From Planctomycetota bacterium (GTDB taxonomy: Bacteria; Planctomycetota; Planctomycetia; Pirellulales; Pirellulaceae): a DNA stretch of 64,000 bases. Positions 1 through 64,000 of this stretch are shown here, in pieces. The DNA lies in contig JBCCYK010000003.1 in assembly GCA_039189905.1 (NCBI GenBank), positions 13,813 through 77,812 on the forward strand, given 5' to 3'. Position 1 is the stretch's first letter. Every line of letters starts with the position of its first letter. The notes beneath the pieces were generated by a model. It made no database searches and was not told where the DNA came from. It saw only the letters and a list, made by a program, of their open reading frames with translations. The position numbers and the translations under genes are program-made.

Positions 1-289
1 TTCTGCCTTGGACGTGTCCATTCAAGCTCAGATCATCAATCTGATGATGGATCTCCAGGACCAACTTGGCATCGCCTACTTGTTCATCTCCCATGATTTA
101 GCCGTCGTCCGACACATCGCGGATCGTGTGGGCGTCATGTATGCAGGGAAGATCGTGGAACTCGCAGCCGCATCCGAATTGTATCGATCACCCCAGCACC
201 CCTACACGCAAGCCTTATTGTCCGCCGTCCCCATTCCAGATCCCGTGGTAGCCCGTCAACGCCAACGGATCCGGCTACCCGCTGAATAA
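1..289 (+). CDS. oligopeptide/dipeptide ABC transporter ATP-binding protein, C-terminal fragment (5' end outside window)
   Basis: The frame is open from the window edge and stops at 287-289. The translation ([53 protein letters not shown]) matches the Walker B/H-loop region and conserved C-terminal domain of DppD/F-OppD/F type ATPases. Confidence 0.85.
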
Positions 290-358
290 CCTTCACCGCA
301 TGTCGCACGCTGACGCTCCATTACTTCATCGATAAGACCCGCAATTGACGTCCCATCC

Positions 359-1621
359 CTACTTGGCCAGCCACTCGGCAAGCGACGTTTGCTTGGCTGC
401 TGGCTTGAGTTGCTGAGCGAGACGTGACTTCTTGGCTGCGGCGATTTCGGCCACGCACTGAATCGTGCTGGCCAAGGTTTGAGCGGAAGCCGAGGCATCC
501 AGTTTGGCGACGTACGTGATCAGGTAGCGACCTTCTTTGTCACGGCCGATGGTCCAAGACCCCAACTTTGTCCCGGTGTTCTCAGACAACAGTTCCATCA
601 GGACCGGGGGTTCCGGTTGTGTGGTGCTGGCCGCTGCCAGTGCCCAGATCTGCCTCACGTCCGCTTGCTCAAAGTACTCGTAGTCTTTGGCCACGAAAAC
701 GGTGTGGATGTCAGACTCATCCTGGTCGCTGGCATCCGTTGCATCCGTGGTGTCGTCGTTGAGGGTGATCTCGAGTTGTAAGTGGCCGGAATCATGACGC
801 TCATACTCCAAGTCGGTCGTATCCAAGACCTGCGTGATGGGCAGCGGCGCGGGCTTCCACGGAGATTCCAAAAACGTTCTCACCTCTGAGATGTCCACGC
901 AGAAACTGAACAAGTTACCGCGTTTGGAGATCGCCTGAACGATCGCGACCAACTCCCCGTCTTCATTCAAAACTGGCCCGCCACTGTCACCGGTGTTCAA
1001 GGGAGACTGTGTTTCCACCACCTTGAACTTGTGCTCACCGCTGCCCGTGCTGAACTGCTTCTGGTAGACCGCTCGAACACTCCCCGTCGTGAAAACCCAC
1101 AGCGCTTCGCTGCTCCCTGGATTTCCAATCGAATCGATACGGGAACCCGGGCGCGTGCTGTTCTCGGCCATGGGAATCGCCTGGATGCCACTTGGGACCT
1201 TGGTTAACTGAACCAATGCGAGATCACGTTGACGATCCACATGGAGGACCCGCCCTTTGACAGCCAACTTGACCGCATTCGTCAGGTAGTGCTGCTTGTC
1301 GACGATGGGCTCCCCATTCTTCATGGACCGAAAGAAAATCACCACGTTGCGACTGGCGCCAACCACATGCGCGTTGGTGACGAGCAGCCTCCTCTCCTGG
1401 TCAACCAGCACCCCAGTCCCTGTCACGTTCCCGTCGGCGTTGAGGGCCAGCACCCAGGCCGTCGAGTTCAGCCCACGGTTGTAGTTGTCGACGTCCGCGC
1501 GGGCAGTCGCTGCCAGCACGCCAAGAATCAGACTGGCGATCAGCAGGGCGCTGACGCGGAGACGTGAGGGACCTGGAGTGGGGAAGGGGCTTTCGGCCGC
1601 GGGGCATGAGAAGCGTGGCAT
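359..1621 (-). CDS. secreted trypsin-like serine protease with C-terminal YbjN-like domain
   Basis: 420-aa ORF with an N-terminal signal-like segment (RLRVSALLIASLILGVLAATARA). Catalytic-triad contexts are present: TNAHVV, DLALV, GDSGGPV. The C-terminal ~130 aa (LMELLSENTGTKLGSWTIGRDKEGRYLITYVAKLDA) resemble the YbjN / T3SS-chaperone-like fold pattern. Confidence 0.8.
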   Translation of the reverse strand: MPRFSCPAAESPFPTPGPSRLRVSALLIASLILGVLAATARADVDNYNRGLNSTAWVLALNADGNVTGTGVLVDQERRLLVTNAHVVGASRNVVIFFRSMKNGEPIVDKQHYLTNAVKLAVKGRVLHVDRQRDLALVQLTKVPSGIQAIPMAENSTRPGSRIDSIGNPGSSEALWVFTTGSVRAVYQKQFSTGSGEHKFKVVETQSPLNTGDSGGPVLNEDGELVAIVQAISKRGNLFSFCVDISEVRTFLESPWKPAPLPITQVLDTTDLEYERHDSGHLQLEITLNDDTTDATDASDQDESDIHTVFVAKDYEYFEQADVRQIWALAAASTTQPEPPVLMELLSENTGTKLGSWTIGRDKEGRYLITYVAKLDASASAQTLASTIQCVAEIAAAKKSRLAQQLKPAAKQTSLAEWLAK

Positions 1622-1882
1622 GGCGGTCTCCGTGAGTCCAACGGTTGATCGAGTTGAGTTCGCGTCGTCTGACTGTTTCAGAAGGGGATCTGAGGCACGC
1701 CAAGAAGAGCGAAAAGCCGGGCAGTCCGTTACCGAGAAATGACCGATATCCCTTGTTTTTGGTGCCTGGGTGGCGGGTGGACCAAAGGTGTCCGCCCGAT
1801 CGCGATCCTAGTGCTGTCGCCCGGCGGAAATGGCCGTTCGGGGCGATTCGGATGTCCTCAACACTCATCACGGAAGAGTCCC

Positions 1883-2332
1883 ATGCCCAAGTTCTACGCT
1901 CAATGTGGTCCCCATCGATTGGTTGTCACGACCGAAGACGCCTCCACGGCGGCCATGCGTTTGGTCGACATCGCCCTTTCCAACCACGGCTGGATCTATG
2001 ACGACGAAACGCTTTCTGATCGCGACCGACGTGCCCACCTGATGCTGGAAGCCTTGTTGCATTTGGATCCGACCGTTCAGGTCAGCCAACGTGGCTTTGA
2101 CCGTGAGGACGCGTCGAGAATGGGGACACCGGAAACTGTTTCCCATTGGCATGAATCGATGACGGCGGTCGGGCGATTGCTTCAAGCTGCCGGTTTGTCC
2201 CCTCGTCCGATCAGCCAGTTAGCTCCAGTCCCCGTCCAAGCGGAAACTCGTCAGCAAAACGACAGACCTTCTTCGACCGCGAGTGGTTCGTTTGGCACGG
2301 AGGCCACGAACCACCCCAGCAAGCCACGCTGA
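1883..2332 (+). CDS. hypothetical protein
   Basis: Open frame 1739-2332; the first ATG with a plausible N-terminus is at 1883 (MPKFYAQCGPHRLVV). No recognisable motifs. The C-terminal third is low-complexity and polar. Confidence 0.4.
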   Translation: MPKFYAQCGPHRLVVTTEDASTAAMRLVDIALSNHGWIYDDETLSDRDRRAHLMLEALLHLDPTVQVSQRGFDREDASRMGTPETVSHWHESMTAVGRLLQAAGLSPRPISQLAPVPVQAETRQQNDRPSSTASGSFGTEATNHPSKPR

Positions 2333-2365
2333 AGCCGCGCGAGACAACCAGCCGCTAGCGATTGA

Positions 2366-2716
2366 CTTCACCCTCCTAGCAGGAGGGTCGAGCGAAGCGA
2401 GGGGAGGTAGAACCGCAACACAATCAAACACTCCACCAACAAGCAACATGCGTTTCGCACATCGATCTCGCTTCCCACGTTCGTCGCCCCGCTCGAACAC
2501 GAAGTTCGCGCCGCTTCTTGTTTCGGAAAGTCAGTGGCTTCTTTGTCTTCACCTTCCCGCGGCCTTGCCGTGGGAGGGTCGGCCCGCGCGAGCGAGGCCG
2601 GGGAGGGCCGTCGCAGGAAAACAATAACGCTTAAAAAAGTGGTGGGCGGACCCTCCCCGAACTCTCGCCCAAGGCTCGCTTTCGACCCTCCCATCGCTAC
2701 GCGTGGGAGGGTGAAG
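2366..2716. repeat. cluster of three REP-like hairpin repeats (two direct, one inverted)
   Basis: Copies lie at 2366-2407, 2547-2607 and 2651-2716 (the last inverted). All share CTTCACCYTCC-[loop]-GGAGGGTCG-N-GCGAG-N-GGGGAGG. Each contains an inverted repeat, for example ACCCTCCT-agc-AGGAGGGT at 2370-2388. They sit in a 464-nt gap between convergent genes. Confidence 0.7.
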
Positions 2717-2796
2717 CAGAACCGGACAAGCTCCTCGCCAGCCGAAGGCACCATTCCGATGGAAAGGCAAGGAGCAGACGCAATGGCAGCGTGGTT

Positions 2797-4713
2797 TCAA
2801 ATGCGGGCCGACTCGTTGCGCAACCACAGTTCCAACACCAGAAGATTCCACAAGCGATAGCCCTCACTCTGCTCACCTGACTCGTGACGTCGAACCAACT
2901 CGGAGATCGGCTCGCGTCGCAGAATCGACTGCAAAGGTGAATCATCGGCCAACAAAGTATCATGCACCAGCGGCTTGAACTCGTTTCGAAACCAGTCGTG
3001 GATGGGAATCCCAAACCCCATTTTTTGACGCGTGAAGATGTTCGACGGGATGCGGTTGCCAAATGTGTCTTGCAGCAAGAGCTTGCCACGCCCGCCGCGA
3101 AACTTCAGGCTGATTGGCAAGGAAGCCGCAAACTCCACCACGCGGTAGTCCAGCATCGGCTGGCGGACTTCCAAGCCATGCGCCATGGATGCGATGTCCA
3201 CCTTGGTCATCAAGTCGCACACCAAGTACGACTGCAGATCCAACAGCGAAGCGCGCGTCGCGAGATCACGCCCCGCACTTCGCTTCCAAATCTGATCCAA
3301 GAAATCAACCGGGTCGCTGTCCGGCAACGTTTCGACAAACTCATCCGTGTAGAGACGGGCACGCATCGTTTCCGAAAAGATCTGCAACCAATTCAAATAG
3401 CGTCTCAACGGATCCTGATCCAGCGCTTCGAGGAAGCGTTTGGCGCGCCGCAGGATCGAGTAACGGCGATTCGAATTGGGAATGCGTTGCACCAGACCAA
3501 TCCCGGGCAATCGGTGGAGGGGTAACCGGCGACGCAGACGATCACTCAACCAAAGTGCCCGATAGCGGTCGTATCCGGCGAACAATTCGTCGCCGCCGTC
3601 ACCCGACAAAGCCACGGTGACGTCTCTGCGTGTCAACTCAGACAGGTACCAGGTTGGCATCGCAGAACTGTCGCCGTACGGCTCATCGTATTGCTCCACC
3701 AAACGATCGATGATTCCGATGGCGTCGGGTGTGACCTCAAAGCGAGTGTGCTGGGTTTGCAAGTGCTCCGCAACTTGAGCCGCGTAGGCAGTCTCGTCAA
3801 AGTCGGCAATGGGAAACCCAATGCTAAAAGTTCGCAACGTCTGTTCGGTCGCATCTTGTGCAAGTGCCGTGATCAGGGAGGAATCGATCCCTCCCGAAAG
3901 AAACGCACCCAGAGGCACGTCGCTTCTCATACGCAGCCGGACGGAATCCTCCAACAGCTCCTGCAGCTTCTCGATCGCGTCGCCCTTCTCGATGGCGATC
4001 TCGCGAGACGGATCAAAGTGCCAATAATTCTGAACCTGCAAACCCGATCGATCAAATACCGCCATGTGCCCTGGCGGCAGTTTCTTCACACCCTGATAGA
4101 TCGTGCCGGGATGTGGCACGTATTGATACAGCAGGAACTCATCAATGGCTGCGGGATCGATCTGCTCACAGACACCCGGCACTCGCTTGAGTGACTTCAG
4201 TTCGCTCGCAAAGACAAGGCGATCATCCTTCAAGCAGTAATGCAGCGGCTTCTGCCCGATACGATCACGTGCCAACACAAGACGATGACGATTGGAATCC
4301 CAGATCGCGACAGCCAACATGCCGTTGAGTTGTTGAAAGCAGTCGAGTCCAAGATCCTCATACAGATGCAGGATGGTTTCGCCATCACCGTCCGTCTTGA
4401 AACGATGGCCGCTTCCCTCCAAGCGACGACGCAGAACGGGGTAGTTGTAAATCTCCCCGTTGAAGACCATGTGGATGCTGTCATCTTCATTCGACAGCGG
4501 CTGGCGCGCCCCCTCGACATCGATGATCGACAACCTGCGAAAACCGAGACCGACGCCACAGACATGACCCGACGCGTCCCGATGCTCCGGATCCATCCAG
4601 ATCTGAGCATCATCGGGCCCCCGATGCGAAATGGCCTCCGTCATCGACCGCAAAAGACTGGCATCCACGCGGCGACGGTCGTCATGCCAAACCGCGCCCG
4701 CGATGCCGCACAT
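2797..4713 (-). CDS. asnB: asparagine synthase (glutamine-hydrolysing)
   Basis: Canonical N-terminus MCGIAG (Cys2 nucleophile) at 4713; the longer ORF reaching 4833 is probably an upstream extension. The PP-loop SGGIDSS is present. Length is about 638 aa. Confidence 0.9.
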   Translation of the reverse strand: MCGIAGAVWHDDRRRVDASLLRSMTEAISHRGPDDAQIWMDPEHRDASGHVCGVGLGFRRLSIIDVEGARQPLSNEDDSIHMVFNGEIYNYPVLRRRLEGSGHRFKTDGDGETILHLYEDLGLDCFQQLNGMLAVAIWDSNRHRLVLARDRIGQKPLHYCLKDDRLVFASELKSLKRVPGVCEQIDPAAIDEFLLYQYVPHPGTIYQGVKKLPPGHMAVFDRSGLQVQNYWHFDPSREIAIEKGDAIEKLQELLEDSVRLRMRSDVPLGAFLSGGIDSSLITALAQDATEQTLRTFSIGFPIADFDETAYAAQVAEHLQTQHTRFEVTPDAIGIIDRLVEQYDEPYGDSSAMPTWYLSELTRRDVTVALSGDGGDELFAGYDRYRALWLSDRLRRRLPLHRLPGIGLVQRIPNSNRRYSILRRAKRFLEALDQDPLRRYLNWLQIFSETMRARLYTDEFVETLPDSDPVDFLDQIWKRSAGRDLATRASLLDLQSYLVCDLMTKVDIASMAHGLEVRQPMLDYRVVEFAASLPISLKFRGGRGKLLLQDTFGNRIPSNIFTRQKMGFGIPIHDWFRNEFKPLVHDTLLADDSPLQSILRREPISELVRRHESGEQSEGYRLWNLLVLELWLRNESARI

Positions 4714-4904
4714 GCTGTAGTTACCCCGAATAGGACAAGCAAAGAAGGTTTCAGAAGCGGCAATATACCGGCTGAAACCGCTCGAACCGACCGGGGTGGC
4801 CGGCCCCGCCCAGCGATCCGATTGGGAAGCCATTTCAACGCCCCATATCGCGCGTTATTCTCGCGGCATCGTCCCGGCGCCTCCCCACCTTGCTCAGGTT
4901 GTCC

Positions 4905-7900
4905 ATGTCCGAATCGCCGCTCGCAGATCCCGATTCCGAGACCGCCTCCAAGCCCAACCGGCCTTTTGTCCACCTGCACTGCCACAGCCACTACAGCCTG
5001 TTGGACGGTGCCGGGGACATTAAGAAGCTGGTCGGTCGGTGCGTGGACCACGGCATGAACTCCCTGGCATTGACCGACCACGGCAACCTGCATGGTGCGC
5101 TCGAGTTTTATCGCGCGTGTAAGGGCGCTTCGATCAATCCCATCATCGGATATGAAGCCTACATCGCGCCGGGAAGCCGTTTTGATAAAGGCGGTGCATC
5201 CAGCAGCAAGGCGGCCAGCTATCACCTGACCTTGCTTGCGCAAAACCGCACTGGCTTCCGCAACCTCATCAAGCTCGCGTCTGCTGCTTCCCTCGAGGGT
5301 TTCTATTTCAAGCCACGGATCGATCGCGAGATCCTGGAGAAGTACAGCGAAGGCATCGTTTGTCTCTCCGGATGTGTGAGCAGCGAGTTCAGCCGCGCGG
5401 TGATTCGCGGCGTTGACACCGCGGAACACGAACAGGAAGCCAAGAAGATCGCGGGCTGGTTTCACAAGGTGTTTGGCGATCGTTACTTCATCGAGATCAT
5501 GAACAATGATGTCGAAATTCAGAAGCAACAGCTCGACGGTGCCGTTCAGATCGCCAACCGCATGGGCCTGCCCCTGGTTGCGACCAGCGATACCCACTAT
5601 GTCGATCCGGAGGACGCGGAAGCTCAGGACATCATGCTGTGCATCAACACGGGACGTTTTCGCACCGATAGCTCACGAATGCGGATGGAGAACGATCAGT
5701 TCTTCCTGCGTAGTCCCGAGCAAATGTACGAGAAGTTCCCGGGTCTGGAGGACGCGGTCGCACGCAGCCAGTCCATTGCCGATTCGGTCGACATTGATCT
5801 GGAACTGGGGAAGTACTACTTCCCCAACTTCGAGTGCCCCGAGCAGAAAACACCGCTCGAATACCTTCGTGAACTGTGCCTCAAAGGACTCTTTGAGCGT
5901 TACGAAGGCGACGAGACGCGCATCCTGGATGGAGAACTCTCCGATGAGGTGATGGCGCGGCTCGATCGCGAACTGGGTGTGATCGAGAAACTCGGGTACC
6001 CGACCTACTTTTTGATTGTCTGGGACTTCGTCCACCACGCCCGATCCAAGGGAATCTCGGCCACGGCACGGGGATCCGGCGTGGGCGCCTTGGTTTGCTA
6101 CGCCCTTTATCTGTCACACGTCTGCCCGCTTCGCTATGACCTGTTGTTCGAACGCTTCTTGGATGAAAGCCGTACCGAACCGCCCGATATCGATATCGAC
6201 TTTGAGAAAGAACGCCGACAAGAAGTCATCGATTATGTGAAGGAACGTTACGGTCACGAGATGGTGTGCCAGATCGGGACCTTCGGAACCCTGGCTGCGC
6301 GTGCGGCGATCAAGGATGTCGGTCGGGCCTTGGGCGTTCCCCTTGCACGCGTCAATCAGATCACCGAAATGGTGCCTGATGAACTGAAAATCACGATCGC
6401 CAAGGCTCTGGATAAGAGCGCGGATCTGAAACAGACCTACGACGGAGATCCCGAGGTCCGCGAACTCCTGGATCTCGCCATGAAGATCGAGGGATTGGCG
6501 CGCAACGTGGGGACACACGCCGCCGCCGTCGTGATCGCTGATAAACCGTTGACGGAATACGTTCCTTTGGGGCGTGTCCCCGGCAAACAAGACGTGATCA
6601 CCCAGTGGTCCATGAACGACGTGGAAGCCTCGGGTTTACTCAAGATGGACTTCTTGGGGCTTCGCAACCTGACGATCCTGTCACGAGCCGTGCAGCTGGT
6701 AAAGCAAACCACCGGTCAGGACATCGATCCGCTGAAATTCCCACTGGATGACAAAGAGTCGTACGCGCTTTTGCAACGCGGTGAAACCAAAGGGGTGTTT
6801 CAACTGGAGTCAGGCGGCATTCGCGACCTGCTGCAACGAATGAAACCGGACGCCTTCACGGACATCATCGCGACGGCCGCCTTGTATCGTCCGGGTCCGC
6901 TCGAGGGCGGCATGGTGGACGACTACGTCAACATCAAGCACGGCCGCCAACAACCGGAATACAAACACCCGGTTTTGAAAGAAGTCCTGGAAGAAACCAA
7001 TTCAATCATGGTTTATCAGGAACAAGTCATGCGGATTCTCAACCGACTCGGTGGGATCCCTCTGGCCAATGCGTATACCTGCATCAAAGCCATCAGTAAG
7101 AAGAAAGAGGCCCTGATCAATCAGAACTACGAGGCTTTCATTGCTGGCTCCGTCAAAAACGGTCTCGACAAGAAAGATGCGGAAGAGATCTGGAACCTCA
7201 TCATCAAGTTTGCAGGCTACGGGTTCAACAAATGCGTCGTTGGCGAAACCGAAGTCGTGGACGCCGAAACCGGCGAGCATGTTCGCATCAGCGACCTTTT
7301 TCACCATCGCCGTCCATTCAAGGTCGCGGCGCTCGATGAGAACCAGCGTCTACGCGTTCGAAAGGTCCGCGATGTCGTTTGGAATGGTGTTCAACCAACC
7401 TTCGAAGTCAGCTTGAGATCAGGTCGCTCCATCACCGCCACCGGCAATCATCCGCTTCGTGTCTTCGACGGATGGAAGAACGTGGAAGACCTGCAGGCGG
7501 GAGAGCATGTTGGCATTGCGCGGGTCCAAGCGGTCGCCCAACCCGTCACTTGGGAAGACCACGAAGTGATCACCTTGGGTTGGCTCCTGTCAGAAGGAAA
7601 CCTCTGCCACCCAACATGTTTGTACTTCTATTCCAATGACGAATCTCAAGTCGAGGACTTCGTGACCTTCTCCGCGATGTTTGAGGCGACTTCGCCACGG
7701 ATTGATCGACGTTCGGATGGGCGCATCGAAGTGTGCCTGTCCACGGGAACTGCGACTCGCTTTGATCAGGTCGCTTCGGTGGGCGTGGGGACCTGCGTTG
7801 CCGCGACGCAGCTCTCGGGTTTGCGTTGTGAAGCCTATCGGTGGATCGAACGACTGGGGCTGCTCGACAAAAAGGCCACCGAGAAGTTTATGCCACCGGA

Positions 7901-9713
7901 CGCCATGCGATTGGGGGAACGACAAACCGCATTGCTGCTGGGACGACTCTGGGCGGGCGACGGTTATGTCGAGCAGGTAGGCCAACAATCCTACTACGCC
8001 ACATCGTCCATCTCCCTCGCTCGAGGCGTCCAGTTCTTGCTTCAGCGTTTGGGCATTCCATCGCGTTTGACCGAGAAGGCATTTCCGTACAAGTACCGGA
8101 AAGACTCAACTCAACGACCAGGCTTCACGGTGCACCTCGTTGGTCACGAGGGCCGGTATCGATTCCTGACGAAAGTGGGCCCTCACATCTGCGGCAAAGA
8201 AAATGCCGTGGCCGCGGTCTTGGACAAAATGGAGTCCGGTTCCGGCCTGACAACCGGTGACTTGATTCCGACCGAAGTTCGGAAGATCGTTCAACGAAAG
8301 AGGAGTGCTGCCCAGATTCCATGGCGTGAACTGGAATCCGACAGCGATGTCTTTTACGACGAAGTTGTTTCGATTGAACCGAAAGGTTTCCAGGACGTGT
8401 ATGACCTGGAGGTAGAAGACGACCACAACTTTGTCGCCAATGGAATCATCGTCCACAACTCGCACAGTACGGCGTACGCGTTGGTTGCGTACCAAACCGC
8501 TTATCTGAAAGCGCATTATCCGGTCGAATTCATGGCCGCGTTGCTGTCGAGTGATATCTCGGGACGCAACTTCAAACGCAAGGACGCCTTGGTCGAACAC
8601 ATGGAAGATTGCGATCGGATGGGCATTGAGATCAACCCGCCCGACGTCAATCGCTCGGATGCGGACTTTGCGGTGCAGGATGGAAGGATCAACTTCGCCC
8701 TCTCAGCAATCAAGGCCTGCGGCGGTTCGACAGCCACCACCATCGAATCGGAACGCAAAAAGAACGGTCCCTACAAAGACATTTTCGACTTTTGTGAACG
8801 AGTGGATCCTGGTGCCTGCAACCGAAGCGCGATTGAAACGCTCGTCAAAGCCGGTGCGATGGACAGCCTGGGACACCACCGGAGCCAGCTGGCTGCCGTG
8901 ATTGATCGTGCCTTGCAATCGGGCGCGGCCATCCAAGCCGACAAGAAACACGGCCAGGCTTCGCTGTTTGGGGCGTTTGACGAGGAAGACGCGCTCGAAA
9001 GTGATCAACCCGCCGTTCCCATGCCCGACATGGACGAGTGGCCGGACCGCGAGAAGCTTTTGGCTGAGAAAGAGGTTCTTGGCTTCTATCTGGAAAGCCA
9101 CCCGCTGGCGGAGTTCGAATCCAAGTTAGCGACGTTCCGCACGCACACCACGGATGATCTGGCGGAATGCGATGACCGCGCGGAAGTCATCCTCGGCGGT
9201 ATGATCAGCAGTATCAAATTCGCACACACCAAGAATGGGAAGCCAGGTCAGCCAACCAAGTATGCCAACTTCGATCTCGAGGACATGCAAGGAAGTGTCC
9301 GTTGCATCGTTTGGCCCAAGGGTTTTGTCACCGTGGGTGATCACGTGCAAGCCGACTCCGTTGTCTTAGCGAAAGGCAAGGTGGACCGACGCGGCGGGGG
9401 CGATGAAGTCAATTTGATCATTGATGAGCTGATTCCGATCAATGACCTGGACACTCGCTACACGCACGGGATCCGTATTCGGTTGAACGAAACCAACCAC
9501 GATCAATCCACCATCGCAGGTATCCGCGAAGTCATGCGAGGTTATCCCGGTTCCAAAGAACTCCACTTCACCATGGATTTGTGTGAAGGCGAAACGGTCC
9601 ACCTCAAAGCGGACCGATTTCGCGTGGACATCACACCCGAACTGCGTTCCCGCTTGGATGACCTCTTGGGCGATGGCCATTACCGACTGATGATGAGCAA
9701 ACCAAAACGCTAG
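4905..9713 (+). CDS. dnaE: DNA polymerase III alpha subunit, intein-containing precursor
   Basis: PHP domain motif HLHCHSHYSLLDG is present, along with polymerase core motifs and a C-terminal OB-fold region. The ORF track starts at a TTG (4890); the first ATG is at 4905. The product is about 1600 aa, and about 1190 aa after removing the 409-aa insert, which is normal DnaE size. Confidence 0.93.
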   Translation: MSESPLADPDSETASKPNRPFVHLHCHSHYSLLDGAGDIKKLVGRCVDHGMNSLALTDHGNLHGALEFYRACKGASINPIIGYEAYIAPGSRFDKGGASSSKAASYHLTLLAQNRTGFRNLIKLASAASLEGFYFKPRIDREILEKYSEGIVCLSGCVSSEFSRAVIRGVDTAEHEQEAKKIAGWFHKVFGDRYFIEIMNNDVEIQKQQLDGAVQIANRMGLPLVATSDTHYVDPEDAEAQDIMLCINTGRFRTDSSRMRMENDQFFLRSPEQMYEKFPGLEDAVARSQSIADSVDIDLELGKYYFPNFECPEQKTPLEYLRELCLKGLFERYEGDETRILDGELSDEVMARLDRELGVIEKLGYPTYFLIVWDFVHHARSKGISATARGSGVGALVCYALYLSHVCPLRYDLLFERFLDESRTEPPDIDIDFEKERRQEVIDYVKERYGHEMVCQIGTFGTLAARAAIKDVGRALGVPLARVNQITEMVPDELKITIAKALDKSADLKQTYDGDPEVRELLDLAMKIEGLARNVGTHAAAVVIADKPLTEYVPLGRVPGKQDVITQWSMNDVEASGLLKMDFLGLRNLTILSRAVQLVKQTTGQDIDPLKFPLDDKESYALLQRGETKGVFQLESGGIRDLLQRMKPDAFTDIIATAALYRPGPLEGGMVDDYVNIKHGRQQPEYKHPVLKEVLEETNSIMVYQEQVMRILNRLGGIPLANAYTCIKAISKKKEALINQNYEAFIAGSVKNGLDKKDAEEIWNLIIKFAGYGFNKCVVGETEVVDAETGEHVRISDLFHHRRPFKVAALDENQRLRVRKVRDVVWNGVQPTFEVSLRSGRSITATGNHPLRVFDGWKNVEDLQAGEHVGIARVQAVAQPVTWEDHEVITLGWLLSEGNLCHPTCLYFYSNDESQVEDFVTFSAMFEATSPRIDRRSDGRIEVCLSTGTATRFDQVASVGVGTCVAATQLSGLRCEAYRWIERLGLLDKKATEKFMPPDAMRLGERQTALLLGRLWAGDGYVEQVGQQSYYATSSISLARGVQFLLQRLGIPSRLTEKAFPYKYRKDSTQRPGFTVHLVGHEGRYRFLTKVGPHICGKENAVAAVLDKMESGSGLTTGDLIPTEVRKIVQRKRSAAQIPWRELESDSDVFYDEVVSIEPKGFQDVYDLEVEDDHNFVANGIIVHNSHSTAYALVAYQTAYLKAHYPVEFMAALLSSDISGRNFKRKDALVEHMEDCDRMGIEINPPDVNRSDADFAVQDGRINFALSAIKACGGSTATTIESERKKNGPYKDIFDFCERVDPGACNRSAIETLVKAGAMDSLGHHRSQLAAVIDRALQSGAAIQADKKHGQASLFGAFDEEDALESDQPAVPMPDMDEWPDREKLLAEKEVLGFYLESHPLAEFESKLATFRTHTTDDLAECDDRAEVILGGMISSIKFAHTKNGKPGQPTKYANFDLEDMQGSVRCIVWPKGFVTVGDHVQADSVVLAKGKVDRRGGGDEVNLIIDELIPINDLDTRYTHGIRIRLNETNHDQSTIAGIREVMRGYPGSKELHFTMDLCEGETVHLKADRFRVDITPELRSRLDDLLGDGHYRLMMSKPKR
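7233..8459 (+). mobile_element. intein with LAGLIDADG homing-endonuclease domain inserted in dnaE
   Basis: The insert starts with Cys (CVVGETEV, block A) directly after GYGFNK and ends IIVHN followed by Ser (SHSTAYALVAYQTAYLKAHYP). Block B is ATGNHPL. LAGLIDADG-like motifs are LGWLLSEGN (about 7575-7601) and LLGRLWAGDGY (about 7934-7966). Block F is VYDLEVEDDHNFVANG. Removing it restores the conserved GYGFNKSHSTAYA motif. Confidence 0.9.
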
Positions 9714-9794
9714 CCGGCACCGTCGGGCCCCAAGCGCAAAGCCTAGGACCCGGAAAGTGACCACCGATAGCGGCCTCGGTACTGTCGGAGCGAA

Positions 9795-10226
9795 TCAGTC
9801 GACCTGAACTTCAATTCGATGCGGACGCGCTTCCTCGCGTTTGGGCAACGTGATCGACAACACACCGTCACGGAAGCGAGCCTGCACGGATTTGGTGTCC
9901 ACCAGCTCCGGTAGCTCCAGCACCCGGTGAAATTCACCGCCAAGCCGTTCACGGCGATGCCATGTCACATCGGTTTCTTCCGATGCCGCTCGCTCACCGC
10001 GCACCGAGAGTTGGTTTTCACCCGTCACCGTGATCTCCACATTCTCCATGGAAACGCCCGGCAACTCAAAGTCAACGTGTATCGCCTCCTCGGTGCTCCA
10101 AGCATCCACGCGTGGATGCCAAGTCGCGGATGTCTCACCGCTGCCAGCGAAGACGCGGTCCATCTCATCCGACAGGCGATTCATCTGGGAAAACAAAACG
10201 GACGGGCTATAGCGAGAAACAATCAT
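9795..10226 (-). CDS. Hsp20/alpha-crystallin family small heat-shock protein
   Basis: 143 aa. Alpha-crystallin domain pattern: PRVDAWSTEEAIHVDFELPGV, ending in GVLSITLPKRE. Confidence 0.9.
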   Translation of the reverse strand: MIVSRYSPSVLFSQMNRLSDEMDRVFAGSGETSATWHPRVDAWSTEEAIHVDFELPGVSMENVEITVTGENQLSVRGERAASEETDVTWHRRERLGGEFHRVLELPELVDTKSVQARFRDGVLSITLPKREEARPHRIEVQVD

Positions 10227-10400
10227 CTCGTTACCTCATAAGTCATAAGTGTTGGGAATTTTTGGGAAGCTCGCGGGTTGCCGTTTTGGCAAATCCAGCG
10301 AACGCCTGTCACACTTATGCAGCGCCCGTGCCAATCTGTCGCTCATCGAATCATCAAGATTCCTAATTCGTGTCTCAGGTGCAAAAGATCGTCACAACAC

Positions 10401-10443
10401 AAGAGAAAAGGCCGCCAGAACGGCAGCCACCGCCAAAGCGGCC
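10401..10443 (-). terminator. candidate rho-independent terminator downstream of pyc
   Basis: The minus-strand RNA just after the pyc stop reads GGCCGC-(22 nt with internal pairing)-GCGGCC followed by UUUUCUCUU. Confidence 0.5.
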
Positions 10444-10457
10444 TGCCGCGTTGGCCG

Positions 10458-13400
10458 CTATTCAAGGACAACCAAGAGATCACCGGCCTCAACCTGCGTG
10501 CCGGGAGGCGTCTGGACTTCTTTGACGACACCATCGGCCGGGGCATTGATGGTCGTTTCCATCTTCATCGCTTCCAGCACCATCAGTTTCTGGCCCGCCT
10601 TAATCTTGTCGCCCGCTGCGGCGGCGACCGTGATCACCATGCCAGGCATCGACGCGGCCACGTGCGCCGGGTTGCCGGGATCCGCTTTGACCGCAGCCTT
10701 CACATCCACGTCCAAGGACTTATCGATCACCGAAACTTCACGCGGTTGCCCGTTCAGTTCGAAGAAGACGGTTCGAGTTCCATCGGGATAGGCTTGTCCC
10801 GTGGCCAGGTATTTGATGATCAAGCGCTTTCCTTGCTCGATATCGACTGCAATCTCATCTCCTGGTTCTTGTCCATAGAAGAAATTCGGGGTGGGCAGAA
10901 CGCTCACATCCCCGTAAAGGCTCCGATGACGTGCGAAGTCTTCGAAGACTTTCTCGTAGAGCAAGTAGGTCACGGCATCCTGATCGTTTTCGGACTCGCC
11001 CGTCAGCTCGCTCGCCTTCACGCGAGCGGCTTCGACGTCCGCTGGAGGCATGTTCGCGCCGGGGCGATCCGTGACGGGGGTTTCACCGGCAAGGACGGTG
11101 TCGATCACGGGCTGAGGAAAACCGCCTGGCGGTTGCCCCATTCGACCACCGATCAAGTCCAAGACACTTGCTGGAAACGCCAAGGCCTTCTCGCTCGTCA
11201 GAACCTCTTCGGCGGACATCTCGTTTGCGACCAAGAACAGGGCCATGTCCCCAACCGCCTTGCTGGTGGGGGTGACCTTGACGATATCGCCAAACAATCG
11301 GTTGACATCGGCATAGGAACGGCAGACATCCGCCCATTGATCGGCGAGCCCCAACGCGCGGGCCTGCTGGAAGAGATTGGTGTACTGACCACCCGGCATC
11401 TCGTGGTCGTACAGGTCTCCCGTGGCCGGCAGCACATCGCTTTCAAACGGCCGATAGAACTCACGTGCAGCCTGCCAGTACGCGGCCAGGCGTGTCAAGG
11501 CTTCGGTATCCAGCGTCGACTCACGCTCGGTATCACGCAACGCTTCGACCAAGGTATTGAGATTCACTTGACTGGTACCGCCCGACATCGGGGCGAGTGC
11601 GGCATCGGCGATGGGCAAGCCCTCGCCGGCCGCGGCCATCAAAGTGGAGGCTTGAATCCCCGCGGTATCGTGTGTGTGCAGGTGGATCGGAAGATCGGTT
11701 TCTTGTTTGAGCGCTCGCATCAACTTGACCGCGGCGGCTGGCTTCAAGAGCCCGGCCATATCCTTGATCGCGATCAAATGCGCGCCCGCTGAATCCAGCT
11801 TCTTCGCGAGGTCGACGTAGTACTTGAGATCATATTTGGTTCGTTTGGGATCTTGCAGGTCTCCGGTGTAACAAATGGACGCTTCGCATATGCCACCCTC
11901 TTCGATCACCGCCTCCATTGCGACGCGGATGTTTTCTTCCCAGTTGAGCGCGTCAAAAACACGAAACACGTCCATCCCGGCCTGGACGGCTTCTCGAACG
12001 AACAAACGCACCACATTGTCGGGATAGTTTGTATAGCCCACCGCATTGCTGGCTCGCAGAAGCATCTGAGTCAAGATATTGGGAACGGCGGCGCGAAGGT
12101 CCGACAAACGTTGCCAAGGAGACTCCTTGAGGAAACGCATGGAGGTGTCAAACGTGGCCCCGCCCCACATCTCCAAGGAGAACAATGCCGATGCATGGTG
12201 AGCGTATGCCGGTGCGATGCGCAACATGTCGTCGGTACGCACGCGAGTCGCCAACAAAGACTGATGCGCGTCTCGCATGGTTGTATCCGTCAGCAACAAT
12301 CCCTTCTGTTTGCGAATCCACGCCACCAATCCCTCCACGCCTTCTTCGCGGAAGATGTCGGCGGTTCCGCGAGGAGGTTTGGTTGCCTTGGGCGTCTCGG
12401 GGACCGGTGCTGGATCGCGTCGAAGGGCAGGCGGACGGTCCGCCACCAGACTGTTCCCATTGACGATGGTCTCGCCCAGAAACGTCAACAACTTCGTAGC
12501 CCGGTCCCGCCGCCGCGGTAGCTGAAACAGCTCGGGCGTGTTATCAATCAAACGCGTCGTGGACTCTCCGGCCAGAAACGTGGGGTGGTTTACCAGACGC
12601 AACAAGAACGGGATGTTCGTCTTCACCCCGCGAATACGGAACTCCTGCAAACAGCGATCCATGCGACGAGCCGCGGCGGTGAATTCCGGCGCACGCGCGG
12701 TCACCTTGACCAGCATGGAGTCATAAAAGGGGTTCACCACCGCACCACTGAATGCCGTTCCCGCATCCAGCCGAATCCCCAAACCCGCTGCCGACCGGTA
12801 GTGACTGATGCGCCCGTAATCCGGGCGAAAATCGGCTGCCGGATCTTCCGTGGTGACACGGCACTGAATCGCGAACCCACTGGTGGCAATGTCGTCTTGC
12901 GATGCCAATCCGATACTCTCGTGCTCCAGCGGGTGCCCTTGCGCGATCAAGATCTGGGATCGAACCACATCCACGCCTGTCACCTCTTCGGTCACGGTGT
13001 GTTCCACCTGGATCCGCGGATTCACTTCGATAAAGAAGTACTCGCCGGAATCGGTATCCAACAGAAACTCAACCGTGCCGGCGTTGTCATAGCTCGTCCC
13101 ACCGGCGACCTCCCCCACGGCTTTGCCGATCTGAACCGCCGCGTCGCAGATGCCTTTTCGGATCGAATCCGGCAGATTGGGAGCCGGTGCAATCTCAACC
13201 ACCTTTTGATGGCGTCGTTGCACACTGCAGTCGCGTTCGAACAAGTGCACCAAATTGCCATGCCGATCACCGATCAGCTGAACTTCCAGGTGACGCGCAC
13301 GTTGAACAAAACGCTCTAGGAAGACCTCATCACTTCCGAACGCGGTCTTCGCCTCGCGCTGCGCGGCCTCCAGGTTTCCAGCCAGATCCTCGGGCTTCAT

Positions 13401-13958
13401 CACGATGCGCATGCCGCGACCACCACCTCCCTTGGCTGCTTTCAGCATGATCGGATACCCAAGCGAACTTGCCGCCTCTTCCGCCTCAGGCAAAGAGGCC
13501 ACCGCCTTGGAAGTGCCACCCAGAATCGGCACACCGGCGGTGTCCGCCAAGCGACGAGCGCTGGTCTTGTCACCCAACTGACGCAAACAGGATTCACTGG
13601 GGCCGATAAACAGGATCCCCGCGTCCGTCAGGGCCTTTGCAAAATCCGGGTTCTCCGAAAGGAAGCCATAGCCAGGATGGACCGCGTCGATGTCGTGCTT
13701 CAAGCAAAGACCGACGATCGCATCGATGTTAAGGTACGACCGAATCGGCTCGCCGGGTTCTCCAATCTGATAGGCCTCGTCCGCTTTGAATCGATGCAGA
13801 GCGTAACGGTCTTCATGGGAGTAGATGGCAACGGTGCGAATGCCCAATTCCGTTGCCGAACGGAACACCCGCGTCGCGATCTCACTCCGGTTCGCGGCAA
13901 GCAATTTCCTGATGGGGCGCGTTTGTGAGTCAGCTTGCGCGCTGGGCGAGGTTGCCAT
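10458..13958 (-). CDS. pyc: pyruvate carboxylase (single-chain)
   Basis: Has an N-terminal biotin carboxylase/ATP-grasp region, a carboxyltransferase HxH site (IHLHTHDTAG) and a C-terminal biotinyl motif (EAMKME). The likely start is MATSPSAQ at 13958; the ORF extends to 14015. Confidence 0.92.
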   Translation of the reverse strand: MATSPSAQADSQTRPIRKLLAANRSEIATRVFRSATELGIRTVAIYSHEDRYALHRFKADEAYQIGEPGEPIRSYLNIDAIVGLCLKHDIDAVHPGYGFLSENPDFAKALTDAGILFIGPSESCLRQLGDKTSARRLADTAGVPILGGTSKAVASLPEAEEAASSLGYPIMLKAAKGGGGRGMRIVMKPEDLAGNLEAAQREAKTAFGSDEVFLERFVQRARHLEVQLIGDRHGNLVHLFERDCSVQRRHQKVVEIAPAPNLPDSIRKGICDAAVQIGKAVGEVAGGTSYDNAGTVEFLLDTDSGEYFFIEVNPRIQVEHTVTEEVTGVDVVRSQILIAQGHPLEHESIGLASQDDIATSGFAIQCRVTTEDPAADFRPDYGRISHYRSAAGLGIRLDAGTAFSGAVVNPFYDSMLVKVTARAPEFTAAARRMDRCLQEFRIRGVKTNIPFLLRLVNHPTFLAGESTTRLIDNTPELFQLPRRRDRATKLLTFLGETIVNGNSLVADRPPALRRDPAPVPETPKATKPPRGTADIFREEGVEGLVAWIRKQKGLLLTDTTMRDAHQSLLATRVRTDDMLRIAPAYAHHASALFSLEMWGGATFDTSMRFLKESPWQRLSDLRAAVPNILTQMLLRASNAVGYTNYPDNVVRLFVREAVQAGMDVFRVFDALNWEENIRVAMEAVIEEGGICEASICYTGDLQDPKRTKYDLKYYVDLAKKLDSAGAHLIAIKDMAGLLKPAAAVKLMRALKQETDLPIHLHTHDTAGIQASTLMAAAGEGLPIADAALAPMSGGTSQVNLNTLVEALRDTERESTLDTEALTRLAAYWQAAREFYRPFESDVLPATGDLYDHEMPGGQYTNLFQQARALGLADQWADVCRSYADVNRLFGDIVKVTPTSKAVGDMALFLVANEMSAEEVLTSEKALAFPASVLDLIGGRMGQPPGGFPQPVIDTVLAGETPVTDRPGANMPPADVEAARVKASELTGESENDQDAVTYLLYEKVFEDFARHRSLYGDVSVLPTPNFFYGQEPGDEIAVDIEQGKRLIIKYLATGQAYPDGTRTVFFELNGQPREVSVIDKSLDVDVKAAVKADPGNPAHVAASMPGMVITVAAAAGDKIKAGQKLMVLEAMKMETTINAPADGVVKEVQTPPGTQVEAGDLLVVLE

Positions 13959-14314
13959 GAGACTGCGGCCGTGCGAGAGGGATGATGGGAAGCTTGGCGA
14001 TGCCGAGGAAGCCAAGCTGGCGGTATCATCGCTGCGCCAAACGCGCCTGCCAACCTGCCTGCCCGGATGGGCCTCTCTAGCTAGGCGATATCGAAGGACG
14101 ATGTTGGAAGCACGCGTTGCGGCGATCGAGAAAGGCCCCGATCAAGTCCCTGTTCGCCCCTTCGAGAACAACCTCGAATGATACAATGGTCTCCGATGGA
14201 TATCTCGAGTGAGGTTCCGATGAAGGCCCCGTGGCGATTCGATCCGCGGCAGGCGTGCTCGCTCGTGCTTGTCATTTGGTCACGCAACATGAACTAACCA
14301 CAGAGAACGCATCC

Positions 14315-15121
14315 ATGACGCAAGCAACAAACCATCCTCGAAATCACATTGGGTTGGCGGTGCTGCTTGTTCTGGCAGCATCTGTCTCATGTCATCCGGC
14401 CTGGTGTGACGCCCAGGAAGCACCCCAGAACGACGGCGCGGGTTCGCCGCTGAAAGTGCTCTTGGTGACGTCCGGTTGTTGCCACGACTATGATTTTCAG
14501 ACCAAGCAGTTGCAGCTGGCATTTCAAGAAGAGTCCGTCAACGTCGTTTGGACCGTTGTCAATGATGGCGGCAAAGGAACCTCGGCGATTCTGAAACTCT
14601 ACGATGATCCCGATTGGGCGAAGCCCTACGATGTCGTGATTCACAACGAGTGCTTCGCAAAAACGACTGACGCGGAGTACATCCGCCGAATCACGGAGCC
14701 GCACAAAGCAGGCACTCCCGGCGTGGTCATCCACTGTGCGATGCATACCTACCGTGAAGCCAAGATCGACGATTGGAGGCAGATGCTGGGCGTCACCAGC
14801 CGGAGACACGAACACCAGAGTCGCTATGCGGTCAAAGTCTTGAAGGCGAATCACCCGGTCATGCGTGAGTTCCCGGCTTCGTGGGTCACTCCGATGGATG
14901 AGCTCTACATCATTGAAAAACAATGGCCCAACATGGTGCCGCTCGCTGAATCCGTGAGTGAGAAAACCGGGGACCCGCATCCGGTTTTCTGGACCAATCA
15001 ATTTGGTGCAGCCCGCGTCTTTGGCACCACGTATGGACACTCCAACGACACCTTTGGTGACCACGTCTTTTTGTCGACCCTTGTTCGGGGAACCCTTTGG
15101 GCGACAGGGAATCTGCAATGA
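14315..15121 (+). CDS. ThuA-domain (trehalose-utilisation-like) protein, secreted
   Basis: Signal-like N-terminus ([13 protein letters not shown]) followed by a ThuA-like core ([26 protein letters not shown]). The start at 14315 is chosen over the 14231 ORF start. Confidence 0.7.
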
Positions 15122-16500
15122 CCCATCGCCTGCTGATTCGCAACGCCCAAATGGTCCTTCCGGGAGATGGGATTGACGCGGACTCCGGCTCCGTCCGCAA
15201 AGGGAACGTCCTGATCTCAGACGGTGTCTTTGTCGACCTGGACGCCGATGCCCAAGCCAGCTGCGATGAAGTCGTTGACGGCAGCGGTCTGCACATGTTG
15301 CCCGGCGTCGTTGACGATCAAGTGCATTTTCGTGAGCCGGGTCTCACACACAAAGAGGATCTCTCCACGGCGAGCCATGCTTGTGCCGCGGGTGGTGTCA
15401 CCACTTTCTTAGAGATGCCCAACACGAAACCTCCTGCCATCACGGTGGAGGGCGTGCGTGAAAAAGAGAAGCTAGGCGCGGAGAAATCACTCGTCAACTA
15501 CGGGTTCTACATCGGAGCGACGCCCGATAACGTCGCGGAGCTGAGCAAGGCGACGGACTTACCCGGCATCAAGATCTTCATCGGTAGTAGCACGGGAAGT
15601 CTTCTGGTCGACGAGCAGGAAGCGCTGGAACGCATCTTTGCTGAAACGACGCTTCCCATCTGCGCGCATTGTGAGGACGAATCCACGGTTCGTACCAACG
15701 CCGAACGCCTGGCAGGACGTACGGACATCGCAGTCCATTCCGAGATCCGCGACGAAAAAGCGGCCATGATTGCCACTCAAAGGGCGACGGATCTCGCCCG
15801 CCGACATCAACATCGCTTCCATGTGCTTCACGTTTCCACGGCGGCCGAACTGGTTCACTTGAATGAGCCCAGCCCGTACCTGACCGCAGAAGTCTGCCTG
15901 CATCATTTGTTCTTCCACATTGGTGACTACGATCGATTGGGCAGCCGCATCCAAATGAACCCTTCCATCAAGAATGCAAGTGACAACGCAGGCTTGATGC
16001 GAGCGCTCAAGGAGAATGTGATCCAGGTCATCGCCACGGATCACGCGCCGCATACACTCGAGGAAAAATCACAGCCTTATCCGGCAAGCCCTTCCGGTCT
16101 CCCTGCGGTCGAGAATTCGCTGGCACTGATGCTGGATCGTTGCCACGCTGGAATGGTGAATCTGCCTCAAATCGCGCACTGGATGTGTGATGCTCCCGCC
16201 CGTGTTTGGTCGATCGCGGGGAAGGGCCGCATCGCAAAAGGATACGATGCCGACTTTGTGTTGGTGGACTGTGAGGAGCGTCGCACGATCTTGGATCAAG
16301 AACAACACACCAAAAATCGCTGGAGCCCCTGGCACGGCGAATCGCTGACGGGATGGCCGGTAGCAACCTATGTTGCGGGTCGACGGGTGTGGTCCAAGTC
16401 GACAGGATTTAGCCAGGACCACCGCGGCTCCAAGCCTGTCTTCGATCATGCTCGCGGTGGATACTGGAACACAGCCGCCGGCGTTGGGCCTAGCCAATAA
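15118..16500 (+). CDS. pyrC: dihydroorotase
   Basis: Amidohydrolase metal-binding motif [10 protein letters not shown], and [10 protein letters not shown], typical of class I dihydroorotases. The ATG overlaps the ThuA stop (ATGA at 15118-15121). Confidence 0.85.
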
Positions 16501-16559
16501 CCAGGCCCTGCCGCGCGATCAAAAACGCTTGCCTTGCCATTTCTTGGGAACTGACCCCC

Positions 16560-17195
16560 ATGCCCGACGTCCACCTGCTTAATCACCCCCTGATTCAACA
16601 TCACCTCCGCGTGCTCCGTGACCAGAGGACCTGCCCATCCGAGTTCCGCACGACCGTGTCCCGTCTGGCAATGCTGATTGGCGTGCACGCGACGGAGGAC
16701 CTCCTTACTGAGGACGTGACCGTCCAAACGCCGGTTGGGGAAGCAATGGGTCAGCGTATCGCCTGTGACATCGCCGTGGTCCCCGTGCTTCGCGCGGGGC
16801 TCGGTATGGTCGAACCCATGCTCGATCTCATTCCTGATGCCTCGGTGTGGCACCTCGGACTCTACCGCAACGAACAGACCGCCGAACCCGTCGGTTACTA
16901 CGACAAGCTGCCACAATCGGGAGCACCGAACGTGGCTCTGGTCCTCGATCCCATGCTGGCGACGGGCGGCTCGATCGATCTGGTGACCCAACGTTTGAAG
17001 CGATGGGGTGTCGCTGAGATTCGTGTTCTCAGCATCATTGCCTCACAAGCGGGCGTCGACCGCGTGTCCAAAGACTACCCCGATCTGAAACTCTTTGTCG
17101 CGGCCGTTGACCCCGTCCTCAACGATCAAGCGTTCATCGTTCCCGGTCTCGGTGACGCGGGCGATCGTATTTTCGACACTCCCCAACACGACTGA
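16560..17195 (+). CDS. upp: uracil phosphoribosyltransferase
   Basis: 211 aa. N-terminus HPLIQHHLRVLRD and PRPP-binding loop LDPMLATGGS. Confidence 0.9.
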   Translation: MPDVHLLNHPLIQHHLRVLRDQRTCPSEFRTTVSRLAMLIGVHATEDLLTEDVTVQTPVGEAMGQRIACDIAVVPVLRAGLGMVEPMLDLIPDASVWHLGLYRNEQTAEPVGYYDKLPQSGAPNVALVLDPMLATGGSIDLVTQRLKRWGVAEIRVLSIIASQAGVDRVSKDYPDLKLFVAAVDPVLNDQAFIVPGLGDAGDRIFDTPQHD

Positions 17196-17201
17196 TTCGC
17201 C

Positions 17202-17927
17202 ATGAACCTGAAGCAGCGAACTTTTCTTCGGACCCTGATCCTGGTTTGCACGGTGGCAACTGGTTCATGGGACTCGCGTGCAGATGAAATACCGCGAACC
17301 ATCCGAGTCATGGGAACGGGAACCGCGGCCGGTGTCCCTGACATCGCCATGGTGAATCTGGGTGTGACGACTGAGGATGCGCAAGCCAGTGCCGCCGTCA
17401 AATCCAACAGCCGCGTGGTGTCGAAATTACTGCAGATGTTGAGCTTGCAAGGGATTGAGGAACGCGACACCCAGACAAAAGGCTTCAACGTCCGTCCGGT
17501 CTACTCTCGCGACAACAACCGGAACCGCAGTGCTCCCCAGATATCGGGATACAGCGTCAGCAATCAGATCCGCATTCGTGTCCGTGAGCTTGACAACTTG
17601 GGTCGGCTTCTCGATGAGTTGGTGGCGGCGGGCAGCAATCAGATTTCCGGCATCTCGTTTGACATTGATGATCCGATCAAGCTTCAAGATGCCGCGAAGC
17701 AGGCTGCGGTCAAAGATGCGATGCGCGTTGCCAAGCTCTACGCCGATGCGGCCGGTGTCAGGGTCGGTTCTCTGATATCGCTCTCCGAATCCTCATCGGC
17801 AAGCCAACCCCCCATGCCAATGGCTCGCATGGCCATGGCAGCCGAAGCCAGCGCGGTACCGATCGCCGAAGGCGAAAAGACCATCACCGCAACGATTGAA
17901 GCGGTCTTCGGAATTTTGGATCCGTGA
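17202..17927 (+). CDS. SIMPL-domain (DUF541/BP26-like) periplasmic protein
   Basis: 241 aa with a signal peptide. The pattern (VMGTGTAAGVPDIAMVNLGV, ISGYSVSNQIRIRV, ISGISFDIDD) is typical of the SIMPL/BP26 family. Confidence 0.75.
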   Translation: MNLKQRTFLRTLILVCTVATGSWDSRADEIPRTIRVMGTGTAAGVPDIAMVNLGVTTEDAQASAAVKSNSRVVSKLLQMLSLQGIEERDTQTKGFNVRPVYSRDNNRNRSAPQISGYSVSNQIRIRVRELDNLGRLLDELVAAGSNQISGISFDIDDPIKLQDAAKQAAVKDAMRVAKLYADAAGVRVGSLISLSESSSASQPPMPMARMAMAAEASAVPIAEGEKTITATIEAVFGILDP

Positions 17928-17929
17928 TT

Positions 17930-18847
17930 TCAGTCGCCTGAAAGCTGGAATTGCAGCGTCAAGATGCGCTGGTGCCCGGCCAAATCGCGTATCAGCTCCG
18001 CACCCGACCACCGGGAATCTTGGCTCACGCTTGCAAGGCAGGTCTCCGCAATCATGGGACTCAATTCGATGATCAGCTGCCCTTGATCCACGAGGTGTGA
18101 AGCAGCCTGCGGGACAAGTTGATCGATGACCTCCGTCCCCGTTGGACCCGCCAGCAAGGCTTCCCGTGGTTCAAATTCCCGCACGGTGTCCGGGAGATCT
18201 TCGTACTCATCCTGACTGACATACGGGGGGTTGCTACAGATGAGATCAAATTGACTCTCGGTCGGGATACTTGCCAACAGATCGCTTTGATGGAACGTGA
18301 TGCGATCACTCACTTGATGGGCATCCGCATTCCACCGCGCGATGTCTAGCGCCGACTCGCTAATGTCGACCGCCGTCACCTGGGCCGCCGGCAAGTGCTT
18401 GGCCAGCGTCACCGCGATCGCTCCCGATCCTGTCCCGACATCCAAGATTTGCAACGGGCGATCGAGCATCGCCTCAGCGAGTCGGCTTTGCAACACCTTC
18501 GCTTGGTCCAGCGCTTCGATCACCAAGTGCTCCGTTTCCGGGCGGGGGATCAGCACGTTTTCGTCGACACGAAATCGCAAAGAATAGAACTCGCGGTAGC
18601 CCACCAACTGCGCGACTGGCGCGCCCTCGCCTCGACGTCGAACCAACTCGCGGAACGCGACGCGCTCTTCCTCCGATGGGATGTCATCGAACGCGGTGTA
18701 GAGCGCGATGCGCGGGCAGTCTCGCGCATGCGCTAGCAAGATCTCCGCATCCAGTCGTGGTGAATCGCTCCCTTTTTCCTTGAAAAAGTCCGTGGTCCAC
18801 TCCAGCAATCGCAGAACCGTCCATGGTGAATTGATGCGCGTGGACAT
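17930..18847 (-). CDS. prmC: release factor N5-glutamine methyltransferase
   Basis: SAM-binding ILDVGTGSGAI and catalytic NPPY (ICSNPPYV). Sits immediately downstream of prfA. Confidence 0.9.
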   Translation of the reverse strand: MSTRINSPWTVLRLLEWTTDFFKEKGSDSPRLDAEILLAHARDCPRIALYTAFDDIPSEEERVAFRELVRRRGEGAPVAQLVGYREFYSLRFRVDENVLIPRPETEHLVIEALDQAKVLQSRLAEAMLDRPLQILDVGTGSGAIAVTLAKHLPAAQVTAVDISESALDIARWNADAHQVSDRITFHQSDLLASIPTESQFDLICSNPPYVSQDEYEDLPDTVREFEPREALLAGPTGTEVIDQLVPQAASHLVDQGQLIIELSPMIAETCLASVSQDSRWSGAELIRDLAGHQRILTLQFQLSGD

Positions 18848-18897
18848 GGTGCTTATCCGAGATCGATTGGAACCGCCAAGTGAAGAAAGACAATCGT

Positions 18898-19986
18898 TCA
18901 GTTATCTTCCATCTCGTCGCGCAATTGGTCGCGATCGTATTCAATCAGTGCCTGCGTGACCGTGGATAAATCGCCGGCTGCGATTTGATCCAGTTTGTAC
19001 AACGTGAGGTTGATGCGATGATCCGTGACGCGGTTCTGCGGGAAGTTGTACGTACGAATCCGCTGGCTACGGTCACCTGAGCCGATGAGTGTCTTCCGAG
19101 TTTGGGCCTGCTTGGCCGCCTCCTCTTCACGCCGCTTCTCGTAGATCCGTGCCTTCAAGACTCGCAGTGCCTTTGCGAGATTCTTATGTTGGCTTTTCTC
19201 ATCCTGGCACTGAACCACAATGCCCGTGTCGTGATGAGTCAAGCGCACCGCCGATTCCGTCTTGTTGACGTGCTGACCGCCGGGGCCACTGGCATTGAAC
19301 TTGTCCAGGCGATAGTCATCCGGCTTCAGATCGACTTCGACGTCCTCGGGCTCCGGCATCACGGCTACGGTCGCGGCCGACGTGTGCACGCGACCTTGCG
19401 TTTCGGTCTCGGGGACTCGCTGCACACGATGACCACCGGATTCATACTGCAAATCGCGGAAGACGTTTTCGCCTTCGACCGTCAGCGTGATTTCTTTGAA
19501 GCCACCTTTCTCACTCGGACTGGCATCCAAAATTTCCGTCTTCCAGCCGATCGTTTCCGCGTGACGCCGATACATCTCGAAAAGGTCCCGGGCGAACAGG
19601 GCCGCTTCCTCGCCACCCGTTCCGGCACGGATTTCCATCACACATCGTGTTCGGTGGGAATCCTCACCACCAACCGTCAAAGACAGCAACTCTTCCCAAA
19701 TCACCTCACGTTGCGAACGCAGGTCGGCCATTTCGGCCTGAGCCATTTCGCGTTCCTCAGCATCCTCCGCCGAGTCTGCCATCTCTTGGCAGCCGCGAAT
19801 CTCATCCGTCAGACGCTTGAACTCTCGATACTTCCCGGAAACCTTGGCGAGCCCCCCATGCTCTCGGGCGACGGCGCTCATCAGGGCACCGTCGGCCTGC
19901 ACCGCCGGATCGGCCATGTCTTGTTCGAGCGACTGGAAACGAGCTAGCTTTTCTTCGAGGATCTCGCGGATGGAGCCGCCGCTCAT
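18898..19986 (-). CDS. prfA: peptide chain release factor 1
   Basis: GGQ motif ([16 protein letters not shown]) and an RF1-type PxT tripeptide (PET). The start overlaps the rpmE stop (ATGA at 19983-19986). Confidence 0.95.
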
Positions 19987-20225
19987 TTCTTGGCTTTCTT
20001 GCCCTTCTTTTGCAGGCTTCCATAGGAGCCAGCGGCAAACTTTTTCTGGAACTTATCGATACGGCCAGCCGTGTCGACGTATTTCAGTTTGCCGGTATAG
20101 AACGGATGGCAGGCGTTGCAAATGTCGACCTTCAGCTCCGGCCGTACACTCCGGGTGGTAAAGGTGTTGCCACAACCGCAGGTAACCGTTGTTTCCTGAT
20201 AGTCGGGGTGGATGCCGTCTTTCAT
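19983..20225 (-). CDS. rpmE: 50S ribosomal protein L31 (Cys-containing type)
   Basis: Canonical N-terminus MKDGIHPDY at 20225. Cys pairs CGC and CNAC are present, plus a Lys-rich C-terminal tail. The ORF-track extension to 20336 is not supported by L31 architecture. Confidence 0.9.
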
Positions 20226-20330
20226 GATTTTCGTCGACTCCGCCGGTCGGCGAAGAGAATGCTTGGGTTCGGGTCGCTGCTTTCGACTCGCAGGGTCGAG
20301 TCCCGAATCATATTCTCGACCTGGTCTCCG
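20226..20330 (-). promoter_or_regulatory. candidate structured 5' leader of rpmE
   Basis: The minus-strand RNA contains mutually exclusive helices. GGUCGAG/CUCGACC competes with ACUCG/CGAGU nested in UUCGGG/CCCGAA (about 20266-20325). A small CGCC/GGCG hairpin lies next to the start codon. Confidence 0.3.
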
Positions 20331-20525
20331 CTTCAAGGGCTGTCGGGCGGCCTCGGTCAGCGAATTTTCCTGGCCCCGGGCCTCAGTCAGAAGCTCCCCG
20401 GCCGGCGACCGGTCGTTGCGTCGGGCATTTTCTTCGCTCCCGCGTTGACGGTATGAGAAACTCCCCAGGTGGGTAGTTACGATGACTGTTTCGAGTCACT
20501 CCCCGTCGGTCTTGGCCTGGGAATC

Positions 20526-23201
20526 ATGAACAAGGCGTTACTCTCCCTGCTTTTACAGGCGCTGCTCTTGACCACCCTTTCCGCGGTGGATTGCCACGCT
20601 GACTACAAGAATCTCCTCTTCAAGGGCACGACGCGAGACGAAGTTCGAGATTTGTACGATCAATACGTCGCCAAGATCCTGAAAGCGCCACGCGGTGAAG
20701 GGTCATCGGTGCTCGAAGCCCTGGCGGGAGGCAAGGACTTCAAGCAGTCGTTCCTCCTCGCCTGCGTTTCAAACGGATGGCCTGTCCGAGCAGTTGATCT
20801 GGATCGTCAGAACGCGCCGCCAAGTGGAACCTGGGCCTACACCGAGGAAGACTACGGCGGGATCGTCAGGCAGTTTCCAAGCGATTGCAATGACATGCAC
20901 TGCATGGACATCGCTTCGGTACGCGGCTTCCAAGTGAAGTCGCTGTTATTGGGCACCGAGGTTCGGGCAACGCTTTACACCCAGGACGGGTTCCGTGGAA
21001 AAAGCATCCAAACCAATGATTCGTGCCCCGTTCTCGAGATTCCACTGCAGTCGATGCGTCTCCGCCATGCTCCGCGAATCGACTACGTGACCATCAGCGA
21101 CTATGAGACCAACGAGGGGCGTGCCAGTTTTAGACTGCATGTCAGTGGTGCCAATATTGATGACGGGGCGACTCTTCTAGTCGACAAGGCGAAGACCGAC
21201 TCGGAGATCGAAGTGCGCCTCGATAACTCGAGTTGGCTCGGACTGGGAAAGGACGCGGCGCAGGCCGGTTACAACCTGGACCCAACCTTCTACGCCTTTC
21301 CCGTGCTTCACTACGATTCCATTGTTGCCGCCCAAGTAGGCATTCCCTTTGGCCAAACGATCTCGATCGAAGTCCACAACTCAATGGGGCAGGTTTCGAA
21401 CACGTTGCTCTACGAGATCCCAAGCCCAGACAAGCTTGATAGCGATGGCGATGGCCTGCTGGACGCCTGGGAAACCTGCGGCGTGGATGGTCTTGATCTC
21501 GTCGCGTTGGGTGCCAACCCACATCGCAAGGACGTCTATGTTGAGGTCGACCGCATGGTGGTGCCGGGTCGCATTTGGTCCGATTTTTCGGAGACGGACT
21601 ATCCAAGCGAGACCACGTTTGTGGAGTCCGTGCGTTCCTATGCCGCCGCTCCGGTCATCAACCCGGACCGGTCGACCGGCATTGCCTTGCACATCGACTA
21701 TGGCCAAGAAAAGTTTGAGAAGGCAGCCAAGTCGGAAGGTGGAACGGAGATCCCTTGGAGACGCTTTTTGGGATACAAGCGATCGGACGATTTTCGGCGT
21801 AAGTACCCAGAATACTACGACGCTGTCGAGCTCCGAAACGACCCGGCATTCTTTCCACGCTCGCGATCGAGGGTGTTTCGCTATTGCGTGTTCGGAGATC
21901 AACAGTGGTCCAGCCGATCAACGGGCGGTGGAAATTTCGAGTCGACGTTCTTTCTCACGCTGGGCATCTCTCGGATGAACGCCGTGAAACCAAGTTACCA
22001 GACAGGTGTCTTCTTGCATGAGTTGGGCCACATGTTTGGCCTGTCCCACCAAGGAAGCGGGAAGGCCTACAACTACAAGCCCAACTTCAACAGCGTGATG
22101 AACTATCAATTCGTCTTTGAAGGCTGTGACATGGATGGAAAACTGGGTGGTGGCATGCGCGACGAGGTTCCAGGTGACCAAGTCTATTCCTATTCCGAAG
22201 GGATGCGTGCGAAGCTGGATGAAGGGGCCTTGAGGGAAGTGCTCGGGGTGGCCAATCACTACCCACATGATTGGAACGGCGACGGCGTCATCAACAACGA
22301 CCCCGTCAAGGCAATCATCTCCAAGCACCGGCAAACGAGTCAGCCGAGAATCTTGAGAGACTCCGCAGATTGGGCCAAGATGAAGTTCAAGCAGCTTGAC
22401 GACCCCAAGATTGTCGCGCGTGACGCGCCGCCGCAACGTGCACAACAGCCAATTCGGGATGTCGCCCGAGTGCCTCGCGGCGTGGATATCGGATTCAAGT
22501 GCGAAGTGGGAGGCATCATCCAGACCGGTCACTGGAAAGTTGTTGGCACGGTGACCGCCCATGAGCCAGGCAAGGTCACTTTCCGAACGGAGCCGTTTCG
22601 TGTTCGAGACAAAGTTCGCACGGAAGCAAAAACGGGGCATCTCGCCTACCAACTACCGGAAGACCTGCTGATCCCGGTGCAGGTTGGCGATCCCATCACC
22701 ATTCTGCACGACGATCCGAGGAAACCAGAAGGCCTGCAAAAACACATTCACATCGCGTCCGGCAAACAGTTGATTCTTGCGACGTCACGCTTGGGCGAAA
22801 CGCGGGTGCCGAGATCGGCGGATCGGGCTGAGCTGTTGTGTCAGGGACTTCCGGCGGGACGGGTGATCTTCTACTGGTCTGACCCGGATGATGATGACCG
22901 CGAGCAGCCCTTGAAAGAGATGCCCCCAATGCCTTCGGCTGCCACGATCACGGCTCAGATCGATTCGCAGCCTGATTTTGTGGAACGCGCAAGAAAGGGT
23001 TATCAACCCATCAAGCTGGGAAAAACGGGGTACCTGTTCCGGATCTTGGACAAAATGCAGCAGCATGGTGACGCGAAAGTTCGAGATGCTCCTGAGGATT
23101 CCGGGGCACGGACGAATGACGGCTTGGAACGCTTTAGCTCGGATGGACAGCCTGACGCAATAGGCTTGTTGATCAGGTCGATGGAAGCAGATCCCCAATG
23201 A
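20526..23201 (+). CDS. secreted multidomain zinc metalloprotease (metzincin-type HExxHxxGxxH)
   Basis: Signal peptide MNKALLSLLLQALLLTTLSAVDC. Also has a Ca-binding-like DSDGDGLLDAWE motif, the zinc site HELGHMFGLSH, and a ~330-aa C-terminal region with no recognisable motifs. Confidence 0.75.
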   Translation: MNKALLSLLLQALLLTTLSAVDCHADYKNLLFKGTTRDEVRDLYDQYVAKILKAPRGEGSSVLEALAGGKDFKQSFLLACVSNGWPVRAVDLDRQNAPPSGTWAYTEEDYGGIVRQFPSDCNDMHCMDIASVRGFQVKSLLLGTEVRATLYTQDGFRGKSIQTNDSCPVLEIPLQSMRLRHAPRIDYVTISDYETNEGRASFRLHVSGANIDDGATLLVDKAKTDSEIEVRLDNSSWLGLGKDAAQAGYNLDPTFYAFPVLHYDSIVAAQVGIPFGQTISIEVHNSMGQVSNTLLYEIPSPDKLDSDGDGLLDAWETCGVDGLDLVALGANPHRKDVYVEVDRMVVPGRIWSDFSETDYPSETTFVESVRSYAAAPVINPDRSTGIALHIDYGQEKFEKAAKSEGGTEIPWRRFLGYKRSDDFRRKYPEYYDAVELRNDPAFFPRSRSRVFRYCVFGDQQWSSRSTGGGNFESTFFLTLGISRMNAVKPSYQTGVFLHELGHMFGLSHQGSGKAYNYKPNFNSVMNYQFVFEGCDMDGKLGGGMRDEVPGDQVYSYSEGMRAKLDEGALREVLGVANHYPHDWNGDGVINNDPVKAIISKHRQTSQPRILRDSADWAKMKFKQLDDPKIVARDAPPQRAQQPIRDVARVPRGVDIGFKCEVGGIIQTGHWKVVGTVTAHEPGKVTFRTEPFRVRDKVRTEAKTGHLAYQLPEDLLIPVQVGDPITILHDDPRKPEGLQKHIHIASGKQLILATSRLGETRVPRSADRAELLCQGLPAGRVIFYWSDPDDDDREQPLKEMPPMPSAATITAQIDSQPDFVERARKGYQPIKLGKTGYLFRILDKMQQHGDAKVRDAPEDSGARTNDGLERFSSDGQPDAIGLLIRSMEADPQ

Positions 23202-24333
23202 ATTGGTCGGCGTATCGGGCATTGACCGCGCGGGCGTGATCCCAAATCGTGCTTGTGGTCCCGATGTGTTGCACCAAGCTAGGTGAGGGAAAAATCAGCG
23301 GGATGTCCTGTTCTTTCGCGATCTGGCCGAGCACGACGTCGATCTTTGAGAGCCCGTCCCGTCCCGGCTGGCTCCGATGCGCCAGCAAGGCGGGCGAAGT
23401 CAGGATCTGCTTCACGGCCGCGTTGGAAAAGACAAAGGCAACCGCACCCCAAACCCAGCTTTCAGGAAAAAGGTGCCATCCAGCCGTGCTTTGGTTGTAT
23501 TTCTTGGAACAGTAAAGGGAGGCCATGCAGGGTCCATCCCATGGCCATAGCACACGTTCCAGGTAGTGCTTGGTCGCGTCAGAGGGAACAAAGACGGCAT
23601 CATCCTGGATGAGCATGAATGCGTCGGCGTGCGGGCGACGCATGTAGAGTTCTGATAGGGACAGGAAGTAGTTTGGAAACGCACCGAGGGCCGGTGTGCG
23701 GTGACAGAAGTTCAGTGAGGAAAAAGCTTCCGGAATGGCGACTTCTCCGTCCAAGAACAAAACGGGGTCCTTCCATCCAGCTTGAATCACAGATTCCGCG
23801 CACGATTGCAGCGTTGGCAGCCTGCGCGGCGCCGTCGTGATGCCTACCGACCAATTTCGAACGTGTCCTTGCGGATGCGACGTTGACTCTGCTGGGATGG
23901 GCAGAACACGTTCAATGTCATCGGCAACGATCCCCGCGAGATGTCCGTACTGCTTCCGCGCGGAGTCCTGTGTGTCATCCTCGTCAAAACTCACGGCCGG
24001 CAAACACTTCTCAGCCCAAGCACCTAGCTTGGCGGCTTTCTCGACGGAGCAACTCGGGGTTCCGTTTTCGCGTACGATCCTTTCAGCCAGACCGACCAGT
24101 AACGAAGCAACGATCGAGTTGGGGTGTGTCTTACTGGGCTTATGAGATTGACAACAAGCCTGGCACGCGGCCAGCGGCACCGTCAATGCCGGATGTTCAT
24201 CGACCCCGCAGATTTCAGCCAGCAAGCCGCAGATGGCGGTTTCGCTGTCCGCGGCAAGTCCCTTGCCAGGGACCTTTAGCAAAGGCTTGCGGAAAACGCA
24301 GGCCTCAACGCTCCCTATCTCAGTCTTGACCAT
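23173..24333 (-). CDS. GT-A-fold glycosyltransferase-like protein with N-terminal 5-Cys domain
   Basis: N-terminal pattern C-x-FR, CGLL, C, CxxC. The GT-A-like core is WSVGITTAPRRLPTL followed by LIQDDAVFVP (DxD-like). The ATG at 24333 is preferred to the GTG at 24390 because it aligns with the paralogous N-terminus of the 24776 gene. Confidence 0.6.
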   Translation of the reverse strand: MVKTEIGSVEACVFRKPLLKVPGKGLAADSETAICGLLAEICGVDEHPALTVPLAACQACCQSHKPSKTHPNSIVASLLVGLAERIVRENGTPSCSVEKAAKLGAWAEKCLPAVSFDEDDTQDSARKQYGHLAGIVADDIERVLPIPAESTSHPQGHVRNWSVGITTAPRRLPTLQSCAESVIQAGWKDPVLFLDGEVAIPEAFSSLNFCHRTPALGAFPNYFLSLSELYMRRPHADAFMLIQDDAVFVPSDATKHYLERVLWPWDGPCMASLYCSKKYNQSTAGWHLFPESWVWGAVAFVFSNAAVKQILTSPALLAHRSQPGRDGLSKIDVVLGQIAKEQDIPLIFPSPSLVQHIGTTSTIWDHARAVNARYADQFIGDLLPST

Positions 24334-24370
24334 CCGAGAAAGAAACCCAGAAGACTCCGCGGCCACACGA

Positions 24371-24397
24371 ACGGGGTGCGAAACACGCACACCCCGT
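24371..24397 (-). terminator. intercistronic GC-rich hairpin (possible attenuator or partial terminator)
   Basis: Minus-strand ACGGGGUG-(11 nt)-CACCCCGU forms a perfect 8-bp stem, with alternative inner pairing GUGCG/CGCAC. It lies 36 nt after the stop of the 83-codon ORF and 38 nt before the glycosyltransferase ATG. There is no clean U-tract. Confidence 0.35.
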
Positions 24398-24432
24398 GAA
24401 CGAGATCAACCGAATCAGGACGCCAGGCAGTC

Positions 24433-24684
24433 CTAGCTCGCCAAAACACAAGAAGTGGCCCGAAGCTGCCCGTCAAACTCGCCTGGAACAGTCGGTGGCA
24501 GGCTCGCCATCGCACCTTCGACGGGACAGTCTTTCTTGATATGCCACTGCGCACCATCATAGCGCCACAAAGTATAGCCGAGCCCCTCAGGTCCACTGGA
24601 TTGCTTTGGTTCTCCGGCATTGCGAGCGCCAGTCATATTTCGAACGGTTGCCCTTTGCATGAAATCCCTCACTTCGTTAGGCAT
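24433..24684 (-). CDS. small hypothetical protein (83 aa)
   Basis: ATG-initiated ORF directly downstream of an AT-rich divergent intergenic region. The sequence is protein-like (GYTLWRYDGAQWHIKKDCPVEG, TSCVLAS). The overlapping alternative-frame ORF 24315-24620 looks like junk. No homology is recognisable by eye. Confidence 0.4.
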   Translation of the reverse strand: MPNEVRDFMQRATVRNMTGARNAGEPKQSSGPEGLGYTLWRYDGAQWHIKKDCPVEGAMASLPPTVPGEFDGQLRATSCVLAS

Positions 24685-24775
24685 AAATGATGTAGACTCT
24701 CAAACTTAAAGATTCGCCCCAGGGCATAGTTTACCGTCTTTTGCTGTATGCCGAAACTCGGCGTCCCAATGATTT

Positions 24776-26578
24776 ATGACGCTGGATATCTCCTGTAAGT
24801 TTCGCCACAGCCTCCGTGCGTCTGACGGTCACGAGAAGGCGACATGCGGTTTGCTCCAAAAGTTACTGCTAGAACACCCAGATGACCCAGACAGCACTTG
24901 TGAGGTCAAGCGAGATGCTTGTATCGCCTGCAGTCGGTCACGACCCGTCGTCAGTGATCTGATCGGCGGGCCATTTGCCTCCATACTCAGCAATGCATGC
25001 GAGCGGAAACTACAACGGTTGGCGGTTGGTACAGCGAACTTTCAACATGTCTCGACATTAAATCAGATCGCCGACCAAGCGGTCCTTTCTCCTAACGGTT
25101 TGAAGCGCGCAGTCACCTGTGATGTCATTGTCTGGTGTGGATCACGATCATCTGCATCCCATCGGTCGATTAACAGCGTCCTCAATCAGTTGCTCGCCGA
25201 AACAACCGTTCACATCATCATCCCCGAATCAATAGAGGCTCGTTCCAGCGCACACGACGAGGAACTAGCGTCTCATTTCGGCTCCCGGTATGACGTTCGA
25301 ATCCACCGACTAAAGCATGTGATGACGCCTCTGCAGGCGGTTCACGAACTTGCTCCGAAACTACGAAGCGAGTTTATCGCGTTGCAAGATGCGGCGGCGA
25401 CTTCACTTCCCAAGCGGATTGAGTCAGCCATTAATGAGTTACGCAGACACGGAGCAGACTTTATCGGTTCACCGCTGGGCACGATTTTTGGCGACATCGA
25501 CGTTCCGGCGGACCCCGGTTCCAGGTTCGAACCTTCCATCCCGTGGCCCACCCTCGTCTTTCGTCGAGCCACGTTCCTGGATCTTGGGGGCGTTTCCGAT
25601 CGCAAAGAGGACGCTGACATCGAACTCCTTTATCGAGCGCACGCCTGCGGGGCAAAAATCGTTTCAATGCCTTGGGCAACCGTCCAGTTAGATCGACCGT
25701 GGGAACCTGCTAAATGTGAGGCAAAACCTGACTATTCAATGCGGTTTGGATCGCTACGTCACCACGCTTTGGGTTTCCCCAAAGTGACTGTCGCATGCGA
25801 CGTCGTCCTGCCCATTTATGGCCAACTTGATTATGTACGCCCCGCCCTTGAAAGCATCATGGAACAAGAGGATGCGGAAGCGATTGTCCACCTTGTGGAC
25901 GACTGCGGTCCCGAAGACGTGTCCGAACTTTTTCGCTACTGGGGAAGCCATCCAAGGGTTCGGCTGTATCGCAACCAGCGCAATCTGGGCCAGTACACGT
26001 CGTTCAACAATGTTTCGGATTTCTTTGAGACCGAACTCGTTGCGATTCAAGACGGCGATGACATCAGCTTGCCGCATCGCTTATCCGTCAGTGGCAATCT
26101 CTTAGAACTGGCCGACGGAGATTACTTTGCAGCCACGATGGAGCAGTTTGGAACGGCGGATGCTTTGCCCAATCGTCGGTCGAGATTCCCACAGGGGGCT
26201 CCTTCTGCCAACTACTTTGCAATGAACCCGACAGCTTGTTTTCGGGTCGCAATGTTCCGATCGCTTGGTGGGTTCGCGGATTACGGGGCTCATGAGCGCA
26301 ACCGTTGTGGCCTAGACACTGAGTTCATGAACCGCGCGTACCATTGCGAGCGGAGGTTTGCTGTGTCGACTTCCGTGGTCACACGGCACCGCATTCATGC
26401 GGCGGCCGCGACGCAGCGATCCGACACGGGTTTCGGTTCGCTGTTGCGAAATCAGGCTGACATGGAAGCACGACGGCGTATCGACCTGCTGCGAAACTCC
26501 CGGATGGATCCTCGGTACTTTGGTGGCCTGGGCAATCACCGCAGCCTGACGCAACGTTTGATGCCGGGCGCGTCTTAG
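24776..26578 (+). CDS. tandem GT2-family glycosyltransferase with N-terminal 5-Cys domain
   Basis: The N-terminus (ISCKFRHSL, ATCGLL, STCEV, DACIAC) is paralogous to the 23173-24333 protein. The first GT2-like module is degenerate (IALQDAAATSLPKRI). The second is canonical (DVVLPIYGQLDYV, VHLVDDCGPED, AIQDGDDISLPHRL). Confidence 0.75.
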   Translation: MTLDISCKFRHSLRASDGHEKATCGLLQKLLLEHPDDPDSTCEVKRDACIACSRSRPVVSDLIGGPFASILSNACERKLQRLAVGTANFQHVSTLNQIADQAVLSPNGLKRAVTCDVIVWCGSRSSASHRSINSVLNQLLAETTVHIIIPESIEARSSAHDEELASHFGSRYDVRIHRLKHVMTPLQAVHELAPKLRSEFIALQDAAATSLPKRIESAINELRRHGADFIGSPLGTIFGDIDVPADPGSRFEPSIPWPTLVFRRATFLDLGGVSDRKEDADIELLYRAHACGAKIVSMPWATVQLDRPWEPAKCEAKPDYSMRFGSLRHHALGFPKVTVACDVVLPIYGQLDYVRPALESIMEQEDAEAIVHLVDDCGPEDVSELFRYWGSHPRVRLYRNQRNLGQYTSFNNVSDFFETELVAIQDGDDISLPHRLSVSGNLLELADGDYFAATMEQFGTADALPNRRSRFPQGAPSANYFAMNPTACFRVAMFRSLGGFADYGAHERNRCGLDTEFMNRAYHCERRFAVSTSVVTRHRIHAAAATQRSDTGFGSLLRNQADMEARRRIDLLRNSRMDPRYFGGLGNHRSLTQRLMPGAS

Positions 26579-29500
26579 TGGTCGTTGTCGTTTGCAGCGG
26601 TGGGATGCGAACGGAATAGTCGAAAACCGTAGAAACTTCGTGAAGAGCCCGGCTCGGACCACCCCAGATAGCGAGGTTCTGTGCTTTCTCCTTCAAGACT
26701 TACACGAAAGTCAAACCCACAAAGCTGATTCCGGGTTGCATCGCCTGGGTCAATGTCATTGGCCCACTCGCGCACATTGAGATACATGTCGAAAATCCCG
26801 AAGCCGTTGGGGCGGGCGGCACCCACCGACCAAGAGCCTGCCCGGTCTGCCTCCCAGGAAAGTGCGTAACCGACATGCAGACCGTCCGTGATCGGTCCCG
26901 GACCACCTGATCCACTCCCGAAGGAGTAATCCGTGATCGCACCGCTGGAGCAGGCGAAGAACCACTCCTCGGCCATGGGAAGACGATATCCTGTGCGACT
27001 TCGGTAATCAGGGTAGATCCGAGCTGGTGGATCGTTCGGATTCTGTCGATCTGGATAGCAGAGTTGGTCGTCGGCGAGCCCTTCTTGTTTGGAGAGCCAG
27101 TTGCAGAATGCGACACACTCGTGATACGTAACATTGCCGGCCGCGACGCGGTCCTTGACGCCCGACCATTTGAACTCCTTAACACCGTCTCTTCGCCAAG
27201 TCTTCAGTTGCCCCAACGTGGTCTCGGCCGCCGCGATTTCGATGCGATACCTGTCCTCAGCTTCATGTTGAGGCAGTCGCACCATGGTCTGACCAATCGA
27301 GTTGACATACCAATCGGCCGCATCGTCGCGCAACTGACTCTTGGATTCAAACTGCTCGTTGGCCCAGTGCCCTTGATTCCACCGCTGCAGCAACCAATAG
27401 GCGTTCCCTCGTAGGACTGCCGTGGGGGCACTGAGAATCCAGCCTTTTGACAAAGTGATGACTTGTTCTCGGAGGCTCGCGTCCACCTCGGAGGGATCGA
27501 ACTCTCCCAGGACCTGGATCAAACCGCACTGCATCCGGAGATCCTGCTCGACAAGCAACTTCCTGGCCATCGGAGTCGGATCCGCCTGGAAGAGTCTGGC
27601 ACGTTGTACCAATCGCGTTCTTGCGTTCGGGATGGTGGTCCGACCGAAAGTGACCTCACGATAGCGCTGACTCAACGACTCAAAGCCGCCTTCTTCATTG
27701 AGTCGCGTCCAATGCTTCGACGGCAGGAGGCGTCGCAGCTCCGAACGAATCCAGTCCTCTGACTCTTCCATTTGCGCGGAACCCGTGGAGTCGGGTACTA
27801 AGACGGCCCAGACGTCCGCTGTGGTGATGTCGTGGCGAAGCAGGAGGGCTGCTGCTGTTGCCTTCCGCAAGGCAACCAGGATCCAACCCTCATCCCTCAA
27901 ACGGACGGGTTTTTGAATCGCTGTTTCTAGAACAGGCCGCACATTTTCGAAATGTTTGTCAATCAAGTCCTGCGATGCGAGGATCTGTTCCACGTCGGCA
28001 CCCAACAAGATGTCAACATACTCCGGAACGCGTTGCTCAAGCAGGCGGACCAACAGGTCCTGAGCCGCCGACTTCCGGAGCGTCCGGCCAACGGAATCCC
28101 CCGAGATCATGGCACTTGCAAGCGGATCGATCAGCGGGTCGACGGCTGGTTGTACCAGCTCCACCATCTGACTGAAGCTGGTCCGGTCAATGTTGGCAAA
28201 GTGAATGAGTTCTTCGGCAGCAAATGCGGCGTGTTCTCGCCAACGCTCATTGATTAGGTCATCGCCGCCCGGTGGATCGAGTTGGGCAAGTGCCATCAAG
28301 GCATTGAGCCGAGGATGATACGGCCGCCCCATTGGGTTGGTGGCCCGTTGCAGCGTCGTGTCACCGGCACACTTCCAGAGATAGTTGACCCATGCCGACC
28401 GTTGCGGCCTCAACTCGTTGCAAAGGACCCACAGAGTCTCAGGATCGCTCCGAAGAAGCGCTGGCTGGATCGTGGCGGCTTCCTCCTCGACCGCGGTGTG
28501 CTCGATCCGCCGCAATGCGAGGCTTGAGAAAAGGTGCCTGTTGGTCCCCGGTGGGTTTTGAACCCGGATGGACTTGAGTGGTTTCAAACTCCAATGACCA
28601 CGCTTCTCCAACGCGTCGAGTAGCCCGCTCAGCCCGCTTGGTTCCGCCACTTCGAGTTGCTGCGCCAGCGATCTGGCATGATTCCATCGTAAGAACTCAC
28701 GACAGCCAAAGACGCACACGAGGATCAAAACTGCAGTGGCCACCAAGAACCGTCCATGCCTTCGACCGGCGCTCCCCATCATTCCGGATTCAGTCTCGTT
28801 CCAACGGCTCTTGCTCGTAAACGCGTGGATTGCGATCCACTCGGTGATCGTTGGAAGGTGCCTTGGCTCGGGGCGCGTCCCCCAGACCTCGGCACGCTGA
28901 GCCAACCGCAGTTCAGCCTGCCCTCGCCGTGTTCCTCGCTGCATCCGGGATTGCCATTCGCGAATCGCAGGCACCAGATAGTCGTGTGCAAGCTGATAAA
29001 ACTCATCTTGAACGACATCAACCGCTTGAGGGCTGGAAAACGATCCGGACTGGCTAGTCGAGTTATCCCCGCGACCGCCTTGCGTTGTTCGGGTGATGAG
29101 GTGGAGGTCGTTATCCAACGTGCGAATAAGCGATTGGAACTGCTTGGGTTGAGCGGCATATCCGGAAATGGCGAGCAACTCTTCGTGGGAACGCATGTGC
29201 CCTTTGAGATTGGTCCCCGGCTGGGGCAATAAGGACCCCAGTGTCTCGTAGACCGCTTGAAGATGCACGGCATGTTCGGCGGGCGCGTTGGGGGACGAGA
29301 AGTTCTCCTCCAGGAACAGCACACCGACGCCTTTGGTTCCTCCAATTTGCTTCAGCGTTGCCGTGCTCCACGGGCGGGACTTGATCATTTCGGCGAACAA
29401 CGCGATCCGAACGGGGATCACTTTCCCATTCTCGGCCAGCCCGGCAATGGCCTGCTCGATGAACGCACGTTCGTCGCGGCTGAGGTCCGATGGGTTTTTG

Positions 29501-31353
29501 GGCAACCTTGCGAACGCTCGGCCAAATTCTCGAAGGACCATTCTGGCATGCTTGATATCAAACAAGTCGATCATCGCCATGTTGTGATTTTGAAGCAGAT
29601 CGATTTCCACGTGCTCCATCAAACGGCTGAACGCAAGCCAAAAATCATCACGAACGAGCAGGATGCATTGAACATGCTCGCCATCGCATTGCCGAAGCGC
29701 CTTGGCCAGCTCGGAGTGCTCGGGTTGTTGCGTGGAGTAGAGCCACTGTTCGAACTGATCGATGATGAGGAGTATCTTTGTCCCTTCGCCCATCACGTTC
29801 TGGTGTCGAAGGGCCGCAATGGACTCGCGAAGTCCCAGTTCCGTATCCAGATAAGGGCACTTGCGGCGGATTCGATTGACCAGCCGCAACTCCGTGGCGT
29901 CGGGGGCCGCTTCAATAAAAATCGGCAGCACGTTGTCCTGAAGGCTTGGAATCAAGCCCGCTTTGCAGAAGGAACTCTTGCCGCAGCCGGAAGGTCCATA
30001 GATAAGCCCCACGCGAAAGGTGTTCTCGGGATCGCGTTCTTCGATGCGACGTTTCCAGACAAGGATTGACTCGGGCATGCCGTCCCGGTCATAGGGGCCG
30101 GGAAGCAAGTCCGTGAAGAAGTGGGCGTCCTGAGTGCCAAAGGATCGAAGACCACGCGGGACCAGTCCCGTCGCTCGGCGATTGGATCTTGAGTTTTCTG
30201 CAGGCATTGCCTCGCTGGGAGCTTCCGTAGCCTCAGCAGAAAAAACGGCTTCGTGCTCAGAGTAGTCTTGCTTCGGATCGGATAGCAAGAACCGTAAATC
30301 CTTCGCGAGGTTGAGTCCGGTTGCATGACGAGCACTGCTTCGTTTGGCAAGCGTTTTCAAGCAGATGCGTTCCAACTCCGGACTCACTTCGGGATTCAAC
30401 TCGCTGGGCGGCTGCGCGTCCTGTTCCTCGATCATCCGCAAGACTGAGTGGGATGTGCTTCCTGCAAACGGCCGCTTGCCGGTGATCAGTTCGTAAAGAA
30501 CGACCCCAAGACTAAAGAGGTCCGATCGCCCCGTCACCAAATGGTTTTCCCCCCGCGCCTGTTCTGGGCTCATATACGCGGGGGTGCCCGCAATTCGGCT
30601 TGTGCGGGCGGCGTCCTCTTCTAACAAGGCGAGCCCAAAGTCGGCCAGGTAGGCCGTGCCTCTCTTATCGAGCAGGATGTTACTTGGTTTGATGTCACGA
30701 TGAATGACGCCCATGCTGTGGACGTAGTGAAGCGCCTCGGCGAGCGTGGCAACCAATTCAATGACCTGCGAAACCTGCAGACGACATTGTTTGTTTCTTT
30801 GATAGAGATCACTCCCATCGATGTAGCGCGAAACGATGAAGCAGATTCCATCGTCGGTGTGCCCGACGTCGTGGACGGGTACCACGTGGGGATGCTCCAG
30901 CTTTGCCAAGGTGCGCGCTTCGGTTAGGAACGCATGGACCTGTTTTGAGCTGGCCACACGGTGCGCGTGTGGGATCTTGATCGTGACTTTGCGCTGAAGC
31001 TCATCGTCCCACGCCAGGTAGACGCGACCGAAGCCGCCTTCCCCCAAGAGTTTCTCTACCTGATATCGCCCAATGAAGTCGCGGTCGGGCTCGACGATCA
31101 GCCCGAGCGAACTGTTTGACGATCCGGGGGAACCTGCCGTTCGGGTCGCGTTTTCATTGCGTGTGACGCGTTCGTTGCGTGTGACGAGCGAATGGGGACG
31201 CTCGCTATCTCTCTTTGTCAGGTCTGACCGGTCTGTGGCCCCCGTACTTTCTGGCGGAAACTCTCCAGGCTGGGTGCGTTTCTCCGTTGGCTCGGCATGG
31301 GGTTGTTTTTCGTTGTTTTGGCCTGACATCAATCCGATCGTTTCCTCGTCCAC
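26575..31353 (-). CDS. Ser/Thr protein kinase - P-loop (STAND-like) NTPase - TM - helical repeats - FGE/SUMF1-like domain fusion protein
   Basis: Kinase motifs (about nt 30286-31068): GEGGFGRVY, VTIK, HRDIKPSNILL, DFG, TPAYMSPE. Walker A GPSGCGKSS and Walker B LLIIDQFEQ lie at about nt 29254-30036. A single TM segment (FLVATAVLILVCVFG) lies at about nt 28702-28752. The C-terminal ~245 aa (nt 26578-27312) carry FGE-sulfatase hallmarks (YRLPMAEEW, NVREWAND, FYGFRLFRS). Confidence 0.85.
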   Translation of the reverse strand: MDEETIGLMSGQNNEKQPHAEPTEKRTQPGEFPPESTGATDRSDLTKRDSERPHSLVTRNERVTRNENATRTAGSPGSSNSSLGLIVEPDRDFIGRYQVEKLLGEGGFGRVYLAWDDELQRKVTIKIPHAHRVASSKQVHAFLTEARTLAKLEHPHVVPVHDVGHTDDGICFIVSRYIDGSDLYQRNKQCRLQVSQVIELVATLAEALHYVHSMGVIHRDIKPSNILLDKRGTAYLADFGLALLEEDAARTSRIAGTPAYMSPEQARGENHLVTGRSDLFSLGVVLYELITGKRPFAGSTSHSVLRMIEEQDAQPPSELNPEVSPELERICLKTLAKRSSARHATGLNLAKDLRFLLSDPKQDYSEHEAVFSAEATEAPSEAMPAENSRSNRRATGLVPRGLRSFGTQDAHFFTDLLPGPYDRDGMPESILVWKRRIEERDPENTFRVGLIYGPSGCGKSSFCKAGLIPSLQDNVLPIFIEAAPDATELRLVNRIRRKCPYLDTELGLRESIAALRHQNVMGEGTKILLIIDQFEQWLYSTQQPEHSELAKALRQCDGEHVQCILLVRDDFWLAFSRLMEHVEIDLLQNHNMAMIDLFDIKHARMVLREFGRAFARLPKNPSDLSRDERAFIEQAIAGLAENGKVIPVRIALFAEMIKSRPWSTATLKQIGGTKGVGVLFLEENFSSPNAPAEHAVHLQAVYETLGSLLPQPGTNLKGHMRSHEELLAISGYAAQPKQFQSLIRTLDNDLHLITRTTQGGRGDNSTSQSGSFSSPQAVDVVQDEFYQLAHDYLVPAIREWQSRMQRGTRRGQAELRLAQRAEVWGTRPEPRHLPTITEWIAIHAFTSKSRWNETESGMMGSAGRRHGRFLVATAVLILVCVFGCREFLRWNHARSLAQQLEVAEPSGLSGLLDALEKRGHWSLKPLKSIRVQNPPGTNRHLFSSLALRRIEHTAVEEEAATIQPALLRSDPETLWVLCNELRPQRSAWVNYLWKCAGDTTLQRATNPMGRPYHPRLNALMALAQLDPPGGDDLINERWREHAAFAAEELIHFANIDRTSFSQMVELVQPAVDPLIDPLASAMISGDSVGRTLRKSAAQDLLVRLLEQRVPEYVDILLGADVEQILASQDLIDKHFENVRPVLETAIQKPVRLRDEGWILVALRKATAAALLLRHDITTADVWAVLVPDSTGSAQMEESEDWIRSELRRLLPSKHWTRLNEEGGFESLSQRYREVTFGRTTIPNARTRLVQRARLFQADPTPMARKLLVEQDLRMQCGLIQVLGEFDPSEVDASLREQVITLSKGWILSAPTAVLRGNAYWLLQRWNQGHWANEQFESKSQLRDDAADWYVNSIGQTMVRLPQHEAEDRYRIEIAAAETTLGQLKTWRRDGVKEFKWSGVKDRVAAGNVTYHECVAFCNWLSKQEGLADDQLCYPDRQNPNDPPARIYPDYRSRTGYRLPMAEEWFFACSSGAITDYSFGSGSGGPGPITDGLHVGYALSWEADRAGSWSVGAARPNGFGIFDMYLNVREWANDIDPGDATRNQLCGFDFRVSLEGESTEPRYLGWSEPGSSRSFYGFRLFRSHPTAANDNDH

Positions 31354-31491
31354 CTTTTTTTGCCGACAAAGGCCGATTATAGACGGCCTAGGGCCTTGCG
31401 CGGCGTGGACGGACGCTTACGGTGTCAAAGTGTTGGCGTCGACACGGTCGATCCATCTGAAACGCCGTCCTGCTAGACTGCGTGGGTGCGT

Positions 31492-32421
31492 ATGACCAGC
31501 CCAACGATCGATCTGACGATGCGACGCGCGGATGCCGCAAGCGATGCGGGTCCGTTGCTGTCCCCGGCGATGCTGGAACGGCTGCAGCGGTTGGAGTTGG
31601 TTTCGCGAAAGATTTTTCGTGGCCGCATGAAGGGCGAGCGAATCAGTCGGCGCAAAGGCCAGAGTGTTGAGTTCGCAGACTTTCGGAACTACGTCCCGGG
31701 TGACGACCTGCGATTGATCGACTGGAATCTCTACGCCCGTCTGGATCAACTCTTCCTAAAGTTGTTCCAAGAGGAAGAGGATTTGCACTTTTATGCGCTG
31801 GTCGACACCAGCGAGTCAATGAATTTTGGTTCGCCGTCGAAAGCACGGATCGCTCGCCAATTGGCGGCTGAACTGGGCTACGTCGGCCTCTGCCGCGGTG
31901 ACCGTGTTGCGGTTCAAGGTCTGGGGCCATCCGCTGCGATGGCCCCCGTCATTCGCACGCGTGCGTCGTACTGGAAACTGAATCAGTATCTGGAGTCACT
32001 TCCTGCGTCGGAAAACACGGCGCTTGCCGACGGTGTGAAGGAGTTCTTGTTGCGCGGTGCGTCGACAGGGATTGTGGTGTTGATCACAGACTTGATGGAC
32101 AAGGCAGGCTATGAATCCGCGCTCCGTATGTTGGTGGGGCGCCGTATGGACGTGTTTGTCTTGCAGGTGCTATCCCGCGAGGAATTAGAGCCACCTTTGC
32201 GTGGCGACCGACGATTGATCGACGTGGAAGACAACAACGCCGCCGAAATCACCATCAATCAACACGTGCTTGATCGGTATCAGGCAACCTTGCAGTCCTT
32301 CCTAACGGGTGTGCGGCAATACTGTGCGAAACGTTCGATTGTGCACGCTTTGATCGCGAACGACACCGCGTTGGAAGAGGTGGTCACGCGTTATCTTCGC
32401 GCACGAGGGGTCGTGCGATGA
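31492..32421 (+). CDS. DUF58 domain protein (MoxR-system associated)
   Basis: Hallmark DUF58 motif RKGQSVEFADFRNYVPGDDLRLIDW, followed by a vWA-like region (ALVDTSESM). The ATG at 31492 lies within the ORF that starts at 31486. Confidence 0.85.
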   Translation: MTSPTIDLTMRRADAASDAGPLLSPAMLERLQRLELVSRKIFRGRMKGERISRRKGQSVEFADFRNYVPGDDLRLIDWNLYARLDQLFLKLFQEEEDLHFYALVDTSESMNFGSPSKARIARQLAAELGYVGLCRGDRVAVQGLGPSAAMAPVIRTRASYWKLNQYLESLPASENTALADGVKEFLLRGASTGIVVLITDLMDKAGYESALRMLVGRRMDVFVLQVLSREELEPPLRGDRRLIDVEDNNAAEITINQHVLDRYQATLQSFLTGVRQYCAKRSIVHALIANDTALEEVVTRYLRARGVVR

Positions 32422-34433
32422 ACCTCATTCCCGCATTTGATCGTGTCGGGCCTTGGGTTGTTTTGGCGGCGGTCCCGTTGGGGATCGTCCTTCTTTACTT
32501 CCTCAAACTACGTCGTCAGGACGTGGAGGTTCCTAGCACTTACCTGTGGAGCCGCACGATCGAGGACCTGCACGTCAATAGTCTGCTGCAACGTTTGCGA
32601 ACGAGCCTCTTGTTGCTACTGCAACTCCTGACCGTTGGTTTGGCTGCCTTCGCGTTGTTTCGTCCGGGTGTCCGCGATAGCGCATCATCACAGGGTCGCA
32701 TGGTCTGGTTATGGGATACATCCGCCAGCATGAACGCGAAGGACGATGATGGCGCGGGAGGGGTCGGCGACGCGTCGCGATTTGACCTCGTTCGAGAACG
32801 CTTGTTGGCTCGCGTCGATTCCATGACTGACGCGGAGACCGCGATGCTGGTGACTTTCAGCGATCGGGCGGAGGTTTTGCAAGCATTCACTTCCGACCGC
32901 AATCGGCTTCGCGACGCCATCGGCCGTGCGTCACCCACACAACGGCCCACCGATATTTTGGGTGCGCTGAAGGCGGCCGACGGTTTGGCCAATCCCAGGC
33001 GAAGTAGTGAGATCGGCGACGTGAATGACATTCAGGTCGCCGATGCGATGCCAGCTGACTTGATGCTCTACAGCGACGGCGGCTTTCAATCCGTGACGGA
33101 ATTCTATTTGGGAAATCTGGTACCTCAGTATCAAGCGATTGGCTCCGCAAGTGTCCGCAACGTGGCGATTACCGAGTTTTCTGCTGATCGAGATCTCCAA
33201 TCGCCTGAAAAAGTGGTTGCGTTTGCAACCGTTCAAAACACAGGAACGGAGCCAGCGGCATCCAATGCATCGCTGTTCCTGGGCACGACCCTGATCGATG
33301 CACTCCAGGTTGACTTGGAGCCAGGCGCTGAGTCTGGATTGTCTTTTGAGGTTGAGAATGATCAAGCCATTGGATTGCGGTTGGTCTTGGAACAAGAAGA
33401 TGCACTGGAGACGGATAATCGCGCGTTCGCTGCCTTAACACCATCGGGCCGGGTTTCCGTTTTGATGGTGACCGATGAGAATCGACCGCTCGAATTGGCT
33501 TTCTCGACGTCCAAGTGCGCTCAGATCGCCGACTTGGAGGTTGTGCCGACGGACTTCTTGGAGACGGATGCTTTCCAAAAGCGCGCGACGGAAGGACGTG
33601 ACGATTTGGTCGTGTTTGATCGCTGCCAGCCAGAACGCATGCCGGCAACGAACACCTGGTTTCTAGGTTCCATTCCAGGAGAAGACTGGAAATGGGCATC
33701 CGACGCGTCCCAGATCAATGTGATTGATCTCGACCGAACGCATCCGTTGCTGAGATACCTGGATCTCTATTCTTTGTTGATCTTTTCAGGACGAGCGGTC
33801 GAATCACCGAAGGGAGCCGTGGGACTGGTTGAATCGGATCTTGGGACGGTGATGTCAATCGTTGCTCGCGGTGGTTATCGCGACTTGATCGTCGGCTTTC
33901 CGCTGGTTCAACAGGATGACGACGGGAACACGCAGGCAAACACCAACTGGTATGCGGAACGCTCGTGGCCCGTGTTCGTTTACAACGTGCTTCGCCATTT
34001 GGCCGGCGCCGCCCAATCCTCTGCGGCGGCATCGTACCAGCCGGGTCAAACCGTGCTTGGGCGGGTGGAAAGTGCGGTGGGCAGTGCTCGACTCAAACGA
34101 ACCGGGGCAGGCGGTTTGGAAGAGGATCTGGGTGAGGTGACGATCGGCGAAGGCGGTGGCTTCGAGATCACGCGTACCGACCAGGTGGGGAACTACCAGT
34201 TGGTCAGTGGATCAGGCGACGAGGAGCGAATCCTGGAACGTTTTGTCGTCAACTTGTTTGATGTTGCCGAAAGCACTATCGCGACGAAGCCCGAGATTGA
34301 GCTTGGATTCAACTCGTTTGAAGGTCAGGTCGGACAGGTCGAAACTCGGCGTGAATATTGGCCCTGGCTCCTTTGGATCGTCCTCGCCGTGCTTGCCGCT
34401 GAATGGTGGCTGTATAGCCGGCGGCTCGCGTGA
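32418..34433 (+). CDS. BatA-like N-terminal double-TM / vWA domain membrane protein
   Basis: Aerotolerance-regulator-type N-terminus (LLYFLKLRRQDVEVPSTYLW), MIDAS DTSASM, and a C-terminal TM (WLLWIVLAVLAAEWWLY). ATGA overlap with the DUF58 gene. Confidence 0.8.
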   Translation: MNLIPAFDRVGPWVVLAAVPLGIVLLYFLKLRRQDVEVPSTYLWSRTIEDLHVNSLLQRLRTSLLLLLQLLTVGLAAFALFRPGVRDSASSQGRMVWLWDTSASMNAKDDDGAGGVGDASRFDLVRERLLARVDSMTDAETAMLVTFSDRAEVLQAFTSDRNRLRDAIGRASPTQRPTDILGALKAADGLANPRRSSEIGDVNDIQVADAMPADLMLYSDGGFQSVTEFYLGNLVPQYQAIGSASVRNVAITEFSADRDLQSPEKVVAFATVQNTGTEPAASNASLFLGTTLIDALQVDLEPGAESGLSFEVENDQAIGLRLVLEQEDALETDNRAFAALTPSGRVSVLMVTDENRPLELAFSTSKCAQIADLEVVPTDFLETDAFQKRATEGRDDLVVFDRCQPERMPATNTWFLGSIPGEDWKWASDASQINVIDLDRTHPLLRYLDLYSLLIFSGRAVESPKGAVGLVESDLGTVMSIVARGGYRDLIVGFPLVQQDDDGNTQANTNWYAERSWPVFVYNVLRHLAGAAQSSAAASYQPGQTVLGRVESAVGSARLKRTGAGGLEEDLGEVTIGEGGGFEITRTDQVGNYQLVSGSGDEERILERFVVNLFDVAESTIATKPEIELGFNSFEGQVGQVETRREYWPWLLWIVLAVLAAEWWLYSRRLA

Positions 34434-34464
34434 GCGTTCCGTCTCCTCCCGTCCACCAGCGGGT

Positions 34465-35844
34465 CTACCAAAGCCCCATGGCTTTCCACCATGCGTAACC
34501 GGTCGTCAGTGCGAGGCTGACACCGACGATGGTGAGTAGCAAACCAGGACGCACCATGTCGCCAACGTTGATTTTGCCCGATGAGAACGCCATGGCATTG
34601 GGTGGCGTGGAGATCGGAAGCGGCATGGCGAGTGAACAGCCAAACGCGGTTCCAATCATGATGGGGGACGTCGTTTCGACACTCAGTCCAATGATGATGG
34701 GAAGCAGCAGGTTGGCCGTCGCTGTGTTGCTCATGAGCGACGACATGGTGCAGGCAACCGTTCCGAACAAAGCTGTCAGCATGAAGATCCCCAGGCCGTC
34801 CACGGGGAGTTGAGCGACGAGCCAGTCGGCCAAGCCACTCTCCGCGATGACCGTGCCGAGACAAAGGCCGCCCCCCATCATCAACAACACGTCCCAGGAC
34901 ATGTCCCGAAGGTCGCGGTTCTGCAGAATCCCCGTGCCGAAGAAAACCAGTAAGGGGATCATCGCGATCGTGCCCGAACTAAGTCCATGCAGCGACGCCG
35001 TCATCCAACCGAAGACCGTGATGGCAACGGTCAAGGTGATGACGAGGATGGATCGATCCAGAGTCACCCGAACAAGATCTCCCGAGGTCTCGGGCATGGG
35101 ACTGGCCGATTCCCGGAATAAGACGAGCAGTGTTCCCCAGGCAAGCCCCAACATCACGGCGACGCCGGGAAGTCCGATCAGCATCCAGGTTGAAAAATCA
35201 GGTGCGATGCCGGCTCGCGACATGTACTGCATGGCGATGGCATTGGGCGGACTGCCAATGGGTGTTCCCAAGCCACCGATGTTCGCGGCGAAAGGGATCG
35301 CAAGCAGGAGTGCTTTCGCATTGCCATGATTCTCAGGAAAACGATTGGCCAGTGGCAGCACCATAGCCAGCATCATGGCAGCCGTTGCCGTGTTGGACAG
35401 CCACATCGACAGGACCGCCGTGACGGCCATCACTCCCAAGAGTAATTTTGGAAAGGTGCTACCCGTTTGATGAATGATCTTGGAGGCCAGCCATTCGTCC
35501 AGCCGTTTCTTCTTGAGCGCAGCCGAAAGTGAGAAGCCGCCCAAAAACAAGACGATGACATCAGAAAAGAACGGGCTATAGAAGGCCTGCGGGCTGATAC
35601 TGGTCCCCGCATCACGCATGGAGGGAACTAACCAAACAATCGACAAAAAAAGGACGGCCAAGCTGGTGACAAACAAAGGCACCGCCTCGGTGACCCAGAG
35701 CGTTGCCGCAATCGCCAGGATGCCCAATGCGACGTAGCCAGGATAGGGCAACCCATGCGATTCCAGTTGGCTCAGTCCAAGTTCTGTCGCAAATACCGTC
35801 ACGACGGCCATCGCGATGACGCGGCCAACGGCTTGTTTAGACAT
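34465..35844 (-). CDS. DASS/SLC13-family sodium:anion symporter
   Basis: Two SNT hairpin-tip motifs (LSNTATAAMML and MSNTATANLLLP) in a polytopic membrane protein of about 459 aa. The start MSKQAVGR at 35844 is used; the longer ORF reaching 36246 overlaps the upstream porin gene. Confidence 0.85.
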   Translation of the reverse strand: MSKQAVGRVIAMAVVTVFATELGLSQLESHGLPYPGYVALGILAIAATLWVTEAVPLFVTSLAVLFLSIVWLVPSMRDAGTSISPQAFYSPFFSDVIVLFLGGFSLSAALKKKRLDEWLASKIIHQTGSTFPKLLLGVMAVTAVLSMWLSNTATAAMMLAMVLPLANRFPENHGNAKALLLAIPFAANIGGLGTPIGSPPNAIAMQYMSRAGIAPDFSTWMLIGLPGVAVMLGLAWGTLLVLFRESASPMPETSGDLVRVTLDRSILVITLTVAITVFGWMTASLHGLSSGTIAMIPLLVFFGTGILQNRDLRDMSWDVLLMMGGGLCLGTVIAESGLADWLVAQLPVDGLGIFMLTALFGTVACTMSSLMSNTATANLLLPIIIGLSVETTSPIMIGTAFGCSLAMPLPISTPPNAMAFSSGKINVGDMVRPGLLLTIVGVSLALTTGYAWWKAMGLW

Positions 35845-35858
35845 GTGCAGCTGTCGAA

Positions 35859-37475
35859 CTAAAAGAACGTCCAGAGTTGGGTTCGAAACAAGGTTCCGTC
35901 GGCGCCGGCGACAAACCCCGTGCGGGCTTGTTGCGTTGGCGAATCGTTGACATCGGTCACCTCGAAGGTGAACCGTGCATTGCGCGATTGGAACAGATAC
36001 CAGTTCACGCCAAGACCAACCTCGCGCCCAGTCCCGAAGTCGCCATGGACCTCCGACGTCCGCACAAATGCCTCTAAGCGTTGTGGAAGAACAAATGCAC
36101 TCCCCTGAACGAAGAAGCCTTGGTCCTGGATCGCACTGAGTTTCTCGTCGGTGGTTGTGCTGATATTGCGGAGCCAGCGAAAGAAAGCCTCGCCACTTAA
36201 GCTGCAGCCTCGATACTTCCAACCCAAATGTGCCGTGTAGAGCCAAATGTCGAAGGCGTTGACGGTGCGCCCGGCGCCGAGGGCGTTTGGCTCAATCAAA
36301 CGAGTACCATCGGAAAGGCGAATGACGGTTTCTTCCGCACCGGGCTCGCCGCTGGGAGCACTGTCCGCACGTGTTGTGGTCAGACCATGACCCAGCCGCA
36401 CGACCGGGGAAGCATGTGCCAGCAAATCCGAGAAGCCCACACCAAATTCGCCGAAGGGTTCCCACCAAGCCAACGCCGAATAGACGAAGTTGGTGTCCAG
36501 GTCATTGGCGCGCAGCGTCAAGGTGTTGAATCCATCACCAACAAACACGGTGTAGTGCAGCTGCTCGGTCACATCTCCGCTGGCCCATACTCCGGCGCTG
36601 ATCGAAGGCCGGAAGAATGTCGTCGCCATCGTACGTTCGGCACCCAAGGTGTAACGCGATGTTTGCTGCCATTCCCAGGTTCCGGGTACCTTGCCGAGGC
36701 CCATGTAGAACGCGGATTGCTGTGTCACGTCCATTGAGATCCAAGCCAGGAGTGGCTGAATGGGATTGGACGCGACGGTGCTGTAATCGATATTGGCGTA
36801 GAACTGAAGTGCGGGATCAAAAGCGTAGCCACGAAACACCAATCGCCCACGATTGATATCAAAGTCATTGCGGTTGCTGATGATGCGGTTGTTCCCGGCA
36901 GCGTCCGGTGAGATGGCGTTGTCTCGATCGAACCCGGTGTAGCGAAACTGATTGTGAAGCTCGAAGCTAAGCTCGAACGGATCACTTGCCGGATCATTTG
37001 GCCTCAATGTCCAGCCACCGTCGTATTCCACGCGGTATTTGGACGCTGGAGGTGGGCAAACCATCGGTGCACGCGAGTACATCACTTGCTGGCTTAACAG
37101 ATCCAGTTGTTGTTCCAGCTCACCAATTCGGGAGAGTGCCGTCTCCAGCGTTGCCGGATGATCGACATCGGACGCTTGACTGCGGCGAGCGGCGTTTGGC
37201 CGGCTGGTTTCGCGTTCAACAGAGAGCGAAGCGTCAAGAAGCCCGGGGCTTGTCATGCTATCACGTGGCCCTTCGCTGAACGCGGAGGAAACCAAAAAGA
37301 GAAGGCAGCTGAGAGTCTTGGCAACCAGGCTTGTCGCATGCGGGCCAGCGACTACTCGCCGGAGACAACCGCCGGTTCGCCATTGCATGGGAAGCAAGAC
37401 CACGCGTAAGCGGGCGAACATGGGAATCTTTGTGTTTGTGATCGCATCCCGAGGATCCGATCTCGTTATCGGCAC
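35859..37475 (-). CDS. putative outer-membrane beta-barrel porin (OprO/P-like)
   Basis: Has a hydrophobic signal-like segment (LSCLLFLVSSAFS), a short coiled coil (LETALSRIGELEQQLDLLSQQV), an amphipathic beta-strand pattern and a C-terminal ...LWTFF. The start codon is uncertain (37475, 37421 or 37388). Confidence 0.55.
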   Translation of the reverse strand: MPITRSDPRDAITNTKIPMFARLRVVLLPMQWRTGGCLRRVVAGPHATSLVAKTLSCLLFLVSSAFSEGPRDSMTSPGLLDASLSVERETSRPNAARRSQASDVDHPATLETALSRIGELEQQLDLLSQQVMYSRAPMVCPPPASKYRVEYDGGWTLRPNDPASDPFELSFELHNQFRYTGFDRDNAISPDAAGNNRIISNRNDFDINRGRLVFRGYAFDPALQFYANIDYSTVASNPIQPLLAWISMDVTQQSAFYMGLGKVPGTWEWQQTSRYTLGAERTMATTFFRPSISAGVWASGDVTEQLHYTVFVGDGFNTLTLRANDLDTNFVYSALAWWEPFGEFGVGFSDLLAHASPVVRLGHGLTTTRADSAPSGEPGAEETVIRLSDGTRLIEPNALGAGRTVNAFDIWLYTAHLGWKYRGCSLSGEAFFRWLRNISTTTDEKLSAIQDQGFFVQGSAFVLPQRLEAFVRTSEVHGDFGTGREVGLGVNWYLFQSRNARFTFEVTDVNDSPTQQARTGFVAGADGTLFRTQLWTFF

Positions 37476-37533
37476 GATTCACAGACCGCTTGAATGTCGT
37501 ACTGCCGATTCATTGCGGGATGGACGTTGATTC

Positions 37534-40500
37534 TCATGACGCCTTTTCAACGGGTCCCTCACGCCACCAGGCCGGGACACCTGTGCCGTTGCGACTCGAC
37601 TCATCCCGCGTGCCGTGGCCAGATTCGACACCACGATCCCCGGTCGCGGTCCATTCATTTCGAGCGGCCTGTGCCATGGCTTCGTCGGCGTCGATTCGAC
37701 CATCCGCTGGCTCTCTTTCGAACCAGGCCCAACCGATGGGGTCGGTCACGCGATGCACGTCTGGGGTCTCATCAACCGTCGGTTTTTTGGGTAACGGCTT
37801 CTTCACGGTGATCTCTGGGGCAGTACGTTCCCGATACATCCTTGCGATCCGTCTGAGGCGATAGCGATAAGCCCCGACAGGTTTCTTCCGTGGCCGACGC
37901 TCTTCCAGAACGAGTTTGACGGGCTTGGGTTCCGGCGTGATGACGGGCTCGGGCGGCGTGGGCTCGATGACAGGCTCGACCTCAAGCACCGGCTCTGGAA
38001 TCTCATCGACCTCGGCTTCTTCCGCGATCGGCTCTTCGTCGACGCTCACCTCTTCGTACTCGTAATCTTCTTCGCTGAGTTGTTCGGCTTCCTCCGGTAG
38101 CATGATGTAAGCCCTTCCGGGAGTGCCTTGCGCAGGCAAACCACGGACCTCGGCATCGATACGATGGAAGATATCTGCAATGTGATCATGGCACGTGAAC
38201 ATCATCACTTGGTGCCCCAACTGAGCGAACGTCTGCAAGGTCCGCGCGGCGTGCTCGGCGCGGTCGCCGTCGAAGTTGACGAGGACGTCATCCAGAACGA
38301 GGGGCAACATCACGCCACGACGTGCGTAGGCGGACGCCAGTGAGAGACGCAGCGCGATGAAAACCGCTTCGCCCGTCCCGCGACTGAGGACCTCCAACGG
38401 TAGCGACTTGCCGTGAGCATCATCGATCTTGAGCTGATTGGTTCCCAAAGGGGTCCAGATTCGGACGTACTTTCCGTTGGTCAGTTGCCGCAGATAGGAG
38501 GAAGCCTCGCGAAGCGTTTCGGGTTGCCGCTCGCGTTCGAAGGTGCTGCAGACGTCCTCGAGCAAGGAGCTGGCAGTGGCCATGGTTTGCCAGCGAGAAA
38601 TAAGCGACTCGATTTGAGCCTCAACCGCGTTGAGTTCCAAACGCGTGGTCATCAGGCGGTTATCTTCGCCCAGTTGTTTCATCTCCTGCGTTAGCTCGCC
38701 TTTTGCGGTCTGCAGGTTACCAATCCTCGTTTCCGTGTCGGCCATCTGTGTTGTTAGTGATTCCCACCGACGTTCGAGATCGCTGGCACTGACGCCGTCG
38801 ATCTCGTACTCCACGTCTTCGTAGGGGATGTTGGTCCCGATGATGGAACGAATCTGTCGATCCACCTCGTCATGCTTGCGTCCTAGTTCAGCGAGCTGAG
38901 ACTTGCGATCCACCAAGCCGTAGAACTGCTGCGCGGTGGCGACCCCACACTTGGCCCACAAAGCACGACGTTGTTGCTCGGAGCGTTCGATGGCGCGCAT
39001 CTGCGATGCCTGATGCTTCTTGAGTTCCGCATCCTGATCGCGAAGATTGCGGCGTTGCTTGATCCAGTGTTGCTGCCGCGCCAGTTCCTCGTGAAGGTGA
39101 TTAAGTTGATCGAGCGGGTTGGAAGGAATGCGTCGTCGGGTCGGATGGGTTTCGCTGTGCTCCGCGACACTGACAAGCGGCGACGCCCCCTCTTCCGCGT
39201 CATACATCTCGGAGGGTTTGAGCGTCGGTTTTGTTTCCAATAAATCAACGTCGTCGCGAGCATCGATGGCTTCCAGGTAGAGACCCTCAATGCGTTTGGC
39301 GATCGTTTGTTGTTCGCGACGTCGCAGCTGACGTTCATCACGAAGGTCATTGAGACGCTTCATGCTGGCCTGCAGGGTTTCGTAGCCATCACCGAGCGTA
39401 CGAACAGATTTGGGTGACATGGTTTTGGACAGGCCCAGCCGTTCCAGCGTGCCTGTCCACTGACGTTTGGCTTCGCGCAGTCCGTCCGCAGCGTGTGTCG
39501 CGCAGTTGCGAGCGGACTGATAGGACTGAAGGGCAACTTCACGGGCATGATAAAGCGGCAGCATGGATTCCAGGTCGTTCAGAAGTGACTCGGATTCCCG
39601 CATGCGTGACTCGATGGCGTCGAGATTGGTGGGCAGTTCATCATCGATGTCGTGTCGCTCCGTTTCAACTTCGCGGATCTGACGTCGAATGCTCTCGATC
39701 TGTCGTTCGCAATCCTCCAGATCGATAGCGGTGGTGCGTTGGCCACGTTCGCGGCCCAAGTAGTACACCAGCATTGCCATCGCACCGAACAGGATGTACA
39801 GCATCCCGGTGTTCGGATTGGGTTCCGACACAAAGGTCGTGATCTGAGCGACGTTGAAAAGGCCATAGAAGATCAGACCGCCGCCGACGATGAAGGGGAC
39901 ACTGAGCAGCATCACCCGGTCCACCGGCAAGGCTTCATCGGTTGTCAGCTCGATCGACTCGCGTTCCAGTTCCCGGTAGTGACGGGTGAGCTTCTCGAGA
40001 TGTTCACCAAGTTGATGTCGCTGGCGGAGCGAGGAGATTTGATCGGTGGTGCGTCGAATGGCAGCCTGCAGGTCCGTGGCGTTGGCCCGCTGCAACACGT
40101 CTTGAAGTTCCGCGTCTTGCTTTTGCAGACGTTCTTTTTGTCCGCGTCCCGCATCCCGGGCTTGCTTAAGCTGGAACGTTTCCTCGCGGACGCGCTTGGC
40201 GGGTTCGGATAGCGTGGCAAGCGTTTGACGTGAGAGATTCGGGAGCGGACCCGTGTCTCCTTCCGCGAGACGCAGGCGGTCATCCTCGTTGATGCCAAGC
40301 CGGTCCGCGTCGACGTCGACCTGTTGCCGAGCCTTTTCGATCTGGGAATCCAAGCGTTCAATTTGTTCTTGGAGCGCCTCGACCCAGGTTGCTTGTTCGG
40401 TCGCCGCTTCGATGCGGCCTTGCAGTTCGAACAGCCGCTTGTTGACGGGAAGCTGTTCGGCTTTGTCACGAATCAGACGACGTTTGTTCTTGATCTCATC

Positions 40501-41418
40501 GACTTTGTTGCGACGCTCTTCCATCGACGCATCGATCTGAACAAGCTGCGCGGGGGCTTCGTCGGGCAGGTACGTTTCGTCCTGGATCTCTTCGATTTCG
40601 GCCGTGATCTCCGCGCGCTGCTGCCAAGCGTCGAAGACGCTGGTGGCGACTTCCACGCAGCGGGATTCCCGTTCCCAGGTCGACATTCGATTTCGCAAGG
40701 CTTCGATTTCTTGCGATTGCGATTGTCGTTGCGTGGCCAGTTCGCTCCAACGCCGAGTTCCACCTGAGAGGCGGCTGACCTCATCACGAAGCCGATTGCG
40801 GCGCACCACGGCAGATCGGAGTTGATTCGCGACAAGCGGGTTGGACAAATTGGCGTCAAAAGCATCCAGGTCTCGTTCGCCAACCAAGTCCGCACGCCCG
40901 GCACGAAGATTGCGTAGAACGTCGACCAGCGACACACGATCCAAGCCGCTGCTCAGCTTGTACAGTTCGTCCGCAGCAGCGGTGTTGTCGAGTGTGCTGA
41001 GTTCCTGTAGCTCGCGGATTCCGATCGCGAAGACATTGTTGTAGATGGCTTCATCGACTTGTCCCAGCAGCGACGTCAGGCGATGCTGGCCCTGGGTGAG
41101 CCCGTCACTGCCGGTCACCGTCAGGCGTCCGATTTCGTCGTTGTCCGATAGGGACGCATGGCGTTGGATTTCATAGCCACCACCGGGGCCGCTCACGCGG
41201 AGCGCCCCGCCCGGGGTGCCGCCATGAATCGGCGGCAGGTAGCGAGCGCGACGCTCTTCGGTGAAGCCGTAGAGCATCGCACGCATGAACTGCATGAGCG
41301 TGGTTTTGCCCGCCTCATTGGGACCATAAAAGAGTGTGAGGCCCTCGTTGAGCGAGTCAACGGACAGCCCGGTCCACACACCAAAACCATCGATCTGAAT
41401 GTCTTTAAACTTCATCAT
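37534..41418 (-). CDS. YhaN/SbcC-like AAA ATPase with long coiled coil, internal TM hairpin and charged C-terminal tail
   Basis: N-terminus MMKFKDIQIDGFGVW with Walker A GPNEAGKTT. About 900 aa of coiled coil are interrupted by two hydrophobic segments (about nt 39750-39920). Walker B/D-loop is LPLVLDDVLVNFD. The ORF-track start at 41532 is probably too far upstream. Confidence 0.8.
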   Translation of the reverse strand: MMKFKDIQIDGFGVWTGLSVDSLNEGLTLFYGPNEAGKTTLMQFMRAMLYGFTEERRARYLPPIHGGTPGGALRVSGPGGGYEIQRHASLSDNDEIGRLTVTGSDGLTQGQHRLTSLLGQVDEAIYNNVFAIGIRELQELSTLDNTAAADELYKLSSGLDRVSLVDVLRNLRAGRADLVGERDLDAFDANLSNPLVANQLRSAVVRRNRLRDEVSRLSGGTRRWSELATQRQSQSQEIEALRNRMSTWERESRCVEVATSVFDAWQQRAEITAEIEEIQDETYLPDEAPAQLVQIDASMEERRNKVDEIKNKRRLIRDKAEQLPVNKRLFELQGRIEAATEQATWVEALQEQIERLDSQIEKARQQVDVDADRLGINEDDRLRLAEGDTGPLPNLSRQTLATLSEPAKRVREETFQLKQARDAGRGQKERLQKQDAELQDVLQRANATDLQAAIRRTTDQISSLRQRHQLGEHLEKLTRHYRELERESIELTTDEALPVDRVMLLSVPFIVGGGLIFYGLFNVAQITTFVSEPNPNTGMLYILFGAMAMLVYYLGRERGQRTTAIDLEDCERQIESIRRQIREVETERHDIDDELPTNLDAIESRMRESESLLNDLESMLPLYHAREVALQSYQSARNCATHAADGLREAKRQWTGTLERLGLSKTMSPKSVRTLGDGYETLQASMKRLNDLRDERQLRRREQQTIAKRIEGLYLEAIDARDDVDLLETKPTLKPSEMYDAEEGASPLVSVAEHSETHPTRRRIPSNPLDQLNHLHEELARQQHWIKQRRNLRDQDAELKKHQASQMRAIERSEQQRRALWAKCGVATAQQFYGLVDRKSQLAELGRKHDEVDRQIRSIIGTNIPYEDVEYEIDGVSASDLERRWESLTTQMADTETRIGNLQTAKGELTQEMKQLGEDNRLMTTRLELNAVEAQIESLISRWQTMATASSLLEDVCSTFERERQPETLREASSYLRQLTNGKYVRIWTPLGTNQLKIDDAHGKSLPLEVLSRGTGEAVFIALRLSLASAYARRGVMLPLVLDDVLVNFDGDRAEHAARTLQTFAQLGHQVMMFTCHDHIADIFHRIDAEVRGLPAQGTPGRAYIMLPEEAEQLSEEDYEYEEVSVDEEPIAEEAEVDEIPEPVLEVEPVIEPTPPEPVITPEPKPVKLVLEERRPRKKPVGAYRYRLRRIARMYRERTAPEITVKKPLPKKPTVDETPDVHRVTDPIGWAWFEREPADGRIDADEAMAQAARNEWTATGDRGVESGHGTRDESSRNGTGVPAWWREGPVEKAS

Positions 41419-41470
41419 TGAAGTCCTGTTGAAGTGGCATCCGGCCAGTCGGGAACTCGGATCGGCTTGC

Positions 41471-42775
41471 TTAGCGAACCGTGCCCTTGGATTTGGAAAG
41501 GGTTGTGGCGGGAACAGACAGCTTGCCACCACGAAGCAAATCGACGCCCAAGAGCACGGCGTCGTTCAGAACGGTTTCGCGTGAATCGGCCGGCATGTCG
41601 CCCAGCATCTGGGCGACGGGTTCGGACAGGTCACTGTGTTCTTCCGTCATCGCCATCAAGGAACCACGCTGACTGGCCTCTTTGGAGTCGTCCGACGACG
41701 CGGCCAATCCTTGCTTCCGCAACTTGTCTGCGGCTCGAAGAAAGTCGCCCAGGATAGTGTCTTCGTCCGTCCAGCTTTTGGGATAGGAAGAAGGGGTGTG
41801 GATGGTCAGGCGGGTCACCCATGCCGCGGGGTTCGACTGCCCGTGATCGCGTCGAAGTTGTCGCACCAGTTCCGCTGGATCGCCGATGGACTGGAGCGTT
41901 TCAGCGGTCCCGCCCATGACCTCGAACGAGCAAAGGAGATGGCGACCGCTGTGTTCACTGGTTAAGGATGCAAGCTGTTGTCCGATCACATTGCGGAGCG
42001 AACCCGCGGTCCGGATTTCGTCGGTACTGATCTCCGTGTGACAATAACGGAAACGATCCGTGGCGACTTGGTGCGACCTCACATTACCGTCTGCGTCGAC
42101 GTCGACGACCAGGTATCCATGGGCACCGGGCTCGGTCCAATCGCGTCCTTGCGGGGAACCCGGCGCGCTGGCACCGCCCGACGATCCGCCTGCGATATCG
42201 AGACGGTTGTGCGGACCGCCTAACGCCCAGTAATCGAACTTCGCCTGCGCGAGGGCTTCTGCTGAGGCGGTCCCGTGACCGACGCCGATGGTGAAAACAT
42301 CTTGGGGTTCGCACTGGAATCCGGCTGCGTTGAGCCCGGATCTTCCTTGGGAACTTCGACCGACCAAAGCACAGATGCTTCGCCCGCCACGTTCGTGCAG
42401 GATGGTTTGGGGGCGGTCTTTCGGAAAGAGTGTGATCCCGGACGGCATCGGGATCGCCTCGGGCCATCTTTGCGGGTCATCGGCGGTGCCGGCCGCCCAA
42501 TAGACCGGTTTGCCTGCCGTGTGGAGCTGGTCCAAGCCATCGAGGATGACCGACATGCCGTGCGGTCCAGCCGCAACGGGGTTGAGAAGATCACCCGTGA
42601 GGACCAAGAAATCGATGTTGTCCGCCAGGGCCGCTTCGAACACGTTGCGGGCAGCGTCCGCGGGGGCCGTCGCAAGCGCGTCGGCCAGATGGGGTGGCAA
42701 CTGATCCAGGTCGCCCAGTGGCGTTTCCAGATGGAAGTCGCTGGCAAGTATGAACCGGAATGATTCGCCCGACAT
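41471..42775 (-). CDS. YhaO/SbcD-like metallophosphoesterase (DNA repair exonuclease family)
   Basis: Calcineurin-like phosphoesterase motifs: ASDFHLE, LVLTGDLLNP, GVGHG, GGPHNR. The ATG at 42775 is preceded by GGAGGAAACC, one of the few clear SD sequences in the window. Confidence 0.8.
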   Translation of the reverse strand: MSGESFRFILASDFHLETPLGDLDQLPPHLADALATAPADAARNVFEAALADNIDFLVLTGDLLNPVAAGPHGMSVILDGLDQLHTAGKPVYWAAGTADDPQRWPEAIPMPSGITLFPKDRPQTILHERGGRSICALVGRSSQGRSGLNAAGFQCEPQDVFTIGVGHGTASAEALAQAKFDYWALGGPHNRLDIAGGSSGGASAPGSPQGRDWTEPGAHGYLVVDVDADGNVRSHQVATDRFRYCHTEISTDEIRTAGSLRNVIGQQLASLTSEHSGRHLLCSFEVMGGTAETLQSIGDPAELVRQLRRDHGQSNPAAWVTRLTIHTPSSYPKSWTDEDTILGDFLRAADKLRKQGLAASSDDSKEASQRGSLMAMTEEHSDLSEPVAQMLGDMPADSRETVLNDAVLLGVDLLRGGKLSVPATTLSKSKGTVR

Positions 42776-43018
42776 GGTTTCCTCCTTGAAACAAGTCCCG
42801 CCGTCATCGCTACGGTGGTGCGCGTTCGGTGCCCACGGGAACGGTCCAGACCTGAGTCGCCGCGAGCGTCGAAACACAACAGCGTGAAACTGTAGCGAAA
42901 CCGTCAGTTTCCCGCAAAATCAATTTGGCCAGTAAATTGCGGCGATTGTTGAGACGCAAGAAGAGCGAGTTCGGCTTGTGATTCCGTTCCTATGTGTTCT
43001 GTCGCAGCTTAGTTGTCG

Positions 43019-43081
43019 GGTAGGGCCGGTTCCTACCGGCCACTGGCAAATCACAGGTTGGCCGGTGGGAATCGGCCCAAC
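43019..43081. repeat. inverted pair of 20-nt GC-rich repeats (REP/terminator-like)
   Basis: GGGCCGGTTCCTACCGGCCA (43023-43042) matches the reverse complement of 43059-78 (GGGCCGATTCCCACCGGCCA) at 18 of 20 positions. Each copy is also self-complementary (GGCCGGT/ACCGGCC). The pair lies between the SMP-30 gene end and the yhaO-like promoter region. Confidence 0.65.
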
Positions 43082-43122
43082 TCGTCGCGTCTTCCACCCG
43101 AAAATCAAGCTGCGCCTGTTTA

Positions 43123-44067
43123 CTAACGCAGTCCCGCAATCGGCATGGCAACTTGGTAGACGCCAGTTCGCGCGGTGACGATCAGCGTTTTGAATTCCGG
43201 GCCCCCGAACGTCACATTGGCCGGTTGCTGGGGAAATCGCACCAACCCGAGTTGCCGACCATCGGGGCTGACGATCTCGACGCCCAGATTGGTCGTGATG
43301 TAGAGGTTGCCCTCAATATCAAGCGTCATTCCATCGCCCCCTGTGCCGGTTTTGCCTTCCGGTTGCTGGAGCGTGCAGAACACGCGCCCGTCTTGGAGTT
43401 TGCCGGGTCCCGCCACATCGTACGCAAGCATGTCGGACTGTTGGCTGGGGATCACATAGAGCGTCTCGCCATCGGGGGACAAGCCAATCCCATTGGGAGC
43501 CGCGATGTCGCCCGTCACACGTGACACGTTGCCATCGGCAGCCAGGTAGTAGACGGCTTGGACTTCTTGCGGCAATGGGGTCGGGGCGCGGAACAGCGGG
43601 TCCGTGAAATAGAGGCCACCCGCGTCGTCGGGGACCAGATCGTTGCAAGCGTTGAATCGTGCCCCGTCGTGCTGGTCAATCAACACAGTCCGTTCACCCG
43701 TTTCGAGCGAGTAGCGAACCACGGCCCCGTCCATTTCGCACGCCAACATCTGCCCTTCACCGAGATACCACAGCCCGTTGGCATGGTTGGATTTGTCGGT
43801 GAACACGCTGAGCGTGCCATTGGTGGCAACACGGTGAATCGTGCTGTTAGGAATGTCTGTGAAGTAAAGCGTGCCGTCCCCGGTCACGGCGGGACCTTCT
43901 GTGAAGGCAAAGCCTTCGTGCACCGTTTCAACCTCGCCAACCGGTCGGATCTGATGGGTTTCCTCGGCGGCAGCCTCCCAGCCCAAGGCCAGTCCGGCGA
44001 AGACGATCAGCTTGGCACCACAAACTCTGGAAAATGAAGATATCACGGCGTCGGATCGTGTTGTCAT
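43123..44067 (-). CDS. SMP-30/gluconolactonase/LRE-family protein
   Basis: Repeated beta-propeller signatures (LYFTDIPNSTIHRV, GLYFTDPLF, PNGIGLSPDGETLYV, DGMTLDIEGNLYIT). The start at 44067 forms an ATGA overlap with the upstream gene. Confidence 0.85.
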   Translation of the reverse strand: MTTRSDAVISSFSRVCGAKLIVFAGLALGWEAAAEETHQIRPVGEVETVHEGFAFTEGPAVTGDGTLYFTDIPNSTIHRVATNGTLSVFTDKSNHANGLWYLGEGQMLACEMDGAVVRYSLETGERTVLIDQHDGARFNACNDLVPDDAGGLYFTDPLFRAPTPLPQEVQAVYYLAADGNVSRVTGDIAAPNGIGLSPDGETLYVIPSQQSDMLAYDVAGPGKLQDGRVFCTLQQPEGKTGTGGDGMTLDIEGNLYITTNLGVEIVSPDGRQLGLVRFPQQPANVTFGGPEFKTLIVTARTGVYQVAMPIAGLR

Positions 44068-45602
44068 GACAAGAGCTCTTTCCGAAGGGTGGTCACCGAG
44101 TCCAACAAGGGACGTTGTTTGCCGGAGGAGTCCAGCAGGCCGGAGTGTGGCGAGACATGAGGATGCTGGTCCGACCATGATTCCCAGACGATGGCATGCA
44201 CGATCGGTTTGGCTAGCAAGGTCCGGATCAGGGGACCGGCAAAACGGTTCTGCCAATCAGCCCACGCGTCTGCGTCCCCGTTCAGTTGCAGCGACATGGG
44301 ATACGTTTCGGTTTTGAGCCGAGCGAGATCGTCATTGCCAGGTGCCCCGGCAACCGACAGCTGCACCATCAACGGAGCGTTGAGCGTGCCCCAGCGGTCG
44401 AGCGTTTGACCGAAGTCCATCGTTGACAGGGGCGACGTCGCATGTTGAGCAAAGCCAAATCGAAAGTTCAGTCCGATACCGGCAAGCCCCAGTCCGCTAC
44501 GCAAAAGCGCGTCGGCGAAGTGCAGGGGTGAAATCCCATTCTGGTCACGCGATAGGTATTCTCCACAAGGTTGGTCGAGTGAAATGACCACCGGTGTGGT
44601 GGGGTCACAACGGCGAATCGTTTGTAAGGCCGTGATCGACAGGTGCATGACCTGTTCGTCATCGAGCTTCAAAGGGCCGGCAGTGTTGAGTGCCGTCGCC
44701 GCATTCCAAAGGTTGACGCGGCCTCGAAAGTGGGTGACGGTTTTTTCGAGGAAGCTGGTCATCGTTTCGACCAACTTGTCAAAACGGTCGTCAAACAAGG
44801 CCAGCCAGTCAGGACACAGACCTTCGCGCTGATCAACCAGCGGTCCGCCAATGATCCGCAACCCTTGTGCCTGACAGGCAGCGACGCTTTCTTCCACATC
44901 CTGGAAATCGAGCTCGCCGGAGTCCTGTTGGATGTCGCCCCAGCTCATCCGAATCGCGGCCGCGTTGAAGGATTGACTGAATTGATTGAGCGCGGGCACC
45001 CGATCGGCGAGTGTCTCCGACGCGGAGGGTTCCGAAGGGGCGGATGGCACGATGCCCGCTGCCAGCATGGTGGTCAGGCGGGTTTCCCGTTTGCGGCGAA
45101 ACGCAATTGATTGCTCGGCGAACAGCGAACCCAGCTCATCCGCCGCGGATTCCAAATGGGCCAAGGCCACCAAGGTGCGTTTGGTGGTGTCAGGAGAGTC
45201 ATCCCAATTGGAAGCGACATCCAAGAATGCCTGCGTCCCGCTTTGAAGCAGCTCATCAAAACGATCGCTCAGGGCCAATCCGCCGCGCTGCCACGTGTCG
45301 GATTGAACGCGAACGCGATAACAACTGCCGCGGGCCAACTCCAGTAGGAACCGGTGAGGACGCGCGTCGCAGCGTAGCGAGCACGTTGTCAGGACCCGGT
45401 AACCAAGCTCAGGAACCGGGCAGGTGATGTGGAGCTTGGCTGACGAGTCAACGCTGCGCTGAATGATCAGCTGATCATTTTGAAAAGAATTTCGGCTTGG
45501 CCAAGGGACTCCCTCGATGCCGCACAAATACGCGTCGGACCAATGGCAGGCATCAAAGAACTCCCGGGCCGGTTCTGGGACACTGAACTGCATTTGTCCC
45601 AT
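44064..45602 (-). CDS. hypothetical protein (possible glycoside-hydrolase-like TIM barrel)
   Basis: A long ORF with coding-like composition, translationally coupled to the SMP-30 gene. It has a weak GH-like pattern (RIIGGPLVD, VNLWNAATALN). The start at 45602 (MGQMQF) is a guess; the ORF is open to 45752. Confidence 0.5.
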   Translation of the reverse strand: MGQMQFSVPEPAREFFDACHWSDAYLCGIEGVPWPSRNSFQNDQLIIQRSVDSSAKLHITCPVPELGYRVLTTCSLRCDARPHRFLLELARGSCYRVRVQSDTWQRGGLALSDRFDELLQSGTQAFLDVASNWDDSPDTTKRTLVALAHLESAADELGSLFAEQSIAFRRKRETRLTTMLAAGIVPSAPSEPSASETLADRVPALNQFSQSFNAAAIRMSWGDIQQDSGELDFQDVEESVAACQAQGLRIIGGPLVDQREGLCPDWLALFDDRFDKLVETMTSFLEKTVTHFRGRVNLWNAATALNTAGPLKLDDEQVMHLSITALQTIRRCDPTTPVVISLDQPCGEYLSRDQNGISPLHFADALLRSGLGLAGIGLNFRFGFAQHATSPLSTMDFGQTLDRWGTLNAPLMVQLSVAGAPGNDDLARLKTETYPMSLQLNGDADAWADWQNRFAGPLIRTLLAKPIVHAIVWESWSDQHPHVSPHSGLLDSSGKQRPLLDSVTTLRKELLS

Positions 45603-45800
45603 GATGATCGAGGTAGCCAGGGGGTTCGGGGGAGGTGCGTCAGGACGCATGACGAGGTGCGGGCAAGGAAGGGGTTCCCCGCGCGGCCCCATGGTAGTCG
45701 TTTCAAACATGAATCGCGAGGCGATAGGGGATTCAAGTTTGGGCGGAACCACGTTCTATTGCGCGTCGCGGTTTCGCTCTCCTCGCCACGCTCGTCCAAA

Positions 45801-46703
45801 ATGCTTGATTTCGATCGCCAGGGTGCCCTGATCCGAACGGATCTTCCCTTCCCCGTTCGTCGCGGGAAGGTACGCGATGTTTACGATCTGGGGGATTCCC
45901 TGTTGATTGTGGCGACGGACCGGATTTCGGCCTTCGACTACATTTTGCCAAATGGGATTCCCGGCAAGGGCCGTCTGCTCACATCGATGAGCGTTCACTG
46001 GTTTGACTTGATCGAGCAATTATCGATCGTGCCGCATCACCTGATGGGGACAACGGTTCCCGATGCCGTTCGCTCCAAGGTACCCGAGGCCGACCTATCC
46101 GGACTGGATGGACGTGTGATGGTATCGCGCAAGGCCAAGGTGGTTCCGTTTGAGTGCGTTGTCCGGGGGTACCTGGAGGGCAGCGGTTGGCGTGAATACT
46201 TATCGACGCAATCCGTGTGTGGTGTTGCTTTGCCAGCGGGCCTGAAGCAGTGCTCCAGGCTGGAAGTGCCTATCTTCACCCCCGCGACCAAGGCGGAAGA
46301 GGGTCACGATGAGAATGTCTCGTTCGAGGTGATGGCCAAGGCGTTAGGTGACTCGCTGGCAGCACAGCTACGTGAGCTCTCGCTGCAAATTTACCGTGGT
46401 GCAGCCGACGCGGCGGCTCTGCGAGGCATCTTGATTGCGGATACCAAATTTGAGTTTGGCCAGCATGAAGGTCAGGTCATGCTTATCGACGAAGTGCTCA
46501 CACCAGACAGCTCACGATTCTGGGCTGCCGATGAATACCAACCCGGGCACTCGCAGCGTTCTTTCGACAAACAGTTCGTCCGGGAGTTTTTGCAGGAATC
46601 GGACTGGGATCGCGACAGCCCGCCTCCGCCTCTGCCAGACGAGATCGTCGAGCATACGCAGGCGCGCTATCAAGAAGGCTATGACCGCATCACGGGAGAA
46701 TGA
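45801..46703 (+). CDS. purC: phosphoribosylaminoimidazole-succinocarboxamide synthase
   Basis: Motifs GKVRDVYDLGDSLLIVATDRISAFD and LIADTKFEFG. The start MLDFDRQG at 45801 gives about 300 aa; the ORF-track start at 45480 is an upstream extension. Confidence 0.92.
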   Translation: MLDFDRQGALIRTDLPFPVRRGKVRDVYDLGDSLLIVATDRISAFDYILPNGIPGKGRLLTSMSVHWFDLIEQLSIVPHHLMGTTVPDAVRSKVPEADLSGLDGRVMVSRKAKVVPFECVVRGYLEGSGWREYLSTQSVCGVALPAGLKQCSRLEVPIFTPATKAEEGHDENVSFEVMAKALGDSLAAQLRELSLQIYRGAADAAALRGILIADTKFEFGQHEGQVMLIDEVLTPDSSRFWAADEYQPGHSQRSFDKQFVREFLQESDWDRDSPPPPLPDEIVEHTQARYQEGYDRITGE

Positions 46704-49642
46704 TTGGATTAAGGTGTGAGGCAAGCGGCCAAACGCGTTTTCTTGGCCACTCCCACTTTTCAACGAGACACGGTTTCTTCTTACTCGCTGGCTCCTTGGC
46801 GGTTTCCATGTTGCATTGGCTTGATCGGACCACTTGTCTTGTTGTGTTGGTTGCCGTCGGCTCGATCGTAGCGGCGGACGAGGCCACATGGGAAACCGTC
46901 GAGACAATTGGGATGCCAACGGCCCGTCACGAGGCCGCGTTCATTGCCTTTGAAAACAAGGCCTATCTCATCGGTGGACGTCGCATCAACCCGGTGGATG
47001 TGTTTGACCCAACGACCAAGACTTGGACCGCGCTATCACCCACCCCGATAGAGCTGCATCATTTTCAAGCGGTCGTGGTGGACGACGCGATTTATCTGAT
47101 GGGCGCGATGACGGGCCGTTATCCCCGTGAGACACCACTGGAAAAGGTGGTGGTTTACTATCCCAAACGCGATGAGTTTGCATTCGTTCATGGGATACCC
47201 GAGTCGCGGCGACGCGGGGGCGCGGGCGCGGTCTATCATGATGGGCGCATCTACTTGGTGGGTGGCATCACCAATGGGCACGTCGACGGTTATGTGCCCT
47301 GGTTGGACGCCTATGACCCCGTGACCGGTGATTGGGAAATCCTGCCGGACGCCCCGCATGCGCGGGATCACTTTCAAGCTGCGGTTGTTGACGGCAAGCT
47401 CGTGGCCGCGGCAGGTCGCCGCACGGAACAGAAGAAAAACGCCACCTTTCGCCAAACCGTGGAGGAGGTGGACGTATTCGAATTCGAACAAGGTCGTTGG
47501 TTGCCCGAACCGCACACCCCGGCGCCCATACCCACGAAACGAGCGGGCAACATGGCGATGGCTTACGAAGGGATGCTGGTCATCGGTGGCGGGGAAAGTG
47601 GCGACCAAAAGCCGGCGCACGACGAGGTTGAGGTACTCGACATCCAGTCAGGGCAATGGAGTGATTGGCCTTCTCTCCAACGCGGTCGACATGGAAGCGG
47701 GTTTGCCGTCATTGGAGATGAAGTTTACATCGCGTCAGGAAGCGGGAACCGCGGCGGTGGACCCGAACTGACGTCGCTGGAAAGACTGCGACTATCAACG
47801 TTGCCCCGCAAAGGCACACACAAGCCCGTCGCGACTTCGACAAGCGCGTTGTGGCATCCCATGGAGTTTTCGTTTCAAGGCCCTGAAACATCCGAATCAG
47901 CCACACCCAATCCTTTCACCCACTATCAACTGGACGTGACATTTCGGTGCGGCGATGACGTGCGTCGGATACGCGGCTTCTACGCCGCTGATGGCCGAGC
48001 AGCGGATAGCGGTGCAACGAGCGGGGGCATCTGGAAGGCTCGTTTCACACCAGATCTTGTCGGCACCTGGTCTTACCAAGCAGAACTGAACCTGGTTGTC
48101 GACCGTGCGGTCGGGGATGCGATCAAGGGCAAACGAGAGCCAGTGCAACTCTCCGGTGCAAGTGGAAGTTTCCACGTGGTGCCGCGCCCGGGCCGCCAAG
48201 ACGTCTCTTCACGGGATTTCTATGAACGTGGTTTCATCCGCATCAAAGAGGGATTCTTTCGTTTTGCACTCAATCGTGGCGTGTGGATCAAGACCGGCTG
48301 TGGCAGCCCCGAGAATCTGCTGGCCTACAGCGACTTTGATGGCACCTCGCGAGTTGTTCGCAGTGAGCGCGAAGGTGAAGCGGTCGCTCCCGAGGATGTG
48401 CATCGGTATCAACCTCATGTGCGCGATTGGCAGGAAGGAGATCCAATTTGGGCCAACGGACGCGGAAAGGGGTTGATTGGCGGGATCAACTATCTCGCCA
48501 GTCAGGGAGTCAACTCCGTCTACTTCTTGACACTCAACCTCGAAGGCGATGGCCAAGACGTTTGGCCCTACACGTCACCGAACGACTTCGCGCGTTTCGA
48601 TTGCAGCAAGCTAGAACAATGGGATCGTGTGTTTGAGCGCATGCAGCGCAAAGGGATCGCGTTACACATGGTTTTGCAGGAGACCGAGAACGAACGCTTG
48701 CTCGACGACGGCGACGTCGGGCGTTTGCGTCGGCTCTACTACCAAGAGCTGATTGCCAGGTTTGCCCATCATCCGGCCCTGATTTGGAATCTGGGCGAGG
48801 AAAACGGGCCAGCCGATTTCTCACCCCGCGGCCAGACGAATGAACAACAGAAGCATATGGCGGACTTCTTTGAGAAACACGACCCTTATGACCATCCGGT
48901 CATCATTCACACGCACGCGACGGGGAAAGCGAAAGACAAAGTGACAACAGGTTTGGTTGGGCACGAGTCGTTGGATGGTTTGTCGTTCCAAGTGCATCGG
49001 CCTGAAGAGGTCCACGGGGAGGTCCGTCGTTGGATAAACAAGAGCAAGAAGGCGGGACATCGATGGCTGATTGGCATGGATGAGATTGGGCCCTGGCAAG
49101 ACGGCGTCGTGACGGACTCCGAGGATCCGGACCACGATGTCATACGGCGACACGTGCTATGGGGATCTTTGCTGGCGGGGGCATCGGGCGTCGACTGGTA
49201 CTTTGGTGCCAAGCACCCACACAATGATCTGACGTCAGAAGATTGGCGAGAGCGGGAAGCGATGTGGCAACAGTCCGCGATCGCCCGCAGGTTCTTCGAG
49301 TCCCATCTGGATCTGTCCAAACTGAAATCGGATGATGAACGCTCGGATTGTCCCAACGACTTTTGCAGCGTGATCGAGAACGAAGCGTGCGTGATCTATT
49401 TGAGCGGCGGTGAGACCACGCGCGTCAGGCTACCCGTGACCAACAAAAACTCCGAGGGTCACGCCGAGTCTTGGTCGGTCCGTTGGTTTGATCCCAAGTC
49501 AGGTGGGCCGCTGCAAACGGGTTCCATCGATTCGGTCGCCGGGGCCGATTGGGTTGCTGTTGGCCAGCCACCCATAGATCGCCATGAGGCGGTAGTCGAT
49601 CAAGACTGGGTGGTTCTGTTGCGGAGCCATGGCGGCCAGTAG
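46700..49642 (+). CDS. Kelch-repeat / DUF5060 / glycoside-hydrolase-like secreted protein
   Basis: N-terminal Kelch-type repeats (YLIGGRR, IYLMGAM, IYLVGGI), then a DUF5060-like segment (WHPMEFSFQGPETSE, YQLDVTF), then a TIM-barrel-like region. ATG 46700 overlaps the purC stop (ATGA). An alternative start at 46808 (MLHWLDR) gives a cleaner signal peptide. Confidence 0.6.
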   Translation: MIGLRCEASGQTRFLGHSHFSTRHGFFLLAGSLAVSMLHWLDRTTCLVVLVAVGSIVAADEATWETVETIGMPTARHEAAFIAFENKAYLIGGRRINPVDVFDPTTKTWTALSPTPIELHHFQAVVVDDAIYLMGAMTGRYPRETPLEKVVVYYPKRDEFAFVHGIPESRRRGGAGAVYHDGRIYLVGGITNGHVDGYVPWLDAYDPVTGDWEILPDAPHARDHFQAAVVDGKLVAAAGRRTEQKKNATFRQTVEEVDVFEFEQGRWLPEPHTPAPIPTKRAGNMAMAYEGMLVIGGGESGDQKPAHDEVEVLDIQSGQWSDWPSLQRGRHGSGFAVIGDEVYIASGSGNRGGGPELTSLERLRLSTLPRKGTHKPVATSTSALWHPMEFSFQGPETSESATPNPFTHYQLDVTFRCGDDVRRIRGFYAADGRAADSGATSGGIWKARFTPDLVGTWSYQAELNLVVDRAVGDAIKGKREPVQLSGASGSFHVVPRPGRQDVSSRDFYERGFIRIKEGFFRFALNRGVWIKTGCGSPENLLAYSDFDGTSRVVRSEREGEAVAPEDVHRYQPHVRDWQEGDPIWANGRGKGLIGGINYLASQGVNSVYFLTLNLEGDGQDVWPYTSPNDFARFDCSKLEQWDRVFERMQRKGIALHMVLQETENERLLDDGDVGRLRRLYYQELIARFAHHPALIWNLGEENGPADFSPRGQTNEQQKHMADFFEKHDPYDHPVIIHTHATGKAKDKVTTGLVGHESLDGLSFQVHRPEEVHGEVRRWINKSKKAGHRWLIGMDEIGPWQDGVVTDSEDPDHDVIRRHVLWGSLLAGASGVDWYFGAKHPHNDLTSEDWREREAMWQQSAIARRFFESHLDLSKLKSDDERSDCPNDFCSVIENEACVIYLSGGETTRVRLPVTNKNSEGHAESWSVRWFDPKSGGPLQTGSIDSVAGADWVAVGQPPIDRHEAVVDQDWVVLLRSHGGQ

Positions 49643-49693
49643 CCTGCTGCGCGTCGGCGTCTCCTTTGATACTCTCTCACAGATCGAGTTCCC

Positions 49694-50674
49694 ATGCCTA
49701 TCCCGCGATCTTTGCCACCACAGGTTTCTTTCGCCCGGGCCGCGGGCTGCTTTCAGAGTTGGTTGGATGACGTTGCCTTGACGTTGTGTGAGGTGGTGGA
49801 CATCGGTGGGGCGAGGGTGGTCGACGCCGGTGTCAAGGCCAGCGGCTCCGTTTCGGCAGGCCTTTACCTGGCCCGACTTTGCATGGCCGACCTGGCGGAC
49901 ATTCGCCTCAACAACGCGCCGTCCGATTGGCCGGTTCATGATCTTGTTTCCGTGATCACGGATCATCCCCTCCAAGCATGCCTCGCGGCACAGTATGCCG
50001 GCTGGCCCCTTGGTGTTGATGATTACTTCGCGATGGCGAGCGGGCCGATGCGCTCCTTACGTGGGCGCGAAGAGATGCTCGAACACCTGAACCTCATTGT
50101 GCCCGCCGACGACACGGTGTCGGCCGTTGGAGTGCTGGAATCGGATTCCATGCCAACGCGGGCGGCGATCGAAGCGATTTGCGATCAAACGGGTGTAAGG
50201 CCCGAACGTGTCTGCCTGGGTGTCGCGCCAAGTTCCTCCATCGCGGGAAGTATTCAAGTCGTCGCCCGGTGCATCGAGACGGCCATGCACAAGCTGCACG
50301 CGTTGGACTTCGACGTGGCGCAAGTGTTGTCCGCAACCGGGCACGCTCCCCTCCCCGTTCCAGCCAAGCCCGGCGACATGGTCGAAGGCATCGGGCGCAC
50401 CAACGATGCCATTCTTTATGGAGGCGCTGTCACGATGTGGGTCGATTGCGATGATGACCTGATCGCGCATGTGATCGAACAAGTTCCCAGTCTTGCTTCC
50501 TCCGATCATGGTCGACGCTTTGCCGATGTCTTTCGAGCTTACGACCATGACTTTTACAAGGTGGACCCGATGCTCTTCAGTCCGGCGAAGATCACTCTCA
50601 ACTCGCTCCAGACGGGCAAGTCCTTCACAGCGGGCGACTATCGGTTGGACTTGTTGCGACCGGCAAACGCCTAA
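49694..50674 (+). CDS. mch: methenyltetrahydromethanopterin cyclohydrolase
   Basis: 326 aa. Conserved Mch blocks recognised by eye: ACLAAQYAGWP, AMASGPMRSLRG, GSIQVVARCIETAMHKL, GRTNDAILYGG. Confidence 0.8.
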   Translation: MPIPRSLPPQVSFARAAGCFQSWLDDVALTLCEVVDIGGARVVDAGVKASGSVSAGLYLARLCMADLADIRLNNAPSDWPVHDLVSVITDHPLQACLAAQYAGWPLGVDDYFAMASGPMRSLRGREEMLEHLNLIVPADDTVSAVGVLESDSMPTRAAIEAICDQTGVRPERVCLGVAPSSSIAGSIQVVARCIETAMHKLHALDFDVAQVLSATGHAPLPVPAKPGDMVEGIGRTNDAILYGGAVTMWVDCDDDLIAHVIEQVPSLASSDHGRRFADVFRAYDHDFYKVDPMLFSPAKITLNSLQTGKSFTAGDYRLDLLRPANA

Positions 50675-50682
50675 TGCTTGGG

Positions 50683-51822
50683 TTAGGCCGCTTTGACTTG
50701 CGACACGTCGACGAGGTGTCGATGGAGATCGTCGACGGCCTGGCAAACATGTTCCACCCCAATGCTTCGCATCGCCCGATTGTCAGCGCGACGACGATGC
50801 CGCCGACTGCCCGACTCGTATGCGTTCTGGAGCGCAGTATGGCCGTAGGGACCACAGTCACCAGGGCGGGTCGCTCCGTAAAGCCCTATGGTGGCGGTGT
50901 CCACGGCGACGGACATGTGCAGCGGCCCGGTATCACCACTGATAAACAAGTCCGCTGACTCGATCAACGCGGCCAGTGACATGAGAGAGGTATCCGGGGT
51001 CAGCGTCGCGGTCCCAGCCGACGCCTCGACAATCTGTTCCGCCATCAGTCGTTCCTCGAAGGTGCCCCACACGACCCACGCGCGGTAGCCATAGCGATCG
51101 GACAGGTATCGCGCGGTCGATGCAAAACGATCGGCTTCCCATAACTTGGACGGCCACGTGCCACCCGGGTTGAGGATCACGATCCGTTTCTCATCAAATT
51201 GTGCCCGATACTGACGCGCCCATTGACGCTCACTTGGATCGATGGGGACGCGCCAGTGCACCGCCGGGCAGTGGATGCCAAGGGGACTCAGCAGTTCGAG
51301 CGAACGATCCGTCAGGTGGGTGAGCGCTGGGGGGACACGCTCGTTGTTGAAAAGCGGACTCAGCTCCAATGCATGGGCGCCTTGGTATCCGATACGACGC
51401 TTTGCACCGGAGAGAAAGCAGGCCAGCGACGATTTGGTGTTGCCCTGGCAATCGAGTGTGATTTCGAAATCGTGCTCACGCAGGGTTTCACGTGCCTGTT
51501 TCACACCTCGCCGCGATAGGAACCACTTGCGAGGCAATTCGATCACGGTGTCCAAGGCATCGTGTTCTCGCACCATGGTGGCCGCCTTGCTTTCGACGAC
51601 CCAGCCCAGATACGCATTGGGAAAGTGCTCTCGCAGCGCGCAGGCGACCGGCAACGTCAGGATCGTGTCTCCGACCGCGCTCATCCGCGAGATGAGGATT
51701 CTTGGATGATCCTCAGCCGTGATCGCAACGGGTGGCTGCGATGGGGAGAGTTTCTGCGAAGGCGTGCGCCGTTCGTCCGCTGCGGTGGCGTGACATATTG
51801 GGTGAGGTTCTCGCGTACCCAT
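50683..51822 (-). CDS. glycosyltransferase family 9 (heptosyltransferase-like)
   Basis: GT9 signatures ILISRMSAVGDTILTLP and FISGDTGPLHMSVAV. It has an N-terminal extension of about 40 aa relative to typical members. Confidence 0.8.
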   Translation of the reverse strand: MGTREPHPICHATAADERRTPSQKLSPSQPPVAITAEDHPRILISRMSAVGDTILTLPVACALREHFPNAYLGWVVESKAATMVREHDALDTVIELPRKWFLSRRGVKQARETLREHDFEITLDCQGNTKSSLACFLSGAKRRIGYQGAHALELSPLFNNERVPPALTHLTDRSLELLSPLGIHCPAVHWRVPIDPSERQWARQYRAQFDEKRIVILNPGGTWPSKLWEADRFASTARYLSDRYGYRAWVVWGTFEERLMAEQIVEASAGTATLTPDTSLMSLAALIESADLFISGDTGPLHMSVAVDTATIGLYGATRPGDCGPYGHTALQNAYESGSRRHRRRADNRAMRSIGVEHVCQAVDDLHRHLVDVSQVKAA

Positions 51823-51924
51823 CGATCAAACTTCCTGTTCTGGTGCAGAAGCCTGCTATCCCGCAAAGCATCCGGCGACGATAGCGATCAATGCGACATC
51901 ATCGCCAGTCCAGCGAAACAGAAA

Positions 51925-53379
51925 TCAGCGGCCGTCCTCATCGCTGGGGTCTTCTTGGGACGGTTTCCGAACCCGACCCAAGCAGTAGCGAAGCTGATCC
52001 GCCAGTTCCGGAAATCGAAACTGGTACCCCGATTCAAGCAGACGGTTTGGTGTTACCCGACTGCTCGCGAGCAAGAGTGCATCAGCCATTTCCCCCAACG
52101 CGAACCGCAGCAGGGGCGCCGGTGCCGGGAAAAGGGCCGGGATACCAATCACCTTTCCAAGCACACGCACAAAATCCGCGTTTTGAATCGGGTTGGGCGA
52201 CACGAAATTGAAGGGGCCCGACAGGCTGTCGGAAGCGAGCAGGTGATAGAGTCCACCCACGACATCGTCCAGCCCGATCCAGCTCCACCACTGACGTCCG
52301 TTTCCCAGTCGTCCGCCGGCAAGTTTCGCGGGAAGCAGCATCTTCTGCAGTGCGCCGCCGTTGGGATCCAGCACGATGCCGAGTCGCGCGTGGGCGACAC
52401 GGCAACCGGCGTCCACGGCTGGCTGACAAGCCCGTTCCCACTCGACGGCGACGCCGGATAAAAAGTCATCCCCCGGGGGAGACTGCTCGGTTAGCAACGC
52501 ATCGCCACAGGATCCATAAATGCCCGTTGCAGACGCACACAGGAACGTTCTGGGACCGTCTTCGCAACTTGCGATCAACTCCGCCAAATGGCGCGTCTTC
52601 TCCACCCGACTGGAGAGAATCTCGGATTTCAGCTTCTTGCTCCATCGACCACTTGCGATGGACTTACCGGCAAGGTGAATGACGGCATCCACACCACGAA
52701 GTTTGCGGGCTTCCTGAGGTTCTCCCCAAGGAGCGATCGCGTCGCTGTCTGCCTTGTCGCCGCGCGTAATTGGCAGGACTCGGTGTCCCAGCAGTGTCAG
52801 CAAACTGGCAATGGAGCTTCCCACTAAGCCTGAGGTCCCGGAGATCGCAATGGTCATCGGCGCGACGGCGTAGCGACTGTGCAAAGCAAGATCATCGTGC
52901 GTGATTCGATGACGATAAGCAAACAGCGACTCAATCGCGCGTCGTGCCAAGCGGCCACCCAACAGGCGTCCGGCCCATCCCAATGGAAGTCGGTAACGAA
53001 GGTCGTCCGTTAAGTCGCACTGGTAATCGTTGATTGGCTGAAATTGATGGAAGTGGTTCCAGGAGTGGAAAGGACCTGCGTCCTGAGTATCCGCAAATCC
53101 ATGCGGTGGAGAATACTCCGTGTGTCGGGCTCGCCACCGAAGCGGCATGCCGAGAACCTTCGCTTTCATGACGACGCGACTGCCAACATGCAACGATTGA
53201 TCCGACGACTCGACACGGACGGATTCCCATGGAGGCGTCAAACGTTGCAAGCACCCAGGCCGCTCGTGATACGCAAACGCCTCCTCCGCTGAAACCGGCA
53301 AATCGATCTTCGCTCGATAGCGTTCGTCGCCCGCATGCGGTGGCGGCACATTCGTTCCGTCACCAGTCGGGTTCATCAT
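51925..53379 (-). CDS. SRPBCC-domain / TIGR01777 (YfcH-like) NAD-dependent epimerase-family fusion protein
   Basis: N-terminal START/polyketide-cyclase-like region, then the Rossmann motif IAISGTSGLVGSS and a DUF1731-like C-terminus. Confidence 0.7.
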   Translation of the reverse strand: MMNPTGDGTNVPPPHAGDERYRAKIDLPVSAEEAFAYHERPGCLQRLTPPWESVRVESSDQSLHVGSRVVMKAKVLGMPLRWRARHTEYSPPHGFADTQDAGPFHSWNHFHQFQPINDYQCDLTDDLRYRLPLGWAGRLLGGRLARRAIESLFAYRHRITHDDLALHSRYAVAPMTIAISGTSGLVGSSIASLLTLLGHRVLPITRGDKADSDAIAPWGEPQEARKLRGVDAVIHLAGKSIASGRWSKKLKSEILSSRVEKTRHLAELIASCEDGPRTFLCASATGIYGSCGDALLTEQSPPGDDFLSGVAVEWERACQPAVDAGCRVAHARLGIVLDPNGGALQKMLLPAKLAGGRLGNGRQWWSWIGLDDVVGGLYHLLASDSLSGPFNFVSPNPIQNADFVRVLGKVIGIPALFPAPAPLLRFALGEMADALLLASSRVTPNRLLESGYQFRFPELADQLRYCLGRVRKPSQEDPSDEDGR

Positions 53380-53472
53380 TCAGACCGCCGAAGGGGCGTA
53401 TCCATCCGTGGGGAAACGCCAATGGGAGTAAATGCAATCTTCCGAGCTCTGGATCCTTCGCCCGAAACCCGT

Positions 53473-54531
53473 TCAAGCCTCCAACTCGGCGAGCTGCGCG
53501 TTGCCCGCCATTGCACGAAGCTTGTCGAGGGCACGTCTCTCGAGCTGGCGTACGCGTTCTTTCGAGACGCCCAAACGGTCGGCCAGAGACTGCAGCGTAT
53601 GCACTTTTCGATGCGAGCCAAGCGAGAACCGGGCCCGAATGATGAGCTTCTCGCGTCGGTCGAGATGTCCCAACATCACACTCAGCCTGCTACGGAGTTC
53701 ATGCCAGCGTTTCTCGCTGATCGCTGATTCGCGTTCTTCTTCACTGAGATCCAAATCCATGTCCTGCAATCCTCCCAGTACCTTCTGGCGTTCTTGCTGT
53801 TTCAACACAACCGTGCGATAGGAGTTTCGTCGGACGACTTGCGTCGCGTAGGTGCTGAAGCGGAAGCCACGATCGAAGTCGAATTTTTCGACCGCCCGGA
53901 TCAAAGCCACAATGCCATCACTCAAGAGATCATCGAAGTTGTTGTTCGGATTAACGAACTTTTTCACGATCGAGAAGACGAGTCGCAGGTTGGCCTCGAC
54001 AATTCGGTCACGATGCCAGTCCGCCAACGCGATGAGCGTTTCAATCAGCTCCAGCCGAAGGCGAGAGGGGCGTTCCGAATTTAGCAGACTGCGATGGATC
54101 GCTGCCTGTTGAAGCAGGAAATTCATCCGCTCAAAGAGCATCTTCTCTTGATCGGGCTTGAGCAGCGGGGCCTCGCACAGGCGGCTCAGGTGAATGGGCA
54201 GGTCAATGCCGCTCTTACGAATGGCGGCCAGTCCGAGCGCCGTCTGCCGGGGCCCCAGGTCCAGGGGCTGACTGAAGATCCGCTTTCCCTGTCGCGTGTC
54301 CGCGAACGACTCATTGCCGATGAAGTCAATCTCGGCTTTCAGACGTCGCCGCGTGGCTTGTCGCAGGGCCAACGGGTCAAAGGCGTTGAAATTCGTCAAA
54401 AGAGGCCGGCATTCCGCGAGGGCGACCGCGAGTTCGGGGGAGCGAAGCCACGCTGGCTTGCGGGCGGGAAGCGCTCGCCGCTTCGGGCTCTCGGTTGTGG
54501 GCAACGACTCTTCAAGGCTTCTAGTGACCAT
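53473..54531 (-). CDS. RNA polymerase sigma-70 family factor
   Basis: Region 2 (NLRLVFSIVKKF, LLSDGIVALIRAVEKFDFDRGFRFSTYATQVVRR) and region 4.2 (TLQSLADRLGVSKERVRQLERRALDKLR) are present. The start MVTRSLEE at 54531 is chosen; the ORF is open to 54762. Confidence 0.85.
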   Translation of the reverse strand: MVTRSLEESLPTTESPKRRALPARKPAWLRSPELAVALAECRPLLTNFNAFDPLALRQATRRRLKAEIDFIGNESFADTRQGKRIFSQPLDLGPRQTALGLAAIRKSGIDLPIHLSRLCEAPLLKPDQEKMLFERMNFLLQQAAIHRSLLNSERPSRLRLELIETLIALADWHRDRIVEANLRLVFSIVKKFVNPNNNFDDLLSDGIVALIRAVEKFDFDRGFRFSTYATQVVRRNSYRTVVLKQQERQKVLGGLQDMDLDLSEEERESAISEKRWHELRSRLSVMLGHLDRREKLIIRARFSLGSHRKVHTLQSLADRLGVSKERVRQLERRALDKLRAMAGNAQLAELEA

Positions 54532-54819
54532 CGTGCGAACCTGTTGGAGGGAGATTGAACAACCTGGTGCGCGAGCCCCATCCTGAGGGACACCGGACTG
54601 CCATGGACGAAATTCTCGTCCAAAACGTCCAAGTCGTGCAATTAGGTATATCGTTGGCGTTCGGCTGGGACAAGCGAATAGATGCAGGAACTCGTCGGTT
54701 TCACCAAAAATTCTTTTGCGGGTCGCACGGGTCGCATCTGATTTCCGGAACGAAAAGCGCATTTATTTGCAAAAACACGGCGAAACGGTCCTCCGCCGAG
54801 CTTCCCGGCGCCGCTACAA

Positions 54820-54851
54820 TTGAACGTTTCTTAGTCGTGCAAAACGTTCAA
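54820..54851. promoter_or_regulatory. perfect 10-bp inverted repeat, candidate operator
   Basis: TTGAACGTTT (54820-54829), a 12-nt spacer, then AAACGTTCAA (54842-54851). It ends 40 nt upstream of the GTG start of the HTH/B12-like regulator, in the 360-nt divergent region shared with the sigma factor gene. Confidence 0.5.
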
Positions 54852-54891
54852 AAGTGGCCGTTTCGCATCCACGCGTAGGCAGAGTCGTCCC

Positions 54892-55800
54892 GTGGCCGCC
54901 CGTCAGCCTCAGTTTTCGCCGAAGAACATCGCGAAAGCACTCCAAGTGAGTGAATCGTCGGTGAAGCGTTGGTGTGACAGCGGGGCGATCGCCACCATCA
55001 AGACGGTTGGCGGGCATCGTCGCATTTCCTTGGATGCTCTGCAGAAGTACCTGAACGACACCGACCGGCAGCTTCTTCGCCCCGAGGTCTTGGGGTTACC
55101 GAACCTGGCCCCGAATCGGCGGATGCGGATCCAAGGGGACAATGACCCCGTCAATCAGGCGTTTCGAGACGCCCTGGCGGAGGGCGATGAGCCGATTTGT
55201 CGACAGCTGTTGCAGAAGCGAATTGCAGAAGGATCGACACGAAGCGAGGCGGCCGAATCACTGATCACCGATGCCATGCATGGTTTCGGGGAGGCATGGG
55301 ACTGCAACGAGTTGGATGTTTACCAGGAGCGACGTGGCTGTGACATCGCGATGCGTCTGATCTATGAGTTGCGTTCTGACATGCCCGTGCCAGACCGCGA
55401 TGCTCCGATCGCGATTGGCGGGGCACCCGAAGGAGATCCCTATCAGTTGCCAACGGCTCTGGTGGAGTTGGCCTTGCGAGAGGTGGGTTGGAACGCGACG
55501 AACTTGGGCAATAACCTGCCGATGGACAGCTTCATTCAGGCAGCCCATGACTATGACCCTCAGTTAGTATGGATGAGTGTTTCCACGGTCACGGAGGTGG
55601 ATATGTTCGTGGCGGCACAGAACCAATTTGCGATGGCGTTGGGCGAAGATGTTCCGCTTCTCATTGGCGGGAGGGCTTGTGGTGATACCTTGCGCCCGCG
55701 TCTTCGCTACACGGCGCACTGCGATTCCCTTCGCCACTTGGTGGATCTGGCGGCGCTCATGCGATTGAGCTTGAAGAACGCAGAGCGTGCCAAAGGCTAG
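54892..55800 (+). CDS. HTH (MerR/excisionase-type) regulator with B12-binding-like domain (LitR/CarH-like, degenerate ligand motifs)
   Basis: N-terminal HTH (IAKALQVSESSVKRWCDSGAIATIKTVGGHRRISLDAL), then a helical-bundle segment with W-x9-E-R, then a Rossmann-like B12-binding fold (IAIGGAPEGDPYQLPTALVELALREVGW, VPLLIGGRAC). GTG start. Confidence 0.7.
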   Translation: MAARQPQFSPKNIAKALQVSESSVKRWCDSGAIATIKTVGGHRRISLDALQKYLNDTDRQLLRPEVLGLPNLAPNRRMRIQGDNDPVNQAFRDALAEGDEPICRQLLQKRIAEGSTRSEAAESLITDAMHGFGEAWDCNELDVYQERRGCDIAMRLIYELRSDMPVPDRDAPIAIGGAPEGDPYQLPTALVELALREVGWNATNLGNNLPMDSFIQAAHDYDPQLVWMSVSTVTEVDMFVAAQNQFAMALGEDVPLLIGGRACGDTLRPRLRYTAHCDSLRHLVDLAALMRLSLKNAERAKG

Positions 55801-56043
55801 CATCGTCTCGAGCACGGCGTTTTTGTCTTTCAGCGATCCCGTTCGGCGGATCGCCATCCTTTGTGCCCACGTAAACGTGTCGTTGAACCACAGGGGGATC
55901 TGCCTGTCGACTGACGTGTGACGTCGTGTTGCGTTAATCTTCGGGGGTGACGTCTCCAGGCGGATGGCACCGAAGAACACGTGCTTCCCGGTGCTGCGAG
56001 TACGCTCTTCAATGTTCCGTCGCGCCGTGATTGGATTGGCAAC

Positions 56044-57729
56044 ATGACAGAAGTCGAATCATCGCCCGAGGCTTCGGGTGGCATGCCCCTTCCACCGCGA
56101 TGGTGGTTGTCCAAGGGTGATGTCAATGCGTTCTTTGGGTTGATGCTTGATAATCTCGCCGGGTTGTTGTTAACCGTCGCGCTCCTTGCGAGTTTCGGAT
56201 TGCCGGCAGAGTTCACCGTTTCCCACATGATTCCGGGAACGGCTCTGGGTGTCCTGGTTGGCGATATCGCGTTCTTCTTGCTCGCGCTCCGCGTCGCCAA
56301 GCGTGATGGCCGGGCCGACGTGACGGCGATGCCCCTGGGATTGGACACGCCATCCACCTTCGGAATGATCCTGTTGGTGCTGGGGCCGTGCTTCACTCAG
56401 GCCCGCGCTAACGGCATGGATGTGACGGAAGCGTCGATTCACACATGGCATGTTGGTATGGCGAGTATCGTCATCAGTGGGATCATGAAGTTGATGCTTG
56501 CCCCGATTTGCAATTGGGTACGAGACCTTGTCCCACGCGCTGGCTTGCTGGGTTCATTGGCGGCCATCGCGTTGGTCTTAATCAGCTTCTTTCCTCTGAC
56601 TCACATCCTCGGTTCTCCACTCCCGGGCTTGGTGGCATTGATCATCGTGCTCGGGACCCTGATCGGTCACGTGCCTTTGCCGGGTCGAACGCCGGGGACT
56701 CTGGGCGCGCTCGTGGTGGCAGTGGCTGTCTACTACTTTTTGGCTCTGATTGGTGTGTTTGGTTACGAACTCCCAGATGCACCGGAGGTCGTGTGGCTGC
56801 CGACGGGATGGCTGGAGTCGTTCTCCTTCGCGTGGCTGAGCGCGCTCCGTGATGCGGTGGTTTATTTGCCGTTTGTGCTCCCGTTCGCGTTGGCGACAGT
56901 TGTGGGTGGGATCGATTGCACGGAATCAGCAGCGGCGGCGGGCGACCACTACGACACCCGTGTTGTGATTGGCATTGAGGGTGCTGCGACCTTGCTGGCC
57001 GGACTTTCTGGCGGCGTGATTCAGACAACGCCGTACATCGGCCACCCGGCCTACAAGGCGATGGGCGGCCGAGCCGGTTACACGCTGGCGACCGCGTTGC
57101 TGATTGGATCGGCCGGGATTCTGGGGTATTTCGCGTGGCTCAATGCTTGGATCCCGGCTCCGGTGGTTTATCCGATTTTGGTGTTTATCGGATTGGAGAT
57201 CACGTCGCAGACGTTCCTTGCAACGCCGAAACGCCACTATGCCGCCGTAGCGGTCGCCTGCTTGCCGGCCTTGGCGTACCTGGCCATGAGTCTGCCGGAT
57301 CGGATTTTTGGCGACGTCGCTTTGTTGGAAGCCGGCATCAGCGAAACCGCCTTGGCCGACATTTTTTTGCAGCACGACATCGCAACGCTGAGGATGCTGA
57401 GCAACGGTTTCATTGTGACGTCGTTGCTATGGGCTTGGATTCTCGCTTCCTTGATCGACCGCCGACTGAAGCTGGCTTCGTGTGTGCTGGCGGTCGCGGG
57501 CTGTCTCACGGCGATCGGTGTGATGCACTCACCGTTGCCGGGCAACCGAATCTTCTTGCCATTCCCGGTCGAAGCCGAAGGCGCTTGGGGCCAATTGGCG
57601 TTGCCGTCGGATCAGATCGGACATGTGGCCGAGTTTGTCTTGGCCTACTTTGTCACCGCCTTGATTGTCTGGGGCTGGTCCAAGTGCGTCGTGCTGGAGC
57701 CTCGATCGGACGAAGCCGAATCTGCCTAG
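56044..57729 (+). CDS. NCS2/AzgA-like nucleobase permease family membrane protein
   Basis: Polytopic membrane protein. Segments such as TTPYIGHPAYKAMGGRAGYTLATALLIG resemble the AzgA-type motif (SYIES-AGV-GGRTG). The family assignment is by eye only. Confidence 0.55.
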   Translation: MTEVESSPEASGGMPLPPRWWLSKGDVNAFFGLMLDNLAGLLLTVALLASFGLPAEFTVSHMIPGTALGVLVGDIAFFLLALRVAKRDGRADVTAMPLGLDTPSTFGMILLVLGPCFTQARANGMDVTEASIHTWHVGMASIVISGIMKLMLAPICNWVRDLVPRAGLLGSLAAIALVLISFFPLTHILGSPLPGLVALIIVLGTLIGHVPLPGRTPGTLGALVVAVAVYYFLALIGVFGYELPDAPEVVWLPTGWLESFSFAWLSALRDAVVYLPFVLPFALATVVGGIDCTESAAAAGDHYDTRVVIGIEGAATLLAGLSGGVIQTTPYIGHPAYKAMGGRAGYTLATALLIGSAGILGYFAWLNAWIPAPVVYPILVFIGLEITSQTFLATPKRHYAAVAVACLPALAYLAMSLPDRIFGDVALLEAGISETALADIFLQHDIATLRMLSNGFIVTSLLWAWILASLIDRRLKLASCVLAVAGCLTAIGVMHSPLPGNRIFLPFPVEAEGAWGQLALPSDQIGHVAEFVLAYFVTALIVWGWSKCVVLEPRSDEAESA

Positions 57730-57742
57730 CATCATGCACGCC

Positions 57743-58879
57743 TCACGTTGGCCGCTGCACGGAGGGGACCGCTGGCATTGGGGCGACCGGGACCTCCGGG
57801 ATGTCATCGATCTCCTGGCCACCGGCTGATTGCCGAAGCAAGAGGTAACTCCCACCGATAAGCGACCAACTCAAGGCAATCAGGCTCGCGTTGGTGACGA
57901 CCGAGAGAATCCCGGGAACAGATCGCGGGACGGCCTGAACTGGGATCAAGGCGAGCAGGGTGGAACAAAACCAGTTGAACCCATGGGAAGTGGCCAAGAG
58001 CAGCAACAGGACCACGGTGATGAGAAAGGCGGCGTAGACGAGGCGGCGCAGGCAGTATTCATACCCGCGGCTAAGCGCATCGAGCGCGTCCGCGCCGTCT
58101 TCGATCGAGATGGCCGCCCAGGAAAGCGGGATCGCGGCTTTGCTGAAACCAAGCAGGATTGCCGCAGGCAGTGTCAATCCGGCGATCAAAAGGCCCGCCA
58201 CGAGATCCATGATCGAGAAACTTGTCTCGGGTCCTCCAAACAGGCTCAGATAGGGCCAACAAACAAGCCAGCTAAGGATTAGGAACGGCAGCGATGCGAG
58301 GGCAGGAACCACGGAAGCGATCCAAGCCCGAGGTGTCTTGCGAACCGAAGCCACCAGGGTGGGGCGTGTTCGCGGCAGATCACGCCCCGAGGTGAGGTGA
58401 CCGCCGAGATGCAAAAACGACAAGGCAAAGGGTGTCCAGACCAGGAGTGTCCACACAACCAGCAAGGTGACGGCAGCAAAACCGTTTGCAGAAGCGACAA
58501 AAGGCCGAAGCATCTCCGGTGCATCGAAGTGAGTGCCGCTTCCGATCCAGGCAAAGATCATCTCCGAAGGGCTTACAAGAATCGCCGTCGCCAACGCGCT
58601 GGAGCCAACAAGGTCCCCTACGAAGCGTTCGATGCCAAGCTGCCACAGTGAAAAGACGAGCGTTGCGATGCCGACCCAGATGGGTGAGGCCAGAACGCGG
58701 GCGGTTTTTAGCAAGCGAAGCGCGGGAAACAGATCGTGCCAAGAATGCACGCTGGCGAACAAGCCGCCCTCGACCATGTGCCCACGATAGATGGGAGCTG
58801 CGCCGAGGGCCGTGCTGTCTGTCGCAGACGAGCTGTCGGTCGGAGATGAATCGTCATCGGCTTGCTCTGCATGGGTCAT
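57743..58879 (-). CDS. polytopic membrane protein of unknown function
   Basis: About 378 aa with 7-8 hydrophobic segments and an acidic Ser/Asp-rich N-terminus. The ATG at 58879 overlaps the stop of the upstream BNR gene (ATGA). Confidence 0.65.
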   Translation of the reverse strand: MTHAEQADDDSSPTDSSSATDSTALGAAPIYRGHMVEGGLFASVHSWHDLFPALRLLKTARVLASPIWVGIATLVFSLWQLGIERFVGDLVGSSALATAILVSPSEMIFAWIGSGTHFDAPEMLRPFVASANGFAAVTLLVVWTLLVWTPFALSFLHLGGHLTSGRDLPRTRPTLVASVRKTPRAWIASVVPALASLPFLILSWLVCWPYLSLFGGPETSFSIMDLVAGLLIAGLTLPAAILLGFSKAAIPLSWAAISIEDGADALDALSRGYEYCLRRLVYAAFLITVVLLLLLATSHGFNWFCSTLLALIPVQAVPRSVPGILSVVTNASLIALSWSLIGGSYLLLRQSAGGQEIDDIPEVPVAPMPAVPSVQRPT

Positions 58880-61716
58880 GGCGTGGCGATTTCTTCGACA
58901 CGGCGCCAACGGGTCGCGATCGGCATTGGATTCATGCCGGAGATCGTTCGCGGTCCCTGGTCGGCGTCCAACGAACGGGGATTCAACGGAATCGGCGTCA
59001 CGCTAATCAGCCAATGCTTGGGTGGGCTCGTGGTGCGCCGCGGCTGTGTTCCAAGTGATGCCTTGGCACGAGGTTCGAGAGACATGGGCATCGAAGGCGA
59101 TTGCATGGGCGGATTGGGAAGTTCGCCGCGGGGGATGGCGATTTCTGCCAACAATTCATGCTCGGGAGTAGCACCGGGGTCAGTCAAGGAAGCATACCAT
59201 CGTGGTTGCCAAGCATGCCGGTTGTCCACATGGGTTGTCGAGCGACCCTGACTGGGGAACAGATCCAGGCAAAACGCGTTGAGGGGATCCATATCACGAT
59301 CGAGCCGGATTCGGATGGCGGACGGGGACGCCTGCGGGTTGGGTTTCTGGGCGGCGACCGCGATGAAGTAGTAGTCCGTGTCGCAGGCGAGCCAGACCCG
59401 GTGAAGGGGCGTGGTCCATGTCGCCGCGTTGGTCCAACAGGGATCGTCGGCCATCCCATCAAGCCGGGGACGGGGCGAATGCTGCCGCAACCGAACCTCT
59501 TGCCAAGCCTGTTTCGCAGCGAGTGTTGCCGGTGTGACGCCGTAGCCTGCCGTCACGACGGGGTGGAGATCCCATATCCGGTTGGGCATCGCGTTGACGG
59601 GATCTGCGTCCGGTTGCGCCGCGGGCAAGCGGACCCATTGTTGCGTCGCGAGCGCGGAACTGACTCGCATGGGAACGGGGGACTTGGTGCGGGTTCCATC
59701 GATCAGGAGAGAATCGATGCCTTGGGTCTGTTGGATTCCCCAGGGGTAAGTCGCCTGAGACGGCATCACGTCTTCGGGACCCGATTCGTAGGCTGCGGTC
59801 TTCACCTGAAACGGTGATCTTGTTGGACCTCGTGTCGACAGGATCGGGGTCTTTTGGGCCTTTTCTTGTTCGCGGCGTATGGCCTGAACACTTAACGCAT
59901 TGGCCTGAGTGCTTTGAGCCTGAGGACTTGGAATCGAGTGCGACGTCGCATCTGTGAACCAATCCTTTGGGGCCACCCACTGGCGCTCGATGCTGTGATG
60001 GTTGGAGTGCTGCTTCAATCGGGCCCATCGGGCGGCTGGCGCAAAGCCGGTCTTCGCTAGTTCCGCCAACAGGGCTTCCTCCTGCGTCCCCTTTTGGGCG
60101 ATTGCGGAATGGCGATCGGATTCCAAATGCCGGAGCGCGGTCCAGATGATTCGGATGCGGTCGATGGATTCCATCTGCGAGAGAACTTGTGACAACAAGC
60201 TCGGCTCCATGACCTGGTCGGACAGCATCGTCAGGACGCGTCCCCGATGTTGTTTGGCGGCGTTGGCGATCTGCACTCGGTGACGCGTCGCTTGCGGTAG
60301 TTGTTTCTTGGGTTTGCGAGACCCAAATGGCGCTGAGTCGAAGCCGCTGGCATGGGCCGTCGTCAATGGCCGGCCTCGCAAGGTAAAGGTGGTGCCCTGC
60401 CATGCGTATGCGTGGGGGCAAAGGAGCAGATCGGCATCGAGCATCAAGTCATCGGTGGTCAAGGCGAGTGGCGTCAGCATGGTTTGAGTTCGAATGCTGG
60501 GACGGATCGGCCTTTCTTCGTTGCCGGGATGGCGATGCACGCGAAAAAGGACGTTCAGTGCAAACGCGTTGGCTTGCCCCTTGGCTTCTCGGTGAGCTTG
60601 TCGCCATCGATCGCGTTGTGTCTCCGAAAGCGATTCGCCGGAGACAAGTGTTGCCGTAGGGTTGTCTTGAAGGATCGCGACTCGCGTTGCGTGATCGGTC
60701 GCAATGCGGACGGCTCCGATCCCCAAGCGTCCAGCGACTTGTCGGAGGCGGTCGCGCTGTTGGAGCGACCTAACCGCGTCCGGGGTCGAGTCCGCGTGAT
60801 CGAGAATCAGGGTGATTCTTTGGCCGTCGATCAGCGATTCCCGTCCGAGCCAGGCCCAAGGTATCTGGGTGGCTTCACCGCAGATGACCACCTTGGACGC
60901 CGTGTTCTTATTGCCACGCACGACGGTGCAAACACCAGTCTCGGACGAGCCCTGTGACGGGACGCATTGGATCTTGCCGTGATCAGCGGTCTCGAAACGC
61001 ACTCGCTGGCCCGTTGTGTCCATCAGTTCGCGTGTGCTGCCGGGGTTTGCGGCAAAGGCAGCGTTCAAGTCTTCCTTCGGCCACCGACTTTCATGCGTTG
61101 GTCCCCACGTCACACCTCCATCCTGCGAGACAAAAAGGGAAGTGCCTTCGACCGGGCATGGATCACCCAGTCCTAGGACCTGCCCCGATCGGAAATCCAG
61201 AACCACACGCCGGATCCTGGGCAGCTCTTCGCCATGGGCATGTTGCCAGCTCAGTCCCGCGTTGTCGCTCACGAGCACGATGCCGCGTGACAGGTTCGTG
61301 ATCGGTTCGTAGGCGCCTCCGACCACGATGACGCGTTCGTCAGAGAGCCAAACCACGTCGTCGAGTGGGAACTGGGTTGGCGATTCCATCGTGCGCCACG
61401 TTTGGCCGCCGTCCGGACTGCGCGTGATCGCTCCCGCGTCGCCGACGGCAATCAAAACACGCGAAGTGGGATCTGCGATGCGATTCGCGGCGATGGCCCT
61501 CAGGGCCGTGTCTTCCTGGACGCGATGACGCGTTCCCGGGATCGCGGGGAATGCCATGGCGGGCGCTGGTTCGGCGATCGCGAGTCGCCCCGCGTGGGGG
61601 GGTGACGTCACGGAGGAGCGGAACGTGTCCTGCCCGGCTACAAAGCGTGTCAGAAGCACAAGCCACAGCATCACAGCGCCGGTCTGGTTCTTTCGCATTG
61701 TCAATCCAACCTTCAT
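58876..61716 (-). CDS. secreted BNR/Ycf48-like beta-propeller protein with long C-terminal extension
   Basis: Signal-like N-terminus (AVMLWLVLLTRFVAG). BNR-type repeats: SPDGGQTW, SDNAGLSW, SQDGGVTW. The start at 61716 overlaps the crcB stop (ATGA); 61698 is an alternative. The ORF-track extension to 62085 overlaps crcB and is rejected. Confidence 0.7.
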   Translation of the reverse strand: MKVGLTMRKNQTGAVMLWLVLLTRFVAGQDTFRSSVTSPPHAGRLAIAEPAPAMAFPAIPGTRHRVQEDTALRAIAANRIADPTSRVLIAVGDAGAITRSPDGGQTWRTMESPTQFPLDDVVWLSDERVIVVGGAYEPITNLSRGIVLVSDNAGLSWQHAHGEELPRIRRVVLDFRSGQVLGLGDPCPVEGTSLFVSQDGGVTWGPTHESRWPKEDLNAAFAANPGSTRELMDTTGQRVRFETADHGKIQCVPSQGSSETGVCTVVRGNKNTASKVVICGEATQIPWAWLGRESLIDGQRITLILDHADSTPDAVRSLQQRDRLRQVAGRLGIGAVRIATDHATRVAILQDNPTATLVSGESLSETQRDRWRQAHREAKGQANAFALNVLFRVHRHPGNEERPIRPSIRTQTMLTPLALTTDDLMLDADLLLCPHAYAWQGTTFTLRGRPLTTAHASGFDSAPFGSRKPKKQLPQATRHRVQIANAAKQHRGRVLTMLSDQVMEPSLLSQVLSQMESIDRIRIIWTALRHLESDRHSAIAQKGTQEEALLAELAKTGFAPAARWARLKQHSNHHSIERQWVAPKDWFTDATSHSIPSPQAQSTQANALSVQAIRREQEKAQKTPILSTRGPTRSPFQVKTAAYESGPEDVMPSQATYPWGIQQTQGIDSLLIDGTRTKSPVPMRVSSALATQQWVRLPAAQPDADPVNAMPNRIWDLHPVVTAGYGVTPATLAAKQAWQEVRLRQHSPRPRLDGMADDPCWTNAATWTTPLHRVWLACDTDYYFIAVAAQKPNPQASPSAIRIRLDRDMDPLNAFCLDLFPSQGRSTTHVDNRHAWQPRWYASLTDPGATPEHELLAEIAIPRGELPNPPMQSPSMPMSLEPRAKASLGTQPRRTTSPPKHWLISVTPIPLNPRSLDADQGPRTISGMNPMPIATRWRRVEEIATP

Positions 61717-62129
61717 CCTGCCCAGCTTCGAACCAAATAGCCGGTACCCAAAAACAGCACGATTCCGGTGATCGTATTGACCAGCAGCAGCCCCACTCCG
61801 GCGGCCAACCTGCCCGAGCCTGAAAGTTGGAGCGATTCCCCGATCAACGTGGAAAAGGTCGTGAGACTGCCCAGAAAACCGATGCGAATGGCAAGGAAAA
61901 GTCTCTCTTGGCCGGTTTCGGGTTGGATCGCCGCAATCAACAACCATTCCGCGACTCCCCCGAGCAGGGCACATCCCAGGCAGTTGGCGAGCAAGGTCCC
62001 CAAGTAGGGGCTCCCGCCTGCGAGCCCCTGTAGCCCGGGATGGGTGGCGATTCCATTGAGCCCATAGCGACAAATGGCACCGCACGCACCAGCCACTCCA
62101 ATCAACAGGGCGTTCAGGGCGGTGTTCAC
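61713..62129 (-). CDS. crcB: fluoride ion channel CrcB/FluC
   Basis: 138 aa with four hydrophobic segments and the signature GFLGSLTTFST. GTG start at 62129. Confidence 0.88.
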   Translation of the reverse strand: MNTALNALLIGVAGACGAICRYGLNGIATHPGLQGLAGGSPYLGTLLANCLGCALLGGVAEWLLIAAIQPETGQERLFLAIRIGFLGSLTTFSTLIGESLQLSGSGRLAAGVGLLLVNTITGIVLFLGTGYLVRSWAG

Positions 62130-62353
62130 GGTCGATGAAATCCCGGTGGGGAGAACAGGTTCGTCGGCCCAGTCCGGGGCTGGACCTCGGTTTTCACCAT
62201 TGCCAGTGTGCGGGTGGGAACTTAATCTCTGATATTCCCCAACAATCGGAAGATTTGCGCGTCGGCGGCAAGGTCCATTTGGACGTGAATGCCGCCGCAG
62301 GCAAGGATTTTCTGACCGTTTGTCCCCCGATCATCTAGCTCGATAGACCCGCA

Positions 62354-64000
62354 ATGAGTACTGCTTCGCAGCCCAAGTCCGCCGAATCCTCACGAACCCT
62401 GACCGGAGCCGACATCCTGGTCAAATCGTTGGTGGATCACGGGGTGGAAGTCCTCTTTGCGTACCCCGGTGGCTGCAGCATGCCCATGCACCAGTCGCTG
62501 ACGCGGTTCGGCGAGTCGCTACGCACGGTGCTGCCACGGCATGAGCAAGGTGGCGCCTTTGCAGCCCAGGGCTACGCGCGAAGCACGGGCAAGGTCGGTG
62601 TCGTGATGGCCACCAGTGGCCCGGGCGCGACCAATCTGGTGACGGCCATTGCCGATGCCAAGCTGGATAGTGTTCCCATGCTCTGCATCACGGGGCAAGT
62701 ACCCACGGCTGCGATCGGATCCGATGCGTTTCAAGAAACCCCGATGGTGGAGATCTGTCGCGGCATCACCAAACATCATTATTTGGTGACCGACATTGCG
62801 GATCTACCGCGTGTCATGAAGGAGGCCTTCTACGTGGCGACGAGTGGACGACCCGGCCCTGTTTTGGTGGACATGCCGAAAGACGTTCAGTTGGCCAACG
62901 CCGATATCGATATGGATCCACCGATGGATCTACCGGGTTACGATCCAACTCCCACAGCGGTGCCGACCGAAACCATTCGGCAGATCACTGCTGCGATCCG
63001 CCTGGCACGTCGACCGGTCATTTATGCCGGGGGTGGGATCATCACGGGTGAGGCGAGCAAGGAACTACGCACGCTGATTCAGAAGACGGGGATACCGACC
63101 GTGACAACGGTCATGGGGATCGGTGCTGTCAGCCCAGAAGACCCCCACTCCTTGGATTGGCTGGGCATGCACGGCGCGGCTTATGCCAACTATGCCGTTC
63201 GGGACTGTGATTTGTTGATCGCATTGGGGGTGCGCTTCGACGATCGTGTAACCGGGAAGGTCGAAGCCTTTGCCAAGGATGCCAAGATCATCCACGTGGA
63301 CATCGACGCGTCCGAGCTCAACAAGAACAAACAAGCGCACATCCCGGTTCGAGGCGACGTGAAACAAGTGCTGACCGAGGTCAACAAGATCGTGCAGCGG
63401 CCCGAGATCGACGCTTGGCAAGAGCACTGTGACAAGCTGAAGGCTGAGTACCCACTGAAGTACGACGAACAGTTCGATGGGATTCTGCAACAGCACGCGG
63501 TGAAGACACTGAGTGATCTCACGGCGGAACGCGACTCCTACATCACCGTCGGTGTTGGCCAGCACCAAATGTGGGCCGCTCAGTTTTACAAGTTCCGCAA
63601 GCCGCGCACGTGGCTCAGTAGCAGTGGGTTGGGCACCATGGGCTTTGGTTTGCCCGCCGCGATGGGCGTGCAGGCGGCTCATCCAAATTCACTGGTGATT
63701 GATATCGATGGCGACGGCAGCTTCCAAATGAACGTTCAGGAGCTGGCGACTTGTTTCTGTGAAGAGTTGCCCGTGAAGGTGCTGCTGCTCAATAACCAGC
63801 ACCTGGGGATGGTGGTCCAGTGGGAAGACCGGTTCATGGATCGCAATCGTGCCCACACCTACCTCGGACCAATCCACCACGATGAAGCGCGTGGACAAAG
63901 CGAGGCGGACCGGTTTGAGTACGCCAAGGATCGTTACCCGAACTTCGTGCAGATTGCGAAGGGCTACGGTTGTGGTGCGGCGACGGTCCGCAAGAAAGCT
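62354..64000 (+). CDS. ilvB: acetolactate synthase large subunit (3' end outside window)
   Basis: Not in the supplied ORF track because it has no stop in the window. I translated it by hand from ATG 62354: [60 protein letters not shown] (ThDP motif). The frame is open to the window end. Confidence 0.92.

What the first reader, a model, noticed from the sequence alone, without database searches (positions are those of the whole stretch)
7233..8459. Full-length intein with LAGLIDADG endonuclease splitting the DnaE [13 protein letters not shown] motif
The dnaE product is about 409 aa too long. The extra segment starts with Cys1 (CVVGETEV) and contains a TxxH-type block B (ATGNHPL). It also has two LAGLIDADG-like motifs and block F (VYDLEVEDDHNFVANG), and it ends HN followed by Ser+1. 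Excision restores the universally conserved [15 protein letters not shown] motif. From my recollection of the Synechocystis sequences, the cyanobacterial split DnaE intein sits at ...EY|CFNKSH, four residues upstream. If so, this is a neighbouring but distinct site that uses Ser rather than Cys as the +1 nucleophile. Both endonuclease motifs keep their acidic residues, so the element may still be mobile. A contiguous intein in the essential replicase is also a possible protein-engineering reagent.
Basis: partly seen in the sequence, partly recalled or inferred. Interest (0 to 1): 0.75.

Follow-up and report, generated by a model that had tools for sequence, protein, structure and literature searches.

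The report
Ordinary intein in planctomycete DnaE
The replicative DNA polymerase gene of this planctomycete carries a real self-splicing intein with a nested homing endonuclease, but the same kind of intein sits at the same spot in hundreds of other bacterial genomes, so it is an ordinary, slightly decayed member of a known family.

Summary
Window 7233-8459 (+) encodes a 409-aa in-frame insert in dnaE (4905-9713), flanked GYGFNK|C…VHN|SHSTAYA. It passes the curated Hint and LAGLIDADG_3 thresholds and keeps all canonical class-1 splicing residues (C1, T70, H73, D391, H398, H408, N409, Ser+1). Its AlphaFold model matches solved intein homing endonucleases.

A syntenic sister-species contig lacks exactly these 1227 bases. 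The spliced product is 1193 aa, the same length as that empty allele and 95.8% identical to it.

It is not novel in kind. About 60 of the 150 best cluster representatives carry an intein at this same K|S site. So do 20 of the 120 closest DnaE clusters and 75 of the 80 best genome loci, spread over more than 15 phyla. A 2016 survey already lists PolIIIα inteins in Planctomycetes.

Its nearest solved relatives are Ser+1 DnaB inteins.

The endonuclease keeps E121, D243 and K218. It has lost a 41-aa helical segment that 135 of 141 full-length family members retain, so current mobility is doubtful.

The protein is GenBank MEM9364500.1. Interest is low.

The parts
4905..9713 (+). dnaE (DNA polymerase III alpha) precursor gene, 1602 codons plus stop. 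An in-frame TTG lies five codons upstream at 4890.
   Evidence: The ORF list shows it. Pfam finds PHP, DNA_pol3_alpha, finger, HHH_6 and OB domains, and NCBIfam PRK05673 scores 1243.6 bits. It is 100% identical to GenBank MEM9364500.1, 1602 aa, 'MAG: DNA polymerase III subunit alpha [Planctomycetota bacterium]'.
4905..7232 (+). N-extein coding part, ending ...FAGYGFNK.
   Evidence: It is colinear with the intein-less allele on L001 up to window 7231/7232 at 84% DNA identity.
7233..8459 (+). Intein, 409 aa (C1 ... N409).
   Evidence: Supported by the Pfam and NCBIfam matches and the PDB sequence matches. It is precisely absent from L001. The AF2 model has pLDDT 84.6. Its Foldseek top hits are the TliVMA, PhoVMA, PI-PfuI and PI-SceI inteins.
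7233..7544 (+). N-terminal splicing (Hint) region, residues 1-104, with Cys1 (7233-7235) and block B T70/H73 (7437-7454).
   Evidence: TIGR01445 matches residues 1-77. The region aligns to Ssp and Npu DnaB mini-inteins over residues 3-97. T70 and H73 are invariant in 141/141 family members.
7545..8339 (+). LAGLIDADG homing-endonuclease domain, residues about 105-369. Motif 1 is at 7575-7601 (E121 at 7593-7595). The block D Lys218 is at 7884-7886. Motif 2 is at 7935-7964 (D243 at 7959-7961).
   Evidence: Pfam LAGLIDADG_3 matches residues 233-316. E121, K218 and D243 are conserved in 134, 138 and 137 of 141 relatives. The model has the alpha-beta-beta-alpha-beta-beta-alpha lobes and matches PI-PfuI, PI-SceI and I-DmoI.
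8328..8351 (+). Deletion scar. Between residues 369 and 370 (8339|8340) this copy lacks about 41 aa, with family consensus RSGVSMREFYGT.G.SAGKRGFRRSTIARLAEFF..DSERLRRLA.
   Evidence: Seen in the family alignments. The segment is present in 135 of 141 full-length inteins at this site. In the model of the relative P0161 it forms helices 367-374, 394-404 and 407-413 at high pLDDT. The remnant in the window model has pLDDT 48-59.
8340..8459 (+). C-terminal splicing region, residues 370-409. Blocks F and G are at 8397-8459 (D391, H398, H408, N409).
   Evidence: TIGR01443 matches residues 388-409. The region aligns to DnaB mini-inteins. Family conservation is 140, 137, 140 and 141 of 141 for these four residues.
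8460..9713 (+). C-extein coding part, starting with Ser+1 (TCG) in SHSTAYALV, through the stop codon.
   Evidence: It is colinear with L001 from window 8463 at 81% DNA identity. Pfam finds HHH_6 and OB domains.

Best explanation
This is a canonical class-1 intein of the widespread allelic family that occupies the YGFNK|SH site in the fingers domain of bacterial DnaE.

Inferred mechanism. The 1602-aa precursor is translated and the Hint domain folds. Cys1 then makes an N-S acyl shift at the Lys(-1)-Cys1 bond, assisted by block B T70/H73. Ser+1 attacks that thioester and forms a branched oxyester. Asn409 cyclises, assisted by H408 and the block F residues D391/H398, and releases the intein. An O-N shift then restores the [13 protein letters not shown] peptide bond and gives an active 1193-aa polymerase.

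Origin. The element reached its hosts by homing, driven by its nested two-motif LAGLIDADG endonuclease, which cuts the empty dnaE allele. At the family level it has moved between phyla. In Pirellulaceae it is patchy, as expected from a homing cycle of gain, decay and loss.

State of this copy. It keeps the endonuclease catalytic residues but has lost a conserved 41-aa helical segment that follows the endonuclease core. I therefore judge it to be splicing-competent, and more likely than not impaired or dead as a homing element.

Shown: anatomy, family membership, the empty allele, the distribution and the deletion. Inferred: the splicing chemistry, splicing activity and the state of the endonuclease.
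For: 1. Hint and LAGLIDADG HMMs score above their curated cutoffs.
2. All canonical splicing residues are present, and they are invariant or nearly so across 141 relatives.
3. The AF2 model (pLDDT 84.6, pTM 0.83) matches bipartite intein endonucleases with TM 0.55-0.74.
4. An empty allele exists. L001 is syntenic, with Asn synthase upstream and HSP20 and pyruvate carboxylase downstream. It lacks exactly 7233-8459. The spliced DnaE is 1193 aa, the same length as the L001 DnaE, 95.8% identical to it, and the junction peptide is identical.
5. The same site is occupied elsewhere. About 60 of the 150 best cluster representatives have it. So do 20 of 120 planctomycete DnaE clusters, including minis of 177-228 aa without LAGLIDADG. 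So do 75 of the 80 best genome loci, out of at least 579 matching species genomes in more than 15 phyla.
6. There is evidence of horizontal transfer. In 840 of 2016 locus pairs the inteins are more alike than the flanking 500 aa of extein, for example 65% against 43%.
7. The distribution is patchy. The 32 closest exteins (83-96% identity) have no intein, and the closest intein (61%) sits in exteins 82-84% identical.
8. The deletion is documented.
9. The nearest solved relatives are the Ssp and Npu DnaB inteins. My flank parsing shows that DnaB inteins at the corresponding site also use Cys1 and Ser+1.
Against: No experiment shows splicing. Three family-conserved Hint positions differ here: T61L (97% T), W375Y (99% W) and A94G. 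None is a known catalytic residue.

Against the claim that homing is impaired:
- The catalytic E121, D243 and K218 are intact.
- Relative-rate tests show no significant acceleration of this copy's endonuclease domain (25 vs 19 and 28 vs 20 unique changes, p > 0.2).
- The endonuclease domain is as conserved against its closest relative as the Hint-N domain is (63% vs 54%).
- The function of the lost segment is unproven. The only sequence hint is a sub-threshold HTH_3 match, E 0.046.
Confidence: 0.9

Rival explanations
1. The element is still fully mobile. The endonuclease is active despite the 41-aa deletion and can home into intein-less dnaE alleles.
For: Both LAGLIDADG acidic residues and the block D lysine are retained. 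The endonuclease domain shows no rate acceleration. The core endonuclease lobes are modelled with high confidence. A sister species has an empty site that could serve as a target.
Against: The lost segment is kept by 135 of 141 full-length relatives and contains four positions that are 89-93% conserved (K, G, R, L). That argues it matters for the endonuclease. The remnant around residues 340-370 is modelled with low confidence, pLDDT 48-59. The empty allele of the sister species differs at 19 of the 90 bases compared around the site, including an AGC/TCG serine codon switch.
Confidence: 0.35
2. The intein is kept because it acts as a conditional post-translational switch on the replicase, for example through redox- or metal-sensitive splicing, as has been proposed for replisome inteins in general. 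It would then be more than a selfish passenger.
For: The site lies in a catalytically important fingers motif. Inteins cluster in replisome proteins, which led the authors of PMC4760082 to propose functional roles. Mini-inteins without an endonuclease persist at this site in Pirellulaceae.
Against: Nothing in the sequence points to a sensor. The distribution is patchy: the 32 closest relatives, including a sister species, lack the intein. That fits a dispensable element better than an adaptive one.
Confidence: 0.08
3. The insert is a splicing-dead relic, or this dnaE is a pseudogene, and the cell relies on another polymerase copy.
For: A few conserved Hint positions are substituted: T61L, W375Y and A94G. 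The rest of the genome cannot be checked for a second dnaE.
Against: The reading frame is intact over 1602 codons. All catalytic splicing residues are kept. The exteins are 95.8% identical to the sister-species protein while the DNA is only 81-84% identical, which indicates strong purifying selection on this gene.
Confidence: 0.02
4. The insert is an assembly chimera in a metagenome-assembled genome.
For: The source is a MAG.
Against: The junctions are exactly in frame at canonical splice residues. GC content (0.564) equals that of the exteins (0.561 and 0.559), and GC3 is similar. Dozens of independent assemblies have an intein at the same codon.
Confidence: 0.01

Closest known systems
Contiguous DnaE (PolIIIalpha) inteins at the YGFNK|SH fingers site. 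Examples are Rubripirellula obstinata CECT 8602 (L003), 'Phycisphaera sp. RhM' (L002/P0161), Deinococcus arenicola (L052) and Allochromatium humboldtianum (L053).
   Same: They share the same insertion codon, Cys1, Ser+1, a VHN end, and a two-motif LAGLIDADG domain with the EGN.CHP and GRLW.GDG signatures. Identity to the window intein ranges from 61% for the closest down to 33-50% across phyla.
   Different: The window copy is 409 aa, whereas 132 of 149 unique family members are 425-475 aa. It lacks the 41-aa helical segment after residue 369.
DnaB helicase inteins at DLRESG|C...HN|SIEQD, such as the Ssp and Npu DnaB inteins (PDB 1mi8, 4o1r).
   Same: These are the closest solved relatives by sequence, E 2.8e-20 and 2.5e-19. 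NCBIfam PRK07773 (a replicative DNA helicase model, matched over residues 1-368) gives E 3.1e-63. They also use Cys1 and Ser+1, have the same block order, and in the natural full-length forms carry a LAGLIDADG insert.
   Different: The host protein and insertion site differ. The solved structures are engineered mini-inteins without the endonuclease.
Cyanobacterial naturally split DnaE inteins (Ssp, Npu).
   Same: They share the same host protein, the same fingers motif and the Hint fold (Foldseek hits 4kl5 and 1zde).
   Different: Their site is AEY|CFN, four residues upstream (PMC3585056). They use Cys+1 rather than Ser+1, are split across two genes, and have no endonuclease. Sequence similarity is only weak, E about 1e-4.
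Archaeal and yeast intein homing endonucleases with solved structures: TliVMA/PhoVMA (7qss, 7qsu, 7qst), PI-PfuI (1dq3), PI-TkoII (2cw7) and PI-SceI (1vde, 1lws).
   Same: They share the bipartite architecture, with a Hint domain interrupted by a two-lobed LAGLIDADG domain. TM-scores are 0.55-0.74.
   Different: Sequence identity is only 12-19%. The hosts differ (VMA ATPase, RNR, PolB), and so do the accessory DNA-binding modules.

Membership tests
Class-1 intein (Hint-fold self-splicing domain) | Nucleophile (Cys, Ser or Thr) as the first residue | tested here: met
   Cys1 is TGC at 7233-7235. All 152 parsed family members begin with Cys, which my junction pattern itself required.
Class-1 intein (Hint-fold self-splicing domain) | Block B TxxH motif | tested here: met
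   T70-G-N-H73. T and H are invariant in 141/141 relatives.
Class-1 intein (Hint-fold self-splicing domain) | Blocks F and G: conserved Asp and His, a penultimate His, a terminal Asn, and a +1 nucleophile | tested here: met
   D391, H398, H408, N409 and Ser+1 (TCG at 8460) are present.
Class-1 intein (Hint-fold self-splicing domain) | Profile-HMM match above the curated threshold | tested here: met
   PF14890 scores 90.3 against 35.8. TIGR01445 scores 42.2 against 24.5. TIGR01443 scores 40.4 against 15.6.
Class-1 intein (Hint-fold self-splicing domain) | The insert is precisely absent from orthologs, and its removal restores a colinear host protein | tested here: met
   The L001 allele lacks exactly 7233-8459. 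The spliced product and the L001 DnaE are both 1193 aa, and the junction peptide is identical. 100 of the 120 closest DnaE clusters lack it.
Class-1 intein (Hint-fold self-splicing domain) | Actual protein splicing | not testable with these tools
   This needs expression and detection of ligated exteins.
Intein-nested LAGLIDADG homing endonuclease | Two LAGLIDADG motifs, each with a catalytic acidic residue | tested here: met
   LGWLLSE121GN and LGRLWAGD243G. The acidic residues are conserved in 134 and 137 of 141 relatives.
Intein-nested LAGLIDADG homing endonuclease | Profile match and a two-lobed alpha-beta-beta-alpha-beta-beta-alpha fold | tested here: met
   PF14528 scores 46.5 against 22.5. 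Foldseek matches PI-PfuI, PI-SceI, I-DmoI and I-Tsp061I.
Intein-nested LAGLIDADG homing endonuclease | The complete domain architecture of its own allelic family, including the helical segment after the endonuclease core | tested here: not met
   A 41-aa segment is missing after residue 369. It is present in 135 of 141 relatives.
Intein-nested LAGLIDADG homing endonuclease | Site-specific cleavage of the empty allele (homing) | not testable with these tools
   There is only indirect, family-level evidence: intein identity exceeds extein identity in 840 of 2016 locus pairs.
DnaE YGFNK|SH allelic intein family | The same insertion codon in DnaE, with its closest sequence relatives at that site | tested here: met
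   The best hits in all three searches are DnaE inteins at this site.
Cyanobacterial split DnaE intein | Insertion at AEY|CFN with Cys+1, and the intein split between two genes | tested here: not met
   The site is four residues downstream, the +1 residue is Ser, and the intein is contiguous.

The most novel reading that the evidence does not exclude
The most novel reading my evidence does not exclude is that this 409-aa copy is a naturally trimmed but still active homing endonuclease-intein. It would have shed the helical accessory segment that nearly all relatives keep. That would make it a natural experiment on the minimal DNA-recognition requirement of this family. Alternatively, the intein could be retained as a conditional switch on the replicase. 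Nothing in the data positively supports either reading.
Probability: 0.1. Interest if true: 0.35.

Novelty: new member of a known kind. Interest (0 to 1): 0.15.

Why it matters
It matters little beyond correct annotation. GenBank MEM9364500.1 is named only 'DNA polymerase III subunit alpha', so the mature replicase (1193 aa) and the intein (409 aa) should be annotated separately.

The survey done here is modestly useful. It shows that YGFNK|SH is a heavily used, cross-phylum intein site in DnaE, and that a homologous site is used in DnaE2-like proteins. It gives clear signs of horizontal transfer. Within Pirellulaceae it shows a homing-cycle series: empty sites, 450-aa full forms, this 409-aa trimmed form, and 177-228-aa minis.

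As an engineering reagent this copy has no evident advantage over characterised Ser+1 inteins such as Ssp DnaB.

Tried and rejected
- The first word-indexed homolog search with the intein alone gave only 10 hits and missed the family. The exhaustive HMMER search was needed.
- Exact-sequence contig look-ups for the window DnaE failed twice. The source was identified through the homolog search and the cluster look-up instead.
- I could not map this site to an InBase allele name or a Novikova site letter. The supplements of PMC4760082 are not held, Caspi 2003 is not held, and text searches for 'DnaE-1/DnaE-2 Thermus' and 'DnaE-a..d' found nothing relevant. My memory of InBase entries is not used as evidence.
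- Pfam does not recognise the missing 41-aa segment. There is only a sub-threshold HTH_3 hint, E 0.046, so 'HTH/DNA-binding' remains an inference.
It was redone with sequences from the protein searches.
- I did not attempt dN/dS because synonymous sites are saturated: even the sister species is only 81-84% identical in DNA. I used amino-acid relative-rate tests instead, and they were non-significant.
- There is no composition anomaly in the intein, no tRNA in the window, and no second Hint domain in the window.
Full report
**1. What is in the sequence**

The ORF at 4890(TTG)/4905(ATG)..9713 on the + strand encodes a DnaE-type DNA polymerase III alpha subunit. Pfam finds the PHP, DNA_pol3_alpha, finger, HHH_6 and OB domains in the normal order. 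An Intein_splicing match and a LAGLIDADG_3 match sit between the finger and HHH_6 domains. NCBIfam agrees: PRK05673 scores 1243.6 bits, and the intein N- and C-terminal models are above their cutoffs.

Reading the DNA and translating it gives the following:
- TGC at 7233 is Cys1 and AAC at 8457-8459 is Asn409.
- The flanks are [11 protein letters not shown] and SHSTAYALV.
- The insert is exactly 409 codons.
- Removing it leaves 1193 aa.

**2. Is it an intein rather than a lineage-specific domain?**

Three independent lines say it is.

(a) Profiles and residues. PF14890 scores 90.3 bits against a cutoff of 35.8, and PF14528 scores 46.5 against 22.5. C1, T70, H73, D391, H398, H408 and N409 are present. 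They are invariant or nearly invariant in 141 full-length relatives.

(b) Fold. An AlphaFold2 model (pLDDT 84.6, pTM 0.83) matches solved bipartite intein endonucleases. These are TliVMA, PhoVMA, PI-PfuI, PI-TkoII and PI-SceI, with TM 0.55-0.74. Its Hint part also matches the Ssp/Npu DnaB and Mtu RecA mini-inteins.

(c) An empty allele exists.
- The homolog search returned a 1193-aa DnaE (P0166).
- Its contig L001 is syntenic with the window: Asn synthase lies upstream, and HSP20 and pyruvate carboxylase lie downstream.
- BLASTN aligns window 2813-7231 and 8463-14059 to adjacent L001 segments at 84% and 81% identity.
- At the junction, the window with 7233-8459 removed and the L001 allele encode the identical peptide [30 protein letters not shown].
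- The two mature proteins are both 1193 aa and are 95.8% identical.

The 96% protein identity against 81-84% DNA identity also shows that this dnaE is under strong purifying selection. That makes a splicing-dead insert in a catalytic fingers motif very unlikely.

**3. How common is it?**

An exhaustive HMMER search with the intein found 7031 cluster representatives at E <= 1e-3, of which 213 were at E <= 1e-30. I parsed the flanks of the best 150. About 60 of them are DnaE proteins with the intein at exactly ...YGFNK|C...HN|SH.... A few are DnaE2-like proteins with it at the homologous YGFPE|...|SHAASF position. The more distant hits are mainly DnaB inteins at DLRESG|C...HN|SIEQD.

Among the 120 closest DnaE clusters, nearly all Pirellulaceae or other Planctomycetota, 20 carry an intein at this site. 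Fifteen of them are 388-464 aa and carry LAGLIDADG. Four are minis of 177-228 aa without it, one of them from Neorhodopirellula pilleata.

Of the 80 best loci, 75 have an intact intein at the same codon. They come from:
- Planctomycetota, Bacteroidota, Acidobacteriota, Myxococcota and Desulfobacterota;
- Gammaproteobacteria, Eisenbacteria, Omnitrophota, Methylomirabilota and Deinococcota;
- Chloroflexota, Gemmatimonadota, Actinomycetota and Patescibacteria.

Cultured strains among them include Rubripirellula obstinata CECT 8602, Deinococcus arenicola and Allochromatium humboldtianum DSM 21881.

A published survey already counts 116 PolIIIalpha inteins, including some in Planctomycetes. It describes a fingers-domain hot spot with sites a-d and g within 75 residues, where site a is the split cyanobacterial one (PMC4760082). 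I could not obtain the supplementary figure that assigns letters, so I cannot say which letter this site carries.

**4. Relation to the split cyanobacterial intein**

[quoted passage not shown] It also states that all its orthologs share these flanks. Aligned to [10 protein letters not shown], that site is Y|G(C), four residues upstream of the K|S site used here.

By sequence, however, this intein is much closer to DnaB inteins than to the split DnaE inteins. Ssp DnaB 1mi8 gives E 2.8e-20 and NCBIfam PRK07773 gives E 3.1e-63. The split DnaE inteins give only about 1e-4. My flank parsing also shows that the DnaB inteins at DLRESG|...|SIEQD use Cys1 and Ser+1.

**5. Mobility: the family against this copy**

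*The family.*
- In 840 of 2016 locus pairs the inteins are more similar than the 500 flanking extein residues. One example is a Desulfobulbaceae and Planctomycetia pair, at 65% against 43%.
- That pattern is hard to explain without horizontal transfer.
- The endonuclease catalytic residues are kept in 134-138 of 141 members. This implies that selection has continued to act on endonuclease function.

*Pirellulaceae.* The pattern here is patchy.
- The 32 closest exteins (83-96% identity), including the sister species, have no intein.
- The closest intein (61% identity; L002/P0161 and R. obstinata L003) sits in exteins 82-84% identical.
- Within Rubripirellula, R. obstinata has the intein, while R. 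tenax, R. reticaptiva and R. lacrimiformis have DnaE proteins of about 1188 aa.
- Together with the minis, this is the expected picture of a homing cycle.

*This copy.*
- It is 409 aa, whereas 132 of 149 unique family members are 425-475 aa.
- Alignment places the whole difference after residue 369. There it lacks about 41 aa with consensus RSGVSMREFYGT.G.SAGKRGFRRSTIARLAEFF..DSERLRRLA. That segment includes four positions that are 89-93% conserved.
- 135 of 141 full-length relatives keep the segment.
- In a model of the closest relative (pLDDT 87.8) the region forms a confident helical bundle with helices at 352-363, 367-374, 394-404 and 407-413.
- In the window model only the first one and a half helices remain, at pLDDT 48-59.
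- The conserved basic KRGFRR motif and a weak HTH_3 hint (E 0.046) suggest a DNA-binding accessory module. That is an inference.

*Evidence against decay.*
- E121, D243 and K218 are intact.
- Relative-rate tests show no significant excess of changes in this copy's endonuclease domain.

I therefore put the chance that this copy can still home at about one in three.

**6. Mechanism**

The mechanism is inferred from established intein chemistry and was not tested here:
1. N-S acyl shift at Lys(-1)-Cys1.
2. Transesterification to Ser+1.
3. Cyclisation of Asn409.
4. O-N shift.

The products are the 1193-aa DnaE and a free 409-aa intein. Because the insert interrupts the conserved fingers motif GYGFNKSHS, the precursor is expected to be inactive and splicing to be obligatory.

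**7. Other checks**

The intein has the same GC content as its exteins (0.564 against 0.561 and 0.559) and a similar GC3. It is therefore not a recent arrival from a compositionally different donor. There is no second Hint domain in the window. The source protein is GenBank MEM9364500.1, from a Planctomycetota MAG on an 85-kb contig.

**8. Verdict**

This is a correctly spotted but ordinary feature. It is a new member of a large, already surveyed family of DnaE inteins. Its one distinguishing mark is an internal 41-aa deletion, which suggests that it is on the way from a full homing intein to a mini-intein. Interest is low.

Noticed in passing
P0136 (2114-aa DnaE from the representative search), residues 744-1165 and about 1252-1534: This DnaE has two inteins. 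One is at GT|C...HN|CVYQEQ. The second is at the same FNK|SHS site, but it carries a Cys-rich, HNH-like insert (CGECGK...CEGC, HKSHDYRHN) instead of a LAGLIDADG domain. The same site is therefore used by inteins with different endonuclease types.
   Followed up: partly
P0053 (1699-aa DnaE), junctions at about 808 and 1272: An intein sits one residue upstream of the K|S site, with flanks EYSFN|C...AHN|CSHSAAY and Cys+1. This is a neighbouring, distinct insertion point in the same motif.
   Followed up: no
P0061, P0078, P0091, P0095, P0097 (representative search): These polymerases have flanks YGFPE|C...HN|SHAASFAL, which from memory look like DnaE2/ImuC-type error-prone polymerases. They carry related inteins at the position homologous to K|S. 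This suggests the family crosses paralogs.
   Followed up: no
window 26575-31353 (-): A 1592-aa protein combines a Ser/Thr protein kinase domain, an nSTAND1 NTPase and a C-terminal FGE-sulfatase-like domain.
   Followed up: no
window 37534-41532 (-) and 41471-42877 (-): A 1332-aa AAA_27/AAA_23 (SMC/SbcC-like) ATPase overlaps the end of a 468-aa ORF that has no Pfam match. The pair's function is unknown.
   Followed up: no
window 49694-50674 (+): A methenyl-tetrahydromethanopterin cyclohydrolase (MCH, E 2.9e-100). This is a marker of the H4MPT-linked C1 pathway, which from memory is known in Planctomycetes.
   Followed up: no
window 54892-55800 (+) and 53473-54762 (-): A protein with a MerR-type HTH_17 domain plus B12-binding domains, CarH-like in architecture, is divergently placed next to a 429-aa sigma-70 family protein.
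   Followed up: no
L001 13947-15725 (-) compared with window about 14016-14230: The sister-species contig has an extra 592-aa gene without a Pfam hit between pyruvate carboxylase and the ThuA-like gene. The window lacks this gene.
   Followed up: no
window 7233-8459, intein residues about 177-193: The loop DQVASVGVGTCVAATQLSG inside the endonuclease domain is the least confident part of both models (pLDDT about 40). It is also the most length-variable region of the family alignment.
   Followed up: partly

Follow-up and report, generated by a model that had tools for sequence, protein, structure and literature searches.

Results

Gene organisation of the locus

The genes described here lie in a window of 64,000 nucleotides, the whole stretch of DNA that was analysed, from a Planctomycetota bacterium. 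Protein A is encoded on the reverse strand (23173-24333), with homologue alignment placing its start at the ATG at 24333, and protein B is encoded on the forward strand (24776-26578); in the ORF map both reading frames, and the motifs quoted for them, are where the original prediction had put them. The two genes had also been described as sharing a single promoter, and A and B are indeed divergent, but a gene for a small protein (S, 75 aa; 24433-24660, reverse strand) lies between them on the strand of A, so that the divergent region in the ORF map is that between S and B (24661-24775). No sigma-70-like consensus was found in this intergenic region, a result that is uninformative for this phylum. 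Beyond B, a gene on the reverse strand (26575-31353) converges on it with a 4-nt overlap and encodes a 1592-aa Ser/Thr kinase-nSTAND1-FGS protein in which Pfam identified Pkinase (E=1.6e-50), nSTAND1 (E=2.8e-17) and FGE-sulfatase (E=3e-12) domains, with ~600 residues between nSTAND1 and FGS to which no domain is assigned.

Proteins A and B begin with the same domain

Proteins A and B each start with one homologous alpha/beta domain of ~100 residues and four conserved cysteines (Cys4), referred to here as Ndom. In A it occupies 23968-24333 on the reverse strand (HMM match 23968-24306, E=1e-31), as delimited by invariant columns and an AF2 model, and in B it occupies 24776-25090 on the forward strand (HMM match 24788-25090, E=9e-23), as supported by hhalign against the A family. 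A single BLASTP comparison of the two gave only 26% identity (E=2e-4), which might be taken for a chance likeness of Cys-rich, low-complexity sequence. However, when 87 A-family and 80 B-family N-termini were each assembled into a profile, hhalign aligned the two over 99 columns with a probability of 100% (E=4.5e-40), the motifs of distant B-family members are near-identical to those of A-family members, and an exhaustive HMM search matched 267 clusters at E<=1e-10. The resemblance is far beyond chance, and we rejected coincidence, whose probability we consider negligible, on the strength of the profile alignment and the exhaustive search. The common module is therefore real, and its similarity stayed significant in both pairwise and profile alignment.

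Its dimensions differ from those first proposed, which were five cysteines within ~55 aa in the order C-x-FR, CGLL, C, CxxC. Ndom extends over residues ~9-110 of A, and among its cysteines only C12, C35, C57 and C60 are homologous and, together with R15, invariant (51/51 sequences), with the spacing C-x22-C-x21-C-x2-C. The quoted motifs are all present, but the supposed third cysteine is not homologous between the two proteins: C42 of A (EICGV) is not conserved, and the cysteine in 'STCEV' of B aligns with Leu50 of A, a position held by Cys in 27/51 sequences. Semi-conserved extra cysteines occur at positions 50, 61 and 95 (27-29/51 sequences).

The AF2 model of Ndom from A is compact and confident (pLDDT 90.7, pTM 0.82); in it the CxxC opens a helix, and two long C-terminal helices belong to the domain. 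As originally supposed, this Cys-rich module corresponds to no named domain. No sequence relatives were found in Pfam or NCBIfam, the profile had no relative in the PDB (best E=0.45), and Foldseek searches with the model returned nothing at E<1 or with TM reaching 0.4 (best E=1.4 in PDB and 1.2 in BFVD). A known zinc-ribbon or zinc-finger family, also considered as an identity for Ndom, was rejected since neither sequence (Pfam, NCBIfam, PDB) nor fold (Foldseek) gave a match. C12, C35, C57 and C60 (51/51) are the four conserved candidate metal-ligand residues, and such a spacing, with the CxxC starting a helix, is found more typically where Zn plays a structural part. The four cysteines may coordinate a structural metal, of which Zn is the best candidate.

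Ndom is carried by many carbohydrate-active enzymes

Rather than being private to A and B, as had been thought, Ndom was found by HMM search in 355 representative protein clusters. It is joined, at the N-terminus or occasionally internally, to at least 10 unrelated enzyme domains, nearly all carbohydrate-active, including GT2, Glycos_transf_1/GT4, GT34-like, Methyltransf_24, Polysacc_deac_1, Sulfotransfer_3, GT_PLOD and CAP59. These enzymes occur in Planctomycetota and some Verrucomicrobiota, with one to four Ndom-bearing genes per locus. Ndom is the module common to a family of enzymes that build and tailor glycans.

In protein B, Ndom is followed by two tandem GT2 modules. The second (25784-26578, forward strand; HMM E=3e-122) is an intact GT2 of the GT-A type, matching PF00535 over residues 343-469 (E=2.7e-16, 60.4 bits against a cutoff of 23.3), and its DxD motif, VAIQDGDDISLP, is kept in the family profile (QDGDD). 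The first (25103-25780, forward strand) is paralogous to it (hhalign probability 99.9%, E=1.3e-33 over 204 columns) and reaches only 19.2 bits against Pfam GT2 (E=1.3e-3), below the same cutoff. At the position of QDGDDIS it has QDAAAT, and at that of HLVDDCG it has HIIIPES (hhalign), leaving it with neither an intact DxD nor the upstream nucleotide-binding Asp. The degenerate DxD originally assigned to this module is borne out, as are the motifs IQDD in A, QDAAAT in module 1 and QDGDD in module 2, and these substitutions make it likely that module 1 is catalytically dead. B would then supply two GT2 modules, of which only the second is active.

The C-terminal ~230 residues of A form a catalytic-type domain (Acat; 23173-23865, reverse strand; HMM E=3e-118, alignment A7). 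Its predicted QD motif is present as IQDD, but the GT-A glycosyltransferase assignment made with it found no named family: searches with the single sequence, 24 family members and a 32-sequence profile gave no named glycosyltransferase in Pfam, NCBIfam or PDB, and hhalign showed no similarity to GT2 (E=0.1-0.35). Residues R14, G30, D88, D89 (QDD), W107, S116, G129, P195, S196 and H200 (domain numbering) are invariant in 32 sequences, of which the QDD and H200 might correspond, at the level of motifs only, to the GT-A hallmarks of an acidic DxD-type motif following a hydrophobic strand and a His near the C-terminus. A is not demonstrably a glycosyltransferase, the whole case being the invariant DD motif, the invariant C-terminal His and its genomic company. 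This unnamed DD...H domain may act as the system's core transferase.

Small protein S and the conserved gene cluster

The start of S was set at the ATG supported by homologues, although its ORF reaches to 24684. S belongs to a family of 69 members, for which Pfam has no domain, and consists of a disordered N-terminus and a conserved C-terminal core of ~45 aa with the pattern G-Y-x-L-W-x-Y-x-G-x-x-W ... P-P-x-x-P-G-x-F-x-G-Q, modelled by AF2 as three strands (pLDDT 82-91). The invariant residues (W, P, G) look structural in the alignment, and there is no invariant Ser, Thr, Tyr, Asn or Cys, which counts against S as an acceptor. In 52/69 homologues the N-terminus has a hydrophobic helix followed by K/R, a topology that puts the conserved core on the cytoplasmic side, together with the signal-less enzymes. 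The S encoded in the window has no TM helix.

The 80 loci examined were seeded with the A family, which makes co-occurrence with A a given. In tblastn and HMM searches, at least 60 of them have S just upstream of the first Ndom gene and co-directional with it, at a median distance of 78 nt, in agreement with the earlier idea of a small ORF flanked by homologues. No clear S was detected by these searches in about a quarter of the loci, several of which contain divergent S-like ORFs. S is also present at one B-seeded locus from a complete genome, and S is absent altogether from the locus of one B homologue (L082). The kinase gene is syntenic in 57/80 loci (tblastn), usually on the same strand and immediately upstream of S, while some loci with S and Ndom enzymes have no kinase within 9 kb and another B homologue adjoins a different nSTAND1 protein, CHAT-nSTAND1. 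Ndom enzymes are encoded together in an operon-like cluster, with S first and the kinase-nSTAND1-FGS gene usually adjacent. The Ndom HMM found copies on enzyme genes only, with none in a kinase ORF in the window or at any locus. Genes for a flippase, an exporter, a priming transferase or sugar nucleotides are not conserved in the 80 loci, which argues against a lipid-linked polysaccharide pathway.

Discussion

A proposed role for Ndom in enzyme recruitment

Of the functions originally put forward for the domain, substrate recruitment fits the genomic context best. We propose that Ndom is a metal-stabilised docking module which would draw unrelated enzymes (GT-A, GT-B, methyltransferase, deacetylase and sulfotransferase) to one common partner, so that a single acceptor would be modified by each in turn. 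The cytoplasmic C-terminal core of S is the best candidate for both partner and acceptor; S would then be turned into a small glycoprotein, which in most lineages would be anchored in the membrane and in this one soluble. Taken as a whole, we hold this proposal tentatively, at a little under an even chance. Several results count against it: no true S-Ndom fusion was found, a mirror-tree (distance-matrix) test detected no co-evolution particular to S and Ndom (partial r 0.16), with a stronger value between S and the catalytic domain (0.33), and there are the loci with no clear S. A fuller version, in which this would be a hitherto undescribed cytoplasmic protein glycosylation system of PVC bacteria, with the new-fold Cys4 Ndom recruiting glycosyltransferases and glycan-tailoring enzymes in varying combinations to S and the resulting glycoprotein written, read or regulated by the kinase-nSTAND1 protein, its lectin-fold FGS binding it, is speculative and we think it rather unlikely.

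The regular presence of the kinase gene upstream of S, usually co-directional with it, lends itself to another arrangement, in which Ndom would dock the enzymes to each other or to a kinase-nSTAND1-FGS scaffold in a multi-enzyme complex, and S, instead of being the acceptor, would serve as regulator, as membrane anchor or as substrate of the kinase. The long unassigned region of the kinase protein, the CHAT-nSTAND1 protein beside another B homologue and the TM-anchored S variants, which could serve as a membrane recruiter, all accord with such a complex. However, with no Ndom in any kinase ORF the homotypic adaptor principle is inapplicable, the kinase is missing from the vicinity of some S and enzyme genes, and the S of the window has no TM helix to anchor it; we judge a scaffold of this kind unlikely.

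The cysteines themselves could instead be ligands of an Fe-S cluster or constitute a redox-sensitive site, in line with the metal- or redox-dependent function originally suggested. Ndom would then sense redox state or metal and turn the attached enzymes on or off, for which the four invariant and three semi-conserved cysteines speak. Against this, Ndom has no similarity to Fe-S or thioredoxin-like families (Pfam, PDB profile and Foldseek), the cysteine spacing points rather to structural Zn, and a sensor would leave unexplained why every enzyme of the operon carries the domain whatever its chemistry, so that we find this idea improbable. We regard as equally improbable that Ndom binds a non-protein target (a lipid carrier, membrane surface, nucleotide or nucleic acid) with S and the kinase as unrelated neighbours: the invariant Arg near the first Cys could touch a phosphate, but the predicted secondary structure of Ndom contains no amphipathic or TM segment, the loci hold no lipid-carrier pathway genes, and the linkage of S to the first Ndom gene is tight and phylum-wide.

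The cluster of Ndom, S and Acat is conserved over several Planctomycetota orders and into Verrucomicrobiota, and in the literature searched none of the three is named or described or has a relative of solved structure. If Ndom does recruit enzymes to a small acceptor protein, this would be a new route of bacterial protein glycosylation, and Ndom would offer a portable docking tag for glycan-tailoring enzymes; a link to the kinase-STAND-FGS protein would in turn give a concrete ligand hypothesis for "conflict system" sensors known only computationally. At a minimum, the analysis adds a new domain family, confidently modelled and of defined phyletic range, that is fit for curation.

Comparison with known systems

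Ndom resembles structural zinc modules such as zinc ribbons and treble clefs in its four cysteines, its CxxC at a helix N-terminus and its small size. However, those modules consist of two knuckles, whereas the ligand pattern of Ndom is 1+1+2 and the domain includes two long C-terminal helices; it also matches none of them by Foldseek (no hit at E<1, and TM<0.4) or in Pfam zinc-finger models.

RiPP recognition elements (RREs) are PqqD-like winged-helix domains on peptide-tailoring enzymes, and their systems are like the Ndom cluster in that a small domain is repeated on unrelated tailoring enzymes, with a small protein or peptide encoded immediately upstream. The two domains have no sequence or fold similarity, RRE being wHTH and Ndom Cys4 alpha/beta. 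Moreover, S has a conserved C-terminal core predicted to be folded, unlike the leader and variable core of a RiPP precursor, and the 80 loci contain no conserved protease or transporter. With no RRE on the enzymes either (Pfam, Foldseek), we rejected a RiPP cluster as the identity of the locus. Glycocin systems, known from Firmicutes, pair GT2 S/O-glycosyltransferases such as SunS and GccA with a small precursor, and their clusters also include export/protease and thiol-disulfide genes. They share with the Ndom cluster a GT2 enzyme gene beside a small protein, the presumed acceptor, but SunS and GccA have no Ndom, and the Ndom cluster differs in its several enzymes of different folds, its often TM-anchored S and its STAND kinase. 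In concept, Ndom also resembles dockerin/cohesin, which is extracellular, and Alg13/Alg14 of the eukaryotic ER, where a common module or small anchor gathers soluble carbohydrate-active enzymes, although there is no homology and the partner of Ndom is a candidate only.

The systems with effector-associated domains (EADs) offer a further parallel, in that a small adaptor-like domain is common to several neighbourhood enzymes; the available sections of Kaur, Burroughs, Iyer and Aravind (PMC8195603) describe these together with NTPase-FGS conflict systems and discuss GT domains as effectors. The defining EAD feature given there is a copy on the NTPase itself, whereas Ndom has none on the STAND NTPase. 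Since its HMM copies never fall on kinase-STAND ORFs and it matches no Pfam EAD model, we rejected Ndom as an EAD adaptor, and neither S nor the Cys4 Ndom was found in those sections of PMC8195603. The 1592-aa neighbour, by comparison, has the NTPase-FGS architecture as set out in the available text of PMC8195603, with a kinase effector at the N-terminus followed by a STAND NTPase and a C-terminal FGS, an assignment supported by Pfam.

A cysteine-rich domain common to the N-termini of A and B

Protein A is encoded on the reverse strand (23173-24333; 386 aa ORF) and protein B on the forward strand (24776-26578; 600 aa ORF), and all motifs quoted in the original prediction were found in these two ORFs. 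Between them, and co-directional with A, lies a gene for a small protein, S (24433-24660/24684, reverse strand), while a 1592 aa protein with Pkinase, nSTAND1 and FGE-sulfatase (FGS) domains, hereafter the kinase, is encoded convergently on B with a 4-nt overlap (26575-31353, reverse strand). On the other side, the 3' end of a gene for a 910 aa metalloprotease-like protein (20469-23201, forward strand), which has a HELGH motif and weak Reprolysin/M66 matches, overlaps the 3' end of A by 29 nt, and its conservation next to A is limited to five close relatives. The starts of A, B and S in the public gene calls for the contig (23173-26578) appear to be wrong. B is called as 418 aa, while homologues of ~600 aa cover the entire 600-aa ORF; A is called as 405 aa with a GTG start, and a GTG at 24390 would lengthen the ORF, the homologues starting at the ATG; and S is called as 67 aa against 75 aa in its homologues. 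A promoter scan returned no sigma-70-like site, a negative that carries no information in this phylum, and sequence matches among sequencing runs were only to DNA runs, from marine metagenome.

A single BLASTP comparison of the A and B N-termini gave 26% identity (E=2e-4). Using hhalign, the N-terminal profiles of the A and B sets aligned over 99 columns with a probability of 100% (E=4.5e-40), and because the family profiles align at this level the proposed common domain is, as judged from sequence, real; together with the exhaustive HMM search described below, this rules out chance similarity. A has 179 relatives, all "hypothetical" and none with a Pfam domain, and B has 116 of ~600 aa, annotated as GT2. 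Both sets are from Planctomycetota, often with contigs in common, and among more distant family members the A and B N-termini are hardly distinguishable.

Among 51 diverse sequences drawn from the A and B families, the only invariant residues of this ~100-residue domain are C12, R15, C35, C57 and C60 (A numbering), and we refer to it as the Cys4 domain. The five-cysteine pattern originally described thus holds for four invariant cysteines and is otherwise partly coincidental, as C42 of A is not conserved and the cysteine of "STCEV" in B aligns opposite a leucine of A. AlphaFold2 modelling on the 51-sequence alignment gave a compact and confident model (pLDDT 90.7, pTM 0.82) with three short strands and four helices, in which the CxxC begins the second helix, an arrangement suggestive of a structural metal site formed by the four cysteines. 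No match to the domain was found in Pfam, NCBIfam or PADLOC or among PDB sequences (best E=0.45), nor with Foldseek for the model against PDB and BFVD (E >1 for the best hit, TM <0.4). The first reading of the domain as one without a name therefore stands, with no known Zn-ribbon family matched. After it, at residues ~105-115 of A (window 23990-24020 region), an acidic linker, LPAV-x-x-DEDD, is strongly conserved in the A family and absent in the B family.

The Cys4 domain is attached to unrelated glycan enzymes

When 1.84 billion representative proteins were searched exhaustively by HMM, the Cys4 domain was detected in 355 clusters with E<=1e-3 and, at the stricter E<=1e-10, in 267, and it is therefore not private to A and B as had been supposed. 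It is nearly always N-terminal, and sometimes lies between two enzyme domains. Its fusion partners include the C-terminal domain of A, single and double GT2 modules, Glycos_transf_1/GT4, a GT34-like domain, Methyltransf_24, polysaccharide deacetylase, sulfotransferase, GT_PLOD, CAP59 mannosyltransferase and an unnamed ~260-aa domain. The last of these has an LRYGDGEW motif and no Pfam match, and follows the Cys4 domain in L030:2714-3838, L048:2659-3732 and L066:621-1709. Judged by these annotations, the Cys4 domain is a tag on enzymes that build or tailor glycans and have unrelated folds.

In B, the Cys4 domain is followed by two GT2 modules that are paralogous to each other (hhalign E=1.3e-33). 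Module 2 is a standard GT2, while in module 1 the DxD is lost (QDAAAT against QDGDD), in agreement with the degenerate motif first noted there; the upstream Asp is lost too, and module 1 is for both reasons probably inactive. In none of the sequence searches (Pfam, NCBIfam, PADLOC, PDB) did the C-terminal ~230 aa of A match a named family, and hhalign showed no similarity to either GT2 module of B. Its QDD and a C-terminal His are invariant, and many GT-A enzymes have a DD-type motif and C-terminal His of this kind. A is on this view a putative glycosyltransferase.

S and the kinase are encoded with Cys4-domain enzymes

Scanning genome contigs with the single A sequence returned nothing, whereas a profile scan, using one genome per species, identified 80 related loci. 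These are from Pirellulales, Planctomycetales, Isosphaerales, Thermoguttaceae and some Verrucomicrobiales, and HMM annotation in six frames showed one to four domain-bearing genes per locus, in tandem. One 2153 bp contig (L007) is binned as 'Synechococcales cyanobacterium', and its S and A translated matches are identical to those of a Pirellula MAG contig (L008), so that the cyanobacterial assignment is probably a binning error.

The original prediction had asked whether homologues flank a small ORF. S was found in at least 60 of the 80 loci, and several others contain divergent ORFs resembling it. Where detected, S is on the same strand and just 5' of the first domain-bearing gene (median 78 nt). 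S is also upstream of a B homologue in the complete Thalassoglobus polymorphus genome, at a locus whose detection did not depend on A. One locus (L017) has two S copies in tandem (L017:3199-3312 and L017:3702-3821). In 57 of 80 loci the kinase gene is syntenic with this cluster, in most cases directly 5' of S; in the lineage of the window, B is inverted and placed between the kinase and S. PADLOC matches of the kinase are to the generic kinase domain only and provide no evidence of a defence system. At L082:5241-15280, a B homologue with no detectable S is directly 5' of caspase (Peptidase_C14) and CHAT-nSTAND1 genes, the latter being a second, different nSTAND1 neighbour of a Cys4-domain enzyme.

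The S family has 69 members, without annotation, and its conserved part is a C-terminal core of ~45 aa, predicted to fold into a unit of three strands and a loop rich in Pro and Gly (pLDDT 82-91 in the core). S matched no known family in Pfam, NCBIfam, PADLOC or PDB sequences, and Foldseek found no match to the core fold in PDB and BFVD. In 52 of 69 homologues an N-terminal hydrophobic helix is followed by basic residues, and because of this order the sequences imply an N-out/C-in anchor with a cytoplasmic core; S of the window does not have this helix.

Proposed role of the Cys4 domain

One domain is thus carried by many unrelated glycan enzymes and co-encoded with S, usually also with the kinase. 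The original prediction had suggested a shared metal- or redox-dependent or substrate-recruiting function; the observation behind it was confirmed and enlarged, and this interpretation is partly supported. We infer that the Cys4 domain may be a metal-stabilised docking module which would gather enzymes at a common partner. S would be the most economical candidate for this partner, and for the acceptor, because of its position in the cluster, near-universal presence and cytoplasmic core, and because there are no lipid-carrier pathway genes; across the 80 loci there is no conserved flippase, exporter/transporter, priming transferase, sugar-nucleotide or protease gene.

Several observations count against S in this role. 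None of its nucleophilic residues is invariant, mirror-tree analysis detected no specific co-evolution between S and the Cys4 domain, and there are no genuine fusions of the two, the one candidate (P0401) looking like a frameshift artefact. Furthermore, the B homologue at L082 lies beside a CHAT-nSTAND1 gene and is without S. The domain may instead dock enzymes to the kinase as a scaffold, or to one another. Alternatively, it may be a redox or Fe-S switch, or it may bind a ligand that is not a protein.

The closest functional parallels to the proposed docking module are the RRE domains found in RiPP pathways, the GT2 systems of glycocins, and the EADs that act as adaptors in STAND conflict systems. 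RRE domains have a PqqD-like fold, which the Cys4 domain does not, and RiPP and glycocin systems have a leader/core precursor and a protease or exporter, none of which is conserved in the S/enzyme cluster, ruling out membership of either kind. EADs have a copy on the NTPase, whereas the kinase-nSTAND1 NTPase has no copy of the Cys4 domain, and EAD membership is likewise ruled out. The kinase-nSTAND1-FGS architecture has already been described computationally (PMC8195603), and its association with S and Cys4 enzymes was found neither in the available sections of that paper nor in literature searches, which returned nothing relevant on the system or its locus tags. The Cys4 domain is a new, well-delimited family in a previously undescribed, conserved three-part cluster.
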